Virus record (IMG/VR): IMGVR_UViG_3300032245_001763
Coordinates: 1-64,000 of that record
DNA: 64,000 bases
Direction: 5' to 3' (one strand)
Source: a virus
Lineage: Duplodnaviria > Heunggongvirae > Uroviricota > Caudoviricetes
In this document: in pieces, positions 1 through 64,000 of the stretch
How the letters are laid out: every line of letters starts with the position of its first letter
How positions within the stretch are numbered: the stretch's first letter is position 1
Translations under genes and position numbers: made by a program
The notes under the pieces: model-generated
The model's database searches: none
What the model saw: only the letters and a program-made list of their open reading frames with translations
What the model was told of the DNA's origin: nothing

Positions 1-7462: not shown

Positions 7463-7533
7463 GTTATGATTGTGAAAGAAAGTGGTTCACATCTGGTTCA
7501 CATCTGGTTCAGATTGATCTATAATGAATTTGA

Positions 7534-7604
7534 GGGGTTGTGGTGTAAATGAAAACACAATAGATTATGGTCTATATATGGAGGTTTAAATCCTTCCGAC
7601 CCCA
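7534..7604 (+). tRNA. tRNA with a 6-nt anticodon loop (ATAGA-TTATGG-TCTAT); identity uncertain
   Basis: Perfect acceptor GGGGTTG/CGACCCC, D-stem GTGT/ACAC, T-arm GGAGG-TTTAAAT-CCTTC. Confidence 0.5.
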
Positions 7605-7634
7605 TTTACTAAATCTATATTATAAAGATAAAAT

Positions 7635-7880
7635 ATGAATTTATACGCTCCAGTTTATTATCCTTTATTTGGAGAATTAGATGGTGAATTTTCATATATT
7701 ATGGTTGCTAGACAAGGTCAATCAAATGATCAAACATTAAAAGAATGGCAATTATTAATGAAGAATAATGGAATTCTTTTTGAAGAAGGAAATTTAGTTC
7801 TTTCAAAGGATTATGATTTATTTCTTCAAGTTATGTCTAAAGCTGGATGGAAGAAAGAGTTTATCGCTTTCGGTCCATAA
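7635..7880 (+). CDS. hypothetical protein
   Basis: ORF track, 81 aa. Confidence 0.5.
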   Translation: MNLYAPVYYPLFGELDGEFSYIMVARQGQSNDQTLKEWQLLMKNNGILFEEGNLVLSKDYDLFLQVMSKAGWKKEFIAFGP

Positions 7881-7891
7881 TTTATATTCAA

Positions 7892-7965
7892 CGACACATG
7901 GTGTAGTGGTTTCTGCATTTTTGTCTGATAAACAAAAGGTCCTAGTTCGATTCTAGGTGTGTCGA
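7892..7965 (+). tRNA. tRNA-Ile(GAT)
   Basis: Perfect acceptor CGACACA/TGTGTCG, anticodon stem TTTGT/ACAAA with loop CTGATAA, T-arm CCTAG-TTCGATT-CTAGG. Confidence 0.7.
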
Positions 7966-7971
7966 TTTTAA

Positions 7972-8042
7972 GGGAAGGTAGTTTAGCGGTTAAAACACAG
8001 CCAGTTTAGCTGAAGTCGCAGGTTCGAATCCTGCCCTTCCCA
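7972..8042 (+). tRNA. tRNA, probably Asn(GTT)-like. The anticodon stem is only 4 bp (CAGC/GCTG) and position 33 is not U.
   Basis: Perfect acceptor GGGAAGG/CCTTCCC, D-stem GTTT/AAAC, T-arm GCAGG-TTCGAAT-CCTGC. Confidence 0.55.
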
Positions 8043-8266
8043 TAAATACATTTTAGCGGCGACTACCATTTGATATACGATGGATGACGCCCTAAGACAT
8101 GTAACGAAAAGTTATATCTATAAATATAGTGTTTAAAGACACAGTTATAATGAGCTAAAAGTATTTCTAAAAAGAAAGTTTAATAATTTTGTTTTTATCT
8201 GGTCCTCAAGAGAAAGAACAATTTTCAATAAGATAAATTTAAATAAAATTGTGTTAGAAAGTTTAT

Positions 8267-8494
8267 ATGATTAATAAAGTCTTATGTGTTACAAAAATTA
8301 AACATAATTTGTTTAATTTTATATTTGGAAATAATTTATTTATATCACGTGATGGTAATATGTTTAGAACTGACTGCTCTATTAATGGAATAAAAGATTT
8401 TAATTCTGAGACAATTTTACAAATTTCAAGAAATGGAAATGTTGGTTTTTGTTATGCTGAAGAAATAGAGATTGGTGATATTGTTATTTGTTAA
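8267..8494 (+). CDS. hypothetical protein
   Basis: ORF track. A 30-bp leader is shared with gene 8623. Confidence 0.45.
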   Translation: MINKVLCVTKIKHNLFNFIFGNNLFISRDGNMFRTDCSINGIKDFNSETILQISRNGNVGFCYAEEIEIGDIVIC

Positions 8495-8500
8495 ATTTAT

Positions 8501-8572
8501 GTCTGGGTAGCTCAGAGGCAGAGCACTAAGCTGTTAACTTAGGGGTCGAGATTTCGAAATTCTCCCTAGACT
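8501..8572 (+). tRNA. tRNA-Asn(GTT)
   Basis: Acceptor GTCTGGG/CCTAGAC, D-stem GCTC/GAGC, anticodon stem CTAAG/CTTAG with loop CTGTTAA, T-arm GAGAT-TTCGAAA-TTCTC. Confidence 0.7.
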
Positions 8573-8622
8573 CTTTAGATTTTTGTTTATAATGAACTAA
8601 AAGTATTTTTAGAAAGTTTTTT

Positions 8623-9015
8623 ATGTATAAATTAATTTTATGTTTTGTAATGATGTTGTTTTTATCTGGTTGTAAAGATTCATTAAGGCTAGATAATCAG
8701 ATAAAAAATCAAATTGAATATAAAAAAGTTTTTGTTAATTCAGTAAATTCAATTACTGTATTAACAGTTGAACAGGAAAATCCAGAAATAATGGCTTTAA
8801 AAAATATTTGTTCAATAAATGAAATAAAATTTATAACTGGTAGTGATAAAAAGATTATTACTTGGCATACATATGGTACTAATTATAATAGACCAGATGT
8901 AAAAAGTTCTTTAGGACCTTGGGATGTTGTTGTATATCTTACTGATGTTAATGAAATAGAAGCTGGTGAATTAGACAAAGGTAAATTTGGTAAAGAAAAG
9001 TTACATGAGTTGTAA
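8623..9015 (+). CDS. putative lipoprotein
   Basis: N-terminal MYKLILCFVMMLFLSGC with an LSGC lipobox. Confidence 0.55.
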   Translation: MYKLILCFVMMLFLSGCKDSLRLDNQIKNQIEYKKVFVNSVNSITVLTVEQENPEIMALKNICSINEIKFITGSDKKIITWHTYGTNYNRPDVKSSLGPWDVVVYLTDVNEIEAGELDKGKFGKEKLHEL

Positions 9016-9214
9016 TTGAAAAAGTTTATGAATCTGAATCTAAAAAATCAGAAAGAATTGCTTTAACAAGAAAGTTTAATCCATCTAAAGAAGAATTAGA
9101 AAATCTTGTTAAAACAATGCCAATGACAAAAGTTGGTAATTTTTTTTCTGTTTCAGATAAATCAATTAGAAAAAGATGTCGTTTATTAGGTATTTTGTTT
9201 TAAAGTTATATAAT

Positions 9215-9287
9215 GCGTTTATGGTGTAGTGGCTACGCACGAAAGTCTTCCAAATTTTAAGGTCCAGTTCGATTCTGGATAAACGCA
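9215..9287 (+). tRNA. tRNA-Gly(TCC)
   Basis: Perfect acceptor GCGTTTA/TAAACGC, anticodon stem AAAGT/ATTTT with loop CTTCCAA, T-arm TCCAG-TTCGATT-CTGGA. Confidence 0.7.
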
Positions 9288-9306
9288 CTTTTTAAGGTTT
9301 TATATT

Positions 9307-9537
9307 ATGAATAATGCACAATTAGAAATAGCAGCGTTACAATATTGTAATTTGATGAAAATAGATCCAAATGAACAAGTTGAACGCCAAAATGATAATA
9401 ATAAATTTGGCAATATGACTTTTGATGTTTATCAAACAGAGTCAAGATTTGAACAAATTAAAAGAATGATTAAAAATTATTATTTGATTAATAAATCAAT
9501 TGAATTTGCTTTAAATCCTCTTAAAGAAAATTTATGA
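9307..9537 (+). CDS. hypothetical protein
   Basis: ORF track, 76 aa. Confidence 0.5.
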   Translation: MNNAQLEIAALQYCNLMKIDPNEQVERQNDNNKFGNMTFDVYQTESRFEQIKRMIKNYYLINKSIEFALNPLKENL

Positions 9538-9818
9538 AATATAAAATTAAGATTCCAAAACCATCTGCTAAAAGATTAAAAAATAAAAGATTAATTATTA
9601 AATATGTAAATGGTTTATTTGATTCGGAAGAATTTATTCCAGTGGATTGTGATGATTATTTTGAGTTTGAATTTAAAAAACCTTTATCAAGTGAAAATAA
9701 TTATATTATGCATCATGAAATGGAAGATGGTCGTTGGAGATATGATTTTTATATTGAGTTCAGTAATGAAACAAGAACTAGACTTGAAAAATTCAAGGTT
9801 GAATTGGAGATAACATGA
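9534..9818 (+). CDS. hypothetical protein
   Basis: ORF track; ATGA overlap. Confidence 0.5.
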   Translation: MKYKIKIPKPSAKRLKNKRLIIKYVNGLFDSEEFIPVDCDDYFEFEFKKPLSSENNYIMHHEMEDGRWRYDFYIEFSNETRTRLEKFKVELEIT

Positions 9819-10000
9819 TAGATGTTGATACAGATATAATTTTTAAATCTGATTTATTAGATTATTATGCAAAACGTTATTGTAAAATAATGAACATTAA
9901 ATTAACTAAAAAAAATCGTGAAGAAATTTTTAACTTAATTAAAAGTCATTTGGCTGTAAGATTTGCATGTGATGAACATTATCCTTTTTAAGATAAAATT

Positions 10001-10222
10001 ATGTATGATAAATTAAAAAATCCAAAAGATGTTTTTGATTTTGACCAAATGGTTGGAAAAATTGTACTTACATATCAATATGGAACTCATGGTGCCGTAG
10101 AGTTGTGGGACAGGGATTCATTTCCAAAAATTTATGATTCAAAAGAAGAAGCAGAAAAAGATTCACCCGAGGAATGGTTAAAACCAACTGTTGTTAGTGA
10201 TAATTGGCCAAAAATTAAATAA
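10001..10222 (+). CDS. hypothetical protein
   Basis: ORF track, 73 aa. Confidence 0.5.
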   Translation: MYDKLKNPKDVFDFDQMVGKIVLTYQYGTHGAVELWDRDSFPKIYDSKEEAEKDSPEEWLKPTVVSDNWPKIK

Positions 10223-10332
10223 TTAGATTAAAATCAGAATGCTTTGTAGAGTTACTTTTTATTTTCAAAAAACCAACACTTTATAAATTTTTGTCTGATT
10301 GTTTTTAAATCTAATCTTTTAGAAAGTTTAAA

Positions 10333-10680
10333 ATGAAAGAAATAGCTAATTTTTTAAAATCTTTTATTGAAATAGAAGAAATGGATTTTTATGAATTTTC
10401 AAAAGATTCCTATTATAGACCATCTTCTGTTGAAGATTTTTTAAATTCATATAAAAATTTTTTATCTGATTTGACAAATCATTTCAACAAAAATATTTTT
10501 AAAGACATAAGTTATACGTATAATATTGATAAATTAATTTTTCATTTAGATTTTATTAAAGAAAAACTAAATGAAAAGCCAGAGTTTTTTGAATTTTTGT
10601 ACATGGCTATTTTCTATAATATTAAGTTTCAAATGTATAAAATAATTGAAAATAAATTGTCTTCTGAGTGTGCCGGATAG
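10333..10680 (+). CDS. hypothetical protein; its 3' end overlaps tRNA-Arg by 22 nt
   Basis: ORF track. Preceded by a conserved intergenic element at 10232-10310. Confidence 0.5.
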   Translation: MKEIANFLKSFIEIEEMDFYEFSKDSYYRPSSVEDFLNSYKNFLSDLTNHFNKNIFKDISYTYNIDKLIFHLDFIKEKLNEKPEFFEFLYMAIFYNIKFQMYKIIENKLSSECAG

Positions 10681-10730
10681 CACGCAAGACTACGGATCTT
10701 GAAGAATGGGTTCAATTCCTATAGAAGATA
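10659..10730 (+). tRNA. tRNA-Arg(ACG)
   Basis: Acceptor GTCTTCT/AGAAGAT, D-stem GTGT/GCAC, perfect anticodon stem CAAGA/TCTTG with loop CTACGGA, T-arm ATGGG-TTCAATT-CCTAT. Confidence 0.7.
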
Positions 10731-10818
10731 TTAATCAGAATGTTTTGTGGAGTTACTTTTTTATTTGCAAAAAAACCTTATACTTCATAAGTTTTTGTCT
10801 GATTTTTTAGGATTTAAT

Positions 10819-11172
10819 ATGAAAAAAATACAAGAATCTATAAATGCTTATTCATTTCTAGATAAATTAGAATTAAATAATTTTGTTACAAAAGATTATT
10901 ATGATGTTGATTTAAAAGATTATACAAAGATTACATTTTGTATAAGATCAATTATTTCGGATTTAAGATCTTGTTTTTTAAATGAATTCCCAAATATTGA
11001 TTTGATCTGTTATTTAGATAACTTTCAAGGTGAAATGCCTGATTTTGTTAAAAATATTTTAACTTCACAAGATAATTTAAAGATATTGTTGGATCATGCT
11101 TTTTATTTGGGAAAATTAGAAATATACAATTCAATTCAAAAATCTAGTTTAGAAAGTTATAATAATGACTGA
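10819..11172 (+). CDS. hypothetical protein (start moved to ATG 10819, downstream of the repeated intergenic element)
   Basis: The ORF track begins at 10747, but 10733-10805 duplicates the element upstream of gene 10333, so the later ATG with MKKIQESINAY is preferred. Confidence 0.45.
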   Translation: MKKIQESINAYSFLDKLELNNFVTKDYYDVDLKDYTKITFCIRSIISDLRSCFLNEFPNIDLICYLDNFQGEMPDFVKNILTSQDNLKILLDHAFYLGKLEIYNSIQKSSLESYNND

Positions 11173-11512
11173 TCAATTTAAAGTAATTGTTGATTTAGAT
11201 CATATTAAATTTGATGATGTAATCTCTATGTCAAAATTTGAAAACTTTAACATAGAAATTGCAGAAATAAAAAAAATATTAATTGAAATTTCAAAAAATT
11301 TAATTGAGAAATTTAATTCTATTTATAGTGAATTTAATATTCCATATGATGAAAATTTCTTATCAGATGATTCTGGTCTAAAAGATTTGGTTAAAGATTA
11401 TACATCTAATATGGATGATATGATGATTTTTTTTGAAAGTTATTTTTTAATATCGAAATATGCAATATTTCAAATTGTTGATCAATATTATCAAAAATTA
11501 AATAAGTATTAA
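11165..11512 (+). CDS. hypothetical protein
   Basis: ORF track, 115 aa. Confidence 0.5.
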   Translation: MTDQFKVIVDLDHIKFDDVISMSKFENFNIEIAEIKKILIEISKNLIEKFNSIYSEFNIPYDENFLSDDSGLKDLVKDYTSNMDDMMIFFESYFLISKYAIFQIVDQYYQKLNKY

Positions 11513-11526
11513 TATATAGTTTACAT

Positions 11527-11597
11527 GCATCATAGGTGTACTGGCGGCATAAAACTTTGCCAAAGTTTAGGACCGAGTTCAATTCTCGGATGATGCT
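11527..11597 (+). tRNA. tRNA-Gly(GCC)
   Basis: Perfect acceptor GCATCAT/ATGATGC, anticodon stem AAACT/AGTTT with loop TTGCCAA, T-arm CCGAG-TTCAATT-CTCGG. Confidence 0.75.
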
Positions 11598-11601
11598 TTT
11601 T

Positions 11602-11715
11602 TGGGCGTGCAGGCGCTAGACAATAGTCTCTTTTCCACTTGTCTTTATTAGAATGATTAAGGGGATTACATTTTTTCTGTAAAAAAACGAAGTGGTTCGA
11701 TTCCACAACGCCCAA
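11602..11715 (+). tRNA. 114-nt tRNA-like gene with a roughly 40-nt internal insertion (an intron at a non-canonical position?). Candidate anticodon arm TTTTT-CTGTAAA-AAAAA gives GTA (Tyr).
   Basis: Perfect acceptor TGGGCGT/ACGCCCA, T-arm GTGG-TTCGATT-CCAC, D-stem AGGC/GTCT. Confidence 0.4.
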
Positions 11716-11796
11716 TTTTATTTTTAGGAAAATTAGTTATGTTTAATGTAAGAAAAGGTGCTGTCTTTTAGTTTTTTAAACTAAAAGGAGCATTAA

Positions 11797-12168
11797 ATGA
11801 AAAAAAGAAAATATTCTTCTTATAAAAGCGTCTTTTACAGAAGAATAAAAACTACTCAAGAACTTCGTGCAAATCAAGATTGTGAGTTCACAAGGGCTAA
11901 AAGGAAAAATATTCCTAATGCTTATGACGACATAGTTGTTAAAAGTAGAACTTACAAATCTTGGAAAAAAATAAGAAAAAATCAATATAAAGAAGATAAT
12001 TCATCGTATTCTTGGCATCAAATAGAAAGACAGAGATTTAATTATGGTTATTCTAACTATGAACAAATTCTTAAAGAATGTTATAGATTAGGGTATTACA
12101 CAGATCATTTTTATGATACAAAAACTAAAAATTATTATTTAAGATGGTACGGAAGAGACATTTCATGA
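11797..12168 (+). CDS. hypothetical basic protein
   Basis: ORF track, 123 aa, K/R/Y-rich. Confidence 0.5.
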   Translation: MKKRKYSSYKSVFYRRIKTTQELRANQDCEFTRAKRKNIPNAYDDIVVKSRTYKSWKKIRKNQYKEDNSSYSWHQIERQRFNYGYSNYEQILKECYRLGYYTDHFYDTKTKNYYLRWYGRDIS

Positions 12169-12416
12169 AACGAGCAGAAAGAAGACATCAAAAAAGATTA
12201 ATGAAAAATTGGGCTAAAAAAGTAGCTCACACAATATGGAATTATGATTCAAATGATTCTGTAACTGAAATTTTTGTTAAAAATGCTGATAATCTTAAAA
12301 TGTGTAGTTGTGAAGGTTGTAGAAATCCGAGAAGAAGTAAATGGTCTAAAAATAAAGGAAAAACAATAAAGGAAATTTTAGCTGATCATGATTTTAATTA
12401 TGATCAATGTGCTTAA
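12144..12416 (+). CDS. hypothetical basic protein
   Basis: ORF track. A long-stem hairpin follows at 12416-12478. Confidence 0.5.
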   Translation: MVRKRHFMKRAERRHQKRLMKNWAKKVAHTIWNYDSNDSVTEIFVKNADNLKMCSCEGCRNPRRSKWSKNKGKTIKEILADHDFNYDQCA

Positions 12417-12627
12417 AACTTACAATATTCATTTTTGTTGCGACAAGCGAATTGAGTGTTTTTCTGAATATTGTAAGTTTTTAATATATAACTAGAATGC
12501 AAATAGAATTACATTATTTGACTGTAAATCAAACCAACCAAATTTTATTAATTTTGTCTAGTTGATTTTTCATTTTAAAATAAATAAAATTTATACTATA
12601 TAAGTAATAAATTTACTTGGAAATTTT

Positions 12628-13035
12628 ATGAATAAAATATCATTTGTCATTGTTTTGTTTTTGGCATTTTTGTTTACTTTTCTCCTTGCAGAAAAGCCGA
12701 ATACTGTTCTAAATAATCAAATTGAAGATTCATTGAAAAATTCAAATGAAGAAACAATTTTTTGTAAAATAATTAAAATAATTAAAATGGATACTAATGG
12801 AAATGGTGAAATTTTAGTTGAGTGTTTTGAAGCTTCTGTTGATTTTGATAAAAAAATTACAATAATTGGATACCCAACCAATTTAGTTGAAACTAAAATT
12901 GAAATTAGTACGCATAAATATTTACAGGATCTAATTGATTACAAAGAAACCGTAATGATTACTTATCGTAAAGAGAACAATGATTTTGTTGCTTCTTTGA
13001 TTAAATTTCCAATTGAATTTCCAATTTCAATATAG
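12628..13035 (+). CDS. putative secreted protein
   Basis: N-terminal signal-like MNKISFVIVLFLAFLFTFLLA. Confidence 0.5.
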   Translation: MNKISFVIVLFLAFLFTFLLAEKPNTVLNNQIEDSLKNSNEETIFCKIIKIIKMDTNGNGEILVECFEASVDFDKKITIIGYPTNLVETKIEISTHKYLQDLIDYKETVMITYRKENNDFVASLIKFPIEFPISI

Positions 13036-13038
13036 TTT

Positions 13039-13109
13039 GCCTGATTCGTACAATGGTAGTACGTCTATCTCGTAAATAGAAAATTTCAGTTCGATTCTGT
13101 AATTAGGCT
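13039..13109 (+). tRNA. tRNA-Thr(CGT)
   Basis: Acceptor GCCTGAT/ATTAGGC, anticodon stem TCTAT/ATAGA with loop CTCGTAA, T-loop TTCGATT. Confidence 0.65.
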
Positions 13110-13130
13110 TTTTATTAAAAATTAATATTT

Positions 13131-13715
13131 ATGAAAACTTTTAAAGAATGGATATTTAAAGAATCACAACAGTTTTTCCTTGGCAGGAGAGATCTCCAAC
13201 AACAGTATAATAATTATATAAATCAATATGTTTTGAGAGACTTAGACAATGAAATTACCTATGTGGAAATTCCAGAAGATCAAGATCAAATAGAAATTTA
13301 TCTGAAACCCACTACAATTAGTACTAGTGTTGTTCAAAAAATTATTGAAGCCGTGAAGTTTTATTCTGGAGAAATAGGTGTACAATTAGGGCAGTCTTAT
13401 AGAAGCAATGATTCTTTGATTATTCCTATTCAAAAGTATCCAAGATATGATTATGACTTTAGTCGTGTTAAGAACCCAATTGTCAGAAAAAATCTGAGTT
13501 CAGGTAATTTAATTGATGTTAATGATATTGGTTATGAAGTAGAAAATGGCGTGTTTAAATTAAACAGATTTGTTAAAGATGCTAATTATTTTGATTCAAA
13601 AAATAACAAAAACATATTTTCTATTGGAAAAAGTTTGTCTACTGGCGAAATATTCGCTTCACACGATACTCGTTATTATAATAATGATGATTATGATACA
13701 CTATATTTAAGATAA
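13131..13715 (+). CDS. hypothetical protein, MKTFK-family (N-terminus MKTFKEWIFKES shared with 24686 and 32540)
   Basis: ORF track. Three genes begin MKTFK(E/Q/T)(W/Y)(I/L)(F/K). Confidence 0.55.
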   Translation: MKTFKEWIFKESQQFFLGRRDLQQQYNNYINQYVLRDLDNEITYVEIPEDQDQIEIYLKPTTISTSVVQKIIEAVKFYSGEIGVQLGQSYRSNDSLIIPIQKYPRYDYDFSRVKNPIVRKNLSSGNLIDVNDIGYEVENGVFKLNRFVKDANYFDSKNNKNIFSIGKSLSTGEIFASHDTRYYNNDDYDTLYLR

Positions 13716-13852
13716 TTAATTCACAAAAATAGAGTTATCTTTTTGTACACATTGAGTGTTTTTTTTGCCAACAATTTGTTTGTTGTTTTTGTTTAATTTT
13801 TATGTAAAAAATTAAAAAGTTTTTAAGTAGTTTTATTTATAAGTAGGGAATT

Positions 13853-14143
13853 ATGAAGTCTGATGAATTAAAAAATGTTATAAAAAATACATCTGGTTTG
13901 CTTTTAGTAGATTTCTATGCTGATTGGTGTGGACCATGTAAAGTAATTAATCAAATGTTAGAAAAAGTTAAAAACAAACTAACAGTTGTAAAAATAAATG
14001 CCGACACAGATCAGAAGTTGCTTGAAGAATACCATGTATCAGCACTTCCAACTTTGATGTTTTATAAAAATGGTCAATTAGTAGATAAAACTGTTGGTGT
14101 TCCTGGTGGTTCTTTTGAAAGAAAAATAGATTCTTTGTTGTAG
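13853..14143 (+). CDS. trx: thioredoxin
   Basis: WCGPCK active-site motif, about 96 aa, thioredoxin-fold spacing (FYADWCGPCK...ALPTLMFYKNGQ). Confidence 0.85.
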   Translation: MKSDELKNVIKNTSGLLLVDFYADWCGPCKVINQMLEKVKNKLTVVKINADTDQKLLEEYHVSALPTLMFYKNGQLVDKTVGVPGGSFERKIDSLL

Positions 14144-14154
14144 AAAGTTTTTTT

Positions 14155-14787
14155 GTGAATTACAAATATCATGTGAGCTATTCTCCAGTTTATTATAATG
14201 ATTATGATTCTTCTGATGAAGAATCAGGTTATCAATATCAATCAATAGATCATGTAAATTTAGAATATGTTATTAGATTTGATATTTCTTTCTTTAAAAG
14301 AAAATATAAAACATCTAACATTATTGACATTTATTGTTTGGAAAGAATTTATAAATTAAATGGAATTTATGATATTTCTAATTTTGAATATTCAACACGT
14401 AAGGATTATTATGGCGATGAAGTAGATAACATTTCATTTATTAAACAATCTAAACTTGATGTTGATATTCAATTATTTTTAAAATTAAAAACAAATAAAC
14501 AAAAGATAGAATATGTTTTAATGAAAGAATACAATTATATTCTTCCAGAAATAAATAACAAAAAAAGCTGGACTGTAAAGTCAATTTCAATTAAAAATAT
14601 TGTTTTTTCTAATTTAAATCATTTTAATAATTTAAACAATGAAATGTTAGAATTTTATTCTAAATCTAAACTTAATTATCCAGTTTGTATTTGTTTGAAA
14701 GATGGAGAAAAATATAGACTTATAGATGGATATCATAGATTTAAATCTATTCCATCTAATTCAAGAAAGATAAACGTTATATGTTAG
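14155..14787 (+). CDS. hypothetical protein with a ParB/sulfiredoxin-like DGxHR motif near the C-terminus
   Basis: YRLIDGYHRFKSI resembles the ParB-like nuclease domain signature. Alternative (GTG) start. Confidence 0.35.
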   Translation: MNYKYHVSYSPVYYNDYDSSDEESGYQYQSIDHVNLEYVIRFDISFFKRKYKTSNIIDIYCLERIYKLNGIYDISNFEYSTRKDYYGDEVDNISFIKQSKLDVDIQLFLKLKTNKQKIEYVLMKEYNYILPEINNKKSWTVKSISIKNIVFSNLNHFNNLNNEMLEFYSKSKLNYPVCICLKDGEKYRLIDGYHRFKSIPSNSRKINVIC

Positions 14788-15047
14788 AAAGTGATTTTTA
14801 TTTGTTGAATGAAAAGTTGAAAATTATTTCTGATATAAATCATAAAAAAGAATTAACTGAATTGGAAAAAAGTGCTGAATTAGAAAAAACAATCAAAATG
14901 TTTAATTATTTTGAAAATTATTTTTTAGAACATAAAAAAATTAAAAGGCAAAAAATGCTTTTTTCATTAAAAAATTTTTTATTAATATTAATATTTTTTT
15001 TGTTTTTATTTGGTATGAATTTTATTGGAATTTATTTTTTTAAATAA
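14781..15047 (+). CDS. hypothetical protein with a C-terminal TM segment
   Basis: ORF track; FLLILIFFLFLFGMNFIGIYFF. Confidence 0.4.
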   Translation: MLESDFYLLNEKLKIISDINHKKELTELEKSAELEKTIKMFNYFENYFLEHKKIKRQKMLFSLKNFLLILIFFLFLFGMNFIGIYFFK

Positions 15048-15093
15048 AGTGATTCACAAGTCTTAAAAATGAAGTATAGTTAATATATAACAT

Positions 15094-15164
15094 AGCCTCT
15101 TGGTGTAATGGCAGCATATATCGCTTTGAACGATCAGGCGTGGGTTCGATTCCCTCATTGGCTA
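15094..15164 (+). tRNA. tRNA-Gln(TTG) with a weak acceptor stem (2 mismatches); possible pseudogene
   Basis: D-stem GTGT/GCAT, anticodon stem ATCG/CGAT with loop CTTTGAA, T-arm GTGGG-TTCGATT-CCCTC. Confidence 0.5.
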
Positions 15165-15298
15165 CTTAGGATTAAATCATATGATTTTTCGAAAAAAACG
15201 TAGAAATAAATTATCTGCTAAAGGTTTTAAGGCAAGAATGATTTCTCTCTTATTAAAGAGAGAACGGCAAAAAAGATTAGAAAAACAAGGAAAAAGAT

Positions 15299-15324
15299 AA
15301 ACCTGCTTAAAGCAGGTTTTTTTA
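15299..15324 (+). terminator. Rho-independent terminator after the tRNA (AAACCTGC-TTAA-GCAGGTTT plus T7)
   Basis: Perfect 8-bp stem plus T-run. A second hairpin TCTCTC/GAGAGA lies at 15244-15263. Confidence 0.6.
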
Positions 15325-15337
15325 TTGGAGCAATTAA

Positions 15338-15580
15338 ATGCATCAAGTATTTGATATAAATCAAACGCCAATAAATGTTGGTGATACAGTGTTTGTTCAT
15401 TTCACTACGGATTCAGAAATAGGTATAGTGGTAGAGATTACTGATTCTCAAACTGTAAATCATCCTGGTTATTATGTTGATGTTAATATTAACAACCAAG
15501 GTCCAACAGGTATTCCCTCTTACATGATTGAAGTTTTTAAATTGAAAAATTTCAAAGGTAAAATGAAAGGCAAGTCATGA
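15338..15580 (+). CDS. hypothetical protein
   Basis: ORF track, 80 aa. Confidence 0.5.
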   Translation: MHQVFDINQTPINVGDTVFVHFTTDSEIGIVVEITDSQTVNHPGYYVDVNINNQGPTGIPSYMIEVFKLKNFKGKMKGKS

Positions 15581-15777
15581 TTTCTCACAAAAAAAAGTAT
15601 GGAGTGTATCATTGGGATACATTTGATAATGAAACAATTCTTGTTACTGAATCAGATGATTTAAATGATTTAAAAGAACAAGTTTTGAAAAAATACAGAG
15701 TTACACCAAGTGGTGCTGACGTTGTTGAAATTGTAAACAATATTGGAACAATTGTTGCTTCTTATAAAATAGGATAA
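15577..15777 (+). CDS. hypothetical protein
   Basis: ORF track; ATGA overlap. Confidence 0.5.
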   Translation: MISHKKKYGVYHWDTFDNETILVTESDDLNDLKEQVLKKYRVTPSGADVVEIVNNIGTIVASYKIG

Positions 15778-15891
15778 TTATGTTTAATTTATTTTTGTTT
15801 TGTTTATTAATGTTGATATTAATGTTGATATTAATGTTTATAAAAATATTATATGTTAAAAGAAATTTACTTAAAAAATTAAGTAATTTGA

Positions 15892-16296
15892 ATGCTTCTG
15901 AAAATACAGAAGACATTCTGTTTGATAGTGGTTCCGAACATATTAAGGATTAATTTAATGGGCTTGGAGTGGATTTTTCTGTTTGTTATTGTTGGATTGT
16001 ATCTTACCACATGCAGTATGAGTTATAATGATGCTTTTCGTCAAAGTAATTATTACTTGCCTTCTACAATTCTTATAGGACTTTTATGTTCTATCATATG
16101 GAATTGTATGGTTAAATATTTAAATGATAAAAATAAAATTTATTTTTATAGTTTGGTATGGGACGTTTGTTCTATCTTCATATATTATGCTTTTCCATTA
16201 ATTTTCTTAAATGTAAAAATTCATAAATTTGGAATTGTTGGTGTTGCTTTAATTATTATAGGTTTGGTCATAGTTAAAATGAATACTGTTGATTAA
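15892..16296 (+). CDS. hypothetical integral membrane protein (4 predicted TM segments)
   Basis: Hydrophobic stretches throughout. Confidence 0.5.
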   Translation: MLLKIQKTFCLIVVPNILRINLMGLEWIFLFVIVGLYLTTCSMSYNDAFRQSNYYLPSTILIGLLCSIIWNCMVKYLNDKNKIYFYSLVWDVCSIFIYYAFPLIFLNVKIHKFGIVGVALIIIGLVIVKMNTVD

Positions 16297-16307
16297 AGGA
16301 TTTATAA

Positions 16308-16967
16308 ATGAAAATTGGATATAAAGCTTCGTATAATTATACTTGTAGAGATCAAAGATACGAAGTTGGTAAAACTTATGAACTTCCATGTAAACCAGAA
16401 CTTTGTAAAACAGGATTTCATTATTGTCAAGATTTGAATGATATTTTTATATATTATTCGATGAATTATAAAACAAATGTTTTTGAAATTGAAGATTTAA
16501 GTGAAGATACTGTTAATTCTAATGGAGAGAATTGTTTTTTGTTTAACAAATCTGCAACTAACAAAATGAAAATTGTTAGAGAAATTTATGATTTTGAAAT
16601 TGTTGAAAACTTACGTTTAAAACATTATTGGGAAAAAGGAAATATTCCTTTTTGTGAAGAAGTAAAGTTGTTAACCTATAAAGCCATAGGTGGTTATTGG
16701 ATAACTAAAATATATAATCATATTAATGATCCAATTTTTTATGTTGATTCTTTTGGGTTGATGGCTTTTTATAAAGATGTGTGTGGTGAAAATATTTCTC
16801 AAGAAATTGAAAATAAAAAATTAAATATTTTATATAAAAATAAGACAAAAGAAAAAGTTTTTAAAGAAACATATAAAACTGGTCATTTTTTAAAAGATGA
16901 TCATGATCTAGATTTTTTTAAAAATGGATTTCGAAAACAAATGTTAGATTCATTAAGTTTTAAGTAG
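16308..16967 (+). CDS. GFHYC-domain family protein (divergent C-terminus, few repeats)
   Basis: N-terminus MKIGYKASYNYTCRDQRYEVGKTYELPCKPELCKTGFHYC. Confidence 0.6.
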   Translation: MKIGYKASYNYTCRDQRYEVGKTYELPCKPELCKTGFHYCQDLNDIFIYYSMNYKTNVFEIEDLSEDTVNSNGENCFLFNKSATNKMKIVREIYDFEIVENLRLKHYWEKGNIPFCEEVKLLTYKAIGGYWITKIYNHINDPIFYVDSFGLMAFYKDVCGENISQEIENKKLNILYKNKTKEKVFKETYKTGHFLKDDHDLDFFKNGFRKQMLDSLSFK

Positions 16968-16980
16968 AAAGTAATAGAAG

Positions 16981-17604
16981 ATGAAAATTGGATATAAAGC
17001 TACATATGATTTTACTTGTCGTCATCACAAGTTTGAAATTGGTCAAATTTACGAATTGTCAGAAAAACCAATTATGTGTTCACGTGGATTTCATTATTGT
17101 AAAGATGCTAAAAATACGTTAAGACACTACAATTACAATAGTCGATTCAAATTGTTAGAAATTGAAGATTTGGGTTTATATACGATTGAACGATCTGATA
17201 AATCTTGTACAAATAAGATAAGAATTATTAGAGAAATTAATGATCCAAATGAATTAATTCAATTACTTGAAGAACATAGAACTTTTAATGAAAATGGCAA
17301 GGAATTAACATATAAAAATTCCACTGGATATTGGCACGAATACACATATGACCAAGATGGCAAGGAATTAACATTTAAAGATTCCAATGAATATTGGCAT
17401 GAATATACATATGATCAATATGATCAAATATTGACGTATAAAGATTCTACTGGATATCAGTACGAATTTACATATGATAAAGACGGTAATAAATTGACAT
17501 ATAAAGATTCTGATAATTACACTTATAATTATACTTATAATAATTATACTTGTGATCAAGGTGAATATGCAATAGAAAGTAATAAAAATGAAAATTGGAT
17601 ATAA
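16981..17604 (+). CDS. GFHYC-domain plus MORN-variant repeat family protein
   Basis: N-domain MKIGYKATYDFTCRHHKFEIGQIYEL...GFHYC...LLEIEDLG...TNKIRIIREI, followed by GKELTYKNSTGYWHEYTYDQD-type repeats. Confidence 0.65.
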   Translation: MKIGYKATYDFTCRHHKFEIGQIYELSEKPIMCSRGFHYCKDAKNTLRHYNYNSRFKLLEIEDLGLYTIERSDKSCTNKIRIIREINDPNELIQLLEEHRTFNENGKELTYKNSTGYWHEYTYDQDGKELTFKDSNEYWHEYTYDQYDQILTYKDSTGYQYEFTYDKDGNKLTYKDSDNYTYNYTYNNYTCDQGEYAIESNKNENWI

Positions 17605-18436
17605 GGGTACATATGATTTTATTTGTCGTGATCATAAGTTTGAAATTGGTCAAACTTATGAATTGCCTAATAAACCCATTTTGTGTAAATATGGTTTTCA
17701 TTATTGCAAGAATGTTTTAGATGTATTAAGTTACTATAATTTAAAACCAAGTTTTAAATTATTAGAAATTGAAGATTTAGGTCACTCTATAACGGATTCA
17801 GATAAAACAGTTACCAATAAGTTGCGTGTTATTCGTGAGGTTCCAGTAGAAGAATTAAATTTGCTTTTTAATTGTAAAATTGAATTTGATTCAAATAAAA
17901 TTACTATCACACAACCAGATGGTTCTTGGAGTTATTTTATTTTTAATGAAAAAAACAATGGAATTTATCATGAAGATTCAACTGGTTTTTGGAGAAAAAA
18001 GTCATACGATGAAAATGATAATTTAGTTAAATTTGAAAATTCGGATGGTGATTATTACAAGCATGAATATAATGAACATGGTAATGAAATTTATTTTGAA
18101 TCATCAACTGGATTTTGGGAAAAGAAAACTTATAATGAGTTTCAAAGTTTAACTTATCTTGAAAATTCAAGAGGCGAATGGATCAAGTATTCATATGATT
18201 CAAAAAACAATTTTCTTTCTGAAGAAAGATCAAATGGAATTTGGATTAAAAACAAATATGATGAAAATAATAATGAAATTTATCATGAAGATTCGTATAG
18301 AACATGGATAAAAAGTAAATATGATTCTAAAAATAATTTGATTTTTCAAGAATCTTCTTATAATAATTGGTTTGAAAATAAAGTTATAATATTTTTTTAT
18401 TTAATAAAATATTGTTTTAGAAAGCTCATAAAATGA
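17588..18436 (+). CDS. GFHYC-domain plus MORN-variant repeat family protein
   Basis: Same N-domain; C-terminal repeats G.W.K..YDENNN. Confidence 0.65.
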   Translation: MKIGYKGTYDFICRDHKFEIGQTYELPNKPILCKYGFHYCKNVLDVLSYYNLKPSFKLLEIEDLGHSITDSDKTVTNKLRVIREVPVEELNLLFNCKIEFDSNKITITQPDGSWSYFIFNEKNNGIYHEDSTGFWRKKSYDENDNLVKFENSDGDYYKHEYNEHGNEIYFESSTGFWEKKTYNEFQSLTYLENSRGEWIKYSYDSKNNFLSEERSNGIWIKNKYDENNNEIYHEDSYRTWIKSKYDSKNNLIFQESSYNNWFENKVIIFFYLIKYCFRKLIK

Positions 18437-19053
18437 AAGTTGGATATAAGGCAACATATAATTATATGTGTCGTGGATTTAAGTATGAAATTGGTAAAAC
18501 TTATGAAATCGAAGGCAAATCAGAATTGTGCGAACGTGGATTTCATTATTGCGAATTACCACATCAAACACTTGCTTTTTATCCTATAAATCCTTATTTT
18601 AAATTACTTGAAATACAAGATTTAGGTAACACTAAAATAGATAAACAAAAGTGTTCTACAAATAAAATTAAAATATTAAGAGAAATAGAAAATGTTGGCA
18701 CATTAAGCACTGCATTACATGGAATGCATGATGCAATATACAAAAATGACAAAAATTATATTGTTTCATCTGGTCTATTTTCAAAATTTAAAGATATAGA
18801 AGAATTTTCATATACAGATATGTCTATGACTTTTGAGAAAAAAATTAAACTTGATTCAAATTATAGAATTATTGAAGAAGAATCTGATAATTACAAGTAT
18901 AGATTTTTTCATACAAAAAATAAAACATACAAATTTTATTATGATAATTTTCCATCAAAGTGCATTTCATATATTGATTACTTTTTTATTAAAATGTTTA
19001 ATAAAGAATCTGTTTATGTTAATAATGGGTCTATTATAGAGTGTGAAAAATGA
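18433..19053 (+). CDS. GFHYC-domain family protein (repeat-poor)
   Basis: MKVGYKATYNYMCRGFKYEIGKTYEIEGKSELCERGFHYC. Confidence 0.6.
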   Translation: MKVGYKATYNYMCRGFKYEIGKTYEIEGKSELCERGFHYCELPHQTLAFYPINPYFKLLEIQDLGNTKIDKQKCSTNKIKILREIENVGTLSTALHGMHDAIYKNDKNYIVSSGLFSKFKDIEEFSYTDMSMTFEKKIKLDSNYRIIEEESDNYKYRFFHTKNKTYKFYYDNFPSKCISYIDYFFIKMFNKESVYVNNGSIIECEK

Positions 19054-20111
19054 AAACAGGATATATTCCAACATATAAAACATTTAATATAAATGATATC
19101 ATTGATTCTAAATTTACTTATTATAAAGATCCTTATGATTTATCTGAAGTAAGTATTTATAATGAAAATTTTCATTTATATGAAATTGAAGATCTTGGTC
19201 AAACTAAACCAAGCATGTTTAACAATGATTTTTTTACTAATAAAATAAAAATATTAAGAGAAGTTACCAACAAAATTGAATTAGAATCTTTGATTGGTAA
19301 AGTTGAATTGAAAAATGATTTATATACAAAATATTTTCGTGATATGTATGTTAAATACAAATTTGATGAAAATAATAATTGTATTTATTTCGAATATCGA
19401 AATGGTTATTGGTTAAAAAATCAATATGATGAAAGAAATAATAAAATTCATTTTAAAGATTCAAATGGTTACTGTATCGAATATAAATATGATGAAAGAA
19501 ATAATAAAATTTATTCCGAAAGTCCAAATGGTGTTTGGGAAAAACATGAATATGATGAAAGAAATAATAAAATTTATTATGAAAATTCAGATGGTACTTG
19601 GTTCAAAACTCAATTTGATGAAAGAAATAATTGTGTTTATTATGAACATTCAAAAGGTGATTGGGAAAAATGTGAATATGATGAAAACAATAATAAAGTA
19701 AGTTCTGAAACTTCAAGTGGCTTTTGGAAAAAATATTCATATGACGAAAGAAACAATTTAGTTTATTGTGAATTAAAAGATGGATGGGTAAAATATAGAT
19801 ATGATGAACGAAATAATCCTGTTTATGTTGAGCATTCAACTGGTAATTGGATAAAAAAAGAATATGATGAACGAAACAATATGATTTACATAGAATCACA
19901 TGATGGATGGTTTAATAAAATAGGTTATAATGAATATAATCAAATAATTAGTGAATATTTAAAAGGTTATATTTTAAAAAATGTTTATGATGAATTTCAA
20001 AAAGTTAAAATTAAATCTAATGAAATAGGTAGATATTTAACAAAAAGCAAATCTGGTTTACAACAACTGACTTCCCAGTCCAGAATCACTGTAAACGACA
20101 GTCAAATTTGA
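19050..20111 (+). CDS. MORN-variant repeat protein (about 11 YDERNN.IY.E.S.G.W.K repeats) with a degenerate N-domain
   Basis: Repeats such as WLKNQYDERNNKIHFKDSNGYCIEYKYDERNNKIYSESPNG. Confidence 0.65.
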   Translation: MKTGYIPTYKTFNINDIIDSKFTYYKDPYDLSEVSIYNENFHLYEIEDLGQTKPSMFNNDFFTNKIKILREVTNKIELESLIGKVELKNDLYTKYFRDMYVKYKFDENNNCIYFEYRNGYWLKNQYDERNNKIHFKDSNGYCIEYKYDERNNKIYSESPNGVWEKHEYDERNNKIYYENSDGTWFKTQFDERNNCVYYEHSKGDWEKCEYDENNNKVSSETSSGFWKKYSYDERNNLVYCELKDGWVKYRYDERNNPVYVEHSTGNWIKKEYDERNNMIYIESHDGWFNKIGYNEYNQIISEYLKGYILKNVYDEFQKVKIKSNEIGRYLTKSKSGLQQLTSQSRITVNDSQI

Positions 20112-20252
20112 TTCTCAAAAAATTTTTAAAAAACTTTTCAAAATTCGATTCACAACACATAGATACAACCATATAATGAGATATGTTTAGAATGTTCAAG
20201 GAATTACATTAGGAAAAAATTTAAATTTCTTAAATCTTTGTCTAAACAAATT

Positions 20253-20326
20253 GCCGCTGTGCCAGAACTGGATATGGGCTACTCTTGTAAAGTAGATAAA
20301 TGTGGGTTCGAATCCCACCGGCGGCT
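20253..20326 (+). tRNA. tRNA-Thr(TGT)
   Basis: Acceptor GCCGCTG/CGGCGGC, anticodon stem CTACT/AGTAG with loop CTTGTAA, T-arm GTGGG-TTCGAAT-CCCAC. Confidence 0.65.
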
Positions 20327-20486
20327 CTTCAAAATTTTTTATTAAAAGAAAGTTATTAAAATGATCACAATGTTCACAACAATACATATAGCTACAACAA
20401 GCCCAGCTTGTGTGGAAGCGTGCGTAGTTGCTGAACCGATGGCGGAGGCGTTTATGTGATCAACGAGTTCATATGGTATGTATGAA

Positions 20487-20523
20487 AAAGCCTCGTTGGT
20501 CAAAACAACGAGGCTTTTTTTGT
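20487..20523 (+). terminator. Rho-independent terminator (12-bp stem AAAGCCTCGTTG/CAACGAGGCTTT plus T-run)
   Basis: Perfect inverted repeat followed by TTTTTTTGTT, downstream of a GC-rich patch at 20395-20460. Confidence 0.65.
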
Positions 20524-20526
20524 TAT

Positions 20527-20600
20527 AACAACTTGGCTGATTTGGTTTAGGCACCACTCTCATAAGGTGGCTTAGATGGGTTCGAATCCCATAGTTGTTA
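20527..20600 (+). tRNA. tRNA-Met/Ile2(CAT)
   Basis: Acceptor AACAACT/AGTTGTT, anticodon stem CCACT/GGTGG with loop CTCATAA, T-arm ATGGG-TTCGAAT-CCCAT. Confidence 0.65.
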
Positions 20601-20604
20601 CTTT

Positions 20605-20675
20605 CACCGATTAGTAAAATGGTATTATCTCTGTTTGACGTACAGAAGTAAAAGGTTCGATTCCTTTATCGGTGA
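20605..20675 (+). tRNA. tRNA-Val(GAC)
   Basis: Perfect acceptor CACCGAT/ATCGGTG, anticodon stem TCTGT/ACAGA with loop TTGACGT, T-arm AAAGG-TTCGATT-CCTTT. Confidence 0.65.
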
Positions 20676-20677
20676 CT

Positions 20678-20748
20678 TGATCTTTGGTGTAATGTTAGCA
20701 TAATAGCAGATGGTGCTTTAGGAAACGGTTAAATTCCGTTAAGATCAA
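20678..20748 (+). tRNA. tRNA with the unusual anticodon loop AGATGGT (anticodon ATG?, His-like); identity uncertain
   Basis: Perfect acceptor TGATCTT/AAGATCA, D-stem GTGT/GCAT, T-arm AACGG-TTAAATT-CCGTT. Confidence 0.5.
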
Positions 20749-20751
20749 TTT

Positions 20752-20970
20752 ATGTGGTATGGTGGTTCTATAAACAATTATAAATCTTCTAAACAATCTA
20801 TGTCTAAACAAAGATTAAACGCAATTAATCTTTATTTAAAAAAACATAGAAAATTAAAAGATTTTAATGCTTTAGACGAAATTCATTCTTGTCTTGAAAA
20901 TTATGATGATATCATTGTTAATCTAGATAAAAATGCATTTCCTATTCATATAAATTTTATAATCCCTTAA
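20752..20970 (+). CDS. hypothetical protein; its 3' end overlaps tRNA-Val(TAC) by 10 nt
   Basis: ORF track, 72 aa. Confidence 0.4.
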   Translation: MWYGGSINNYKSSKQSMSKQRLNAINLYLKKHRKLKDFNALDEIHSCLENYDDIIVNLDKNAFPIHINFIIP

Positions 20971-21032
20971 TCTAGCGGCTAAGAGATCACTTTTACACAG
21001 TGGTAACGTCAGTTCGAGTCTGACAGGGATTA
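20961..21032 (+). tRNA. tRNA-Val(TAC)
   Basis: Perfect acceptor AATCCCT/AGGGATT, D-stem ATCT/AGAT, anticodon stem CACT/AGTG with loop TTTACAC, T-arm GTCAG-TTCGAGT-CTGAC. Confidence 0.65.
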
Positions 21033-21048
21033 CTTGTTTTTAAATTAT

Positions 21049-21124
21049 CAGGGTGTGGGCTAATTGGTAAGCCACCTAGTTAGGGGCTAGGATATACATG
21101 GGGATTCGACTTCCCCCACCTTGA
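21049..21124 (+). tRNA. tRNA with anticodon loop TTAGGGG (AGG, Pro-like?) and an 8-nt variable region; identity uncertain
   Basis: Acceptor CAGGGTG/CACCTTG, D-stem GGCT/AGCC, anticodon stem CCTAG/CTAGG, T-arm GGGGA-TTCGACT-TCCCC. Overlaps the 3' end of the minus-strand ORF 21080-21826. Confidence 0.45.
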
Positions 21125-21826
21125 CTGTTTTAAATTAATGATGTTAGAGATAATTGTTAAAAATTCTTTAGCTTTATTTTCTTTAAAATGTTTAAAATTT
21201 GATGTGTCAATAATACAAAGTTCAATATTGTTTTCTAAGCAAGCTTGAAATTTTCTATTATCATTATTTTTAATTTGATTTAACTTATTATCACCATAAA
21301 TTGGCTCATAGTGGAAAATTCCATTTAATTCAAAAGCTAATTTTAATGATGGAATGTAAATATCAAGTTCAGAATTGATTGCATCTTTTTTGTTAAATTC
21401 AAAATAAAGTTTTGGATGAAGAATTGGTAATTGCAATTCTAACCAAAATTCTAATTTAGATCTTCTGTAACCTTTTATTTTATGTGTGTTATTATAAGTT
21501 GCAGCACAAGATTTAGAACAGAAATTATTTTTAGTAACTTTAATTTGATTTAATTGTTTGGTAAATTCTATGTTGCATTGAGCACAATTAACTTTTTGTT
21601 GAGTTATTTTTGCTAAGTTGGAACATTTTTTTGAACAGTACAAACAACCGTTTGCGTATTGCATACAGTTTTTTGAACATGGTTTTAAATGATTTTTATG
21701 TAAATTTGTTTGGGAAATATACCTTTTCTTTTTGTAAAATGTACATTTGCATTTCAAACAAATTAAAGATAAGATATCATCCGAATTTGCTAAATTAAAT
21801 TCATCAATTGAAAAGTTAGTTTGCAT
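21080..21826 (-). CDS. Cys-rich zinc-ribbon protein with a C-terminal DUF559/Vsr-like (PD-(D/E)xK-fold) domain
   Basis: N-terminal CxxC pairs (CLKCKCTF, CMQYANGCLYCSKKC, CAQC, CSKSC). C-terminus DIYIPSLKLAFELNGIFHYEP...DNRKFQACLENNIELCII matches the DUF559 core D..iP...laiE.dG..H...D..R...L...G..v.R. Confidence 0.5.
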   Translation of the reverse strand: MQTNFSIDEFNLANSDDILSLICLKCKCTFYKKKRYISQTNLHKNHLKPCSKNCMQYANGCLYCSKKCSNLAKITQQKVNCAQCNIEFTKQLNQIKVTKNNFCSKSCAATYNNTHKIKGYRRSKLEFWLELQLPILHPKLYFEFNKKDAINSELDIYIPSLKLAFELNGIFHYEPIYGDNKLNQIKNNDNRKFQACLENNIELCIIDTSNFKHFKENKAKEFLTIISNIINLKQSRWGKSNPHVYPSP

Positions 21827-21833
21827 AATTTAT

Positions 21834-21877
21834 ATAGTAGTCAGATTCGAAATTTAAATTTCGAATCTGACTACTAT
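21834..21877. other. Perfect 22-bp/22-bp inverted repeat with no loop (ATAGTAGTCAGATTCGAAATTT|AAATTTCGAATCTGACTACTAT)
   Basis: Read directly from the sequence. It sits between the 5' end of the minus-strand gene 21080-21826 and the downstream tRNA block. Confidence 0.6.
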
Positions 21878-21995
21878 GACTGGATTAAATAAAGTAATAC
21901 TTAAATTTGTTACTCTTAAAAGAAATTTCAAGAGTCGAGGCGTGTGACCAAAGCAGCGTAATGGCTTTTCTGTATACGGTAAGCAGAATTTATAT

Positions 21996-22066
21996 CAGGG
22001 TATGGTATAGTGGGAGTACAGGAGATTTGGGATCTTCTAGCAGTTGTTCGATTCAACTTACCCTGA
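21996..22066 (+). tRNA. tRNA-Pro(TGG)
   Basis: Perfect acceptor CAGGGTA/TACCCTG, anticodon stem GGAGA/TCTTC with loop TTTGGGA, perfect T-arm AGTTG-TTCGATT-CAACT. Confidence 0.7.
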
Positions 22067-22160
22067 CTTTATTAGAATGATAGAAGGAATACATTTACAA
22101 TCTCCACCAAAATTAGGGGACTAAATATCTTTTTAGACTTTGTCTAATAAATTTTTATAT

Positions 22161-22229
22161 GGGGCGTCCAACGGGTTGGTACTGTGTTTTGCACATACGG
22201 TTTTATGGGTTCAACTCCCATACGCTCCA
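22161..22229 (+). tRNA. tRNA-Ala(TGC)
   Basis: Acceptor GGGGCGT/ACGCTCC, anticodon stem TGTGT/ATACG with loop TTTGCAC, T-arm ATGGG-TTCAACT-CCCAT. Confidence 0.6.
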
Positions 22230-22246
22230 ATAATTTTTGTTTAAAT

Positions 22247-22329
22247 GGGGTCGGGGGCACTGTTGGGAGTGTCGGCTGATTTGCAATCAGTCTATTTTCG
22301 CGGGTTCGATTCCCGTCTTCTCCACTGGT
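22247..22329 (+). tRNA. tRNA-like paralogue of the two Glu tRNAs with a poor acceptor stem (pseudogene?). Anticodon loop TTTGCAA (TGC).
   Basis: D-stem GCAC/GTGT, anticodon stem GCTGA/TCAGT, T-arm GCGGG-TTCGATT-CCCGT; acceptor GGGGTCG/CTTCTCC pairs only 4-5/7. Confidence 0.35.
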
Positions 22330-22341
22330 TTAGCTTTAAAT

Positions 22342-22417
22342 GGCGTAGCAGTTGCTGTTGGTATGTAATCTCAAGCTTTCAACTTGAAGTTCGCGAGTTC
22401 GATTCTCGTCTACGTCA
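22342..22417 (+). tRNA. tRNA-Glu(TTC)
   Basis: Acceptor GGCGTAG/CTACGTC, perfect anticodon stem TCAAG/CTTGA with loop CTTTCAA, T-arm GCGAG-TTCGATT-CTCGT. Confidence 0.7.
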
Positions 22418-22432
22418 CTTGGTGTTTTAATT

Positions 22433-22508
22433 GGTGCAGTAGTTGTTGTTGGTATATAATTTTAGGCTTTCAACCTGAAGTCCACGGGTTCGATTCCCGT
22501 CTGCATCA
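22433..22508 (+). tRNA. tRNA-Glu(TTC), paralogue of the previous gene
   Basis: Acceptor GGTGCAG/CTGCATC, anticodon stem TTAGG/CCTGA with loop CTTTCAA, T-arm ACGGG-TTCGATT-CCCGT. Confidence 0.7.
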
Positions 22509-22511
22509 TAA

Positions 22512-22545
22512 AAGAGGAATGATTTAAATCATTCCTATTTTTTTA
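22512..22545 (+). terminator. Rho-independent terminator closing the tRNA block (AGGAATGATTT/AAATCATTCCT plus T8)
   Basis: Perfect 11-bp stem followed by TATTTTTTTATT. Confidence 0.7.
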
Positions 22546-22599
22546 TTGAAATTTTTAAAAAATTTTGTAATTTTGTAATTAAAATTACTATAATATAAC

Positions 22600-22902
22600 A
22601 TGAGTAAAATACCAATTTCAATAAGATTAGAAGAAGAAACTATAAATTTATTAAAAGTTGCTGCAATGCAAGAAGCATTGCGACGTGGTAATTATGATTT
22701 AAACTATATTAATTTAATAGAAGAGGCGATTCATGAAGCATATGATGAATCTTTATTTAAAGAAGCAAAGGTAAAAATTTCTGAAAATGCTAAATGTTTG
22801 AAAAATATAATTAAGAAAAATAAAAATAATGGCAAAATTGAATTAGTTAATGACAACACTATAGACAAAGCATTTGTTGATAGCCTTTTAGGAAGCAAAT
22901 GA
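22600..22902 (+). CDS. hypothetical protein
   Basis: ORF track, 100 aa; ATGA overlap with the next gene. Confidence 0.5.
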   Translation: MSKIPISIRLEEETINLLKVAAMQEALRRGNYDLNYINLIEEAIHEAYDESLFKEAKVKISENAKCLKNIIKKNKNNGKIELVNDNTIDKAFVDSLLGSK

Positions 22903-24116
22903 AAAGAGATAAATTAATAGATAATCCAAAATTGATGAATCTTTTTGATTTTGATAAAAATAAAGATTTAGATATCAATAAATTAACTGAAGGTCAAACA
23001 TATAAATTATGGTGGAAGTGTAAATTTAATCATTCATGGCAAGCTAGAATAGCAGATATTGAAAATGGAATTGGTTGTCCACTCTGCTTTAAACAAAAAG
23101 GATCTTCGCTTTATAAGCGTCTTGAATTAATTCACTATTGGCATCCTGATAAAAATGGAATATTATCTCCCGATGATGAGTTTTCTTTTAATAAACAAAA
23201 AATTTGGTGGAAATGTCCAGTTGCCAATGATCATGAATGGCAAACAACTGTAAATTTGAAAAGAGGATGTCCTTTTTGTAACGGTAATAAAGTATGTAAT
23301 TCTAATTGTTTATTAACCACACATCCTGAAACAGCAAAAGAGTGGCATCCTACTAAAAATAATTTAAAACCTAGTGCTGTAACAGCAGGTTCTCATAAAA
23401 AAGTATGGTGGAAGTGTTCAGTTGCTGAAGACCATGAGTGGGAGTCAATAATATCAAAAAGAACTGATGCGTCAAGAAAAAAGCTTAGAGGATGTCCTTG
23501 TTGTAGTGGAAAAAAACTTGTTTTATCTAATTGTGTAGCAACGAAATTTCCAAATCTTTTATTAGAATTTGATTATATTAAAAATTTAAATAAAACGCTT
23601 TATGATGTTGTATTTTCTAGTAAGGAAAAATTTTATTGGAAATGTAAAAAAGGTCATGAGTGGCAAAGTTCTATTTTAGTCAGATGTTCAGGTTCTGGCT
23701 GTCCTGAATGTAAAAATTCTAAAGGTGAAAACAGAGTAAAAGAATATTTGTTATCAAAAAATATTAATTATATATTACAATATAATTTTGGTGATAATAA
23801 ATTGAAAATGCGAGCCGATTTTTTTGTAACTAAAGTTAGACCAAGTATTATTGAGTACAATGGTGGACAACATTATTTTCCTGTAAATTTTGGTTCAAAA
23901 TCTTTTGATGCTAAGGAAAAAAATTTTAAAAAGAATAAAGAACGAGACAAGATTAAATCTGACTATTGTCGAGAGAACAACATAGAATTATTGATCATCC
24001 CATATTGGGACTTTGATAGAATTGAAGAGATATTAGATTCTTGGTTTAATTATGAAGAAGTAAAATTTTCTGAAGAACCAGAAATTGTGAAAAAGTACAA
24101 AGGAAAAAACTTATGA
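22899..24116 (+). CDS. Multi-zinc-ribbon (about 8 WWKC...HEW...GCPxC repeats, DUF4379-like) protein with a C-terminal DUF559/Vsr-like nuclease-fold domain
   Basis: Repeats YKLWWKCKFNHSWQARIADIENGIGCPLC, KIWWKCPVANDHEWQTTVNLKRGCPFC, KVWWKCSVAEDHEWESI...GCPCC and KFYWKCKKGHEWQSSILVRCSGSGCPEC. C-terminus DFFVTKVRPSIIEYNGGQHYFP...ERDKIKSDYCRENNIELLIIPYW. Confidence 0.6.
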   Translation: MKRDKLIDNPKLMNLFDFDKNKDLDINKLTEGQTYKLWWKCKFNHSWQARIADIENGIGCPLCFKQKGSSLYKRLELIHYWHPDKNGILSPDDEFSFNKQKIWWKCPVANDHEWQTTVNLKRGCPFCNGNKVCNSNCLLTTHPETAKEWHPTKNNLKPSAVTAGSHKKVWWKCSVAEDHEWESIISKRTDASRKKLRGCPCCSGKKLVLSNCVATKFPNLLLEFDYIKNLNKTLYDVVFSSKEKFYWKCKKGHEWQSSILVRCSGSGCPECKNSKGENRVKEYLLSKNINYILQYNFGDNKLKMRADFFVTKVRPSIIEYNGGQHYFPVNFGSKSFDAKEKNFKKNKERDKIKSDYCRENNIELLIIPYWDFDRIEEILDSWFNYEEVKFSEEPEIVKKYKGKNL

Positions 24117-24319
24117 ATAACAAAACAAATTCTTTTGGATTAGATATAAGAGATTCAGATGATTACAATTTAAATGGAAAGGAAGGGGTTGGTGATGGAG
24201 AAAGGAAGTTTAATCGTCCTTCCTCAGAAGGAGGAATTTGTATTGGTGGTTATTCTTCAAACATTTTAAATAAATTAAAGTTTAATAAGAGAAAGAATAA
24301 TCATGACAAATCAAAATGA
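24113..24319 (+). CDS. hypothetical protein
   Basis: ORF track, 68 aa. Confidence 0.35.
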   Translation: MNNKTNSFGLDIRDSDDYNLNGKEGVGDGERKFNRPSSEGGICIGGYSSNILNKLKFNKRKNNHDKSK

Positions 24320-24593
24320 ATATAAAGTGCAAAAAAATTTAATAAAAGAAAAAGGTACTAATAAAGTAATTAGAGCTTATTATTCAATTGTTAGATTGGA
24401 GAGATTTTTATTTGATTTAATAGGTCCATATGTTTGGAAAGAATATGTTGAATGGGAATATTGGGCTGATTCATATCATACAAAAAATTGTCATTACGAA
24501 GATATAAATGATGCTATTAATTTAAAAAACAAATTAAATTTTAAGTTATCTAAGAAAGAGATTGAAACGTATGTTGATACGGAGATTTTGTAG
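24303..24593 (+). CDS. hypothetical protein
   Basis: ORF track, 96 aa. Confidence 0.45.
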   Translation: MTNQNEYKVQKNLIKEKGTNKVIRAYYSIVRLERFLFDLIGPYVWKEYVEWEYWADSYHTKNCHYEDINDAINLKNKLNFKLSKKEIETYVDTEIL

Positions 24594-24685
24594 TTATTTA
24601 TTGAAAAAAGTAATATGAGTTTGGTTTAATGACTTTGTAGCAGAATTAACTGCAATTTTTGGCGATTAACAATAAATAGTTTATT

Positions 24686-25198
24686 ATGAAAACATTTAAA
24701 CAATATTTAAAAGAGAATATAGAGCAAGAGGAAAATTTTAGAGACGTTTTTGGGAATCTTTCAAGCGACGATTGGCGTAATATTCTTAAAAGTCTTAAAA
24801 ATATTATACAAAATGCATTTAATTACTTGGATTTAGAAAAAATGAGTGAAGTACATATATTAGATGTTTCCACTTATTTAATGCATAAAAATTATTTAGC
24901 AGCAATTAAGTATTTGTATGATATGGGATATGAACCTGATTCTCGTCGTAAAGATAATTCGAATGATAATGACTATCAAATGTATGTAAATTATTTAAAG
25001 CACATTAAAGATCACAATGTTATATCAGGTAGTGTTGGATTGGTATTCGGTCAAAAGGTTCCAAATGCTTATATTCCTAGACCAAGAATTTCTCCAACAG
25101 AAGAAATTGAAATAAAAAGAACATTTAAATGGCTTAAAGAAAGAAATGAAAAAGACAAAGAAAAAATCAGATCTTATTGGAATAGTCAGTTTAATTAA
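24686..25198 (+). CDS. hypothetical protein, MKTFK-family
   Basis: N-terminus MKTFKQYLKENIEQ. Confidence 0.5.
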   Translation: MKTFKQYLKENIEQEENFRDVFGNLSSDDWRNILKSLKNIIQNAFNYLDLEKMSEVHILDVSTYLMHKNYLAAIKYLYDMGYEPDSRRKDNSNDNDYQMYVNYLKHIKDHNVISGSVGLVFGQKVPNAYIPRPRISPTEEIEIKRTFKWLKERNEKDKEKIRSYWNSQFN

Positions 25199-25480
25199 TT
25201 ATATGTTTTCATGAAAAAATATATTTAATATAGAGAATTGTCTTATTTCTGATGATTTTCAAGAAAAAGTCAACAAACTGGTACGGTTTTGTCATCATTG
25301 AATGTAACATGTTGATGTTTAGAACAATTAAAATGAAATTAGATGATTCTGCGAAGATTAATTTGTTGCTTTTTTAATTTTTATTTTTGACATCACCAAT
25401 CGCTGATCCAGTAATCATTAATAAAATAAATTAAACTGAAAAAGAATGTGCTAATTTCATTATAGTAGATATAAAAAGTT

Positions 25481-25903
25481 TTGGTGCTAGTCGTCTTTAA
25501 AAAGAAAGTGATTTATAAAATGATTAATTGTGTTCATTTTAAGAGTAGTGATAATAGATTTTGGTTACTTATAAATAATGAGATAGAGGAAGAAATTCTT
25601 GAAGAAGATTGGATTGCTTTCAAATCAAGATTTGAAGAGATAACACAAAATAGACCTAGATCTGACCAATTTCCTGAATCTAAACTAGATTTTTTAGAAA
25701 CAAATTTAACAAAAACTTTTTTAAATTTTTATAATGGTTTTTATGTTACAAACGAGGAAATGCAAGAACTTTGTTCGATGTATTTATCAGCATTAAGAAA
25801 TAAATTGAAAAATGAGTCTGATGTTTATATTTTAGGACGTTATCCTGGTCAAAGTTGCAAAGTTCTGATGTCAGATGGTGGTTTTTATACTTTTAATGCT
25901 TAA
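25481..25903 (+). CDS. hypothetical protein
   Basis: ORF track, 140 aa. Confidence 0.45.
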   Translation: MVLVVFKKKVIYKMINCVHFKSSDNRFWLLINNEIEEEILEEDWIAFKSRFEEITQNRPRSDQFPESKLDFLETNLTKTFLNFYNGFYVTNEEMQELCSMYLSALRNKLKNESDVYILGRYPGQSCKVLMSDGGFYTFNA

Positions 25904-25916
25904 TAAGGAATAAATT

Positions 25917-26462
25917 ATGAATAGTTCGAGCGATTGTTATTTTAGTAATGGCGGAATTAATTATTCGGATAAATCAGATTTTAATCATAAAAGAAATAAT
26001 ACGTGGTATCTTGGTTCTGTTGAATATGCTACACAATCTTATTTCAATGATAAAATTATTCAGGAAATTGATAAAAAAGAATGTGATAAAATCATTAGTC
26101 GAATTAATGATAAACCATTTATTGTAGTGAGTGTTGTAACTAGTTTTAATACAATAAAGCATGTTAACTACATAGATAGATTTTCATTTGAGCAGGAAGC
26201 GAAAGAATTTATTTTAAATAAAGAAAAAGCCAGAAAAGAATCTTTTAGAATCAGAAAAGAATACATATATGCTTATCTTAATCGATGTGGTTATGGTGAA
26301 TTAAAAGGTATACAAGCTAAAGTTAAGTATTATACTAGTATTTATAATTTATCTCTTTATCTTTCAGACAATCCATGTTATGATGGACAATTTCCTGGTT
26401 ATGATCCGCCTGAAAGTATTTCAGATGGCATTTATTTTTTTGTTGAAATTAAAGAAAAGTAG
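25917..26462 (+). CDS. hypothetical protein
   Basis: ORF track, 181 aa. Confidence 0.45.
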   Translation: MNSSSDCYFSNGGINYSDKSDFNHKRNNTWYLGSVEYATQSYFNDKIIQEIDKKECDKIISRINDKPFIVVSVVTSFNTIKHVNYIDRFSFEQEAKEFILNKEKARKESFRIRKEYIYAYLNRCGYGELKGIQAKVKYYTSIYNLSLYLSDNPCYDGQFPGYDPPESISDGIYFFVEIKEK

Positions 26463-26523
26463 TAAAAACTAAAACATATAAAAAACTAATATTGTAGTTG
26501 ATTTTGATTTTAAGGAATTTAAA

Positions 26524-26751
26524 ATGAATGAGTTGGAAGATAGTAAATTTGAGTTCAATTTAGTTTTTACCATTTCTAAAGAATATTTAAATATAATTAA
26601 TAGGAATAGAACTGAAGAGGATAAGATTACGTGGGAGAAATTTACTTCTAAAATGAATATTGCTAAAATGCATGAAAACATGAGAAAAATGTGTGATTCG
26701 GCAATTAAAGCTGAGTGTGATTTGGCTTTAGATTATTTTGTAATGTTTTAA
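26524..26751 (+). CDS. hypothetical protein
   Basis: ORF track, 75 aa. Confidence 0.45.
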   Translation: MNELEDSKFEFNLVFTISKEYLNIINRNRTEEDKITWEKFTSKMNIAKMHENMRKMCDSAIKAECDLALDYFVMF

Positions 26752-26761
26752 GGATTTTTTA

Positions 26762-27046
26762 ATGAAAAAGAATTTGTGGTGTAAACTTTTAGATTTTAAT
26801 GGTGATATGAGTACCATAGAGAATCTTTCTGAAGAAAATACAGTTAATCAATTTATTAAATCTTGTCTTTTTGGTAAGCATGCTATGTTATTTGATGGCA
26901 TGACATTGGTTGCGTCTTACGCACATGATGATATATGTAAATGTTTTAGTTTATATGAATATAATCCTGATAATAAATACAAAGAGATTATATCTAGAAT
27001 AAGAAGTGTATTCGCTTCAATCCAAAAATCATTGGAGCCAGTATGA
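26762..27046 (+). CDS. hypothetical protein
   Basis: ORF track, 94 aa. Confidence 0.45.
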   Translation: MKKNLWCKLLDFNGDMSTIENLSEENTVNQFIKSCLFGKHAMLFDGMTLVASYAHDDICKCFSLYEYNPDNKYKEIISRIRSVFASIQKSLEPV

Positions 27047-27441
27047 ATTTGGAAGATTACAATAAGTTAAAAGAAAACTTTGGAATCATAAAATATGATT
27101 CTAATCTTGATAACGCTGTTTTTCAATTTAAACGAATACATATTTCTTTAATAAAAAAAATTATGAAAAATCGTTCTGAAATCAAACCACAACAAGACCC
27201 AGAACAGAAATGATTTACAAATGTTGTTTGGGTTGGTACTATGATGCATTGACTTCATGTTCCGTGTGTTATCAATTTATTGACCAATGTCGTTGTTCCA
27301 GTTTTATTGCCACGTCACATTGATGTTAAAGAGTTTTGTTTAAATAGTGAGAATGAAACAAAAAGTGCTTCCTAGTTATTATAAATTAAAAGACTCAATT
27401 ACATTTCAAACACAAAATTTGTGTGCATAAGGAAAAGTTAA

Positions 27442-28020
27442 ATGAAAACAGGATATAAAGCTACTTATGATTATATTTGTATCAATCATAAGTTTGAAAT
27501 TGGTCATTCTTATGAATTATCACATAAGCCAATTCCTTGTCAATATGGGTTTCATTATTGCGTAAATCCGAAAGATGTTTTGCATTATTACCCAATTCAA
27601 CATAAGTTTCGTTTACTTGAAATTGAAGATTTAGGTGAATCAATTACTGAAGGTGATAAATCGGTAACAAATAAAATTCGAATTATTCGAGAAGTTCCAA
27701 AAGAAGAATATTATCCTTTATTTGGTATTGTTAATAATAAATTAAAGTTTGTTAACATATTTGGTTGTTTGGAAAAACGTGAATTTGATGAAAGAAATAA
27801 TTGTATTTATTATGAAAAATCAAATGGTGATTGGCAAAAATACACATATGATGAAAGAAATAATAAAATTCGTTATGAAGAGTCGGGTGGATATTGGGTA
27901 AAACATGAATATGATGAAAGAAATAATCAAATTTATTATGAAGATTCAAATGGTTATTGGGACAAATACACATATGATGTAAACAATAATTATTTGAAAA
28001 CAGAAAGAGGACATAAATGA
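27442..28020 (+). CDS. GFHYC-domain plus MORN-variant repeat family protein
   Basis: MKTGYKATYDYICINHKFEIGHSYEL...GFHYC...LLEIEDLGESITEGDKSVTNKIRIIREVPKEEYYPLFG, then YDERNN repeats. Confidence 0.65.
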   Translation: MKTGYKATYDYICINHKFEIGHSYELSHKPIPCQYGFHYCVNPKDVLHYYPIQHKFRLLEIEDLGESITEGDKSVTNKIRIIREVPKEEYYPLFGIVNNKLKFVNIFGCLEKREFDERNNCIYYEKSNGDWQKYTYDERNNKIRYEESGGYWVKHEYDERNNQIYYEDSNGYWDKYTYDVNNNYLKTERGHK

Positions 28021-28753
28021 AAACTGGATATAAAGCTACATACGATTTTATTTGTCTAGATCATAAATTTGAAATAGGTCAAACTTATGAATTACAAGGA
28101 ACTCCAATTCCTTGTGAATATGGATTTCATTATTGTGTAAATTCGAAAGATGTGTTGAAATATTATATAATTAAACGTGATTTTCGCGTGATTTTCGATT
28201 ACTGGAAATTGAAGATCTTGGAGAATCAATCGTTAAAGAAGATAAAACTGTAACAAATAAATTACGTGTTGTTCGAGAAGTTCCAAAAGAAGAATATTAT
28301 CCTTTGTTTGGGATTATTAATAACGAATTAACAATTACTAAGTCATCTGGTAATTGGGAAAAACGTAAGTTTGATGAAAGAAATAATTGTATTTATCTTG
28401 AATATTCAAATGGTTTTTGGTCTATACATGAATATGATGAAAATAATAATTTAATTTATGTTGAATATTCAAATGGTGAATGGAAAAAATACAAATATGA
28501 TGAAAATAATAATTTAATTTATGTTGAATATTCAAATGGTGAATGGAAAAAATACAAATATGATGAAAGAAATAATCTAATTTATTCTGAAAGTTCAAGG
28601 GTTTATTGGGTAAAACGAACATATGATGAAAATAATAATGAAATTTATTATGAAGATTCATCTGGTGATTGGAAAAAACGCAAATTTGATCAAAATAATA
28701 ATTGTATTTATTATGAAAAATCAAATGGTTATTGGCAAAAAAAACACATATGA
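28017..28753 (+). pseudogene. GFHYC/MORN-family gene disrupted by an 11-bp tandem duplication (CGTGATTTTCG) at about 28192-28202. It is split into ORFs 28017-28253 and 28304-28753.
   Basis: Actual AAACGTGATTTTCGCGTGATTTTCGATTACTGG versus the paralogue-expected AAACGTGATTTTCGATTACTGG (K-R-D-F-R-L-L-E-I-E-D-L-G). Removing the 11 bp restores LLEIEDLGESIVKEDKTVTNKLRVVREVPKEEYYPLFGIINNELT in frame. Confidence 0.7.
28435..28560 (+). repeat. Perfect 63-bp tandem duplication (2 copies), equal to one 21-aa MORN-variant repeat unit (EYSNGEWKKYKYDENNNLIYV)
   Basis: 28435-28497 is identical to 28498-28560. Confidence 0.8.
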
Positions 28754-28792
28754 TGAAAGCAATAATTGCTTAAAAACAGAAAGAGGACATAA

Positions 28793-29308
28793 GTGAAAAC
28801 TGGATTCAAAGCAACCTATAATTTTATTTGTTTAAATCACAAGTTCGAAATTGGCAAAACTTATGAGTTACCAAGAACTCCAATTCCTTGCGAATATGGT
28901 TTTCATTATTGTGTAAAACCAATTGACGTTCTTGAATATTATCCAATTCAACATGATTTTCGTTTGTTGGAAATTGAAGATCTTGGAGAATCAATCGTTA
29001 AAGAAGATAAAACTGTAACAAATAAGATTCGGATTATTCGAGAAATTCCAAAAGAAGAATATTATCAACTATTTGGAATTATCAATAATGAATTAAAATA
29101 CTTCACCAGATTTGGCAATTGGATAAATCAAAAATTTGATGAAAGAAACAATCCAATTTATTATGAATATCTAACTGGTTATTGGACAAAACGTGAATAT
29201 GATGAAAGAAATAATCTTATTCATTCTGAAGACTCATTTGGCTATTGGGAAAAACATGAATATGATGAAAATAATAATCTTTTAACAAAAGAAATAGGAC
29301 TCAAATGA
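28793..29308 (+). CDS. GFHYC-domain plus MORN-variant repeat family protein
   Basis: MKTGFKATYNFICLNHKFEIGKTYELPRTPIPCEYGFHYC. GTG start; ATGA overlap with the next gene. Confidence 0.6.
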   Translation: MKTGFKATYNFICLNHKFEIGKTYELPRTPIPCEYGFHYCVKPIDVLEYYPIQHDFRLLEIEDLGESIVKEDKTVTNKIRIIREIPKEEYYQLFGIINNELKYFTRFGNWINQKFDERNNPIYYEYLTGYWTKREYDERNNLIHSEDSFGYWEKHEYDENNNLLTKEIGLK

Positions 29309-29910
29309 AAACTGGATATAAAGCTACTTACGATTATATCTGCAGAGATCACAAGTTCGAAATTGGTAAAACTTATGAGTTATCAAGAACTCCAATTCTT
29401 TGCAAATATGGTTTTCATTATTGTCTAAAACCAAAAGACGTTTTAGATTATTATCCAATCAATCAAGAGTTCCATTTATTAGAAATTGAAGATTTAAGTA
29501 GTCAAACACAATTAGATTATTTTAAGCGTATTAGTGTTACTAATAAAATTAGAATTATCAGAGAAATAGTTGATAAAAAAGAATTTTTAAATCTGTTAGG
29601 TAGTTATCATCAGTATGATGATAACAAAAATTTAATTTATTCTGAATATACAAATGGTTATTGGAAAAAGTTTTACTATGACGAATTAAATCGTTTAGTG
29701 TTCAACACGGACTCGGATAATCTGTGGTTTAAACGTAAATATAATAAAAATAGCAGATTAATTTATTATGAAGATTCATTTGGTTATCATGAGTGTTTTG
29801 AGTACGATGAGAATGATTGTAAAACTTATTATAAAAATTCAACTGATGGCGAATTTAGATACACATATGATCAAAATGTTGTAAAAATTCAAAAATTGGA
29901 GTCTAAATGA
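29305..29910 (+). CDS. GFHYC-domain plus MORN-variant repeat family protein
   Basis: MKTGYKATYDYICRDHKFEIGKTYELSRTPILCKYGFHYC. Confidence 0.65.
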   Translation: MKTGYKATYDYICRDHKFEIGKTYELSRTPILCKYGFHYCLKPKDVLDYYPINQEFHLLEIEDLSSQTQLDYFKRISVTNKIRIIREIVDKKEFLNLLGSYHQYDDNKNLIYSEYTNGYWKKFYYDELNRLVFNTDSDNLWFKRKYNKNSRLIYYEDSFGYHECFEYDENDCKTYYKNSTDGEFRYTYDQNVVKIQKLESK

Positions 29911-30398
29911 AAACAGGATATAAAGGTACTTATAATTACGTTTGTAAAAATCAAAAGTATGAAATTGGAAGTTCATATGAATTATTATTTGAACCACGTA
30001 TTTTTTCATGTGGATTTCATTATTGTCAAAAAGCTTCTAATGTTTTATTGCACTATCAAGATTATGTTTTTGAATTTAAACTCTTAGAAATTGAAGATTT
30101 AAGTAATTGTGCAGATACTTATTTTGATTCTGATAATTATTCTACTAACAAAATTAGAATTATTAGAGAAATTAGTGATAAAACTGAGTTATTGAAATTA
30201 CTTGGTAGATATCATGAGTTTAATTCAGACAAAAATGTTACTTATTGGGAATCTTCTGATGGTCGTTGGGCAAAATACAGCTATAATCATCATGGAGACT
30301 TATGTTTTTTAGAAGATTATAACGGTGTTAAGTGTGAATTTATCTATAATTCTGATAGAAGGTTTTTAAAAACAAAAATGTATGAAAACAAATTTTAA
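29907..30398 (+). CDS. GFHYC-domain family protein
   Basis: MKTGYKGTYNYVCKNQKYEIGSSYELLFEPRIFSCGFHYC. Confidence 0.6.
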   Translation: MKTGYKGTYNYVCKNQKYEIGSSYELLFEPRIFSCGFHYCQKASNVLLHYQDYVFEFKLLEIEDLSNCADTYFDSDNYSTNKIRIIREISDKTELLKLLGRYHEFNSDKNVTYWESSDGRWAKYSYNHHGDLCFLEDYNGVKCEFIYNSDRRFLKTKMYENKF

Positions 30399-30600
30399 AT
30401 TTTTATTTGCTATATTTTCAATATTTTTAATATCTGGTTGCAAGCAACATGAGCAACAAGATATTGAAGAACAAAAATTTGTTACTATAAAAGAAAATGG
30501 TGATATATGTACCAACATGTCACTTAGTTATAGAGTTGATGATTATCAGATTGAATCCGAAAAGATTAAAATAACTATAAAAATAGAAAAATTAAAATGA
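30382..30600 (+). CDS. putative small lipoprotein
   Basis: MKTNFKFLFAIFSIFLISGCKQ with an LISGC lipobox. Confidence 0.5.
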   Translation: MKTNFKFLFAIFSIFLISGCKQHEQQDIEEQKFVTIKENGDICTNMSLSYRVDDYQIESEKIKITIKIEKLK

Positions 30601-30911
30601 TTAAAAATTTAAATAATATGTCTGATGAAGAAATTCTAAGCACTTTTGAAATAACTTCAGAAGAGTGTCGTGAAAACACAGAATTGTTTTCTGAATTAGA
30701 TAAAAAATTTCCAAATTCTGTTTTGGATGATTGCTTCATGTCTGTAAAGGAAGCAACATTTTATTTGTTTGCTGGCGTGGGGGCGTGCTCTCCACAATTA
30801 TATCAAATAGGTTTGGAAAAAATATCTGAATTAACAGGTAGAGAATTGGATGATTCTTTAAGAAAAGAAATTAAAGATTATTTGAACGAGTTGCCATGTC
30901 CACTTGATTAA
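30597..30911 (+). CDS. hypothetical protein
   Basis: ORF track, 104 aa. Confidence 0.45.
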   Translation: MIKNLNNMSDEEILSTFEITSEECRENTELFSELDKKFPNSVLDDCFMSVKEATFYLFAGVGACSPQLYQIGLEKISELTGRELDDSLRKEIKDYLNELPCPLD

Positions 30912-30920
30912 GAGGTTTTT

Positions 30921-31334
30921 ATGTTAGAATTAAAAGTTGTTTTAAATGAAAATTATGGTGGTTTTCATTTAACTAAAGAAATGGCTGAATGGTTAGAAAA
31001 AGAATGTTCTTGGACTATTGTAAATCAAAAAGATTATGATTATAAACAAAAGTATCCAATTAATACTTTGTTGGATATGGGTGGAAATATGTTTATGAAT
31101 CCATCTAATAATGATTCAATAGAATTCAGATCAAATCAAGATTTAATTAAATGCGTTTTGCACTTTAAAAAAGTGCATGAAAATGATGATTACATGGAAT
31201 CTCATTATGGGCAAATTCATAATTTGAACATAAAAAATGTACAAATTGAATTGGGAATAAAAGACTATAATGATGGAAAAGAGAAGGTTTATTCTAACGT
31301 TTTAGTAGAAGATTACGAGGAAGATTATGAATGA
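30921..31334 (+). CDS. hypothetical protein
   Basis: ORF track, 137 aa. Confidence 0.45.
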   Translation: MLELKVVLNENYGGFHLTKEMAEWLEKECSWTIVNQKDYDYKQKYPINTLLDMGGNMFMNPSNNDSIEFRSNQDLIKCVLHFKKVHENDDYMESHYGQIHNLNIKNVQIELGIKDYNDGKEKVYSNVLVEDYEEDYE

Positions 31335-31599
31335 ATTTAGAATCAAGAAACATGTTGTTAAAAAAAATGATACTAATGAAATAATAGAAACGTATTATAC
31401 TATTGAAAAATTTTGTGGCAAAATTTTTATTTTTTGGGGTAAAGAGATTTGGGTCGATTATTTAATTCATGTTGATTCTTGTGAATTTTATGATCAATAT
31501 GAAATTATTGAATATGAAAATTTAGAAGAAGCACAAAATGAATGTGCAAGATTGAATGGAATATATTCTTCATATTATGAAGAAACATCAATTATTTGA
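31327..31599 (+). CDS. hypothetical protein
   Basis: ORF track, 90 aa. Confidence 0.45.
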   Translation: MNEFRIKKHVVKKNDTNEIIETYYTIEKFCGKIFIFWGKEIWVDYLIHVDSCEFYDQYEIIEYENLEEAQNECARLNGIYSSYYEETSII

Positions 31600-31967
31600 T
31601 ATATAATTAATATTTATTTTGAAAGGTTTTTTATGAAACGCATAAGAGTGGATATTCCAGATAATTTTTTGTTTGCCTCTTGGTTAACAAAAACTCCAAA
31701 ATTTTTAGTTGGTAAAAGAAGACCAGTAGTTTCTGAAACAAAACCAGATGTGTTAGTTGATTTTTTACTATCATACGATGAAGGTGAGGACAATTATGAC
31801 GAAAACCTTTTCTGAAATTCTTTCTTTTAAAGAAACTAATAAATTTAAAGAGCTTGAAGAAAAAATAAAACAAAAGAATAAAGAAATACAAGAATTGTGG
31901 ACACAATTGAATCGTGAATGTCCTATAGGACCAGATCGTACTTGGGCATTAAGTTTGTCTGACGAAG

Positions 31968-32246
31968 TTGTTTCTTGTTCATTGCAGTATGATTGCAATT
32001 GTTGGGATTGATATTATGAAAAAGCATACTTGCGGCAATTGTGGAAAGCAATATTCAAACCATTATCATGAAGATGAAATTTATTGTTTTGAACACACAA
32101 ATGGTGATGTGTTTTCTTCTGAACCATCACAAGGTGAAATATGCACTTATATGGCTACTTATTATTCTGATTTATATGAAAAAATAATAGAAAATTGGAA
32201 GATTGAAAATGGTCATTTGGATAAGCATTTTGATGAAAAGGCTTAA
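31968..32246 (+). CDS. hypothetical Cys/His-containing protein
   Basis: CGNCGKQYSNHYHEDEIYCFEHTNG suggests a small zinc-binding module. Confidence 0.4.
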   Translation: MFLVHCSMIAIVGIDIMKKHTCGNCGKQYSNHYHEDEIYCFEHTNGDVFSSEPSQGEICTYMATYYSDLYEKIIENWKIENGHLDKHFDEKA

Positions 32247-32252
32247 TTTAAA

Positions 32253-32528
32253 ATGAAAATAAAAATTTTTAATGATTATCATGAAATTCAAGATACAAAA
32301 GCTTGTTATTCTATTGAATTGGGTTGTTTTCCACCAAAAGGTGGTGAGTGTTATAAATATTTTGCTTTATTTTATAATAAAAAATTATCTAAACCAAAAT
32401 ATGAAGATGTTAAAAAAAATCTATTTAAAAAAATAGATTTTGGTGATTTTATACACTATAGAACCGGAAAGAACATTAGTATTTCACAAGAAGAAGTAGA
32501 AAAGTGTGTTAGAGATGCATTGAAATAA
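32253..32528 (+). CDS. hypothetical protein
   Basis: ORF track, 91 aa. Confidence 0.45.
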   Translation: MKIKIFNDYHEIQDTKACYSIELGCFPPKGGECYKYFALFYNKKLSKPKYEDVKKNLFKKIDFGDFIHYRTGKNISISQEEVEKCVRDALK

Positions 32529-32539
32529 ATATATAAATC

Positions 32540-33181
32540 ATGAAAACTTTTAAAACTTGGTTATTTGAATCTTTTAAAGATAATTTTGGAATTTTGTTTA
32601 AAAATGAAGATTTTTTAAATAATTTGAGGTCATTATCTGTAAATGTGAGTATTCCACCTAAAGCGTCCACACATTCAGGTGCATATGGTCAGGTTTATTT
32701 TCTTGGTGATAAAGTAATAAAATTAACCAGAAATAAAAAAGAATATGATGTTTCACAAGTTTTAAAACAAAAGTGTCCTAATGAAGTAGCAATTTTAGGT
32801 TCATTTATTGTTAATCAAGATATTTTTTGTATTGTTCAAAAAAAGTTAGAAATGTCAAATTCAATAATTGACCATCCAGCTTATGCAATTAGATATTATA
32901 TTACAAATAAACCTAAATTAGAAATTGCAAATTTGATTAAAACTGTTTCTGATAATCAAATTTATCAATATTTAAAAGATAATATTAAAACTAATCCTCA
33001 AATTTCTTTTTATATTGATAGAATAGAAACTGAAGAACAAATGAATTATTTGATTGAAATTTGGCAGATGATAAAAAACATTTATTTTTCTACAGGTTTT
33101 ATTTTTACTGATTTAAAATCAGAAAATATAGGAATTGATAATGGAAAATTAAAACTTTTTGATTTTGATGAATTTGTTTGA
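32540..33181 (+). CDS. hypothetical protein, MKTFK-family. A Gly-rich segment SGAYGQVYFLGDKVIKL is reminiscent of a kinase G-loop plus Lys; not asserted.
   Basis: N-terminus MKTFKTWLFESFKD. Confidence 0.45.
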   Translation: MKTFKTWLFESFKDNFGILFKNEDFLNNLRSLSVNVSIPPKASTHSGAYGQVYFLGDKVIKLTRNKKEYDVSQVLKQKCPNEVAILGSFIVNQDIFCIVQKKLEMSNSIIDHPAYAIRYYITNKPKLEIANLIKTVSDNQIYQYLKDNIKTNPQISFYIDRIETEEQMNYLIEIWQMIKNIYFSTGFIFTDLKSENIGIDNGKLKLFDFDEFV

Positions 33182-33241
33182 CTTGCTTTAAAAAGATTAT
33201 TGATTACTTGAGGTTGATTCGTATAATTTAGCTCACAATTA

Positions 33242-33511
33242 ATGGAGTTAACGATGTCAACAAAAGAGCAGAATTTGTTAAATTTTCTGGATTATGTCTG
33301 GTTAAATTTTAATTTTTTGAAAAATTCCTATTTAAAAGAAAATGTATTTTCTATGTCGGAATGTGTAAGGATTTTAAATCCTAGTTCTGATCTAATTGAA
33401 ATTGCCAAAGTTGTTGAACAAAAATTTGTTAAAAATTATTTGAGCAAACAAGAGTTTACAAATGACGTTATGAGCGATAGAGTCGTTGTAGATTTTATGT
33501 ATAAGGAATAG
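33242..33511 (+). CDS. hypothetical protein
   Basis: ORF track, 89 aa. Confidence 0.45.
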   Translation: MELTMSTKEQNLLNFLDYVWLNFNFLKNSYLKENVFSMSECVRILNPSSDLIEIAKVVEQKFVKNYLSKQEFTNDVMSDRVVVDFMYKE

Positions 33512-33515
33512 TGCT

Positions 33516-34145
33516 GTGAATTTGTTAAAACGTATAAAAAACAATCTGTTTAGAGTAGGTTATAAAGCAACATATAATTATATGTGTCGAGATCATAAGT
33601 TCGAAATTGGTCAAACTTATGAATTGCCATATAGACCAGTTACTTGTCATTGTGGTTTTCATTATTGTAAAAATCCAAAAGATGTATTAAGATACTACCC
33701 AATTAATCCAAAATTTAAATTACTGGAAATAAAAGATATTGGGAAAACATCTTGTGAGGGTGATAAGCGTGCTACAAATAAAATTAAAATATTAAGAGAA
33801 ATAACTGATCATTCTGAATTAGAATTTTTGTTAAAATGTAAATTCAAAATTGAAGAAAATTATTATTGTTTGTGGCATGAAGATGGTTTCGATGAATACA
33901 AATGGAATGAGCAAGATCAAATTGTATATTATAACAATCAAAATAATAAATGGTACAAAAAAACATATGATAACAATGGCAGATTGATTTTCATGGAAAA
34001 AAACAATTATATTGAAGAATATAAATATGAAAACCATATGAAATATTTCAGGTTTGTTAGTGGAAACAAAAAAACAAGTAAAGACAAATTGTTTAGAAAA
34101 ATTAGTTATAAAGGTTGGAAATTGTATGATCAACGCTGGCTATAA
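33516..34145 (+). CDS. GFHYC-domain family protein
   Basis: VGYKATYNYMCRDHKFEIGQTYELPYRPVTCHCGFHYC. Confidence 0.6.
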   Translation: MNLLKRIKNNLFRVGYKATYNYMCRDHKFEIGQTYELPYRPVTCHCGFHYCKNPKDVLRYYPINPKFKLLEIKDIGKTSCEGDKRATNKIKILREITDHSELEFLLKCKFKIEENYYCLWHEDGFDEYKWNEQDQIVYYNNQNNKWYKKTYDNNGRLIFMEKNNYIEEYKYENHMKYFRFVSGNKKTSKDKLFRKISYKGWKLYDQRWL

Positions 34146-34275
34146 AGCAACGATTAATTGTAAGTCACTACATGATGATGTACAATATGAAGTTGGAAAA
34201 GAGTATTCTTTAGAGGGTATGCCATTAATTCATTGGCAAGGGTTTCATTATTGTAATTATCCAGAAAGGTTTTGA
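34126..34275 (+). CDS. Short GFHYC-domain-only family member
   Basis: MINAGYKATINCKSLHDDVQYEVGKEYSLEGMPLIHWQGFHYC. Confidence 0.35.
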   Translation: MINAGYKATINCKSLHDDVQYEVGKEYSLEGMPLIHWQGFHYCNYPERF

Positions 34276-34881
34276 ATGTTTAATTTATTTGATATTTATA
34301 AAAGATACAAATATGGAATTGGATATAAATCTACTTATAACTATAAAGGAATGAATGATTTTCAATATAATGTTGGTGAAACATATGAAATTAAACAAAA
34401 GCCTGTAGTTTGTTTTAATGGTTTTCATTATTGTATAAATCCACATGATGTTTTAAATTATTATCCAATTTTTGCTTCATCAAATTTTTTTGAAGTAAAA
34501 GCTTTGGGCAAAATTCATGTTGATCTGCAAGAGGGTAAATTTGCTACTAATAAAATGAAAATTGTTAGAGAAATAACCGATAAAGAAGAAATGAATAATC
34601 TATTTGGATTTTATGTTGAAAAACAAGAAAGCAAAACTATTATTCATTGTAAAAGGAATCCAGATTTTTTCGAAGAATACACTAAGGTGGACCCAACATT
34701 AATTGAACGAGAAGCTTATTTGTGTTTCACAGGTCCGATGATATCTGAATACACAAATAAACATTATGATTACTATATTTATAGTAATAGTCATGGATTT
34801 AGGTATCTTATTGAAACATATAAAGATTCTTCAAGAGCAATTAAAAAATATTATTTCAACAATAATGCAAGGTTTCAATAG
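34276..34881 (+). CDS. GFHYC-domain family protein
   Basis: GIGYKSTYNYKGMNDFQYNVGETYEIKQKPVVCFNGFHYC. Confidence 0.55.
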   Translation: MFNLFDIYKRYKYGIGYKSTYNYKGMNDFQYNVGETYEIKQKPVVCFNGFHYCINPHDVLNYYPIFASSNFFEVKALGKIHVDLQEGKFATNKMKIVREITDKEEMNNLFGFYVEKQESKTIIHCKRNPDFFEEYTKVDPTLIEREAYLCFTGPMISEYTNKHYDYYIYSNSHGFRYLIETYKDSSRAIKKYYFNNNARFQ

Positions 34882-34883
34882 TA

Positions 34884-35681
34884 TTAAACAACAACACCAT
34901 TGTGAAAATTAGTTCGCATCCAATTATTTTCGCTCCAAATTGATCCATCATCAAAGGTATATTTTTGACCTTTTTTATGAGCGAATTTTTCTAGAAAATA
35001 AGTCTGAATTTCAGATAATGTTGGAGAATCTAAACTGCTTGGTAAATTCAGCATTAATACATAAAAATTATTAAAAAATGTAGCCATAGTTTTTTGAGTT
35101 GGTAAAACTTCAGAGGCTACATCTTCAGCAAGTTTTCTTATAGTTTTAACAAATTCGTTCCAATCTGTAATGTTTTTAAATTTTGAACTATATTTGCTAT
35201 CTGTTAAATAATAGATTATTTCATCTTTGGAAGATCCAGCATCATGCATTTCTTTTATATTTTGTTTAATTGTATTATATATTGCTTCAATGCTTCCATA
35301 ACTTTTTAAGTTATTTTTTGTTTGAATAAAAAGATCAGTTAAATAATCCATTCTTTGTTCAGCGCTTAAAGAATTTTTTTTGTACAATTTATTTTTTACT
35401 AATGTTGGTTTTTTGATTTTATCAAAACCAGTTTCTTCATTTGAAAAAAAATATTTTTTTGTTTCTTCAATAAACCAATCAACGGTTGGAGCATGAACTG
35501 GAAATTCTGCATCATTTTTTGCTAATTCAACTTGTTTTAAAAAATCATTGATTTTTGGTGAAAAATTTAAAAAATTTTCCATTATTGATTGTTTTTGTTT
35601 ATATTCTTTGAAGCTTATCATTTTTGTCCTTTTTTTTGTTATATATTGTTTTTTAATGCTTTTTTGAAAAAAAAGTTTCAC
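34884..35681 (-). CDS. hypothetical protein
   Basis: ORF track, 265 aa. The only minus-strand gene in this block. Confidence 0.5.
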   Translation of the reverse strand: MKLFFQKSIKKQYITKKRTKMISFKEYKQKQSIMENFLNFSPKINDFLKQVELAKNDAEFPVHAPTVDWFIEETKKYFFSNEETGFDKIKKPTLVKNKLYKKNSLSAEQRMDYLTDLFIQTKNNLKSYGSIEAIYNTIKQNIKEMHDAGSSKDEIIYYLTDSKYSSKFKNITDWNEFVKTIRKLAEDVASEVLPTQKTMATFFNNFYVLMLNLPSSLDSPTLSEIQTYFLEKFAHKKGQKYTFDDGSIWSENNWMRTNFHNGVVV

Positions 35682-35730
35682 TAAAAGGTCACATTCACTA
35701 CAATCTAACTGTTCTTTTTAAGGATTTTGT

Positions 35731-36549
35731 ATGGCTTATGATTTTTTGGTAATTGATAGTTATAATTTGGCATATAGGCACTGGTGGGCGGTTAGAGATT
35801 TAAAATATAATGATCAATTTGTAGGTTTAGAATATGGATTTATTAAAAAAGTTTTAAGTTATATAAAAAAATATGGTCAAGAAAAAATTTATTTAGCATG
35901 GGATGGTAAGCCTGAACGGTGTCAGGGATTGACAGAAAATTATAAAGCTGGACGTGTAAAAGTAAATGCTAATGAAGGTGATTGGACTCCAAGACTTAAC
36001 AAATTGAAAGATGTTTTTTCACATTTGTGTAATACGTTGTATAATCCTTCTGAAGAGGCAGATGAACAAATTGCTAAATTTGTATTATCTAATAAAGAAA
36101 AAAGAATTTTAATTGTATCTGGAGATAAAGATTTACAACAATTTATTAATTCAATAGTTCATGTTGAAAGTGGTAGCGATTTAATAAACGGAGAAGCAGC
36201 ATTTAATAAGTGGCAAGTTCCAGCTTACAAAATTCCTTTATACAAATCATTAGATGGAGATTCATCTGATAACATTAAAGGCGTTCCTAGATTGGCAACT
36301 AAAACTAAAATTAAGTTAGTTAATATGTCTGCTAATATTGATGAATTGATTTCTAATTTTTCTCTATCTGAATTAACAGAAAAAGAGAAAATTAAATTGA
36401 AAGAACATGAACAAATAGTTCTTAATAACTACAAGTTAGTTAATTTAATGGAATTCAAAGAAAAGCCTGATATTTCAGAACCTGATGGTGATAAAAATCA
36501 TTTAAGTAATTTGATAAATGAATTAAATTTTAAAAGTATAGTTTTTTAG
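35731..36549 (+). CDS. 5'-3' exonuclease / flap endonuclease (T4 RNase H / T5 D15-like, PIN-like fold)
   Basis: N-terminus FLVIDSYNLAYRHWWA, then GKPERCQGLTENYKAGR, ILIVSGDKDLQQ (the conserved SGDKDL motif of 5' nucleases) and a helix-hairpin-helix-like region. Confidence 0.7.
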   Translation: MAYDFLVIDSYNLAYRHWWAVRDLKYNDQFVGLEYGFIKKVLSYIKKYGQEKIYLAWDGKPERCQGLTENYKAGRVKVNANEGDWTPRLNKLKDVFSHLCNTLYNPSEEADEQIAKFVLSNKEKRILIVSGDKDLQQFINSIVHVESGSDLINGEAAFNKWQVPAYKIPLYKSLDGDSSDNIKGVPRLATKTKIKLVNMSANIDELISNFSLSELTEKEKIKLKEHEQIVLNNYKLVNLMEFKEKPDISEPDGDKNHLSNLINELNFKSIVF

Positions 36550-36574
36550 AAAAAAATTTTTAAGGAATATTGTC

Positions 36575-37180
36575 ATGTATGCAAAAGATTTATTAGACAT
36601 AAAAGAACATATAAAAGATAAAAAAGAGAATGAATTTTTAACTAAATCTTTTTCTCTTTTAGAACAAAAAATATATGCTCAAAAAGCACAATCAGAATCT
36701 GGACAACTTGTTAAAGATTTTTGTTCTTTTTTGACACAATATGATCTATTTATAGATCTTATTTCTAAATTTAAACATCTTGATCCACTTCAAAATAAAT
36801 ATTTTGAAGTTAAATCAGATCAGTTTAATATAAAACACTATTTGAGTATCTTTTTTAAAGATTTATATGGACAAGAACATACATTCAGAATAATTGTGTG
36901 TCCAGCACCACAAGCTGATTTTGTGAGAGTTAAATGTATAGATTTATATCTTCCAGATTGGAAGAATGTGAGTTTATATTTTGATGTTTCAAAAGATTTT
37001 GAAAAGGTTATTGTAAATTTGCCAAAAACATTTAATTGTAGTGATTCTTGTGGTTATGATTCTGAATCTATTGTTAGTTTTGATAATTTTATTAAAATTT
37101 TGTTTTCATTAATTTCCAATTTCTTTAGCAATTGTGTTACAACAAAAAATATAACCAGTGTTTGGGATCAAAATAATTGA
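36575..37180 (+). CDS. hypothetical protein
   Basis: ORF track, 201 aa. Confidence 0.45.
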   Translation: MYAKDLLDIKEHIKDKKENEFLTKSFSLLEQKIYAQKAQSESGQLVKDFCSFLTQYDLFIDLISKFKHLDPLQNKYFEVKSDQFNIKHYLSIFFKDLYGQEHTFRIIVCPAPQADFVRVKCIDLYLPDWKNVSLYFDVSKDFEKVIVNLPKTFNCSDSCGYDSESIVSFDNFIKILFSLISNFFSNCVTTKNITSVWDQNN

Positions 37181-37215
37181 TTTTTTTTTAGTCATATTTT
37201 ATAGGAGAATTATTT

Positions 37216-37659
37216 ATGGGTTGGACAAGTTTCGGAATTTATGGTGGCGATAACACTCAATCTCAACATTATGAATTTATTAAAAATGCATGCATTTTTA
37301 AAGATGATGATCAGATATTTGATTGTTTTAAACAAAATAGAACAGTAGTTCCACGCGATAAGAGACATCTTTTGATTGTTAATTACAATAAAATTGTAAA
37401 AAAAATCAAATCTAATATTAAAGATGAATACGATGCGTTATCATGGCAAATGCTTGCAGCGTTATTTTTGGACAATCAAGTCAGACTTCCGGTTTCTTTG
37501 AAGAAAAAGGCAATAGAAGCAACAAATTATTTGATTGAAAATAGTTGTGATGAATTTATTTCGCCTTCTAGAAGAAGAGAAAATTTAAGAAAGTTTTTAA
37601 GAAAAGTTTGTTCTTCTCAAATTTCTTATTCTAAGTTTTCAAAAGTGAAAGGTATTTAA
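37216..37659 (+). CDS. hypothetical protein
   Basis: ORF track, 147 aa. Confidence 0.45.
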   Translation: MGWTSFGIYGGDNTQSQHYEFIKNACIFKDDDQIFDCFKQNRTVVPRDKRHLLIVNYNKIVKKIKSNIKDEYDALSWQMLAALFLDNQVRLPVSLKKKAIEATNYLIENSCDEFISPSRRRENLRKFLRKVCSSQISYSKFSKVKGI

Positions 37660-38088
37660 TTTATGTTTGGCTTTATGGAAGAAAAATATAAACCTGGTAG
37701 CGATTTTACCAATTCACTTTCTTTACTCAAAGATTCAAATGTTGAAATAATATTTGATGAAATGGTAGAAAAATTATGATTTTTTGTTTTGATTTTTTTT
37801 CAAAGGAATTTAATAATGAAGACTCCACATAATTTAAACACAGCGTTAATGGCATCGAAAAGATCTAGCATTTCAAGAGAAGATTTGTTTTCCGTATGGA
37901 TTACAAACATCATCAATAGAGGCTAATTTGAATCAAGGTTCTTCATTTTATGATATGTTACACAGACAAGGAATTTGTGTTGGTGATAATTTAACTAATG
38001 AAGAGTCAGAGTCTTTTATAAAAGAATATTGTAAACAATTAAATATAAAAAATTATTTAGATGCACATATTGCAGAAGGAATTTAATA

Positions 38089-38340
38089 ATGAAAGCATTT
38101 AGTAGATTTAAAGTAAAAAACAAACTTGGTGATTACGCACATGATGCATGGTCAAGATGGATGACACATTTATTTTCTAAATCAATTGAAAACAAAGATG
38201 GTTCTGTAACAATTCCTAAAGAATCAGTTGATAGATGGAAAAGGCAAATTGCTACTTCTTACGAAGATCTTTCAAAAGAAGAACAAAAATCTGATTTAGA
38301 AGAAGCAGAAAAAATGTTGAAAATTATAGAAGAAAATTAA
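38089..38340 (+). CDS. hypothetical protein
   Basis: ORF track, 83 aa. Confidence 0.45.
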   Translation: MKAFSRFKVKNKLGDYAHDAWSRWMTHLFSKSIENKDGSVTIPKESVDRWKRQIATSYEDLSKEEQKSDLEEAEKMLKIIEEN

Positions 38341-40073
38341 TTTGATTTTCCTGTTTTGAATATATTAGCTCTTTCTTCATGATTTTGAGTTTGTTTGAGA
38401 ACTTGTTCTATACTTTTTAAAGTCCAATTTCCACCTTTTTGTGTAGTTAAACTTTTTAAGTTAACACCAAGTGATCTTAAACTTTCTTCATTTCTTCTAG
38501 AAACAAGTCCATTTTGCATTTTTGATAATAATTTATTATAAATAATGCTTGGCAAATTAATTGGATTTTGAAATTTTTCTTGTTTGAAATTTAACCAAAT
38601 ATATTCTTCAATTTCTAATGTTAATTTTTTAAATCTTGCAGGATTGCTCCAATAATAAACATTAATACTATTGTAGCCATCAATTATGTATTTCATTTTT
38701 GATTTAGCTTGAATTGAAATTAATGGTCTTAATTCATTGAATTTTTTCTTTAATGAATAAGTTTCAGAATCCATAGATGGTTCTGCATCATTTCTTTGAT
38801 TTTTAACATGATTTGGACTAAAATAAACAACGTTTGGTTTTGGATCTAAATAGGTCGAAATGCTTTTAAGGTTTTTAATATTTGTTTTTGAAAGCATGTT
38901 TGGGCTAACTCCTAAAAACAATCTAGAATATTCTTCTTGATATTTTTTTAAATTTTCTGGAGTAATTGTAGAAACTAAATTTCTTATTAATTTATAAGCA
39001 ATATTAATATTCATTGGATTATAAAATAAAGATTCATTTGTTTCACTGTTAGAGCCTGAAAAATCATAATTTGCCATTTTTAATTTTTTGAATAAGTTTT
39101 GCAAATATGGATTTATTTTTATTTGATAATTTCTGCCATAATGAGATATTTCAACTATTTCTGTTTGTGGAGCATTTATTAATTGTCCATTTTTTATATA
39201 TCTTATTAAGAGATCATTATATCTTATTTTAAGTGCTCTTGTCCAGTCTTTTAATGGGAACTGTAAAAGATATTTAATATCATTTTCATCAATAAATATT
39301 CTTTCTCTGCTTACAACAGCCATTTCATTTAAAATCCATTCATTAAATGATATTATTTTTTTGCTTTCGGTTGTTTTTAATTTAGCTAAGTTTAACATAG
39401 CTTTATATTCTTGGTTTATTTTGTCACAATTACATCTTGATTTTAATTGTTTTAGTTGTTTTGAATATACTGGACATTCTGGTATATCTTTCCAGTTACA
39501 TACTTGTACAATTATTTTTAATTTCTCTTCTTGATTTCCATAGTGTAATTTTGACATCATGTTGACAAAATCTATTTTTGGACAACCACTTGGATCAGTT
39601 TTTTCTTTTTTATTTTGTAAATCATTATTATCTAAAAATTGATATTTTATATTAGATTCAGTTGGAATAATATTTGTTTCAGTTGATACATTATCTATTT
39701 TTAAAATATATTTTATATCTTTTGATTTATACATATTTTTATTATTATTAATAATAGAACTTAATATTTTATCAATTTTTCCTATATGTCTTTGAGTCCA
39801 AGTTGTAATTAAAACATATTTTTGATTATTTATCTCAAATATTCTTGATATTCTTCCTTCTAAAACAATATCTTCATCTGGTTGAATATTAAAATTTTTC
39901 TCTACATAATTATTTATTTGTGAATGAATTATAAAGTAATCACTTGAAAATACTGTGTTAATATTGTTGTAATATGAAAAGGTCAAGAATCCATTTTCTG
40001 ACTCTTGCATTAAGGAATTAGGAGATGTATATTTTTTAAATATATTGTTTTCTAGCCAAATTTTAAAATTCAT
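38337..40073 (-). CDS. large hypothetical protein (578 aa)
   Basis: Long uninterrupted minus-strand ORF converging on gene 38089-38340. Confidence 0.55.
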   Translation of the reverse strand: MNFKIWLENNIFKKYTSPNSLMQESENGFLTFSYYNNINTVFSSDYFIIHSQINNYVEKNFNIQPDEDIVLEGRISRIFEINNQKYVLITTWTQRHIGKIDKILSSIINNNKNMYKSKDIKYILKIDNVSTETNIIPTESNIKYQFLDNNDLQNKKEKTDPSGCPKIDFVNMMSKLHYGNQEEKLKIIVQVCNWKDIPECPVYSKQLKQLKSRCNCDKINQEYKAMLNLAKLKTTESKKIISFNEWILNEMAVVSRERIFIDENDIKYLLQFPLKDWTRALKIRYNDLLIRYIKNGQLINAPQTEIVEISHYGRNYQIKINPYLQNLFKKLKMANYDFSGSNSETNESLFYNPMNINIAYKLIRNLVSTITPENLKKYQEEYSRLFLGVSPNMLSKTNIKNLKSISTYLDPKPNVVYFSPNHVKNQRNDAEPSMDSETYSLKKKFNELRPLISIQAKSKMKYIIDGYNSINVYYWSNPARFKKLTLEIEEYIWLNFKQEKFQNPINLPSIIYNKLLSKMQNGLVSRRNEESLRSLGVNLKSLTTQKGGNWTLKSIEQVLKQTQNHEERANIFKTGKSN

Positions 40074-40227
40074 TATTTATTTTTGCTCGCATTAAAATAT
40101 TAGAATATTGTTGTTTTATATCTATATATTGTTGAATATACTTTCAATTTTGATTCAATTTTTAAAATTCATTTTAATTTTATTAGCTTATTTATTAATA
40201 AAACTAAAATAATTGGGATAAAATATT

Positions 40228-41547
40228 ATGATAACTATATTTGGAAAAACAAATAAATTCTGTAATTTAAATCGTAGATCATTTTTAAAAATTGGTGGAT
40301 TTAGTATGTCTGCTTTTGGTGGAATGAATGTGTTTTCAAATGAATTTAAGCCTAAATCTAAAAAATCAATTATTCATATATTTTTAGCTGGTGGACCATC
40401 TCACTTGGATACTTGGGATATTAAAAAAGATGCTCCACGTGAAATTAGAGGTGAATTTTCACCAATACAAACATCAATTTCCGGAATTGAAATATGCGAA
40501 TGTTTTCCAAAATTAGCATTATTGATGGATAAAATATCAATTATAAGATCTATTACTGGTTCTTTAGATGCACATGATTCTCATCAATGTTTAACTGGAT
40601 ATGATCGAAAAAACATGGAAAGTATAGGCGGCAGACCATCAATAGGTTCTGTTTTATCAAAAATATATGGTCAAAAAGATTTGTCAGTTCCTTCTTCTGT
40701 AATTTTAAATGAAAGAACTCAGCATTTACCTTGGAGTTATGGAGGCACTGGTGGATTTTTAGGAAATGCATATAATTCATTTAATCCAAATGGAAATGGA
40801 ATGGATGATTTGGTTTTAAATGGTATTTCTCTTGATAGATTAAATGATAGAAAAGCTTTATTATCTTCTTTAGACAAAGTTAATTCAGATTTAGAAAAGT
40901 ATCAATCAGTTAGTAGTTTTAGAGATGCAGCATTTGGAGTATTGACTAGTAGTAAACTTGCAGATGCGTTAAATTTGGATTCTGAATCAGAAGAATTAAA
41001 AGTTAGATATGGAACTGGACGACCTTTTAATTTTCAATACGATGGTGCAACTACTGATAATTCTAAATTATTAATAGCAAGAAGATTAGTCGAAATTGGA
41101 GTACAATCTGTTACATTATCTTATGGAAGATGGGATAGTCATGGAAATAATTTTGATTTAATTAGAGATCATGGATCAAAATTAGACAATTGTTTGTCTG
41201 CCTTAATTGAAGATTTAAATTCTAAATCTATGTTAGATGACACATTAGTTTTGGTTTGGGGTGAATTCGGAAGAACTCCAAGAATAAATAAGGATGGGGG
41301 AAGAGATCATTGGCCATTAGTAAATAGTTGTTTAATGATTGGTGGTGGATTAAAAACGGGACAAATAATAGGTAGTACAAATAGACTTGGAGAATCAGTT
41401 GCTTCTAGACCAGTACATGTACAAGAAGTATTATCTACGGTTTATCATACTTTAGGAATTGATGTTATGAATTCAACAATAAACGATCCAACAGGACGAC
41501 CTCAATTTTTATTGGATAACAGAAATATTATTCCTGAATTGGTTTAA
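40228..41547 (+). CDS. DUF1501-family protein (sulfatase / alkaline-phosphatase superfamily-like) with a twin-arginine (Tat) signal peptide
   Basis: NRRSFLKIGGFSMSAFGG matches the Tat consensus S/T-R-R-x-F-L-K. A GGPSHLDTWD motif and a C-terminal GEFGRTP...GRDHW are typical of DUF1501. Confidence 0.6.
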   Translation: MITIFGKTNKFCNLNRRSFLKIGGFSMSAFGGMNVFSNEFKPKSKKSIIHIFLAGGPSHLDTWDIKKDAPREIRGEFSPIQTSISGIEICECFPKLALLMDKISIIRSITGSLDAHDSHQCLTGYDRKNMESIGGRPSIGSVLSKIYGQKDLSVPSSVILNERTQHLPWSYGGTGGFLGNAYNSFNPNGNGMDDLVLNGISLDRLNDRKALLSSLDKVNSDLEKYQSVSSFRDAAFGVLTSSKLADALNLDSESEELKVRYGTGRPFNFQYDGATTDNSKLLIARRLVEIGVQSVTLSYGRWDSHGNNFDLIRDHGSKLDNCLSALIEDLNSKSMLDDTLVLVWGEFGRTPRINKDGGRDHWPLVNSCLMIGGGLKTGQIIGSTNRLGESVASRPVHVQEVLSTVYHTLGIDVMNSTINDPTGRPQFLLDNRNIIPELV

Positions 41548-41899
41548 ATTTTCTTTCTTCATAAGTTTTAATTCTGTGACAATTAGCGCATAAAACTTGA
41601 CATTTTTTAATTTCATTTTTTATCGTTTCTACACTTAGTCCGAAACAAGCAGCATCTCCCACATTAAATAATTTATCATTTAAGTGATCAAATTCTAAAA
41701 CTCTAAAATCATCATTTTGACAAATTTGACACTTTAATGATTTTTTAAATTCTTCGAGCCATTGAGTTCTTTTTCTTCTTCTTTCATTTTGTTTATTATT
41801 CAGACATTGTTTGCACTGTTTCTTTTGTGATTTATAAGGAAATTCATTGTAATTTTTAGTTAATGTACAACAACTACAAGTTTTTTGTTTTTTCTTCAT
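41528..41899 (-). CDS. HNH endonuclease
   Basis: CxxC...CxxC zinc knuckles (CSCCTL, CKQC, CQIC) and HLNDKLFNVGDAACFGLSVETIKNEIKKCQVLCANCHRIKT (the HNH His-Asn-His core). Confidence 0.65.
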   Translation of the reverse strand: MKKKQKTCSCCTLTKNYNEFPYKSQKKQCKQCLNNKQNERRRKRTQWLEEFKKSLKCQICQNDDFRVLEFDHLNDKLFNVGDAACFGLSVETIKNEIKKCQVLCANCHRIKTYEERKFKPIQE

Positions 41900-41957
41900 T
41901 GTTGAGATTTTACGTAAAAACGATTGACGTTAAAAACGAAATTACATAAAATATTTT

Positions 41958-42578
41958 ATGTGTAACGAAACAACAAAAGCTTCTAAACGAAGAAAAAATG
42001 ATACATTGTTTGTTAACAATGTATTTAAGGGTTTGGGAATTGATATTGGATGTGGACATGATATTCTAAAAAAAGAAGATGGTTTTCCATTAATTGAAAC
42101 GGTTCAATCATTTGATTTAATTGATGGGAATGCTCAGTATATTAATGATTACAAGCCAATTGAAAGTTATGATTTTGTTCATTCTTCACAATGTTTAGAA
42201 CATATGGTAGATCCATACATCGCAATAGTTAATTGGTTTAAATTAGTTAAACCTGGTGGCTATCTTGTAGTTACAGTTCCAGACGAAGATTTATATGAGC
42301 AAGGCGTATTTCCTTCTGCATGGAATACGGATCATAAATGGACTTTTTCTATCTGGAAAGAATTTAGTTGGAGTAATAATCATATTAACATGTTTGATTT
42401 AATTCCACGTTTGGGAAAAAAAGCAGATATAATTAAATTGAGTTTAATAGACACAAATTATGATTACAATTTAATTAATTCAAGACCAAGAGTGGATCAA
42501 ACATTTGCAGATAAAGATGTTGAAGCTTTTATTGAACTTGTTGTAAGAAAAAGATGTAATAATTGGATTTACAACTAA
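41958..42578 (+). CDS. putative SAM-dependent methyltransferase (class I)
   Basis: Motif I-like GIDIGCGHD and motif II-like YDFVHSSQCLEHMVDP, then LVKPGGYLVVTVP. Confidence 0.5.
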   Translation: MCNETTKASKRRKNDTLFVNNVFKGLGIDIGCGHDILKKEDGFPLIETVQSFDLIDGNAQYINDYKPIESYDFVHSSQCLEHMVDPYIAIVNWFKLVKPGGYLVVTVPDEDLYEQGVFPSAWNTDHKWTFSIWKEFSWSNNHINMFDLIPRLGKKADIIKLSLIDTNYDYNLINSRPRVDQTFADKDVEAFIELVVRKRCNNWIYN

Positions 42579-42817
42579 TGTATTGCCTGATTGAAAAACA
42601 AAACAATTCATTATTTGACAAAGCAGATGAATTTAATATAATTTATAAAAGTAAATATAAATTTTTGTGTTTTTTAAAAAAATTTATAATTGAATTTACA
42701 ATTGAGGCTGGTCCCAAATCAATTTTCTCATATTATGTAACTTGTTTAAATTAACAAATAATAAAAATTATAAAAACTCTGTGCTATGTTAGATAGATAA
42801 TAAAACAAGGAGGTTTT

Positions 42818-43711
42818 ATGAAAAAAAATCAATTTATAATTTTGTGCTTTTTTTCTATTTTAATTATTTTGATTTCTTATAACAAGAAAGTTACAAATTT
42901 GGTTGTTGAACAAAAAGAAAATATAAAAATTAATCCAATTCAAGAGAATAAAAAAGAAAATATTGAATTAAGAATTGAACCTCAATTTGTTGAATTTTTA
43001 CCAATAAGAGATGTAAAAAATTTAGGTATTGTTTTAAGTGATATAGAAAGTCATATGCCAGCAGGACATCAGTATGTTGATTCTGATAAGGTCACTTGGG
43101 CACATGAAACAACTCATGGCATAAATTCAGTTATAAGAAATAAATATAATTCAAGAAGAACAATTATAAAAACTGCAACAGAATATAGAAATGTTGTTGG
43201 TGGCGGGAGGATCAATGCATTTTATGTATTAAAAAATAGAGCAGTTGTAATAGAAGAGCCAAATGTTAAAATAAATCAAATTGCTCCATTAATTCCTCCT
43301 TCTTTAAGAGGAAGATCTTACAATTTATATCTTGTTCAACAAACACGTGATTGGAATGATTTTCCTTTATATGTTTTTGATGAATGGGTAGCATATACAA
43401 ATGGAGCAGCATGTCATCTTGATCTTAAAATTAATGATAGATCAGATTCAATTTTAAGTATGTTTAATTTTAATGTTTATTCTATTTGTGTTGCTATGGC
43501 TGTAGAAAAATATGATTCTGATTATGATGATAAACAATTTAAAAAATATTTAACATGGAGTTTAGAGAGATCTTATGAATATTTAAATAATGATCAATTA
43601 TCTTTAAATTATTTGGAAAAGATTAAAACATGTGAAGACGGAAAAGAATTTAGATCTTTTTGTAAAAATTATTTTGGCGAAGAATGGACAAAGAAAATTT
43701 TGAAGTTTTAG
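42818..43711 (+). CDS. putative membrane-anchored zinc metallopeptidase (HExxH)
   Basis: N-terminal TM segment FIILCFFSILIILISY; WAHETTHGINSV contains HExxH. Confidence 0.4.
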   Translation: MKKNQFIILCFFSILIILISYNKKVTNLVVEQKENIKINPIQENKKENIELRIEPQFVEFLPIRDVKNLGIVLSDIESHMPAGHQYVDSDKVTWAHETTHGINSVIRNKYNSRRTIIKTATEYRNVVGGGRINAFYVLKNRAVVIEEPNVKINQIAPLIPPSLRGRSYNLYLVQQTRDWNDFPLYVFDEWVAYTNGAACHLDLKINDRSDSILSMFNFNVYSICVAMAVEKYDSDYDDKQFKKYLTWSLERSYEYLNNDQLSLNYLEKIKTCEDGKEFRSFCKNYFGEEWTKKILKF

Positions 43712-43739
43712 TTTACAATTTTTCAAAACTACTGTAAAG

Positions 43740-44015
43740 TTGTGGAGTGTAATTATGTGTAATATAAATTTTGTAATAAATAATGATTTATTTCTTCCAG
43801 AAGATTATGTTTTTTTATTTAGAATAAAAGATAAAAAGTTCTATAGAGGTGCTAAGTTATTTTTTTGGACTTCTTCGTGGAGACGTGCTGCTTTACTTTC
43901 AAAAAGTGATTGGAAATTTATATTAAAAAATCATTATAAAATTAAAGATGCAACTGAAAGATATGCTTTTGTAGATTTAAATATTTTAAAGAAAGATTTA
44001 AAAATTGATGTTTAA
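43740..44015 (+). CDS. hypothetical protein
   Basis: ORF track, 91 aa. Confidence 0.4.
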   Translation: MWSVIMCNINFVINNDLFLPEDYVFLFRIKDKKFYRGAKLFFWTSSWRRAALLSKSDWKFILKNHYKIKDATERYAFVDLNILKKDLKIDV

Positions 44016-44397
44016 TTTTTTTAAAAAGAAAAAAGTTTCTCGTGTAAAAACATTTGACGATGCAGTTAATTTTTTAATTAAAAATTTTAATAACAAAAAT
44101 TTTAATAATCCTTATTGGCATCATAATGACGGCAGAGATTTGAGAAATGATTTAAATCTATGGTCAAATGAATCACCTATAGTTGTTTTTATGAAAAATA
44201 ATTATGGAATAACTCATGCTGATGATATTTCTGGTTTAATTTTAAATGCAGCAATTGCAAAATTGTCAGACGCAGAGTTTGATCTTAAAGAGCAATCTAA
44301 ATATTATTTAGATTATTGGGATAGCCTTCACAAAACTGGAAGTGCAGAATTAAAATTAAAAGACGGAATTATTAAAATTTATTCAATTAGAAAATAA
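44005..44397 (+). CDS. hypothetical protein
   Basis: ORF track, 130 aa. Confidence 0.4.
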   Translation: MMFNFFKKKKVSRVKTFDDAVNFLIKNFNNKNFNNPYWHHNDGRDLRNDLNLWSNESPIVVFMKNNYGITHADDISGLILNAAIAKLSDAEFDLKEQSKYYLDYWDSLHKTGSAELKLKDGIIKIYSIRK

Positions 44398-44574
44398 TTA
44401 TGTTTAGTTGTATATGTGGTGGAACAATTGAATTGTTTTCATTATTAATGTTGCCGTTCATTTGGTTCATTACTTCTGTTTATAATAAGTTTAAATATAA
44501 AAAATTTATAGATTATAAAAATAAACATTTAACTTGTAAATGTAATTGTCATAAAAATGAAAGATAATTGATTT

Positions 44575-45072
44575 ATGAAAAAGATTGAAGAATATTTTGA
44601 ATTAATTTATCCAGACAGAAGAAATAAATTAATTGAATTTCATAATATGTATTTACATTTGTTTAATGTTTCTAGAGGATCAAATATAAATCACCAATAT
44701 TGGGAAGGTGGTTATAGAGATCATTTGGAACAATTTTTATTTATAGCAGAACATTTATTCAAAATTAATTTTGATTTTAATTTTGATTCTGTTTTTATGG
44801 TTTGTTATTTTCATGATATAGAAAAATTATGGAAATACAGTACAGAATTAAATTTATCTTTTGACAAAGATAATTATCTTAAATACCAATTACCAAAACA
44901 CGGAATAATTTTAACTAATGAAGAGTTGAGTGCAATTAAGTATATACATGGTGAAAATGAAGATTATGGAAAAGTTATAATGAACTCTCTTGGTGCTTTT
45001 TGTCATGCATGTGATGTTTTATCTGCACGTAGTTTTTCACACAAAAAAGAAGTTACTTTTAGATATTGTTAG
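44575..45072 (+). CDS. putative HD-domain phosphohydrolase
   Basis: GGYRDHLEQ ... CYFHDIEK gives the H...HD...D spacing of the HD superfamily. Confidence 0.4.
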   Translation: MKKIEEYFELIYPDRRNKLIEFHNMYLHLFNVSRGSNINHQYWEGGYRDHLEQFLFIAEHLFKINFDFNFDSVFMVCYFHDIEKLWKYSTELNLSFDKDNYLKYQLPKHGIILTNEELSAIKYIHGENEDYGKVIMNSLGAFCHACDVLSARSFSHKKEVTFRYC

Positions 45073-45328
45073 TAGATAAGCCTTTTTCTAAATTCAAAAG
45101 AATTCTTGAATTTATTTCTTTAATTTTATCAAGTTGTTGGATAATTATATTGTGATTATCATGTGTTTGTAATTTATCATTTAAATCTGTTTGAACCTTA
45201 TCATTTTTAATTGATTTCTTTACTTTAATCATTTATTTGATTCTCCAAAAAATAACTTCAATATTTAGTGTTTATGATCAAACATTGAATATAAATTTTT
45301 AATTTTTCTTCTTAAAAAGGATTTTACT

Positions 45329-45682
45329 ATGAAAAAAACATTAATTGCATTATTAACATTAACAATTTTTGTTGGAATTGTTAAAGCTGATTTACTAGGA
45401 TTAGAGGCAGTCAAATCTCAAAGTCCAGTTTATGCTAAATTTAGAGTTAACGGAAACTGTCCAAGTTGTGATGATTGTCCTTCTTGTCCTAAAAACTCAG
45501 ATAAAGTTAAGCCAAAAAATGACATAAGATCACATCTTAGATATAGATATATTGAAAAATATAATTATGATAAAAACAGAAAAGGAATTGAAAACTTCAA
45601 TTACAATGAAAGATTGTCTATTAGAGGTAAAGGAATGAAACCTGATTTTTCTCCAATTCCTAAAAATAATTCAAATAATTAA
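45329..45682 (+). CDS. putative secreted Cys-rich protein
   Basis: Signal-like MKKTLIALLTLTIFVGIVKA; CPSCDDCPSCP. Confidence 0.45.
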   Translation: MKKTLIALLTLTIFVGIVKADLLGLEAVKSQSPVYAKFRVNGNCPSCDDCPSCPKNSDKVKPKNDIRSHLRYRYIEKYNYDKNRKGIENFNYNERLSIRGKGMKPDFSPIPKNNSNN

Positions 45683-45692
45683 TATATAAGCT

Positions 45693-46037
45693 ATGGCGTT
45701 AAAAACATATAACGAATTTACATCTTACCAATCTAAACCTTGGAAAGCTAAAAAGTCGCAAATTCTTCAATTTTGGAAGAATTTGCGACCAAATTTACCT
45801 ATTCAGATGAATGCTGTATCTAAGCATCATAAGGGTACAAGATTTAGATCAGATGGTTTACGTATTACAGGGACGCCTGAATTTATAAATTCTATTATTT
45901 GTAGATTAAAAGAGATGATTTCATTAGAAAACGAAAATACTAGAATTGATATAGAATATCGTCAAGTTGAACCTAAACCTGGTGATTTAGAGAAAAAATA
46001 TGTGTTTTATATGCATTTAATTACAAAGGACGAGTAA
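45693..46037 (+). CDS. hypothetical protein
   Basis: ORF track, 114 aa. Confidence 0.45.
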   Translation: MALKTYNEFTSYQSKPWKAKKSQILQFWKNLRPNLPIQMNAVSKHHKGTRFRSDGLRITGTPEFINSIICRLKEMISLENENTRIDIEYRQVEPKPGDLEKKYVFYMHLITKDE

Positions 46038-46230
46038 AAATGCCTGCTACTTCTGTTACTGGTCGTGGATTGGGTGATTCTCATGGTAAATATAAACCAT
46101 TAAATAATCAAAGAACTGCATATACAGAACAACCAGTAATTAAAAATTCAGTTGTTAAATGTATAAAAAACATTTCTGTGTGTGGTAATAGTCGACACGT
46201 TATTAGTTCTAATGCAAAAATAATAAAAAG

Positions 46231-46740
46231 TTGTGGAATATGAATTTTTCACCATTAAAAAAATACAAATTACCAATAGGAAAAGATCATCCTGGTAATT
46301 TTGGTGCCATAAGAAAATATGATGTTCATACAGGAATAGATTTATATTGTGAACAAGGTTCAGATGTTTATGCAATTGAAGATGGTATGGTTGTAAAAAT
46401 AGATTATTTTACAGGACCAGAAGTAAATTTGCCTTGGTGGGAAACTACATTTGGAGTTATGATTGAAGGAAAATCTGGTGTAATAAATTATGGTGAAATA
46501 TATCCTGAATGTATTTTAAATCAAAAAATATTTGCTGGACAAAAAATTGGTTACGTAATTCCAGTTTTAAAAGAAAATAAAATTCGAAAAGATATAAAAA
46601 ATCACAGTAATTATATGCTTCATTTAGAATTATACAAAATTGGTTTTAGAGATTTTTTGTCTTGGAATTTAAATGAACCTCAACCTGAAAATTTATTAAA
46701 TCCTACTGGTTTACTTTCTGATAGTTTGATTGTACAATAG
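46231..46740 (+). CDS. M23 (LytM-type) peptidase, candidate cell-wall hydrolase
   Basis: HTGIDLYCEQGSDVYAIEDGMVVKI (HxxxD plus the Gly-rich sheet) and a later HLELY (degenerate HxH). Confidence 0.55.
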   Translation: MWNMNFSPLKKYKLPIGKDHPGNFGAIRKYDVHTGIDLYCEQGSDVYAIEDGMVVKIDYFTGPEVNLPWWETTFGVMIEGKSGVINYGEIYPECILNQKIFAGQKIGYVIPVLKENKIRKDIKNHSNYMLHLELYKIGFRDFLSWNLNEPQPENLLNPTGLLSDSLIVQ

Positions 46741-46836
46741 AATTGCCTGGCAGCTTGGGCTATAAAGCGGGGGCTGACAACCAAATGCAGCTACTGATAC
46801 TATCTAGGGAATCGTACTTCGAAAAGTGATAGTGGT

Positions 46837-46936
46837 TAATCTGTGGCATAGACGTGATAATTTAAATATTATGAGGAAGAGTGGGTACTTCTGCCGCCGT
46901 CCGGCTGCTTCGCGAGTTCGAGTCTCGCCAGATTAT
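46837..46936 (+). ncRNA. tRNA-like / structured RNA with a GC-rich hairpin (CTGCCGCCGTCCGGCTGC), a T-arm GCGAG-TTCGAGT-CTCGC and an acceptor-like pairing TAATCTG/CAGATTA. About 100 nt, non-canonical interior.
   Basis: 46741-46936 is markedly GC-rich relative to the window. A T-loop motif lies at 46917-46923. The upstream 5'-GGGGGCTGA at 46770 resembles a tmRNA 5' end, but no matching 3' acceptor was found. Confidence 0.3.
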
Positions 46937-46949
46937 TTCTTGAAAGAAA

Positions 46950-47213
46950 TTGAAAATGTTTATGTATAAAATTAACGAAGTTTTTGATCATTCTGTCATT
47001 AGATCTGAAGCTAATTTCGATCGTGCATCTGATGCAGCATATAAATTTGCACTTTTTAAATTTGAAATTGATGAAGATGGTCATTCTTCTAGAGTAGAAG
47101 GCTGGGAAAGGTCTTCTTGTTCGATTGAAATCGAATTTAAAAAATATATTCGTAATGGTCACGAACATGTTTATAATTTTACCATTGCAGTTAGAAAGAG
47201 TGAAAATGAGTAG
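46950..47213 (+). CDS. hypothetical protein
   Basis: ORF track, 87 aa. Confidence 0.35.
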   Translation: MKMFMYKINEVFDHSVIRSEANFDRASDAAYKFALFKFEIDEDGHSSRVEGWERSSCSIEIEFKKYIRNGHEHVYNFTIAVRKSENE

Positions 47214-47646
47214 TTTATTTGAATTGTTAAAGTCGGATTTGAAGCAAGCAATTTTGAAACAAGATTCTACTAAAAAAAATATTCTTAGAGTTGTATTAGC
47301 TGAATGTGGAAGATTGGGCTTAGGATTATCTAATTCCAATGTTCATGATGCCGATATTCAGAAAATAATTATGAAATCTATTCAAAATAATTTAGAAGTA
47401 ATGTCGATAGCTCCTTCAGAAGAACTTGAAAAAGAAAATGAAATTTTAAAATCTTATGTTCCTAAAATACCAACTCAGCAAGAATATAAAGATTTGTTAA
47501 ACACAGAAGAAGTTAGAAATTTAATTCTTGCTGAATTTAGTGAAGGTTTGGCAATGAAACAAGTTGCATCTTATTTGAAATCAAAAGATATTCCTATGGA
47601 TGGTAAAATTGTTAAATCAATAATTGCTGAAATTAGAAATCAATGA
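47206..47646 (+). CDS. hypothetical protein (start set to ATG 47206, preceded by TTAGAAAGAGTGAAA)
   Basis: The ORF track begins at 47125 inside the previous ORF; the internal ATG with the recurrent AGAAAG leader is preferred. Confidence 0.45.
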   Translation: MSSLFELLKSDLKQAILKQDSTKKNILRVVLAECGRLGLGLSNSNVHDADIQKIIMKSIQNNLEVMSIAPSEELEKENEILKSYVPKIPTQQEYKDLLNTEEVRNLILAEFSEGLAMKQVASYLKSKDIPMDGKIVKSIIAEIRNQ

Positions 47647-48200
47647 TTGATCCAAATAATATTACAAGATACGATTTGTCTGATTATGAACTTGAAGAAA
47701 TTATTTTATTTTGGGTTCTTGCTGCTGGGAAAAAGGCTACAACTGCCTCTTTATCTTTGGATAAATTTCTTGACAACAAATCAATTAAACCTTTTGAATT
47801 AATTAAATTAAAGGGTTTAATTGATTTGCCATTTTTGATGAAAAGTTGTGGAATTGGTTGTTTTAACAATAAATCTATTACTTTTTGGCAATTAGCAAAT
47901 TCAAATTTGGATTTAAGGTCTTGTACAGCAGAAGATCTTGAAAAGATAAAAGGCATTGGAATGAAGACAAGTAGATGTTTTATCATTCACAGTAGGCAGA
48001 ATGCTAGGTATGCTGGTTTGGACACACATGTGTTAAAATATTTGTCTTCATTAGGATATAATGTTCCAAAAAGCACACCAAATGGTAAAAAATATCTTGA
48101 AATAGAAGAAATTTTCTTGCAATTAGCAGAGAAAAGTGGTAAAACAATTGCCGAATTTGATTTGGAAATTTGGCGAAGTTATTCTAACAAAATTATTTAA
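47643..48200 (+). CDS. HhH-GPD superfamily DNA glycosylase-like protein (endonuclease III/AlkA-like)
   Basis: LEKIKGIGMKTSRCFIIHS is a helix-hairpin-helix with a Gly-rich turn, followed by D (GLDTHV). Confidence 0.45.
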   Translation: MIDPNNITRYDLSDYELEEIILFWVLAAGKKATTASLSLDKFLDNKSIKPFELIKLKGLIDLPFLMKSCGIGCFNNKSITFWQLANSNLDLRSCTAEDLEKIKGIGMKTSRCFIIHSRQNARYAGLDTHVLKYLSSLGYNVPKSTPNGKKYLEIEEIFLQLAEKSGKTIAEFDLEIWRSYSNKII

Positions 48201-48211
48201 GGAGTTTTAAA

Positions 48212-48505
48212 ATGAGTGTAAAGTTTATTAAGTTTAAGTGTGGTGATGAAATTATTGGCAAGGTCATTAAGAATGATAAAAAAGATGTTGTAACTATTGA
48301 AAATAGTTTAAGAATTATTCTTACTCATGAAGGTATGGGAACAATTCCATATTTGCCATTTTGTAAAAGTTCAAAACACGATTTTCCAGCAACAGAAATT
48401 CTTGTAATGGATGATGTTGATAAGGAAATGGAAGATAGATATAATCAAAACTTTTCAGAAATTGTGATTCCATCAGCAAATGCAAGCACTATTAAGTTGA
48501 GATAA
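48212..48505 (+). CDS. hypothetical protein
   Basis: ORF track, 97 aa. Confidence 0.45.
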   Translation: MSVKFIKFKCGDEIIGKVIKNDKKDVVTIENSLRIILTHEGMGTIPYLPFCKSSKHDFPATEILVMDDVDKEMEDRYNQNFSEIVIPSANASTIKLR

Positions 48506-48507
48506 TT

Positions 48508-48885
48508 ATGAGTGAACCATTAGTAACCAAACAAGTAATTGTTGTAAGAAAAGATTTGAAAATGAGAAGAGGCAAGGAAATTGCACAATGCAGCCATGCC
48601 TCTATTTCTTTTCTTACTAAAAAAATGCAAAATAATATACCGTTAACAGAAGTAGAAAATACATGGTTAAATGATAGTTTTTCCAAAATATGTTTATATG
48701 TTAATTCTGAAGAAGAATTGCTAAAAGTTCACAATGATGCTCTTGAAAAAGGTTTAGAATCAAATTTAATTACTGATTCTGGTCGTACTGAATTTCATGG
48801 TGTTCCTACAAAAACTTGTTTGGCTATAGGTCCAGACTATTCTGTTAAAATTGATGAAGTAACAAGAAGTTTACCCTTGTATTAA
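48508..48885 (+). CDS. pth2: peptidyl-tRNA hydrolase, PTH2 family
   Basis: VIVVRKDLKMRRGKEIAQCSHAS matches the PTH2 signature (vVRtDL.MgkGKiaAQcsHA). Size is about 115-125 aa. Confidence 0.7.
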   Translation: MSEPLVTKQVIVVRKDLKMRRGKEIAQCSHASISFLTKKMQNNIPLTEVENTWLNDSFSKICLYVNSEEELLKVHNDALEKGLESNLITDSGRTEFHGVPTKTCLAIGPDYSVKIDEVTRSLPLY

Positions 48886-48900
48886 AGAAGTTGAATTCAA

Positions 48901-49605
48901 ATGAAAATTGGATATAAAGCTACCTACGACTATATTTGCAAAGATCATAAATTTGAAATAGGTCAATCTTATGAACTAAAAAAACCTCCAATTCTTTGCA
49001 AATATGGTTTTCATTATTGTGTAAATTCAAAAGATGTTTTAGAGCATTATCCAATTCGACATAATTTCCGTCTATTGGAAATTGAAGATCTTGGTGAATG
49101 TATTCATTCTGACGATAAATCAGTAACGAACAAAATTCGTATTGTAAGAGAAATTTCAAAAGAAGAATATTATTCTTTGTTTAATGTGGTTAATAACGAA
49201 TTAACAATTACTAATAAACATGGCAGTTGGGAAAGACGTACGTTTGATAAAAACAATAATGAAATTTTCTACCAAACTTCATTTGGAAATTCGGAAAAAC
49301 GAGAATATGATGAAAGAAATAATCAAATTTATTTTGAAAATTCAAATGGTTTTTGGATAAAATATGAATATGATAAAAACAATAATATAATTTATTTATA
49401 TAATAAATGTGGTTTTTGGGAAAAATATGAATATGATAAAAACAATAATATAATTTATTTTGAAAATTCAGATGGTTATTGCCTAAAACGCGAATACGAT
49501 GAAAATAACAATATTATTTTTTATGAAGATAGTGAAGGCAATTGGACAAAGCGTTCATACGATGAAAATAACAATTGTATAAAAGTAGAAAGAAATAAAA
49601 CATGA
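48901..49605 (+). CDS. GFHYC-domain plus MORN-variant repeat family protein
   Basis: MKIGYKATYDYICKDHKFEIGQSYELKKPPILCKYGFHYC, then YDKNNNIIY repeats. Confidence 0.65.
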   Translation: MKIGYKATYDYICKDHKFEIGQSYELKKPPILCKYGFHYCVNSKDVLEHYPIRHNFRLLEIEDLGECIHSDDKSVTNKIRIVREISKEEYYSLFNVVNNELTITNKHGSWERRTFDKNNNEIFYQTSFGNSEKREYDERNNQIYFENSNGFWIKYEYDKNNNIIYLYNKCGFWEKYEYDKNNNIIYFENSDGYCLKREYDENNNIIFYEDSEGNWTKRSYDENNNCIKVERNKT

Positions 49606-50189
49606 AAATTGGATATAAAGCTACCTACGACTATATTTGCAGAGATCATAAATTTGAAATAGGTCAATCTTATGAATTACAAGGAACACCAATTCCTTGC
49701 GTTTATGGATTTCACTATTGTCAAAATCCAATCGATGTTTTACATTATTATCCAATTCAACATGATTTCCGTCTATTAGAAATCGAAGATATTGGCGAAT
49801 CAATTACTCAAGGTAATAAATCAGTAACAAATAAGATCCGTATTATTCGTGAAGTTCCAAAGGAAGAATATTACCAGCTATTTGGTGTTGTTAATAATAA
49901 ACTGACAATAAGTGCTGGTATATTTGGTGCTTGGGAAAGACGAACATTTGATGAAAATAACAATGAAATTTTTTATCAAAATTCAGATGGTAATTGGGAA
50001 AAACGTGAATATGATGAAAGAAATAATTGTATTTATTATGCAACTTTATCTGGGTTTTGGATAAAACGTGAATATGATGAAAGAAATAACGAAGTTCGTT
50101 TTGAAAATTCAAGTGGTTTTTGGATAAAACAAACATTTGATAAAAATAATCGTAGAATTAATTATGAATCTAATTATGACAAAGTTTGA
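49602..50189 (+). CDS. GFHYC-domain plus MORN-variant repeat family protein
   Basis: MKIGYKATYDYICRDHKFEIGQSYELQGTPIPCVYGFHYC. Confidence 0.65.
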   Translation: MKIGYKATYDYICRDHKFEIGQSYELQGTPIPCVYGFHYCQNPIDVLHYYPIQHDFRLLEIEDIGESITQGNKSVTNKIRIIREVPKEEYYQLFGVVNNKLTISAGIFGAWERRTFDENNNEIFYQNSDGNWEKREYDERNNCIYYATLSGFWIKREYDERNNEVRFENSSGFWIKQTFDKNNRRINYESNYDKV

Positions 50190-50244
50190 TTGTACAATGT
50201 TCTTTGGAGGAATTATTTTGAACGTTTAGATTGAAAGAGCTAAA

Positions 50245-50889
50245 ATGGGAATTTTATTAAAAAATCGATGTTTAGTTTTAAACAAAAGTTGGAGTCCTAT
50301 TGGGATAATATCATTACAAAGAGCAATTACTTTACTTTGTTCTTATGATGAAAAAGATAATCCAAAAGCAAAAATAATTGATGGTGGATCTGGTTCATAT
50401 CAATTATTTTCTTGGAATGAATGGTCAAAATTAACTCCATCTGAAAATGAACTTTTTATTCAAAGTTCTCATACAAGATATAGAGTGCCAGAAATAATTA
50501 TTTTAACTGGATTTGATAAAATTCCATCTCCAAGAGTGCATTTTAGCAGGTCTACTATCTTCAAAAGAGATAATTATATTTGCCAATATTGTGGTAAAAA
50601 AGTTGATAAGGATTCTGGAACAATTGATCATATTTTGCCAAGAGCACAAGGTGGCGTTACAAGTTGGACAAATTGTATTTTAGCTTGTATGGGATGTAAT
50701 TCTCAAAAAGCGGATCGTAGACCTGAACAGGCTTTTAGAACAGATAAAAATAAGAATTGGAACGGACCTTCTCCAATGAAATTAATGTCTATTCCTAAAA
50801 AGCCAAAATTTAATTTAATTAAATATGATAAAGGTCAGATGCCAAAATCATGGACTAATTTTATCCAAGATGGATCTTTTCATGAATGA
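50245..50889 (+). CDS. HNH endonuclease
   Basis: CQYCGKKVDKDSGTIDHILPRAQGGVTSWTNCILACMGCNSQKADRRP is the HNH core (C..C...H...N...C..C). Confidence 0.7.
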   Translation: MGILLKNRCLVLNKSWSPIGIISLQRAITLLCSYDEKDNPKAKIIDGGSGSYQLFSWNEWSKLTPSENELFIQSSHTRYRVPEIIILTGFDKIPSPRVHFSRSTIFKRDNYICQYCGKKVDKDSGTIDHILPRAQGGVTSWTNCILACMGCNSQKADRRPEQAFRTDKNKNWNGPSPMKLMSIPKKPKFNLIKYDKGQMPKSWTNFIQDGSFHE

Positions 50890-51482
50890 TAAAAAGCCAA
50901 CATCTTACAATAAGATGTTGGCTTTTTTTAAGGATTATTATGATTAATTTTAAATTAATTTCTGATTCAATTGATTTTTATTCTAAATATTCTTTTGTTA
51001 GAATAGAAACACCTTGGATTGTTCCGTCTTATATAGACAATATTACTAAGCCAAAAGATGCTATTCCATTTTCTTTAAATAATAAAGATGCTAGATTGGT
51101 TGGCTCAGGTGAGCAAAGTTTTTTGCTTCAATATATGAATGGATATCTGCCAAAAGGCAAATTTCAAACTGTTACACCTTGTTTTAGAGAAGAAAATCTT
51201 GATTTTCTTCATAGAAATTATTTTATTAAAAATGAATTAATTCAAACTTGTGATGTTAACGAATCTAATTTAAAAATAATTGTTTCTATTTGTTTTGATT
51301 TTTATAATCAATATTTAAATGGTAAAGCTGAAATTTTAAAAACTAATGAAGGTTATGATATAACTTTTAATGGAATAGAATTGGGATCTTATGGAATAAG
51401 AAGTTGTGATTTTTTAGATTGGATTTATGCAACAGGATGTGCGGAACCAAGATTAAGTTCTATTTTAAATTTAAAGGAGTAA
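50886..51482 (+). CDS. Class II aminoacyl-tRNA-synthetase-like catalytic core (PheS/PylS-like class IIc), truncated to 198 aa
   Basis: A motif-2-like FQTVTPCFREENLDFLHRNYFIKNELIQ (compare PheS R.E....H...F.Q.E) and a motif-3-like GIELGSYGIRS. Confidence 0.35.
   Translation: MIKSQHLTIRCWLFLRIIMINFKLISDSIDFYSKYSFVRIETPWIVPSYIDNITKPKDAIPFSLNNKDARLVGSGEQSFLLQYMNGYLPKGKFQTVTPCFREENLDFLHRNYFIKNELIQTCDVNESNLKIIVSICFDFYNQYLNGKAEILKTNEGYDITFNGIELGSYGIRSCDFLDWIYATGCAEPRLSSILNLKE
50891..50930 (+). terminator. Rho-independent terminator (AAAAGCCAACATCTTA/TAAGATGTTGGCTTTT plus T-run)
   Basis: Perfect 16-bp stem followed by TTTTTTTA. Confidence 0.65.
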
Positions 51483-51484
51483 TT

Positions 51485-51742
51485 ATGGGATATCATCTTT
51501 CAACAATACCAAAAGGTATTGTTGGTGAATTTTCTAAAATTGAAGAAGAATTTTTTGAAGCTAAAGATGCATCTATGCAAAACGATTCTGTTTTAATGTT
51601 AGTTGAATTATCAGATATGATTGGTGCAATAGAAGAATATGTTAAAAAATGGAATATGTCTATTGATGATTTAAAGAGTTTTTCAGATAAAACTAAATTA
51701 GCCTTTAAGGATGGAACGAGAGTTTCTAAACAATCTCTATAA
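51485..51742 (+). CDS. putative MazG-like all-alpha nucleotide pyrophosphohydrolase
   Basis: EFSKIEEEFFEAKD...LVELSDMIGAIEEYVKKW carries the paired EExxE/ExxD helices. Start moved to ATG 51485 after the upstream stop. Confidence 0.3.
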   Translation: MGYHLSTIPKGIVGEFSKIEEEFFEAKDASMQNDSVLMLVELSDMIGAIEEYVKKWNMSIDDLKSFSDKTKLAFKDGTRVSKQSL

Positions 51743-53000
51743 AATTTTCTTTTTTCAAAACATCTTTTATAAAGTCAAGATATCTATCAGCAGTTTTTTC
51801 CCAAATATTTTCTTGTATATATTTGTTGTTTAATGATATTAAATTGTTTTTATAATTATGATCTGAAAATATTTTATCAATTTCTTTTGAAAGTTCTTCA
51901 GCACTGCTTGGTCTGGGTACAACATTATTTAAATCATCAAACATATTGCTTTCTGATGTTATTACTGGTATTTGGTTTGCCATTGCAACACGCACCGCAC
52001 CAGATGCTCCGTAAACAATATTATTTGGATTAGTTACATAAGGAAATAATGCTAATTTTGCTGTTCTTAAATAATTGTTAATTATTTCGTCTGAATTATA
52101 TTTTCTTATAATTGCTATATTGTCATATAAGTTAAATTTTTCAATAATTGATTCAAGATAATTTTGGTATTCAGCATGTGTTCCAACTGCATTTGCTGAT
52201 TCAGAGCAAAGATAACAATAAAATATATCTTTGTATTTTTCTGGAAATTTATTTTTTAATATTCCTACTGCTTCAATTGCCCTATCTACACCTTTGTAGA
52301 AAAATCCAAAACCAAATTGTACTATTGCATATGGTGTTTGGAAAGTATTCCACAATTCTTTTACATCGTTAAATTCTACACAACCATGAGGTATAACACG
52401 TATTAAATTATTGGTGTGTCCAAGGTTTTCAAGAGCACCTTTTCCAGAATTAGAATGAACAATAATATTTTTTGCTACAGATGTGAATATTGTTTTATCC
52501 ATGTGAGATTTATACACAGAATGTAAAACAATAGCATATGGAATATTTTCTAATTCTTGAATAAACTTCAAATAATGGGTGGCTTTTGGAAATATTCCAA
52601 ATTCATGCTGAATAATTACAAAATTTGGCTTCCAATCTTTTATTTCTTTTGAAAGATTTTTTAAAGTTTCACCTCTTACCCAGCATCTTGAAACATTTTC
52701 TTCAACATCATGTGATAAATCAGCTTTTTCTTCAATTTCTGAAAATATTTTTATTTCATTTACTTTAGATCTAAGTGCGTCAACCAAATATTTTGAATAT
52801 GTAGAAATTCCACAAGGAGTTCTCCAATTACATACAACTGCAATTTTCATTTTTTCTGGACTCATTGTACCTATTCTTTTTCCAATAATATTTTCTTCTA
52901 CATTATCTACTTTGTACAAATTATCTAAATTTGATACTTGAACTTCTCTATCAAATACACCTTTAATACGATCATTGTTATCAGTAAATATATACTTCAT
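51726..53000 (-). CDS. Glycosyltransferase, GT4-like (GT-B fold)
   Basis: C-terminal FPYVTNPNNIVYGASGAVRVAMANQIPVITSE resembles the GT4 E..G..l.EAma.G.PvI motif. Confidence 0.45.
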   Translation of the reverse strand: MKYIFTDNNDRIKGVFDREVQVSNLDNLYKVDNVEENIIGKRIGTMSPEKMKIAVVCNWRTPCGISTYSKYLVDALRSKVNEIKIFSEIEEKADLSHDVEENVSRCWVRGETLKNLSKEIKDWKPNFVIIQHEFGIFPKATHYLKFIQELENIPYAIVLHSVYKSHMDKTIFTSVAKNIIVHSNSGKGALENLGHTNNLIRVIPHGCVEFNDVKELWNTFQTPYAIVQFGFGFFYKGVDRAIEAVGILKNKFPEKYKDIFYCYLCSESANAVGTHAEYQNYLESIIEKFNLYDNIAIIRKYNSDEIINNYLRTAKLALFPYVTNPNNIVYGASGAVRVAMANQIPVITSESNMFDDLNNVVPRPSSAEELSKEIDKIFSDHNYKNNLISLNNKYIQENIWEKTADRYLDFIKDVLKKENFIEIV

Positions 53001-53055
53001 ATTGTATAACTTTCTTTATTATTTGTTGAAATAATAGAGTTAATTAATTAAGATT

Positions 53056-54513
53056 TTAAGATTTATTCTTTATTCCAGCTTTAATTGCATTTAAAGCTGT
53101 CGCTGTCCAAGCGTTTGATGTTTCGGGATTTGCATCAAATGCCTCTACATTATATGGTGTTGTTGATTGTAAAATTCCAGTAACAGTCTTGTTCGATCCA
53201 ATCTCATTACCGTTCATTACAAATTTAACAGTACCAGTCACGCCAGATTGAGCTTCAGTAAACAGAGAATTGAATTGAACGCCTTTAACATCATTGATTG
53301 TTGACAAATTTGACATGTTAAATTGTGCCAAATCACCATTAGTGTTTGAGGTAATAAATTTACTTAACGTACTGTGAGTCTGACTCATATCTCTAGCAGA
53401 CAAGGAGCCTGTATAATCTAATGATAAATCATCAATATAAATAGCAGATCCTGTTGCAAGTGGACCAAATCTAATTACTGATTGAGGCGTTAATGAATAT
53501 GTGAATTGTTGATAAGTTGTTGTTAAATTTAAAGTGTTTGTTGTTCCATTTATGATTATTGGAAAAGTTGAAGTTGATGCACTTCTAGCCCAAAACGACA
53601 TTGATACTGCATCTGTTGTAAATTCCATCCATACAGAAGTGTTATTAAAAGCAAGACAGGCTGGAGAAGTACGAAAACTGCTTGTTGATCTTGCAATATA
53701 TCTAAAATTGAAAGCTGTCTCATTTAAATAGCTAATATTTGTAACTCCAAGAGGAATTAAAAATTCATGTGGATCAGTAAATGTTGCATCAAATGATGTT
53801 GATAATACAGTTCCATTGCTGTTTGTGAAATTTACTGTATCATCAGTTGTTGGCGATAACATTTCAATTCTTGGAATATACAACTCTGTTCCAATTTTTG
53901 CATTATTTCTTGTTCCTGTATTATCAACGACATAAAAGTCATCGACTCGATATTCGCTGTTTCCAGCAATATAGAGTGTGAAAGTACCATCATAATTCAT
54001 TGATGTGCTACTTGTCCCGCGTTCAGTTCCATCAACATAAAGTCTAATTGGAGTTCCGGCAGATGGAGTAATCGGAATTAATAATTCAATGTGTCTCCAG
54101 GTATTTGCAAGTCCAGAGTATGGTGTTGAATAAACTGCAACTGAATTTAAGCTAAATCTATAATCAAGACTGTTAATTAGAATTCTCAATCCCTTTGTCG
54201 TGTCAGTTGGAGTTGAATTAGTCAATCTAATATCAATGTTACTTTCTTGACTTCCAAATCTCAGATTAAATCCAACAACAAAATAAGTTACACCAGAAGA
54301 AGAAACTGCTTTTTTTAATTGTCCTGGATTTTTACCTGGAACAACAGATGCAGAGTTTCCGCCAAATCTTCCAGGTTTAGCAATCCAAGAGCCAGCAACA
54401 GTATTAAAATTTCTTGCCAGTCCAGTAGTAATTGAATCAGTTGGATCATTTCCTGCCGTGTTTAATGCGTAATGTCCGTAATTTTCAAATCCTTCTAAAA
54501 ACCTAATTGCCAT
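53056..54513 (-). CDS. Large structural (fibre/receptor-binding-like) protein, paralogue of 57715-59499
   Basis: The N-termini MAIRFLEGFENYGHY and MGIIFFDSFDHYTHH are alike. Both are S/T/N-rich with a beta-rich composition. Confidence 0.45.
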   Translation of the reverse strand: MAIRFLEGFENYGHYALNTAGNDPTDSITTGLARNFNTVAGSWIAKPGRFGGNSASVVPGKNPGQLKKAVSSSGVTYFVVGFNLRFGSQESNIDIRLTNSTPTDTTKGLRILINSLDYRFSLNSVAVYSTPYSGLANTWRHIELLIPITPSAGTPIRLYVDGTERGTSSTSMNYDGTFTLYIAGNSEYRVDDFYVVDNTGTRNNAKIGTELYIPRIEMLSPTTDDTVNFTNSNGTVLSTSFDATFTDPHEFLIPLGVTNISYLNETAFNFRYIARSTSSFRTSPACLAFNNTSVWMEFTTDAVSMSFWARSASTSTFPIIINGTTNTLNLTTTYQQFTYSLTPQSVIRFGPLATGSAIYIDDLSLDYTGSLSARDMSQTHSTLSKFITSNTNGDLAQFNMSNLSTINDVKGVQFNSLFTEAQSGVTGTVKFVMNGNEIGSNKTVTGILQSTTPYNVEAFDANPETSNAWTATALNAIKAGIKNKS

Positions 54514-55129
54514 TGTTTATACTCCAATCACTGTAGCCAGCGTAATCTGAATTCCATAATGTCTTTAATTTGTTTTCTCTTTCTGTTGTCCATAGTTCGT
54601 TTGCTTGATTGTCTGTACTTCCAATTTCTGGATAAGCAATTGCAGGATTGACCCATGTGCCAGTAATTGGAGTAAAGTAATCAAGGAAATCAAGATTAAT
54701 ACCATTCAATTGATTTCTGTAATGGCTTTGAGATCTATAGAAATGAACAACTTCATTGCCTATTAATTTGTGCATCGGGCAAAACACATTGGGAATGACT
54801 GGATTATTTTCTAACAGAAAAGGATTACTTTCATTTGCTGTCAAAAAATCTAAATAAGAATCAATTGATTCCCAGTATTTTTGATATCCAGAATCATACA
54901 TTTCTTTTGATGCAGCATACATTGAACAAAGTCTATCCCAAGGATGACGTTTTGATACATATACATGTGTATATTCAATATTGTTTAATTCTGAAATATC
55001 GCAACTATGTCGATGAGATCCTAATCTGTAATTATCAGGATCATGTAAATCTAAATATTGTTCAGTTGATCTGCTCGCTGTTCTTTCAACAGGGCAGTAT
55101 ACTATTTTTAAATTTGGGTAATATATCAT
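54503..55129 (-). CDS. Sulfotransferase-family protein
   Basis: A 3'-PB-like KRHPWDRLCS (R.P.DR..S) and an N-terminal YCPVERTASRS (5'-PSB-like). Confidence 0.45.
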   Translation of the reverse strand: MIYYPNLKIVYCPVERTASRSTEQYLDLHDPDNYRLGSHRHSCDISELNNIEYTHVYVSKRHPWDRLCSMYAASKEMYDSGYQKYWESIDSYLDFLTANESNPFLLENNPVIPNVFCPMHKLIGNEVVHFYRSQSHYRNQLNGINLDFLDYFTPITGTWVNPAIAYPEIGSTDNQANELWTTERENKLKTLWNSDYAGYSDWSINNGN

Positions 55130-55136
55130 ATTTTAT

Positions 55137-56069
55137 TTATTCCTCTAAAATTTCTAAACAAAAAATTTCTAAATTATTTTTAGCAAATATTGCATCTTTT
55201 CCATAAAGAAAAAATTCATCATTGTGTTTTAGTGTTTTATTGTATCCTTTAACTTGTGTTGTTTGAGTTATTGCTATATTTTCATCAACATTATTTTTCT
55301 TAAAATTAACTTTAAATTTTATTTTTGGATTAATTCCATTTTTTTCGTGTTCAGATATATAGTTGAATATAATGGGATTCCCGTTAAGTGGAAGTTGAGA
55401 TGTTACTGATATTTCTGATTCACCTTGATAAAAAGGAATATATTTAAATTCATATATTTTAGTATCATTATATGATATATTTTTAATATTTTCAAATTTT
55501 GCATTTTTATCACTTGATTTTAATTCAAATTCTACAGTTTGATTAGTTTCAAATGTTATTCTAAAATCAGTTAAATAATAACCATTATTTTGACCACCTG
55601 TGAAATAATAATTTATTTCACCATTATCTATCTTTGATATAGATAATCCAGATAATATTAAATTTCCAGAACTTAATGCTAAAAAACTTTGTTGTGAATT
55701 TGATAAAATCAAACTTATATTGCTTAAACCAGATAATAGTAAACTACCAGAACTATAACTATTATAGTTTTGTTTTATAATAGAATCACCAGATAATATT
55801 AAACTACCAGAACTATAATTATTATAGTTTTGTTTTATGATAGAATCACCAGATAATATTAAACTACCAGAACTATAATTATTATAGTTTTGTTTTATGA
55901 TAGAATCACCAGATAATATTAAACTACCAGAAGGGGTGAAATTCTCATTAAATGGAGGAACATAATCGGTTCCAAGGACATAAATTGAATTTTGGTATAA
56001 ATTTAAATTTATAGGTTGTTGTTCAACTGCTCCAAGGACATAAATTGAATTTTGATATAAATTTATCAT
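55137..56069 (-). CDS. Repeat-containing structural protein (tandem SGSLILSGDSIIKQNYNNYS repeats)
   Basis: Three perfect 60-bp DNA repeats at 55741-55920, plus a duplicated N-terminal INLYQNSIYVLG segment. Confidence 0.5.
   Translation of the reverse strand: MINLYQNSIYVLGAVEQQPINLNLYQNSIYVLGTDYVPPFNENFTPSGSLILSGDSIIKQNYNNYSSGSLILSGDSIIKQNYNNYSSGSLILSGDSIIKQNYNSYSSGSLLLSGLSNISLILSNSQQSFLALSSGNLILSGLSISKIDNGEINYYFTGGQNNGYYLTDFRITFETNQTVEFELKSSDKNAKFENIKNISYNDTKIYEFKYIPFYQGESEISVTSQLPLNGNPIIFNYISEHEKNGINPKIKFKVNFKKNNVDENIAITQTTQVKGYNKTLKHNDEFFLYGKDAIFAKNNLEIFCLEILEE
55741..55920 (-). repeat. Three perfect 60-bp tandem repeats in a coding region
   Basis: AACTACCAGAACTATAATTATTATAGTTTTGTTTTATGATAGAATCACCAGATAATATTA repeated three times. 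A fourth, diverged copy lies upstream. Confidence 0.8.
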
Positions 56070-56096
56070 AAACTATTTATGAAATTTTTAATAAAC

Positions 56097-57116
56097 TTAT
56101 TTATTAAATTTAATTTTAATTGTTTCATCTTGAATAAATTTATTCCAATATTCATGTTCTTTGTGTTTTTGAATATTTGTCAATTCATTAATTTTATTTT
56201 TTAAAATTCTATTATCAAAATTCCAATATGAAATAGAATTATTAGATTTTCCTATTACATTAAGAAAAGATTCATTTTTGCTATGATGTGTTAGATCAAT
56301 AAAATTAGTTCCAGTTACATAACTAAAAATGCTTGAATGTAATCTTGAACTAATTGTTAAATCGCATGCCGAAATGATATCTAACGCATTTGAATAAGAT
56401 ATTTTATCATAAATTACATGATTTTTTTTCCAAAATTTACATTTAGAGGCAATCCAAGAATTAGATGCTCTATCATCGTTTGGTACTTGAGTGCTGAATG
56501 GTATAAAAATGAAACTAGCAGGTGTTTCATCAATTGTTTTTGCAATATCATAACTAAATTTCATAAAGTTAAAAACATCTCTTGAAAGTGAATCAGATGA
56601 TGAATGACTCATATAACTGTTAATTATTACAGCTATTTTTTTAGAATATAAATCTAAATCATTTTTTTTGAACATTTCATTTATGATTTTTGTTCCATTT
56701 ATTGGATTGCCTGATAAAGTTAACGCAGAATCTGGTATAAAAGTACAATTAATGTTTTTACTTTTTAATATATCAATTGTTCTGTAATCTCTTGCATAAA
56801 TGTGTTCAAAAATATATAAATCATCTATATTTTCTTCTTCTATGCCAACAGAATATGCATAAATTTTTTTATTTTTTACTTTTTTTAATTCATTAATATA
56901 ATGTTTTCTTAAAACGTTACCTCCACCTAATAACACAACTTCACTTTTGTTAATCAATTCTTCATTTAATTGATTAACAAAAGTGAAGTTGTGTTGTGGA
57001 AATAAGTTTTTAAAAGTATCTTTATATGTTTCGTCACCATGATTTGATTTATCATAAAAACCTAATGTTAACACTTCCATGATAAATCCTTTATTGTTTA
57101 ATATTTCACCATCCAA
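56097..57116 (-). CDS. Putative polysaccharide pyruvyl transferase-like protein
   Basis: N-terminal LTLGFYDKSNHGDETY...VVLLGGGNVL resembles the CsaB/PS_pyruv_trans N-terminus. Confidence 0.3.
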   Translation of the reverse strand: MDGEILNNKGFIMEVLTLGFYDKSNHGDETYKDTFKNLFPQHNFTFVNQLNEELINKSEVVLLGGGNVLRKHYINELKKVKNKKIYAYSVGIEEENIDDLYIFEHIYARDYRTIDILKSKNINCTFIPDSALTLSGNPINGTKIINEMFKKNDLDLYSKKIAVIINSYMSHSSSDSLSRDVFNFMKFSYDIAKTIDETPASFIFIPFSTQVPNDDRASNSWIASKCKFWKKNHVIYDKISYSNALDIISACDLTISSRLHSSIFSYVTGTNFIDLTHHSKNESFLNVIGKSNNSISYWNFDNRILKNKINELTNIQKHKEHEYWNKFIQDETIKIKFNK

Positions 57117-57370
57117 TTTATTTTACACTTACTGCTTTTTATATTCGTGAAAAATATAAATCCTTTTTTGGTCAAAATGTATCCAAAAGCGTCTATTTTA
57201 TTTTGTCCACAGCCACTATATTTTCCACTTTTTGTATTTATCCAAATAGATTTTGGATTTCTTTTTAATTTTATTAAAATGTTATTATGTTTGCCTTGAG
57301 CTAACTCAAAGCTTCCATATTCTTTTTTTAATATATAAGCTAATATCGTTTTCCATATTGATTTAAACAT
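57098..57370 (-). CDS. small protein, paralogue of 57383-57670
   Basis: Shared C-termini SKCKINWMVKY and DSCKISWLAFK, and internal CG...KI..FGY/GC. Confidence 0.45.
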   Translation of the reverse strand: MFKSIWKTILAYILKKEYGSFELAQGKHNNILIKLKRNPKSIWINTKSGKYSGCGQNKIDAFGYILTKKGFIFFTNIKSSKCKINWMVKY

Positions 57371-57382
57371 TTTTAATTCCTT

Positions 57383-57670
57383 TTATTTAAAAGCTAACCA
57401 ACTTATTTTGCATGAGTCAGTTTCAATTTCTGCTTCAAAAATTAATTGATTTTTGATTAATGTACATCCTATTTTATTAACTGGTATATTTCCACAACCA
57501 TCTGCCACAGATTCTTCTGTAGATGTCCAAACTTTTTCTGGATCTATTTCTGTTGTAACAACAAATTTGTGATTTCCACGAGATAATTCAAATTCACCTG
57601 TTTCAAATCCAATTATTCTACCAAAAAATTTTGCTAAAGTATTATTTACTCTACTAACTATTTGTCCCAT
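57383..57670 (-). CDS. small protein, paralogue of 57098-57370
   Basis: ORF track, 95 aa. Confidence 0.45.
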   Translation of the reverse strand: MGQIVSRVNNTLAKFFGRIIGFETGEFELSRGNHKFVVTTEIDPEKVWTSTEESVADGCGNIPVNKIGCTLIKNQLIFEAEIETDSCKISWLAFK

Positions 57671-57714
57671 TTTTTTCCTTACTCACTTAAAAGTTTTTTT
57701 GTTTAACTATCTAT

Positions 57715-59499
57715 TTAAATTCCTATTAAAAAATTAAATTTAATTACTCCAAATACGCTGGAGCCAGATACATTCATGCTATCAGAGTATAATGAAGTTC
57801 CAGTATCATAATTTATTGATGTAAATTCAGTATTTTTATAATAAAAAGCATTTCCAGTAGAATTTCCATTATACCCATTTACACTAGTCCACGCAGATGT
57901 GTTTGTAACATTTAAATTATTTCCATTACCCAAAATAATTCTTAATGGTCTAATTGTGTAACATTTTTCACTTGTTCCTCCAAATGTATATTCAAAATTA
58001 CCAAAAGGAGCAGAATTTGAATCTGGTTCAGAACCATTTGGAATATCATAAGTAATTTTGCTTGATGTTATGAAAAGCATTGATGCGTCATTTCCTGTAG
58101 AAACTAACATTGTATTATTTTCATTTCCATTTAATGTTCGTTTAAAAACACGATAATATATGGAACCAGCAATTCCACTATCTATTTGATCCCATTCGTT
58201 TTCGTTTACTGTTGGTACACTACTTTGTTTTTTAACTAATAAGTAAGCTGTATACCCAGAATTCATTTTGGATGAATCTGGTGCTGGAAAATATAAATCT
58301 TGTGTTAATTTTGCATCAACATGTGTGATATTAATTGAATAATCTTTAGAAATATATCCTAATTCTAAATTATTTATATTAACAACATCCCAAGGATTAT
58401 TGTCAGATGGATTTAAAGAAAATATATTTGAGTTTAAAGTTCCTAATTTTTCTATTGCTCCACTTGATTTTTCATAATTTAATTCTCCAATTGATTTATA
58501 ATTAGGACCAAACTCGATGTTATCTTTTATTAATCTAAAACATGAGTGTCCAGATTCGCCATTTGGCCAAGTATATAAATTGTAATAATTATTTGTGGTT
58601 GCTGATAATATAACTGGTTTTATTGCTCCAACTACTTGAATTTTCTGTAAATTGTTTATTTCATACAATGATGACACATTAGTTGCATTTGTATATACAT
58701 ATTGTGTTTCATTATGTGGTATATTATCTTGAGATTGTGCCCCTATAGCTGGATGAGTATTTTTTTTAATCATATTAACGGTTTTATCTTTGAATGCAAA
58801 TAAAGTTTCAATACGAACTAATGGTCCTAAAAAATCATTGAAACTTGCACCCAAATTATCTAATAGATATAGATCATCAATTAACCATCCAGAATCATTA
58901 TGGTCAGTACTTGTTGATTCTTGTCCTATTCCAAATGTTCTATTTAGTGTTTCGTTAATATCTTCAAGAAATAATGCTTCTGGTGAGATTATATAATCGT
59001 CAATTCCGTCAATTCTTATTTGCCAAGGTTGGCTTGGGTGTGATATTTGAATTTTAACTTCTAAATGATGCCAATTACCATCATCCGAAATTGTGGTTAA
59101 ATAAGTTTCTGAAGTTCTTGATGTGATATATAAGTCATTTCCAGATAGTTTAATTCCTTTGTGTATTCCCGTGTTATCTTTAAATCCTATTAATGTTGGA
59201 CTTCCGCTTTTATATTTTTTTATTTGACATCCTATAATTAGTTGTACAACTCCACTGTTTGGAATATTTACTGATATTGATTTGTCTAAAAATGTATTTG
59301 AAGTATAAGTTGGCGGAACATAAAATCCATTTAATAGAAGAGCACATGAAGAGTTTCTTCCTGCGAATAATTTTGGACCATTAGTTAAATTTTTATAAGC
59401 TTCTATATTTGGTAAAGAATATTCTCTTGCCAATTCTTCGTATACATATCCTCCATGATGTGTGTAATGATCAAAACTGTCAAAAAATATAATTCCCAT
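57715..59499 (-). CDS. Large structural (fibre/receptor-binding-like) protein, paralogue of 53056-54513
   Basis: 594 aa, N/S/T/G-rich; conserved N-terminal 25 aa. Confidence 0.45.
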   Translation of the reverse strand: MGIIFFDSFDHYTHHGGYVYEELAREYSLPNIEAYKNLTNGPKLFAGRNSSCALLLNGFYVPPTYTSNTFLDKSISVNIPNSGVVQLIIGCQIKKYKSGSPTLIGFKDNTGIHKGIKLSGNDLYITSRTSETYLTTISDDGNWHHLEVKIQISHPSQPWQIRIDGIDDYIISPEALFLEDINETLNRTFGIGQESTSTDHNDSGWLIDDLYLLDNLGASFNDFLGPLVRIETLFAFKDKTVNMIKKNTHPAIGAQSQDNIPHNETQYVYTNATNVSSLYEINNLQKIQVVGAIKPVILSATTNNYYNLYTWPNGESGHSCFRLIKDNIEFGPNYKSIGELNYEKSSGAIEKLGTLNSNIFSLNPSDNNPWDVVNINNLELGYISKDYSINITHVDAKLTQDLYFPAPDSSKMNSGYTAYLLVKKQSSVPTVNENEWDQIDSGIAGSIYYRVFKRTLNGNENNTMLVSTGNDASMLFITSSKITYDIPNGSEPDSNSAPFGNFEYTFGGTSEKCYTIRPLRIILGNGNNLNVTNTSAWTSVNGYNGNSTGNAFYYKNTEFTSINYDTGTSLYSDSMNVSGSSVFGVIKFNFLIGI

Positions 59500-59512
59500 A
59501 ATTTTCCTAATT

Positions 59513-60364
59513 TTAAATAAATTTTATTGTTTTATTTTTAATATTTAAATTTTCAATTATATTTATGGTTTCATTTTTATTATTGATATTTTCTTTAAAA
59601 GAAAGTGTTTTCTCTTCTAGATCTTTTATTGTAAAACATTGAGTTTTATAAAATATTTTATAAAACTCAATTAATTCTTCTCTGTGTCGTTCTGGAATAG
59701 CACATAAAACTATATTTGTATTGACTTTTAAAGCGCCAGCTAAATGCGATAATCCAGAATCTATTCCTGTAAATGAATAGCAATTTATCATTTTTTGTGC
59801 TATTTCTTTTATTGAAGAGCAAATTTCAAATGGATATTCTTGCAAATATATTTTTGTGTTTGGACCACCAATTCCTACTGGAACTTGATTTTTTGAAAAT
59901 GTTTCTATGATATATTTCATTTCATTTTGTGTAAATAATCTTTTTTGATTTGGATGTATAGATCTTGAATCGAATTGGAAGTAACATATATCATTTTTTT
60001 GTAAATCTGGTTTAATTTTAATGGATGGTAGTTTTATTTCTTTGATTCTTTTTCCATTTGGATTAAATTCTGTTCGAAACATATGTTTCATGTTTAGAAA
60101 CGCCACCTGCGCCTGATTCCATCTTAATGGACCTCTTCTATATTGTGGCATGATTTGAGAAATTGAATTTCCTGTATAATTTGTTGTTGTTTCTCCACAA
60201 TATCTTAAATTATGAAAATCAAAAATTTCAAATAATTCTTCAGTAAATTTATTTCCATATATTTTTATAATCCAATTATTTTCTATAGCTCTATTGTAAG
60301 CTAATATTAATATAGCTACATAGTCTCCCAAATGTGCCTTATTGTCTATAATAAACGTTTCCAT
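59513..60364 (-). CDS. Glycosyltransferase family 9 (heptosyltransferase-like)
   Basis: FTGIDSGLSHLAGALKVNTNIVL matches the GT9 D.G..HLAaA.g.P.v.LfG motif. Confidence 0.5.
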   Translation of the reverse strand: METFIIDNKAHLGDYVAILILAYNRAIENNWIIKIYGNKFTEELFEIFDFHNLRYCGETTTNYTGNSISQIMPQYRRGPLRWNQAQVAFLNMKHMFRTEFNPNGKRIKEIKLPSIKIKPDLQKNDICYFQFDSRSIHPNQKRLFTQNEMKYIIETFSKNQVPVGIGGPNTKIYLQEYPFEICSSIKEIAQKMINCYSFTGIDSGLSHLAGALKVNTNIVLCAIPERHREELIEFYKIFYKTQCFTIKDLEEKTLSFKENINNKNETINIIENLNIKNKTIKFI

Positions 60365-60366
60365 AA

Positions 60367-61245
60367 TTATTTCTTAATTAATTTATAATCTATGAAATTG
60401 ATAGACATTTGAAATTCCGGAAAATCATTAAATCCTATTTTATTTTTTATTAAATTAGATATTTTTTCACTTTTGAAAAAATCTTCAGGCTTTTCTGTTA
60501 TTTCAATTCTTTCATTTATTATAAATCCAGAATTTCTAATATATTCTTCATATGTTCTAATTGGTCTTGTTGGTCCATTATTTTGAATAAAATCATCATT
60601 ATTTAAAAATTGTAATAATTCATCATTATTTAATACTAAATGGGCATAAGCTTTATTTAATTTATGATAACAATGTATGGCACTTCTTGATGTATAAGGA
60701 TGGAATCTTACGTATAATCTACCATTTTTTTTCATTATAGAGTTTATTTTTTTTAAAACATCTTCTGGATTTTCATTTATTAAGTGATCTAACACATCAA
60801 ACAATAAGACAACATCATATTCTTCATGGTTTTTTATTTTTTCAAAATCTGTTGTGAAATTTTCATTATTCCAAGATTCATGATGTTTTATATCGTATCC
60901 AATTGCAATTTTAGCACCAGATTTTAATGCTGGATCTATTGTGTATCCATCTCCACAACCATAATCTAAAAAATTTAAATCTTTTAAATTTTCTTCAATA
61001 TAATTATGAACTATATTACATCCTCTTTCTTTTTTTTCATTCAAATCAGAAGGATGTATTAAAAGCTCAGATTTAACTGCTTCTGGCCAATCTTCAGATT
61101 TGATTAAATCAATTATTGATATGTTGTTTAAATAATTAAATTTTTGATAATTATTATTTTTTATTTCAGTTAATAATTCCAATATTTGATTGTTTAAATT
61201 TACGCTGGTGTTTAATAATTGTTTTAGTTTATTTTCTATATTCAT
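60367..61245 (-). CDS. SAM-dependent methyltransferase (class I)
   Basis: Motif I FLDYGCGDGY, an acidic residue at the end of beta2 (GYDIKHHE), and VVLLFDVLDHL (motif II/III-like). Confidence 0.55.
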   Translation of the reverse strand: MNIENKLKQLLNTSVNLNNQILELLTEIKNNNYQKFNYLNNISIIDLIKSEDWPEAVKSELLIHPSDLNEKKERGCNIVHNYIEENLKDLNFLDYGCGDGYTIDPALKSGAKIAIGYDIKHHESWNNENFTTDFEKIKNHEEYDVVLLFDVLDHLINENPEDVLKKINSIMKKNGRLYVRFHPYTSRSAIHCYHKLNKAYAHLVLNNDELLQFLNNDDFIQNNGPTRPIRTYEEYIRNSGFIINERIEITEKPEDFFKSEKISNLIKNKIGFNDFPEFQMSINFIDYKLIKK

Positions 61246-61967
61246 AGATATCCATATTTATTTATTGTATTTAAAAAATCTTTTTTTATGCTTCCATTTG
61301 GAATATCTTTTATTTTAAAATCTTCTATTCTTTTATTAATTGTATTTACATTATTTGGTAAATTTATTTCTGTTTTTTCTTTATTTATAAATTTGAAAAA
61401 ATATAAATTATTTGTAATGTTTTCAATTTTACAAATAATTGTATTATCTTTGTTGGATTTTTTTTCAATTAAATTATTCCAATTTACATAATAATAACAC
61501 GCACGTTCGATCGGATTGTTTATTTTTTTTAATTCTGGTAGTGTTTCAAAAATCTTTTGTTCCCATTCATTATTTGGATTTGAATCATTGAAATAATTTA
61601 GACTTTTTAAAAAAGAACTAATTACTTTGATTGGATTTCGAACAATATGTATAATTTTAACATGATTTAATATTACCATGTTTAAATAAGGTGCAGCCAT
61701 ATAGCTTGAATCAGCAATAGTTTTTTCGGCGTCTACCCATTGTTCTAATTCTTCATATATTTCACTCTTTAATTCTAAATTGTGTGTTGAACAAAAACTT
61801 AATTTTCTTAAATGTGGATGATATATTTTTTTTATGATTTTATCTAAAGGTTCGAAATCAAATATACACTCATGTCCACATGGAATATCTAATTTTGTTA
61901 ACATTTTTGCTACAAAATTAGTACCACAACGACCAGTTCCAGTTACTATGTATTGTAAATTATTCAT
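61242..61967 (-). CDS. Sulfotransferase-family protein
   Basis: A 5'-PSB-like IVTGTGRCGTNFV and a 3'-PB-like IIHIVRNPIKVISS. Confidence 0.45.
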   Translation of the reverse strand: MNNLQYIVTGTGRCGTNFVAKMLTKLDIPCGHECIFDFEPLDKIIKKIYHPHLRKLSFCSTHNLELKSEIYEELEQWVDAEKTIADSSYMAAPYLNMVILNHVKIIHIVRNPIKVISSFLKSLNYFNDSNPNNEWEQKIFETLPELKKINNPIERACYYYVNWNNLIEKKSNKDNTIICKIENITNNLYFFKFINKEKTEINLPNNVNTINKRIEDFKIKDIPNGSIKKDFLNTINKYGYL

Positions 61968-62017
61968 TTTTACCTTTAACTAAGTTGATTATTTTTGAAT
62001 GATACTATAATATAATT

Positions 62018-63079
62018 ATGTATGATATTCAATTTATAATACCAATTTCAGCTTCAAAAGAAATTTATAAAACAAGAATTAATTCTTTAAAAAAATATGG
62101 AATACTAAATGTAAAAAACAACAAAGTGTTATTAACGTTGTTGGTAGGAACAGAAACTATTCCAGATTTGGACAAAGATTGGAATCCAAATATTACAGTT
62201 GAATGTATTCCTTCTGTTTATAATTATCATGCACAAAAAATTTATGATTATTTATCTTCATTAAAGTCTGTTAAGGCTAAATGGATTGCTAAAATTGACG
62301 ATGATAGTTTTAATGATGTTGACTCTTTGATTTCCAATTTAGAAACTCATTTTCAAGATTCTAATTGTTATATTTGCAGTTGTATTAACAATGTAGATCA
62401 TATTATAGAAAAAAATCTTTTAATAGAATCGGGTTATAGTAAATTTTTAACTCCAAGAAATACACTCTGGCATGAGTGGGAAGCTTCTTTTTTATCAAAA
62501 AAATCTTTAGAGAAAATTATTTCTTGCGAAGACGCAATGCTTTTGATGAAAAAAAGAAGTAAGATATCATCTGGTGTTACAGATGCTTGTTTTGCATATG
62601 CTGCAAAAATTGCAGGAATTCATCCTGTTGATTGTCACTTTTCCACAAAAGAACCATTAATAGCTCATTTTAGTTATTTTGGTGGAGTTTATAGTCATAT
62701 ACATTATATGTATTCTTCATGTTCAGATAATGCAAGAGAAAAAGCAGGAGTTGACGCTCATTTATTTGCAAGCAAAATTTTGGATGAAAAATATGATAAA
62801 TTTAATTATAATAAATTAATTGATAAACAATACGTTTTTTGTGATCAATATGATAGAGTTATATCTCTTTTAACTTTTAAAGAATTTGGTCTTGTAAAAA
62901 ACAATAATCATGAAAATGAATCTTTATGGCTTGTTGATGATAAACATTTAGAATTTTATAATACTAAAGGTACTTTAATTAGTAGATTTATGTTTGAAGA
63001 TGTTGAATTAAATAAAATGAAAGGTTGGTTGTTAACTAAGCCAGAAAATATTCTTTATTTGAAAAGAGTAATTGCATGA
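62018..63079 (+). CDS. Hypothetical protein, possible glycosyltransferase-like (DxD)
   Basis: AKIDDDSFNDVD contains an acidic DxD-like triplet; otherwise unassigned. Confidence 0.35.
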   Translation: MYDIQFIIPISASKEIYKTRINSLKKYGILNVKNNKVLLTLLVGTETIPDLDKDWNPNITVECIPSVYNYHAQKIYDYLSSLKSVKAKWIAKIDDDSFNDVDSLISNLETHFQDSNCYICSCINNVDHIIEKNLLIESGYSKFLTPRNTLWHEWEASFLSKKSLEKIISCEDAMLLMKKRSKISSGVTDACFAYAAKIAGIHPVDCHFSTKEPLIAHFSYFGGVYSHIHYMYSSCSDNAREKAGVDAHLFASKILDEKYDKFNYNKLIDKQYVFCDQYDRVISLLTFKEFGLVKNNNHENESLWLVDDKHLEFYNTKGTLISRFMFEDVELNKMKGWLLTKPENILYLKRVIA

Positions 63080-63888
63080 AAATTTCAGTACTAGTTAACA
63101 CACATGAATGTGACATTTTTTTAGACACAATTGATTCAATTAGAACTTATGTATCTAATGATATATTAACTGTTGTCGATGCCAAAAATTGGGATAGTTG
63201 GGGAGAAAATTTACCTCAAGATATAAATGCAATAAAAGGTTTTTATCATGGTTACAATAAGGCACCATATAAAAATTATACATATGGATTAAAAAAAATA
63301 TATGAAAAATATCCTGATTCTGATTGGTATTGTTATTGTGAACCAGATGTGATTTTTGCTTCAGATAAATTTAAAAAAGTATTATCTGAAGATGATTCTG
63401 TTTGGATGTATGGAAATGATTTGAGATATTATGATAAAATTAAATTTCCTTTTTTGGAAAATATGCTAAATATCAAATTTAATATAACTTCTTATTTTTT
63501 AGGATGTTGTTTATTTTTTAATAAAATTTTTATAAAAAAACTTAATGAAATTAATTTTTTTGATACTTTTTTAAAAGAAGTATCCATTTTTAAAAATGGA
63601 TACTTCCCAGATTGTGATGAACAAAATGTTTATGATATTGGTGAAAATTTATATCCAACATTAGCGTTTCATTTAGGCGGAAAATTAAAACAATTTGCAT
63701 GTTGGAACCAAACTTTTAATCATTGGACTGGTAATTTTAAAGAATATCCTATGAGATGGAGACCCGAATTGACTTTTGAAGACAATTATCCAGAAGCATG
63801 TATTTTACATCCAGTGAAAAACACATCTGGATTAAGACAATTTCATAAAACTTTAAGAAAGAGAAAAAATGTTGCAAAATATGTCTAG
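63076..63888 (+). CDS. hypothetical protein (possible glycan-modification enzyme by context)
   Basis: ATGA overlap with the upstream gene; genomic context only. Confidence 0.35.
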   Translation: MKISVLVNTHECDIFLDTIDSIRTYVSNDILTVVDAKNWDSWGENLPQDINAIKGFYHGYNKAPYKNYTYGLKKIYEKYPDSDWYCYCEPDVIFASDKFKKVLSEDDSVWMYGNDLRYYDKIKFPFLENMLNIKFNITSYFLGCCLFFNKIFIKKLNEINFFDTFLKEVSIFKNGYFPDCDEQNVYDIGENLYPTLAFHLGGKLKQFACWNQTFNHWTGNFKEYPMRWRPELTFEDNYPEACILHPVKNTSGLRQFHKTLRKRKNVAKYV

Positions 63889-64000
63889 TAAGTTCTTTTT
63901 TTATGTAATAGATTTAGAAAAAAAAGATGAATTTATAAAAAAATTTGTTGAATTTAATTCATTTTTAAATGAAGATGATGGTGTTTACTTAATAAATGAA

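Follow-up and report, generated by a model that had tools for sequence, protein, structure and literature searches.

Among stand-alone cores of the class II aminoacyl-tRNA synthetase (aaRS) superfamily, AsnA, HisZ, PoxA and the carrier-protein ligases have each brought unexpected chemistry. In phages, an all-alpha NTP pyrophosphohydrolase feeds NMP to a partner enzyme in the pairs T4 gp56 and gp42, and MazZ and PurZ; to our knowledge, no pair of the gp56/gp42 or MazZ/PurZ type includes a class II adenylate-forming core. Here we describe a minimal class II aaRS-like core that is paired with a MazG/HisE-like protein, the two being encoded by a two-gene module in the window, i.e. the 64,000-nucleotide stretch of a Caudoviricetes virus (IMG/VR record IMGVR_UViG_3300032245_001763) that was analysed. 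A review of aaRS paralogues, which covers AsnA, HisZ, PoxA, the amino acid:carrier protein ligases and SLIMP, contains nothing like this module (PMC9437257), and the pairing or fusion of such a core with a MazG/HisE-like subunit appears to be undescribed. The family is catalogued but uncharacterised, and it is mislabelled: full-text literature searches found no experimental or biochemical characterisation of any member, a comparative survey of jumbo phages makes no mention of it (PMC7824862), and the genome paper of Citromicrobium phage RXM calls the product of g121 a SerRS (PMC8953757). Its members are routinely labelled histidyl- or seryl-tRNA synthetase, and in large phages they are classed as 'translation machinery'.

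The aaRS-like gene had been read in the earlier note as encoding 198 aa; an open reading frame of that length exists mechanically at 50886..51482, but its start was misassigned. The true start is almost certainly ATG 50940, which gives a 180-aa product (50940..51482; the module and its signals all lie on the + strand) with a conserved start and the class II motifs. We place it there because MI[ND] at ATG 50940 is the N-terminus in 34/34 close homologues, because independent public assembly gene calls, on contigs with an identical partner protein next door, give the same 180-aa product, because an AAGGA ribosome-binding site, read from the sequence, lies 5 nt 5′ of this ATG (50930..50934), and because the 54 nt ahead of it (50886-50939), which fall within the longer frame, contain a stable hairpin and U-run. 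RNA folding defines this element as a hairpin (50896-50922) followed by a T7 run, together resembling an intrinsic terminator (50896..50929); the hairpin core has a dG of -22.2 kcal/mol and a z-score of -6.97, and 0/200 shuffles were equally stable. A scan for the terminator consensus overlooked it, since its T-run is paired with an A-run lying upstream. The terminator-like element comes straight after the stop codon (50887-50889) of the HNH gene (50245-50889; Pfam E 5e-14); it closes that gene and marks the 5′ edge of the two-gene module.

Sequence comparison confirms that the class II resemblance of the aaRS-like protein is far beyond chance. The protein matches PHROG 4806 over its full length (E 2.3e-36), and the family profile finds SerRS in the PDB at E 8.5e-7; the match of the window protein to Pfam tRNA-synt_2 (22.1 bits) falls under the gathering cut-off of 25, and 34/66 family members match this model at E<=0.01 (best 7.9e-9). 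The predicted structure (AF2 pLDDT 93.5) has the antiparallel beta-sheet core fold of class II synthetases, and 175/180 residues align to the catalytic core, leaving no extra domains; the earlier description of a stand-alone, truncated class II core that keeps its motifs and has neither an anticodon-binding nor an editing domain is thus borne out.

Conservation was assessed in an alignment of 66 members that are only 30-54% identical to the window protein. Invariant throughout are S56, E58, P80, C81, R83, F95, K97 and E99, together with D140, E147, S150, G152, T165, P170 and R171; P25 (kept in at least 90%), Q59, R154 and Y163 are nearly so, and E85 is kept in at least 90% of the 34 close homologues. 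These residues fall into a motif 1 proline (P25), an amino-group motif (S56-G-E58-Q59), motif 2 (TPCFREE...YFIKNE, with R83, E85, F95, K97 and E99), an Mg strand (D140, E147, S150 and R154) and motif 3 (YATGCAEPRL; Y-A-T165-G-C-A-E-P170-R171), so that the motif 1 proline, the fRxE...F of motif 2 and the arginine of motif 3 that define the superfamily are all present. The motif-2-like segment picked out in the earlier note was correctly recognised. The segment GIELGSYGIRS, which the same note took for motif 3, was not: it is the Mg-binding strand ahead of the true motif 3, and lines up with D475...E482...R489 of AspRS and E248-LSSMGI-R255 of AsnA. The two signs on which the class II assignment had been made to depend were both found, i.e. 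a class II profile match and conserved Arg and Glu residues among homologues (R83, E99, E147 and R171 in all 66). The invariant positions presumably correspond to the class II ligands of ATP, Mg and the amino group of the substrate; because they are invariant, there is a strong argument that the core would form an acyl-adenylate.

To judge from profile and motif comparisons, the core is a separate lineage of the class II superfamily for which no single known family can be named, because the tests disagree: it lies about equally far from SerRS, PheS, AspRS and PylS, and has a local motif in common with AsnA. With hhalign, the probability of a match is 91% for E. coli SerS, covering SerS residues 185-330 only, 79% for E. 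coli AspS, and 1.5% for E. coli AsnA, where the alignment is confined to a 15-residue stretch around ELSSMGIR. Among the 66 members, Pfam models were matched in the order tRNA-synt_2 (34), tRNA-synt_2d (24) and tRNA-synt_2b (3), and NCBIfam models in the order pheS (34), serS (23), AspRS (8), PylS (7), SrmL (4), EpmA (2) and AsnA (2); the NCBIfam matches are weak, with all aaRS equivalog scores far under cut-off. A likeness to PheS and PylS, noted earlier, is a fair description in so far as pheS is the commonest of these weak matches. The hisS and hisZ models were matched by 0/66 members, and 'histidyl tRNA synthetase', as PHROG names the family, finds no support.

SerRS deserves separate comment as the source of the GenBank label 'putative seryl-tRNA synthetase'. 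The serS model TIGR00414 is matched weakly in 23/66 members (best E 1.7e-7), far under its cut-off, and the N-terminal coiled-coil arm with which SerRS binds tRNA is absent from the core, so the label is unsupported as a statement of membership. The motif 2 loop of the core is also 7 residues shorter than that of SerRS (R-to-F spacing 12 vs 19), and a hairpin that SerRS carries between ExxS and motif 3 is deleted. By comparison, the D-7-E-7-R spacing and the motif 2 loop length of AspRS equal those of the core. The substrate clues likewise point in two directions: the S-x-E and F-x-K-x-E motifs are SerRS-like, whilst R154 stands at what we take to be the position with which AspRS, AsnRS and AsnA recognise a side chain that is acidic or an amide. 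Other stand-alone relatives are more remote. The amino acid:[carrier protein] ligases of the Bll0957/Atu2573 type are zinc-dependent proteins of ~300 aa with a phosphopantetheinyl carrier protein as partner, and no carrier-protein gene is linked to the core in the 67 lineages examined; PoxA/EpmA (GenX) and the PheS-related 'mystery ligase' SrmL are much larger, have other partners (EF-P for EpmA) and show marginal sequence similarity.

The second gene of the module (51485..51742) encodes an 85-aa, three-helix MazG/HisE-like protein with a conserved metal motif. The aaRS-like gene ends at TAA 51480-51482 and the partner ATG follows 2 nt on, at 51485; its AAGGAG ribosome-binding site, read from the sequence (51474..51479), lies within the last aaRS-like codons. 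The close spacing of stop and start, and the position of AAGGAG inside the upstream gene, suggest that the two genes are translationally coupled. The partner matches phrog_6408 (E 6.9e-27) and, weakly, Pfam PRA-PH (13.5 bits, cut-off 21.3), and its best structural match is HisE. Twelve positions are 100% conserved in 78 distinct partner sequences (Y3, H4, I8, K18, E21, E22, E25, E41, D44, T70, F74 and R79), among them the complete metal motif E21-E22-x-x-E25-(15)-E41-x-x-D44, which is carried on helices 16-31 and 35-56. The MazG superfamily signature, ExxE-(12-28)-ExxD on two helices, is therefore present, and we take E22-x-x-E25-(15)-E41-x-x-D44 to be the metal-binding signature of the MazG/all-alpha NTP pyrophosphohydrolase superfamily. 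An extended N-terminus (G-Y3-H4...I8) is also conserved, whilst K10, in the IPKG loop, varies among the 78 sequences. The protein likely belongs to the MazG/HisE group, and it may be a truncated domain that is completed by the synthetase-like subunit.

Across phages, the MazG/HisE-like gene is the conserved partner of the core, nearly always paired or fused with it. Our locus set comprises 88 loci (80 IMG/VR contigs, 7 GenBank phages and the window), which form 67 lineages at <=70% identity. The earlier note had rightly seen a MazG-like gene beside the aaRS-like gene, but treated it as a mere neighbour, although a partner on the same strand occurs in 84/88 loci. The two genes are adjacent in 65/88 loci, in either order (partner downstream in 44/88, upstream in 21/88); the partner is fused to the core in 3/88, lies 0.2-2 kb away in 16/88 and is absent within 10 kb in 4/88. 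Gaps between the core and partner domains are typically 0-26 nt. Natural fusions, with the core N-terminal and the partner C-terminal, number 9 among the 150 best cluster representatives; in these, the N-terminal segment of the partner begins ~10-13 residues past R171 of motif 3. In Microcystis phage Ma-LMM01, gp131 likewise combines core and partner in one protein. A small gene whose product is 43-48% identical to the window partner stands directly 5′ of the core in the phages muut (E. coli), PsgM04F (Pseudomonas), CcrColossus (Caulobacter) and CR3 (Cronobacter), the same range being found between the window phage, a huge phage, and E. coli, Pseudomonas and Caulobacter phages. The gene 5′ of the core in Acinetobacter phage Berthold is annotated as MazG-like, and two MazG genes precede the module in Citromicrobium phage RXM.

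A third conserved gene was not found: within +-4 kb, none occurs in >5/67 lineages. The HNH gene that the earlier note reported next to the core is there, but its presence is incidental (8/88 loci), and it was rejected as a functional partner on this count, as were YqeY (2/88), PTH2 (3/88) and an Ogg-like gene (at most 8/88). YqeY and PTH2 genes do lie near the module in the window, and a YqeY gene is directly 3′ of it in the phi92-like phage muut. Extra domains of longer family members provided no clue, being RNA_pol_A_CTD in CcrColossus and otherwise unassignable extensions. The module has no PADLOC match to known defence or anti-defence families, and Rfam revealed no RNA element near it, with tRNAs at 1-22.5 kb only.

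The aaRS-like family is large: at 50% identity it falls into about 1,470 clusters, of which 1,226 have E<=1e-10, and its members are nearly all 175-205 aa long. It occurs almost only in phages: there are 276 phage records, whilst a search of 185,579 prokaryotic species (one genome each) gave only 21 loci, mostly on MAG contigs. Carriers include phi92-like and rV5-like phages of E. coli, T4-like phages of Acinetobacter, phages of Caulobacter, Brevundimonas, Microcystis, Cronobacter and Pectobacterium, and three uncultured phages of 595-642 kb. In cultured phages the pair is often found among genes of nucleotide metabolism. In muut and PsgM04F it neighbours RNR genes, and a helicase gene stands upstream; in RXM it neighbours RNR and ThyX genes, a dNMP kinase gene and two MazG genes; and in phage Berthold it falls within the nrdC.10/NrdH/glutaredoxin region. 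Islands around metagenomic loci contain NAMPT, NMNAT-Nudix, ThyA, dCMP deaminase and NADAR genes, as well as the RNA ligases Rnl1 and Rnl2, RlaP, cREC-REC and HD_4, each gene type being present in <=14/67 lineages. The location of the module in nucleotide-metabolism clusters of several cultured phages is reminiscent of the T4 gp56/gp42 and MazZ/PurZ pairs, and we know of no modified base in phages that carry it.

The aaRS-like protein is, on this evidence, probably one half of a two-protein enzyme and not a tRNA-charging synthetase. In the reading that we prefer, to which we assign a probability of roughly 0.45, a class II adenylate-forming core and an NTP-handling MazG/HisE-like subunit would make up a two-subunit, tRNA-independent enzyme acting in one nucleotide-linked pathway. 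The genes at 50940-51482 and 51485-51742 would then encode the two subunits of a single phage-specific enzyme, and the linkage and fusion of the genes suggest that their products form a complex. The core, which probably dimerises through motif 1, would bind ATP-Mg together with a small carboxylate, for which an alpha-amino acid is the likeliest candidate; pyrophosphate would be released as the acyl-adenylate forms. From there, an acyl or adenylyl group would pass to a small acceptor rather than to tRNA, as we infer because the core has no tRNA-binding domain. The partner would be a truncated NTP pyrophosphohydrolase of the MazG/HisE type with intact metal ligands; it would bind a nucleoside triphosphate, or some related nucleotide with a pyrophosphate linkage, and would probably cleave it. 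The tight pairing and occasional fusion would place both active sites on the same nucleotide-linked pathway, for which two routes can be envisaged. In one, the partner would supply or remove a nucleotide that reacts with the adenylate, yielding an aminoacyl-nucleotide or a dinucleoside polyphosphate of the Ap4N type; SerRS is one of several class II enzymes with a well-established ability to make Ap4A. In the other, the partner would process the product of the core. The step that couples adenylation to MazG chemistry is speculative, because the stoichiometry of the latter (NTP -> NMP + PPi) does not tie it to adenylation in any obvious way. Some observations sit less comfortably with the two-subunit reading: the few loci in which the partner is missing within 10 kb (4/88), the RNA-repair genes in the surrounding islands (Rnl1, Rnl2, RlaP and cREC-REC), the PTH2 or YqeY genes close to a few modules, and the sub-threshold Pfam scores of the partner.

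Of the alternatives, that of an AsnA-like amide or small-molecule ligase, in which a carboxylate (e.g. the side chain of aspartate) is adenylated and attacked by ammonia or a small amine without any macromolecular acceptor, draws on the Mg strand. Here E147-L-G-S150-Y-G-I-R154 is identical at 6/8 positions to E. coli AsnA E248-L-S-S-M-G-I-R255, the ELxSxGIR strand being nearly the same in both, and the D-7-E-7-R spacing is that of AspRS D475/E482/R489, in which the Arg at position 489 presumably binds the acidic side chain of the substrate. The second side-chain ligand for aspartate in AspRS, which we take to be K198, aligns with Leu62 of the core. Although there is a weak NCBIfam match to archaeal AsnA, AsnA models are matched by 2/66 members only, the window protein scores 14.5 bits against a full-length AsnA cut-off of 322, and hhalign to the full-length protein recovers just the short stretch mentioned above. 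AsnA is, moreover, a 330-aa enzyme that acts alone, whereas the core has 180 aa and a MazG-like subunit that this proposal leaves unexplained; thus, whilst AsnA provides a precedent for a class II core that works without tRNA (PMC9437257), we consider such a ligase unlikely. A genuine minimal synthetase, be its specificity seryl, histidyl or another, that aminoacylates a tRNA of the host or the phage, binding it in trans or by the core itself, seems to us rather improbable. It would be consistent with the intact catalytic motifs, with SerRS as the closest profile and structure match, with the tRNA-rich window (31 genes), with the tRNA-binding-type YqeY and PTH2 nearby and YqeY after the module in muut, and with the SerRS or HisRS annotations in databases and papers. 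The 180-aa core has, however, no tRNA- or anticodon-binding domain; YqeY and PTH2 recur in very few loci; the equivalog scores are spread over four specificities; the sole conserved associate is a protein of the nucleotide-pyrophosphatase type, not of an RNA-binding type; no tRNA-Ser is present among the 31 tRNAs of the window, which lie 28-50 kb from the module; and phage RXM carries the module with a single tRNA-Trp gene (PMC8953757). On these same grounds, the idea in the earlier note that the protein charges or modifies an atypical phage tRNA finds no support. Two further arguments were discarded: the shorter motif 2 loop does not speak against tRNA binding, as the loop of AspRS is equally long, and net charge is uninformative, both proteins being acidic (median pI 5.35 for the core and 5.15 for the partner), because canonical synthetases are acidic as well. 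Some room for a link to RNA or tRNA is left by the RNA-repair genes in the islands and by PTH2 or YqeY near a few modules.

Two other proposals assign the partner a different place. If the core were a regulatory or sensor subunit, it would control the MazG/HisE-like hydrolase by binding ATP or an amino acid non-catalytically; the hydrolase, as the real enzyme, might for instance clear alarmones or non-canonical NTPs. The structural match of the partner to HisE is suggestive here, as the steps of histidine synthesis in which HisZ and HisE take part follow one another, and some surrounding islands contain HD_4 (RelA/SpoT-type) genes. HisZ itself is a precedent for an aaRS paralogue that serves as an allosteric subunit, in the HisZ-HisG step, but it is non-catalytic and without adenylation activity (PMC9437257), whereas in the core the motif 2 and 3 arginines and the Mg-ligand positions are invariant. 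Invariance of the catalytic positions despite strong divergence favours catalysis over a HisZ-like role; together with the lack of any hisS or hisZ match in the 66 members and of a linked HisG-like gene, this makes a sensor subunit quite improbable. More doubtful still is a protein aminoacylase or adenylyl-transferase resembling PoxA/EpmA, whose target would be a host protein or the partner itself, through Y3, H4 or the basic C-terminal tail. The fully conserved Y-H pair in the extended N-terminus would suit such a target, as would its location only ~10-13 residues after R171 in the fusions; nevertheless, the most conserved features of the partner are its MazG metal ligands, for which a protein acting only as a substrate would have no use, the IPKG-loop lysine (K10) varies, and no EF-P or EpmB-like genes are linked to the module.

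Regarding the locus as a two-gene module changes its annotation, drops a false inference of tRNA charging and defines a clean pair for biochemistry, in a widespread family with members in phi92, muut and other tractable E. coli phages. With all three motifs in 180 residues, the aaRS-like protein is a natural test of the minimal functional class II active site. A more far-reaching proposal, which we advance tentatively and consider somewhat unlikely as a whole, is that this heteromeric phage enzyme makes or destroys an undescribed nucleotide-amino acid conjugate or dinucleoside polyphosphate, through which many large phages would reprogramme the nucleotide or alarmone pools of their hosts, or blunt nucleotide-based defence; the core, comparable in length to the engineered 'urzymes', would then have no smaller counterpart among natural class II adenylating enzymes.

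The module formed by the synthetase-like gene (50940-51482) and its MazG-like partner (51485-51742) is preceded in the window by a free-standing HNH endonuclease gene, which lies just upstream and is closed by a terminator of its own, a strong hairpin with a T7 run (gene and terminator together, 50245-50929); this gene looks like an inserted mobile gene. Further upstream, positions 48901-50189 encode two tandem paralogues of 234 and 195 aa, each with an N-terminal DUF7666 domain and a C-terminal part made up of YD/RHS-like repeats (NNN[EI]I[FY]... motif). These are preceded in turn by a block of four genes in one direction (47206-48885). The first of them, at 47206-47646, is YqeY-like (Pfam E 9e-7), and the second, at 47643-48200, encodes an Ogg-HhH-like glycosylase; a 97-aa protein of unknown function (48212-48505) follows, and then PTH2, a peptidyl-tRNA hydrolase of the archaeo-eukaryotic type (48508-48885; E 1.7e-33). 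PTH2 is likewise located upstream of the synthetase-like gene, at less than 1 kb, in the IMG/VR contigs L060 and L070.

Downstream, a minus-strand block (51726-55129) runs convergent; it encodes a GT1 glycosyltransferase (51726-53000), a Laminin_G_3-like protein of 485 aa (53056-54513), and a 208-aa unknown, with a PS_pyruv_trans gene beyond it on the same contig. Within 10 kb either side of the module in the IMG/VR loci (L008-L087), the NAD-salvage genes NAMPT and NMNAT-Nudix recur, as do ThyA, dCMP deaminase, NADAR, cREC-REC, RlaP, and HD_4 genes and RNA ligases of both the T4 and Rnl2 types, each being present in at most 14 of the 67 lineages.

The window carries 31 tRNA genes, all on the plus strand, between 1181 and 22509, of which 23 have Rfam support; none of the 31 is a tRNA-Ser. 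The anticodon was left uncalled in two (3012-3085 and 7534-7604), and several are over-long, including one for Asn (1619-1710, 92 nt), one for His (5554-5639, 86 nt), and one for Trp (1181-1260, 80 nt). In the Citromicrobium phage RXM locus (L007, 2446-3816) the module has a pair of MazG genes immediately upstream, and between these two lies the sole tRNA gene of the phage, Trp-CCA, at genome position 66,594-66,667 according to PMC8953757.

Variant arrangements of the core and its partner were also observed. In gp133 of Caulobacter phage CcrColossus (L002, 4743-5597) the synthetase-like core is fused at its N-terminal side to the C-terminal domain of the RNA polymerase alpha subunit (RNA_pol_A_CTD in Pfam, E 3e-6), a fusion found in none of the other lineages examined. 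The IMG/VR contig L034 has two identically scoring partner copies (5386-5625 and 5849-6088) downstream of a single synthetase-like gene. Four of the 66 family members match, weakly, NCBIfam NF051887 ('PheS-related mystery ligase SrmL'); SrmL may be another orphan stand-alone class II core worth comparing with the synthetase-like family.

Follow-up and report, generated by a model that had tools for sequence, protein, structure and literature searches.

A variable glycan-tailoring island with sulfotransferases, a pyruvyl transferase and lectin-like virion genes in a T4-like megaphage

The window, the 64,000-nucleotide stretch of DNA analysed here, derives from a ~530-kb T4-like 'megaphage' with a variable 12-kb glycan-tailoring island. 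A block of glycan-, sulfo- and pyruvyl-transferring enzymes is combined in it with inserted lectin-like virion genes, and an acidic glycan connected with the particle or with host recognition is therefore probably made or remodelled by the phage. The coordinates and strands of all ORFs noted between 51.7 and 64 kb of the window in a preliminary description were confirmed (Table 1), and its proposal of a phage glycan-enzyme cluster was borne out by the assignments of glycosyltransferases, a pyruvyl transferase, a methyltransferase and sulfotransferases. The rarity of sulfotransferase motifs in phages suggested there was also upheld. Both the sulfotransferases and the pyruvyl transferase are almost absent from sequenced phages: across 50,697 GenBank phage records, the pyruvyl transferase had a single tblastn match (LR756511.1) and neither sulfotransferase matched any record.

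The window is part of a 530.8-kb contig with T4-type capsid genes. Positions 44503–55834 were 100 % identical to the 530,789-bp contig L002, and positions 59642–64000 were 100 % identical to contig L001, which extends past the window end. The Gp23 major capsid protein (PF07068) and S77 prohead protease (PF03420) were both found on L002, as a T4-like phage requires, and Portal_T4 was detected in the relative L029 only. On one flank the island borders tRNA, aaRS-like, HNH and DUF7666 genes; on the other, NAD-salvage genes. All 11 of its minus-strand genes lie close together, separated by ≤55 bp and in some cases overlapping, as would fit co-transcription. The T4-type late-promoter core ATAAATA was found ≤45 nt upstream of 3 of the 11 island genes (ST2, Rep310 and the methyltransferase) compared with 3 of 99 genes elsewhere in the window, a weak, post hoc count, and also upstream of Gp23 and P0001, a relative of Str485. 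Beyond the window, the 136-aa ORF that starts there is followed by a GT2 gene (254 aa; PF00535, E 2.7e-13). No transmembrane segment was detected in 13 complete island ORFs or in any L001 or L035 ORF of ≥50 aa, and the related contigs L031 and L032 had nothing similar to a flippase, polymerase, ligase or initiating phosphoglycosyl transferase. By itself, the island therefore offers no path to the cell surface.

Table 1. Features of the glycan-tailoring island, in window coordinates
Feature	Position	Strand	Basis or remark
GT-B glycosyltransferase, Glycos_transf_1, 'GT4-like', 424 aa	51726..53000	-	Pfam PF00534
Str485, lectin-like (ConA/LamG) three-domain virion-module protein	53056..54513	-	phrog_2448/6368 family
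ST2_208, sulfotransferase-fold protein	54503..55129	-	Fold and conserved residues; start/stop-coupled to Str485
Rep310, repeat protein	55137..56069	-	N-terminal NLYQNSIYVLG x2, then 20-aa repeats, C-terminal domain
60-bp tandem repeat	55728..55932		TRF: 3.4 copies, 97% matches
Polysaccharide pyruvyl transferase, CsaB/WcaK type	56097..57080	-	PF04230
sm90, small protein, sm95 paralogue	57098..57370	-	Pairwise match
sm95, small protein, sm90 paralogue	57383..57670	-	Pairwise match
Str594, second lectin-like member, long unique C-terminal part	57715..59499	-	phrog_2448, E 3e-14
Possible GT-B (GT9-like) transferase	59513..60364	-	PF01075, below threshold
Class I SAM-dependent methyltransferase	60367..61245	-	Methyltransf_23, E 9e-15
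ST1_241, sulfotransferase	61242..61967	-	PF00685
Probable GT-A transferase, Fringe/GT31-like, DDD motif	62018..63079	+	Weak Pfam matches
Conserved island protein, possibly GT-A, C-E-x-D motif	63076..63888	+	Homologues in relatives
Start of 136-aa ORF	63869..64000	+	Runs off window end

Among the glycan enzymes, the GT4-like call was supported by a Glycos_transf_1 match above the gathering score (E 8e-8; 32.4 bits, gathering score 26.4). Its homologue in L031 is 63 % identical and lies directly after the pyruvyl transferase. The EX7E position, placed by eye, reads YGASGAVRVAMA here and FGASGAIRIAMA in the L031 homologue, and the canonical glutamates appear to be replaced in both (Y/F...V/I). 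The pyruvyl-transferase-like call (ORF 56097–57116) was sustained by a match to PS_pyruv_trans at E 1.9e-18 and 67.8 bits (gathering score 25.3), spanning 240 of 280 profile positions. The NCBIfam CsaB model TIGR03609 was matched at E 2.8e-13, but matches to the CsaB and WcaK equivalog models did not reach the cut-offs (49.9 compared with 213), so the protein is a family member and not a CsaB or WcaK orthologue. Its start is probably the ATG at 57080, giving 327 aa and matching the call in public assemblies, which removes the overlap with sm90. The L031 homologue is 53 % identical. The methyltransferase assignment likewise agreed with the earlier one, and homologues of this gene (37–39 %) adjoin ST1 in L032 and L035. 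By contrast, the GT9-like call is unproven, because its match to PF01075 (E 0.023, 14.4 bits) falls below the gathering score of 22; this match covers only 31 residues of the nucleotide-sugar-binding segment, and no homologue was found in L031, L032 or L035. The two plus-strand genes had both been described as putative glycan enzymes. The first is weakly Fringe/GT31-like (Fringe E 0.008, Galactosyl_T E 0.021), as is its 32 % L031 homologue, again by a weak Fringe match, whereas the second has no significant domain match, only a weak profile match to a chondroitin synthase GT domain (E 0.075). Homologues of the second gene are present in L031, L032 and L035 at 47–53 %.

Both sulfotransferase calls survived profile and fold tests, ST2_208 by fold and residues and below the Pfam threshold, and neither ORF was reassigned to an unrelated P-loop family, the check proposed in the preliminary description. 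ST1_241 matched Sulfotransfer_1 at 29.6 bits (E 6e-7, gathering score 22), and Sulfotransfer_3 at E 1.4e-5, under that model's gathering score. It has 187 homologues, and in 31 aligned sequences the invariant residues G10-T11-G12-R13, G15, R110, P112, V115 and S118 make up the motifs TGTGRxG and RxPxxVxxS. Under the usual definitions of the 5'-PSB and 3'-PB motifs, these comprise a P-loop-like 5'-PSB motif and a 3'-PB arginine with a serine eight residues on. In PDB, the top profile matches were to the OLS and CurM sulfotransferase domains, at their 3'-PB motif. The invariant residues H32 and E33 are candidates for the catalytic base. As judged from sequence, ST1_241 is a member of the PAPS-dependent sulfotransferase superfamily; no gene for PAPS synthesis turned up in the genome portions examined. 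In two Planctomycetota genomes, bacterial ST1 homologues adjoin a UDP-galactopyranose mutase gene. For ST2_208, the match to Sulfotransfer_2 was 14.2 bits (E 0.049), below the gathering score of 22; a similarly weak match was obtained for 10 of 20 ST2 relatives (best E 0.021), and no sulfotransferase was returned by a PDB sequence profile search. The protein nevertheless passes the sulfotransferase-fold test, and R16-T17-A18-S19-R20-S21, R61-H62-P63 and S69 are invariant in 20 sequences. Residues of both the 5'-PSB and the 3'-PB are thus conserved, with an R to S spacing of 8 in the latter, and the invariant histidines H29, H41 and H129 are candidates for the catalytic base.

The enzyme core recurs without structural genes in three other phage contigs (L031, L032 and L035), which are huge-phage contigs; the core is common to all four and accessory genes differ in each. 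Because it is conserved there without them, the core does not need structural genes in cis. The interleaving of enzyme and structural genes described earlier is therefore present here but genome-specific. Further genes in the relatives are nucleotide-sugar genes of the sort usual in polysaccharide loci (GLF, CTP_transf_3, PMM and RmlD-like). In L032 a CMP-sugar synthetase-type gene is paired with an MptE-like gene (PF01973, which we take to be the family including the Maf flagellin glycosyltransferases), and this pairing hints at protein glycosylation. In L031 and L032 a tandem pair of the sm90/sm95 type precedes the pyruvyl transferase gene on its upstream side, and one copy was found in L035, at the end of the stretch examined. 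The small paralogue pair reported at 57098–57670 was confirmed, sm90 and sm95 being 32 % identical (E 3e-16), with G25, F27, G32, H34, W48, G58-C59, F78 and W91 invariant (sm95 numbering). No match to sm95 was found in PDB or Pfam.

The two large ORFs are paralogous over their N-terminal ~250 aa (24 % identity, E 2e-6). Str485 and Str594 matched phrog_2448 at E 2e-16 and 3e-14, compared with E 1e-50 for a typical 341-aa member, and their C-terminal domain matched phrog_6368. This phage tail-module family is widespread, and the profile search recovered 3937 representatives; Str594 is absent from L031, L032 and L035. Both large proteins are globular and built of three beta-sandwich domains, the N-terminal one being of the ConA/LamG lectin type. 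Of the paralogous fibre-like structural proteins proposed earlier, the paralogy and the phage tail-module family thus stand, whereas a fibre-like identity is ruled out by this globular lectin-like architecture. The N-domain suggests that the Str proteins bind glycans and are not evident carriers of them. N-x-S/T sequons show no enrichment (13 compared with ~10 expected in one protein and 15 compared with ~11 in the other). A position of phrog_2448 proteins in the virion is putative, based on synteny with tape-measure and tail-fibre genes and on one database label, 'virion structural protein', carried by a single structural relative of the large ORFs in BFVD; none of the solved phage structures contains this family. 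The N-terminal ConA/LamG domain is common to Str485, Str594 and the phrog_2448/LamG-type proteins of Chi-like Casjensviridae and Caulobacter/Brevundimonas siphophages, and the C-terminal NP-x-TS-x-x-WT domain is also shared with the small-phage members. The latter (~340 aa) are encoded between tape-measure and tail-fibre genes, without a sulfotransferase. The megaphage versions, in contrast, add domains (a middle beta-sandwich in Str485, a unique C-terminus of ~200 aa in Str594), are located close to head genes or within the glycan island, and are paired with a sulfotransferase.

In all six contexts examined, ST2 was directly upstream of a Str-family gene with stop and start overlapping or abutting. 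These contexts lie inside virion gene blocks, 2.5–7 kb from Portal_T4, the S77 protease or Gp23, or beside large tail proteins. Since ST2 is fixed inside a structural operon, a virion-related substrate is the simplest account. The virion block with ST2-Str also keeps a conserved Glyco_trans_1_3 glycosyltransferase 1.5–3 kb downstream. Rep310-ST2_208-Str485 is a conserved unit whose usual place is the virion gene block. Here a duplicate of the unit is inserted between the pyruvyl transferase and the glycosyltransferase, and because these two genes are directly adjacent in L031, the insertion is a clean one. Str485 is 60 % identical to P0001, which remains beside the capsid genes, and ≤42 % identical to others; the unit in the island is a lineage-specific duplicate relocated into the enzyme island. 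The N- and C-terminal parts of Rep310 occur as separate ORFs flanking ST2-Str in L027, L029 and L060. Within Rep310, the 60-bp array was found to contain two identical units, one unit with two mismatches and a partial unit, rather than the three perfect repeats first reported. Two public assemblies end inside the array, at window positions 55834 and 55808, and the Rep310 product is 290 aa in another assembly compared with 310 aa here; copy number thus appears variable between assemblies, as had been anticipated.

Decoration of virion proteins with an acidic glycan is tentatively favoured over remodelling of a host-surface glycan. The soluble island enzymes would act in the cytoplasm of the infected cell, assembling a glycan that would be made acidic (pyruvate ketal, sulfate ester) and methylated. 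A virion-associated protein would be the acceptor, the best candidates being the S/T/N-rich repeat protein and the lectin-like proteins, singly or together, and ST2, translationally coupled to the lectin-like gene, may act on that virion component. The particle would then bear a self-made anionic glycan coat affecting adsorption or shielding. The locking of ST2-Str into structural blocks and the movement of its duplicate into the island argue for virion decoration, as do the Glyco_trans_1_3 gene kept in the same block, the lack of membrane proteins, the L032 gene pair, the Megavirinae and mycobacteriophage precedents and, weakly, the ATAAATA count. Conservation of the core without structural genes argues against it, as do the resemblance of the Str proteins to glycan binders or glycanases rather than typical acceptors, the apparent replacement of the EX7E glutamates, the unenriched sequons, the putative status of phrog_2448 proteins as virion components and the lack of a PAPS-synthesis gene in the genome portions examined. 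The classical substrates of CsaB/WcaK-type pyruvyl transferases and of GT2/GT4 enzymes are lipid-linked polysaccharide precursors, which also counts against virion decoration. Remodelling of the host surface is possible, if somewhat doubtful. The soluble enzymes would hijack a host lipid-linked O-antigen, capsule or cell-wall polymer pathway, and the added sugars, pyruvate, sulfate and methyl groups would stop infected cells or debris from binding this or competing phages, the benefit being superinfection exclusion or the prevention of progeny loss. The lectin-like virion proteins of the island would recognise the same glycan, with receptor binding and editing co-evolving. The equivalent 'host recognition cluster' (HRC) of T4-like pelagimyophages and cyanomyophages, a mixture of tail-fibre genes, glycosyltransferases and LPS genes, has been interpreted in this way (PMC7029224). 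Host-surface remodelling is in keeping with the independent conservation of the enzyme core, the GLF, CTP_transf_3, PMM and RmlD-like genes of the relatives, the nearness of the pyruvyl transferase to CsaB and WcaK, the Planctomycetota ST1 homologues beside UDP-galactopyranose mutase, and the lectin/CBM fold of the Str proteins, which suits binding of such a glycan. However, with no flippase, polymerase, ligase, initiating transferase or membrane protein in the island or its relatives, the modified units would need to be tolerated by the machinery of the host. The locking of ST2 to a virion-module gene in 6/6 structural-block contexts is left unexplained, and a strictly lytic megaphage would be expected to profit less from seroconversion than a temperate phage.

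It is unlikely that two unrelated modules were joined by insertion and that the interleaving is a recombination accident in a plastic region, with ST2 serving the lectin-like protein alone (by sulfating it or its ligand, or as an assembly factor) and the remaining enzymes doing something else. The clean insertion between genes adjacent in L031, the absence of Str594 and the GT9-like gene from relatives, and the HNH endonuclease and repeated DUF7666 genes at the flanks, typical of plastic regions, would fit such an origin, but random placement would scatter the two independent lectin-like paralogues found in one island, and the tight packing of the 11 minus-strand genes fits co-transcription. 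Hypermodification of DNA, in which glycosyltransferases and tailoring enzymes decorate modified phage bases, is highly improbable. The glucosyl-hmC of T4 is a glycosylated modified DNA base, and the capsid genes here are T4-type. Phage glycosyltransferases are also described as hypermodifying DNA with diverse glycans (bioRxiv 10.1101/2023.12.21.572611). Yet neither the island nor its immediate surroundings contain a dCMP/dUMP hydroxymethylase, TET/5mYOX or DNA methyltransferase. The pyruvyl transferase belongs to the polysaccharide type, the GT-A resembles Fringe, and the genes with which the island is associated are those for lectin-like virion proteins and, in relatives, GLF and CMP-sugar genes.

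The island is akin to known phage host-recognition/glycan islands and to giant-virus glycosylation clusters. The seroconverting O-antigen modules (Gtr and Oac types) of temperate phages alter the host surface glycan that is the phage receptor, and Gtr systems depend on membrane proteins, the GtrA flippase and polytopic GtrC. They are alike in being phage genes for glycan alteration, whereas the island has no membrane protein and the window no lysogeny genes. These modules are reviewed in Markine-Goriaynoff 2004, as cited in PMC7029224. The HRC and the island are both hypervariable islands in phages with T4-type structural genes, mix recognition or virion genes with glycosyltransferases and other polysaccharide genes, and have gene content that is poorly conserved among relatives (PMC7029224). 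The HRC sits between VrlC and gp14, in the structural module with tail-fibre genes, whereas the island lies outside the structural block, between tRNA/aaRS-like/HNH and NAD-salvage genes, and carries lectin-like phrog_2448 proteins and no recognisable tail-fibre gene. It also has two sulfotransferases and a pyruvyl transferase, neither word occurring in PMC7029224 ('sulfotransferase', 0 occurrences), in a genome about three times larger than those of the HRC phages.

Capsid and tail glycosylation is also reported in mycobacteriophages (Freeman et al. 2023, cited in PMC12619734). Cytoplasmic phage glycosyltransferases encoded near structural genes likewise modify capsid and tail proteins there; these phages have only one to a few glycosyltransferases and no sulfo-, pyruvyl- or methyl-transferases, infect actinobacteria, and use the C-termini of capsid and tail-tube proteins as acceptors, whereas the candidates here are lectin-like and repeat proteins. 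The fibril glycosylation gene clusters of the Megavirinae (Mimivirus, Moumouvirus and Tupanvirus) are virus-encoded and host-independent (PMC10117803). In the Mimivirus cluster, several glycosyltransferases are accompanied by a pyruvyl transferase and by a methyltransferase acting on sugar (L143, R132), the Moumouvirus cluster includes the sulfotransferase ma461, and Megavirinae clusters pair a sulfotransferase with SAT/APS kinase (PMC10117803). They contain full nucleotide-sugar pathways and SAT/APS kinase, whereas the window has neither and its relatives have GLF, PMM and CMP-sugar genes; their fibril glycans were shown chemically, whereas the glycan here is predicted from genes. The Megavirinae are eukaryotic giant viruses and the likeness is one of gene content: in both, glycosyltransferases are combined with a pyruvyl transferase/methyltransferase or a sulfotransferase, and the proposed role is decoration of virion surface proteins.

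The island comprises eleven ORFs on the minus strand (51726-61967) and two on the plus strand (62018-63888), overlapping or with gaps of at most 55 bp, in the arrangement given by the preliminary description. Its GT4-like, pyruvyl-transferase-like and methyltransferase calls were borne out by Pfam matches over curated thresholds (see table), with CsaB and WcaK the closest NCBIfam models for the pyruvyl transferase. The GT9-like call scored 14.4 bits against a threshold of 22, below the cut-off, and is unproven, as is the putative Fringe-like assignment (E 0.008). The 270-aa ORF contained a mere hint of a GT-A DxD-type segment, and its profile had no significant match in PDB; the two plus-strand ORFs, compared with each other, are not paralogues. 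Past the end of the window, the island closes with a GT2 gene followed by NAD-salvage genes (CinA-NMNAT, AAA_28 and PRPP synthase). An ADP-heptose pathway, formed by a 363-aa CTP_transf_like protein and the GT9-like protein, was rejected, since the former is a CinA+NMNAT fusion near AAA_28 and PRPP synthase, indicating NAD salvage. No transmembrane segments were found in the 13 complete island ORFs tested or in any ORF of 50 aa or longer from L001 (a stretch of the window's genome) and L035 (a relative contig), and no polytopic membrane proteins in the relative contigs L031 and L032.

Features of the window and of related sequences (L002, a stretch of the window's genome; L029-L032, relative contigs; L033 and L039, bacterial contexts of ST1)
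Feature	Sequence	Position	Strand	Remarks
31 tRNA genes	window	1181-22509	+	loose clusters; duplicates include Asn x4, Lys x3
tRNA predictions	window	3012-3085; 7534-7604		abnormal two-base anticodon calls
DUF7666 family	window	17588-18436; 19050-20111; 48901-49605; 49602-50189		multi-copy; DUF7666 N-terminal, then RHS/YD-like repeats
63-bp tandem repeat	window	50000-50130		within DUF7666 family
DUF4379 protein	window	22899-24116		405 aa; four treble-clef zinc-finger repeats (E 4.5e-61)
DUF1501 protein	window	40228-41547		full length (E 2e-86)
DUF1501 paralogue	L002	7909-9189		34%; beside capsid-proximal Str copy
Class II aminoacyl-tRNA-synthetase-like ORF	window	50886-51482		short, 198 aa; tRNA-synt_2 (E 9e-6); HNH endonuclease adjoining
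Glycos_transf_1	window	51726-53000	-	above Pfam curated threshold
Str485, large lectin-like paralogue	window	53056-54513	-	
ST2_208, sulfotransferase fold	window	54503-55129	-	below Pfam threshold
Rep310, repeat protein	window	55137-56069	-	
PS_pyruv_trans	window	56097-57116	-	above Pfam curated threshold
sm90, small paralogue	window	57098-57370	-	
sm95, small paralogue	window	57383-57670	-	
Str594, large lectin-like paralogue	window	57715-59499	-	
Methyltransf_23	window	60367-61245	-	above Pfam curated threshold
Sulfotransfer_1 (ST1_241)	window	61242-61967	-	above Pfam curated threshold
270-aa protein	window	63076-63888	+	
Intein in T4-type portal gene	L029	1-1997		Intein_splicing + Portal_T4
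TnpB/Cas12f-like ORFs	L029	12615-13022; 17247-18410		within structural block
336-aa ORF, Glyco_trans_1_3, metallophosphatase, SpoU-type methylase	L002	11688-15338		conserved structural-block run
Same run	L029	13691-17081		
Same run	L030	13229-16619		
UDP-galactopyranose mutase	L033	6940-8103		Planctomycetota; adjoins ST1-family gene
UDP-galactopyranose mutase	L039	8824-10059		Planctomycetota; adjoins ST1-family gene
UDP-galactopyranose mutase	L031	5469-6569		phage island
UDP-galactopyranose mutase	L032	12812-13903		phage island

The small paralogues sm90 and sm95 (90-95 aa) matched no known family, and their profile had no significant match in PDB. Residues G25, F27, G32, H34, W48, G58-C59, F78 and W91 (sm95 numbering) were invariant among them and their homologues in L031, L032 and L035. 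In L031 and L032, too, a tandem pair lies 5' of the pyruvyl transferase gene, and one copy was found in L035; these proteins could be a subunit, carrier or acceptor for that enzyme.

The source is a very large phage carrying T4-type head genes. Window 44503-55834 was 100% identical to the initial 11,332 bases of a metagenomic contig of 530,789 bp (ERZ28594238 scaffold_3), and this contig also encodes a T4-type prohead protease (Peptidase_S77) and the Gp23 major capsid protein at 255-276 kb. ST1_241 is likewise on record from a contig of this length. The 530.8-kb contig and a Logan contig, public assemblies independent of each other, both break inside the 60-bp tandem repeat (window 55808-55834); the contig 'end' is therefore an assembly break and does not mark the end of the genome, which is probably circularly permuted or complete. 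The window is rich in AT (GC 0.23-0.32), with mostly small ORFs on the plus strand. Its genes use all three stop codons, and under the standard code (code 11) 83% of the sequence is coding, which rules out stop-codon recoding of the kind seen in Lak-type megaphages and indicates that the table 11 ORF calls are sound. Outside the island, the DUF7666 region at 48.9-50.2 kb had 75-78% DNA-level similarity to about 28.5-29.5 kb, and a fragment of the DUF1501 protein occurs in L029 at the place that the paralogue has in the window's genome. Near the aminoacyl-tRNA-synthetase-like ORF, at 46-49 kb, are ORFs matching PTH2 (peptidyl-tRNA hydrolase) and, weakly, YqeY, a translation-related set that is usual for huge phages.

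Both sulfotransferase calls stand, as profile, motif and fold evidence did not assign either protein to another P-loop family. In the ST1 family (187 homologues), G10-T11-G12-R13, G15, R110, P112, V115 and S118 were invariant across 31 aligned sequences. The Pfam match of the ST2 protein itself fell below the threshold (E 0.049). Nevertheless three independent lines support it: Sulfotransfer_2 gave the same weak match in 10 of 20 relatives; R16-T17-A18-S19-R20-S21 and R61-H62-P63...S69 were invariant in the ST2 family, with the Arg-to-Ser spacing the same as in ST1; and the fold search matched sulfotransferases unanimously, including both protein-tyrosine and carbohydrate sulfotransferases. 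A match of the ST2 family profile to a Dicer-related helicase domain in PDB (E 2e-4) was judged spurious because of this unanimity, and PDB searches with the single ST1 and ST2 sequences returned only noise. The two proteins are not paralogues of each other.

The preliminary description held sulfotransferase motifs to be uncommon in phage genomes, and no relative of either protein was detected by tblastn in 50,697 GenBank phage records. In the same records the pyruvyl transferase matched only LR756511.1, a 595-kb uncultured phage with nothing else in common with the island in the flanks of that gene, and a megablast search of GenBank phages with the 12-kb region gave no match. IMG/VR scans with Str485 or ST1 as single proteins were likewise empty, and relatives were recovered there solely by an alignment-based scan. 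The bacterial relatives of ST1 (at most 39% identity) were mainly from Planctomycetota, and in two of these genomes a UDP-galactopyranose mutase gene adjoins the ST1-family gene, which supports a putative carbohydrate-related role for ST1 and hints at a galactofuranose-containing substrate. The mutase is also encoded in two phage islands.

Homologues of ST2 formed 20 clusters at 45-59% identity. All six retrievable contexts were examined (the window, L003/L004, L027/L028, L029/L030, the contig of the family member P0170, and L060), the L027/L028 contigs being 242-316 kb in length. In every one, ST2 lies directly 5' of a Str-family gene with stop and start overlapping or abutting, the partner on the P0170 contig being judged by size only. 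In L027-L030 the S77 protease and Gp23 genes precede the pair by 2.5-7 kb, and Portal_T4 is also present in L029; in L003 and L060 the pair is surrounded by large tail-type genes, PhageMin_Tail being one of them. Parts of Rep310 occur alongside the pair: a 90-aa ORF upstream of it in L029 corresponds to the C-terminal domain, and ORFs downstream of it in L027 and L060 correspond to the N-terminal NLYQ motif region. These structural blocks also retain, a few genes further downstream, a Glyco_trans_1_3 glycosyltransferase. In the genome that contains the window, P0001, a relative of Str485, occupies the syntenic capsid-proximal site, with no ST2 beside it. P0001 and Str485 were 60% identical, and neither exceeded 43% identity with any further member, which makes this a lineage-specific duplication.

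For expression signals, the T4 late-promoter octamer TATAAATA was not enriched (20 found, 19.8 expected). The motif ATAAATA precedes ST2, Rep310 and the methyltransferase (3/11 island genes versus 3/99 elsewhere in the window, p = 0.013) as well as Gp23 and P0001, a weak signal identified post-hoc.

Str485 and Str594 have about 250 N-terminal residues in common and both match phrog_2448, a function-unassigned family for which an exhaustive profile search gave 3,937 cluster representatives, mostly of about 340 aa and composed of the N-domain and a C-terminal domain of about 100 aa. On small phage contigs these genes lie 3' of those for the tape measure, tail proteins and tail fibres, and two to four paralogues often stand in tandem. 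In GenBank the family was found in 172 phages (Chi-like Casjensviridae, Caulobacter, Brevundimonas and others), annotated solely as hypothetical and located between the tape measure and distal tail genes. BFVD matches of the Str proteins belonged to the same phage family, one being labelled 'virion structural protein', and no solved phage structure contains it. The large paralogues, previously regarded as fibre-like, are thus globular, lectin-like proteins rather than fibres, and by synteny they are probably associated with the tail or virion. Rep310 is the more fibre-like element, since its relatives also bear Gly/Ser-rich repeats. N-x-S/T sequons were not significantly enriched in the structural proteins. 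The 60-bp tandem array is real but does not consist of three perfect units as had been claimed; it has two identical units, one with two mismatches and a partial unit. The repeat-protein product is 290 aa in another assembly and 310 aa in the window, and two public assemblies break inside the array, from which a difference in copy number between assemblies was inferred.

The enzyme core was also found in L031 (135 kb), L032 (57 kb) and L035 (546 kb, GC 36.5%). It consists of the sm95/sm90 pair followed by the pyruvyl transferase (53%) and a GT-B gene (63%), directly adjacent in L031; ST1 (40-45%) adjoining the methyltransferase (37-39%) in L032 and L035; and, divergent from ST1, the Fringe-like gene, the 270-aa protein (47-53%), a small ORF and GT2 (46-48%). 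Accessory genes in the relatives were UDP-galactopyranose mutase, a CTP_transf_3 cytidylyltransferase, PMM, an RmlD-like reductase, an MptE-like protein and further GT2s. Rep310, ST2, Str485, Str594 and the GT9-like gene were all absent from the fetched stretches (within 8 kb of ST1 on both sides in L035, and within 10 kb in L031 and L032). The interleaving in the window therefore arose secondarily, when virion-block genes were inserted into a variable glycan island that already existed, and the enzyme island is older than the INTERLEAVING. The contig L035 (CALFYV010000090.1, 546,147 bp), whose island includes the methyltransferase, ST1, the 270-aa protein, GT2, x125 and sm95, was deposited in an 'uncultured Bacteriovoracaceae' MAG. 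It is probably a phage contig and likely a mis-binned megaphage, or alternatively its deposition is possibly a clue to the host.

The island enzymes would act in the cytoplasm, upon an acceptor present there. We tentatively favour virion-associated proteins as this acceptor, because a sulfotransferase and a glycosyltransferase are fixed in structural operons, the island has been joined by a duplicated virion unit and it has no export machinery. In Megavirinae, virion fibrils are decorated by virus-encoded clusters with the same tailoring chemistry (PMC10117803), and glycosylation of capsid and tail proteins by mycobacteriophages is described by Freeman 2023, as cited in PMC12619734. The main rival is that the enzymes edit the lipid-linked surface polysaccharide of the host and block co-infection, with the lectin-like proteins as matching receptor binders, which is how the analogous host recognition clusters in pelagimyophages and cyanomyophages have been read (PMC7029224). 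The independence of the enzyme core from structural genes, the polysaccharide-type pyruvyl transferase and GT families and the lectin fold of the Str proteins all speak for host-surface editing, which is possible, if somewhat doubtful.

A further reading is that ST2 and its lectin-like partner constitute a dedicated virion-sulfation system, with the adjacent Str protein, the repeat protein or a glycan on either as the target. Pairing in all six contexts, invariant PAPS motifs and fold matches to protein-tyrosine and carbohydrate sulfotransferases are compatible with this, and we consider it rather unlikely. It is unlikely that enzymes and virion genes were interleaved by accident, and hypermodification of DNA is a very remote explanation. 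If virion sulfation were true, it would represent the first sulfated phage particle and a hitherto unrecognised phage post-translational modification, and in the megaphage the system would have merged with a larger glycan-tailoring island to give a pyruvylated, sulfated anionic coat. Sulfated or pyruvylated virions would offer a new view of adsorption, aggregation and sticking to mucus or particles in very large phages.

The sulfotransferase fixed beside a lectin-like virion-module gene across several huge-phage lineages is a testable enzyme-partner pair, and the enzyme core with and without inserted virion genes is a natural experiment separating virion decoration from host-surface editing. 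A fold and context are also now given for phrog_2448, with about 4,000 representatives annotated as hypothetical. Virus-made glycans are established for eukaryotic giant viruses and a few mycobacteriophages. Large aquatic T4-like phages commonly carry 'LPS gene' islands, to which, to our knowledge, no target has ever been assigned. Sulfation, pyruvylation and methylation as phage tailoring had no report in the literature or GenBank phage records searched; what is new here is that a phage has this tailoring chemistry, together with the conserved sulfotransferase/lectin-like pair and the documented merger of pair and island. The locus would work like the host-recognition and glycan islands of T4-like myophages, but without their positional definition, and like the glycosylation clusters of giant viruses, from which it differs in host range and completeness.
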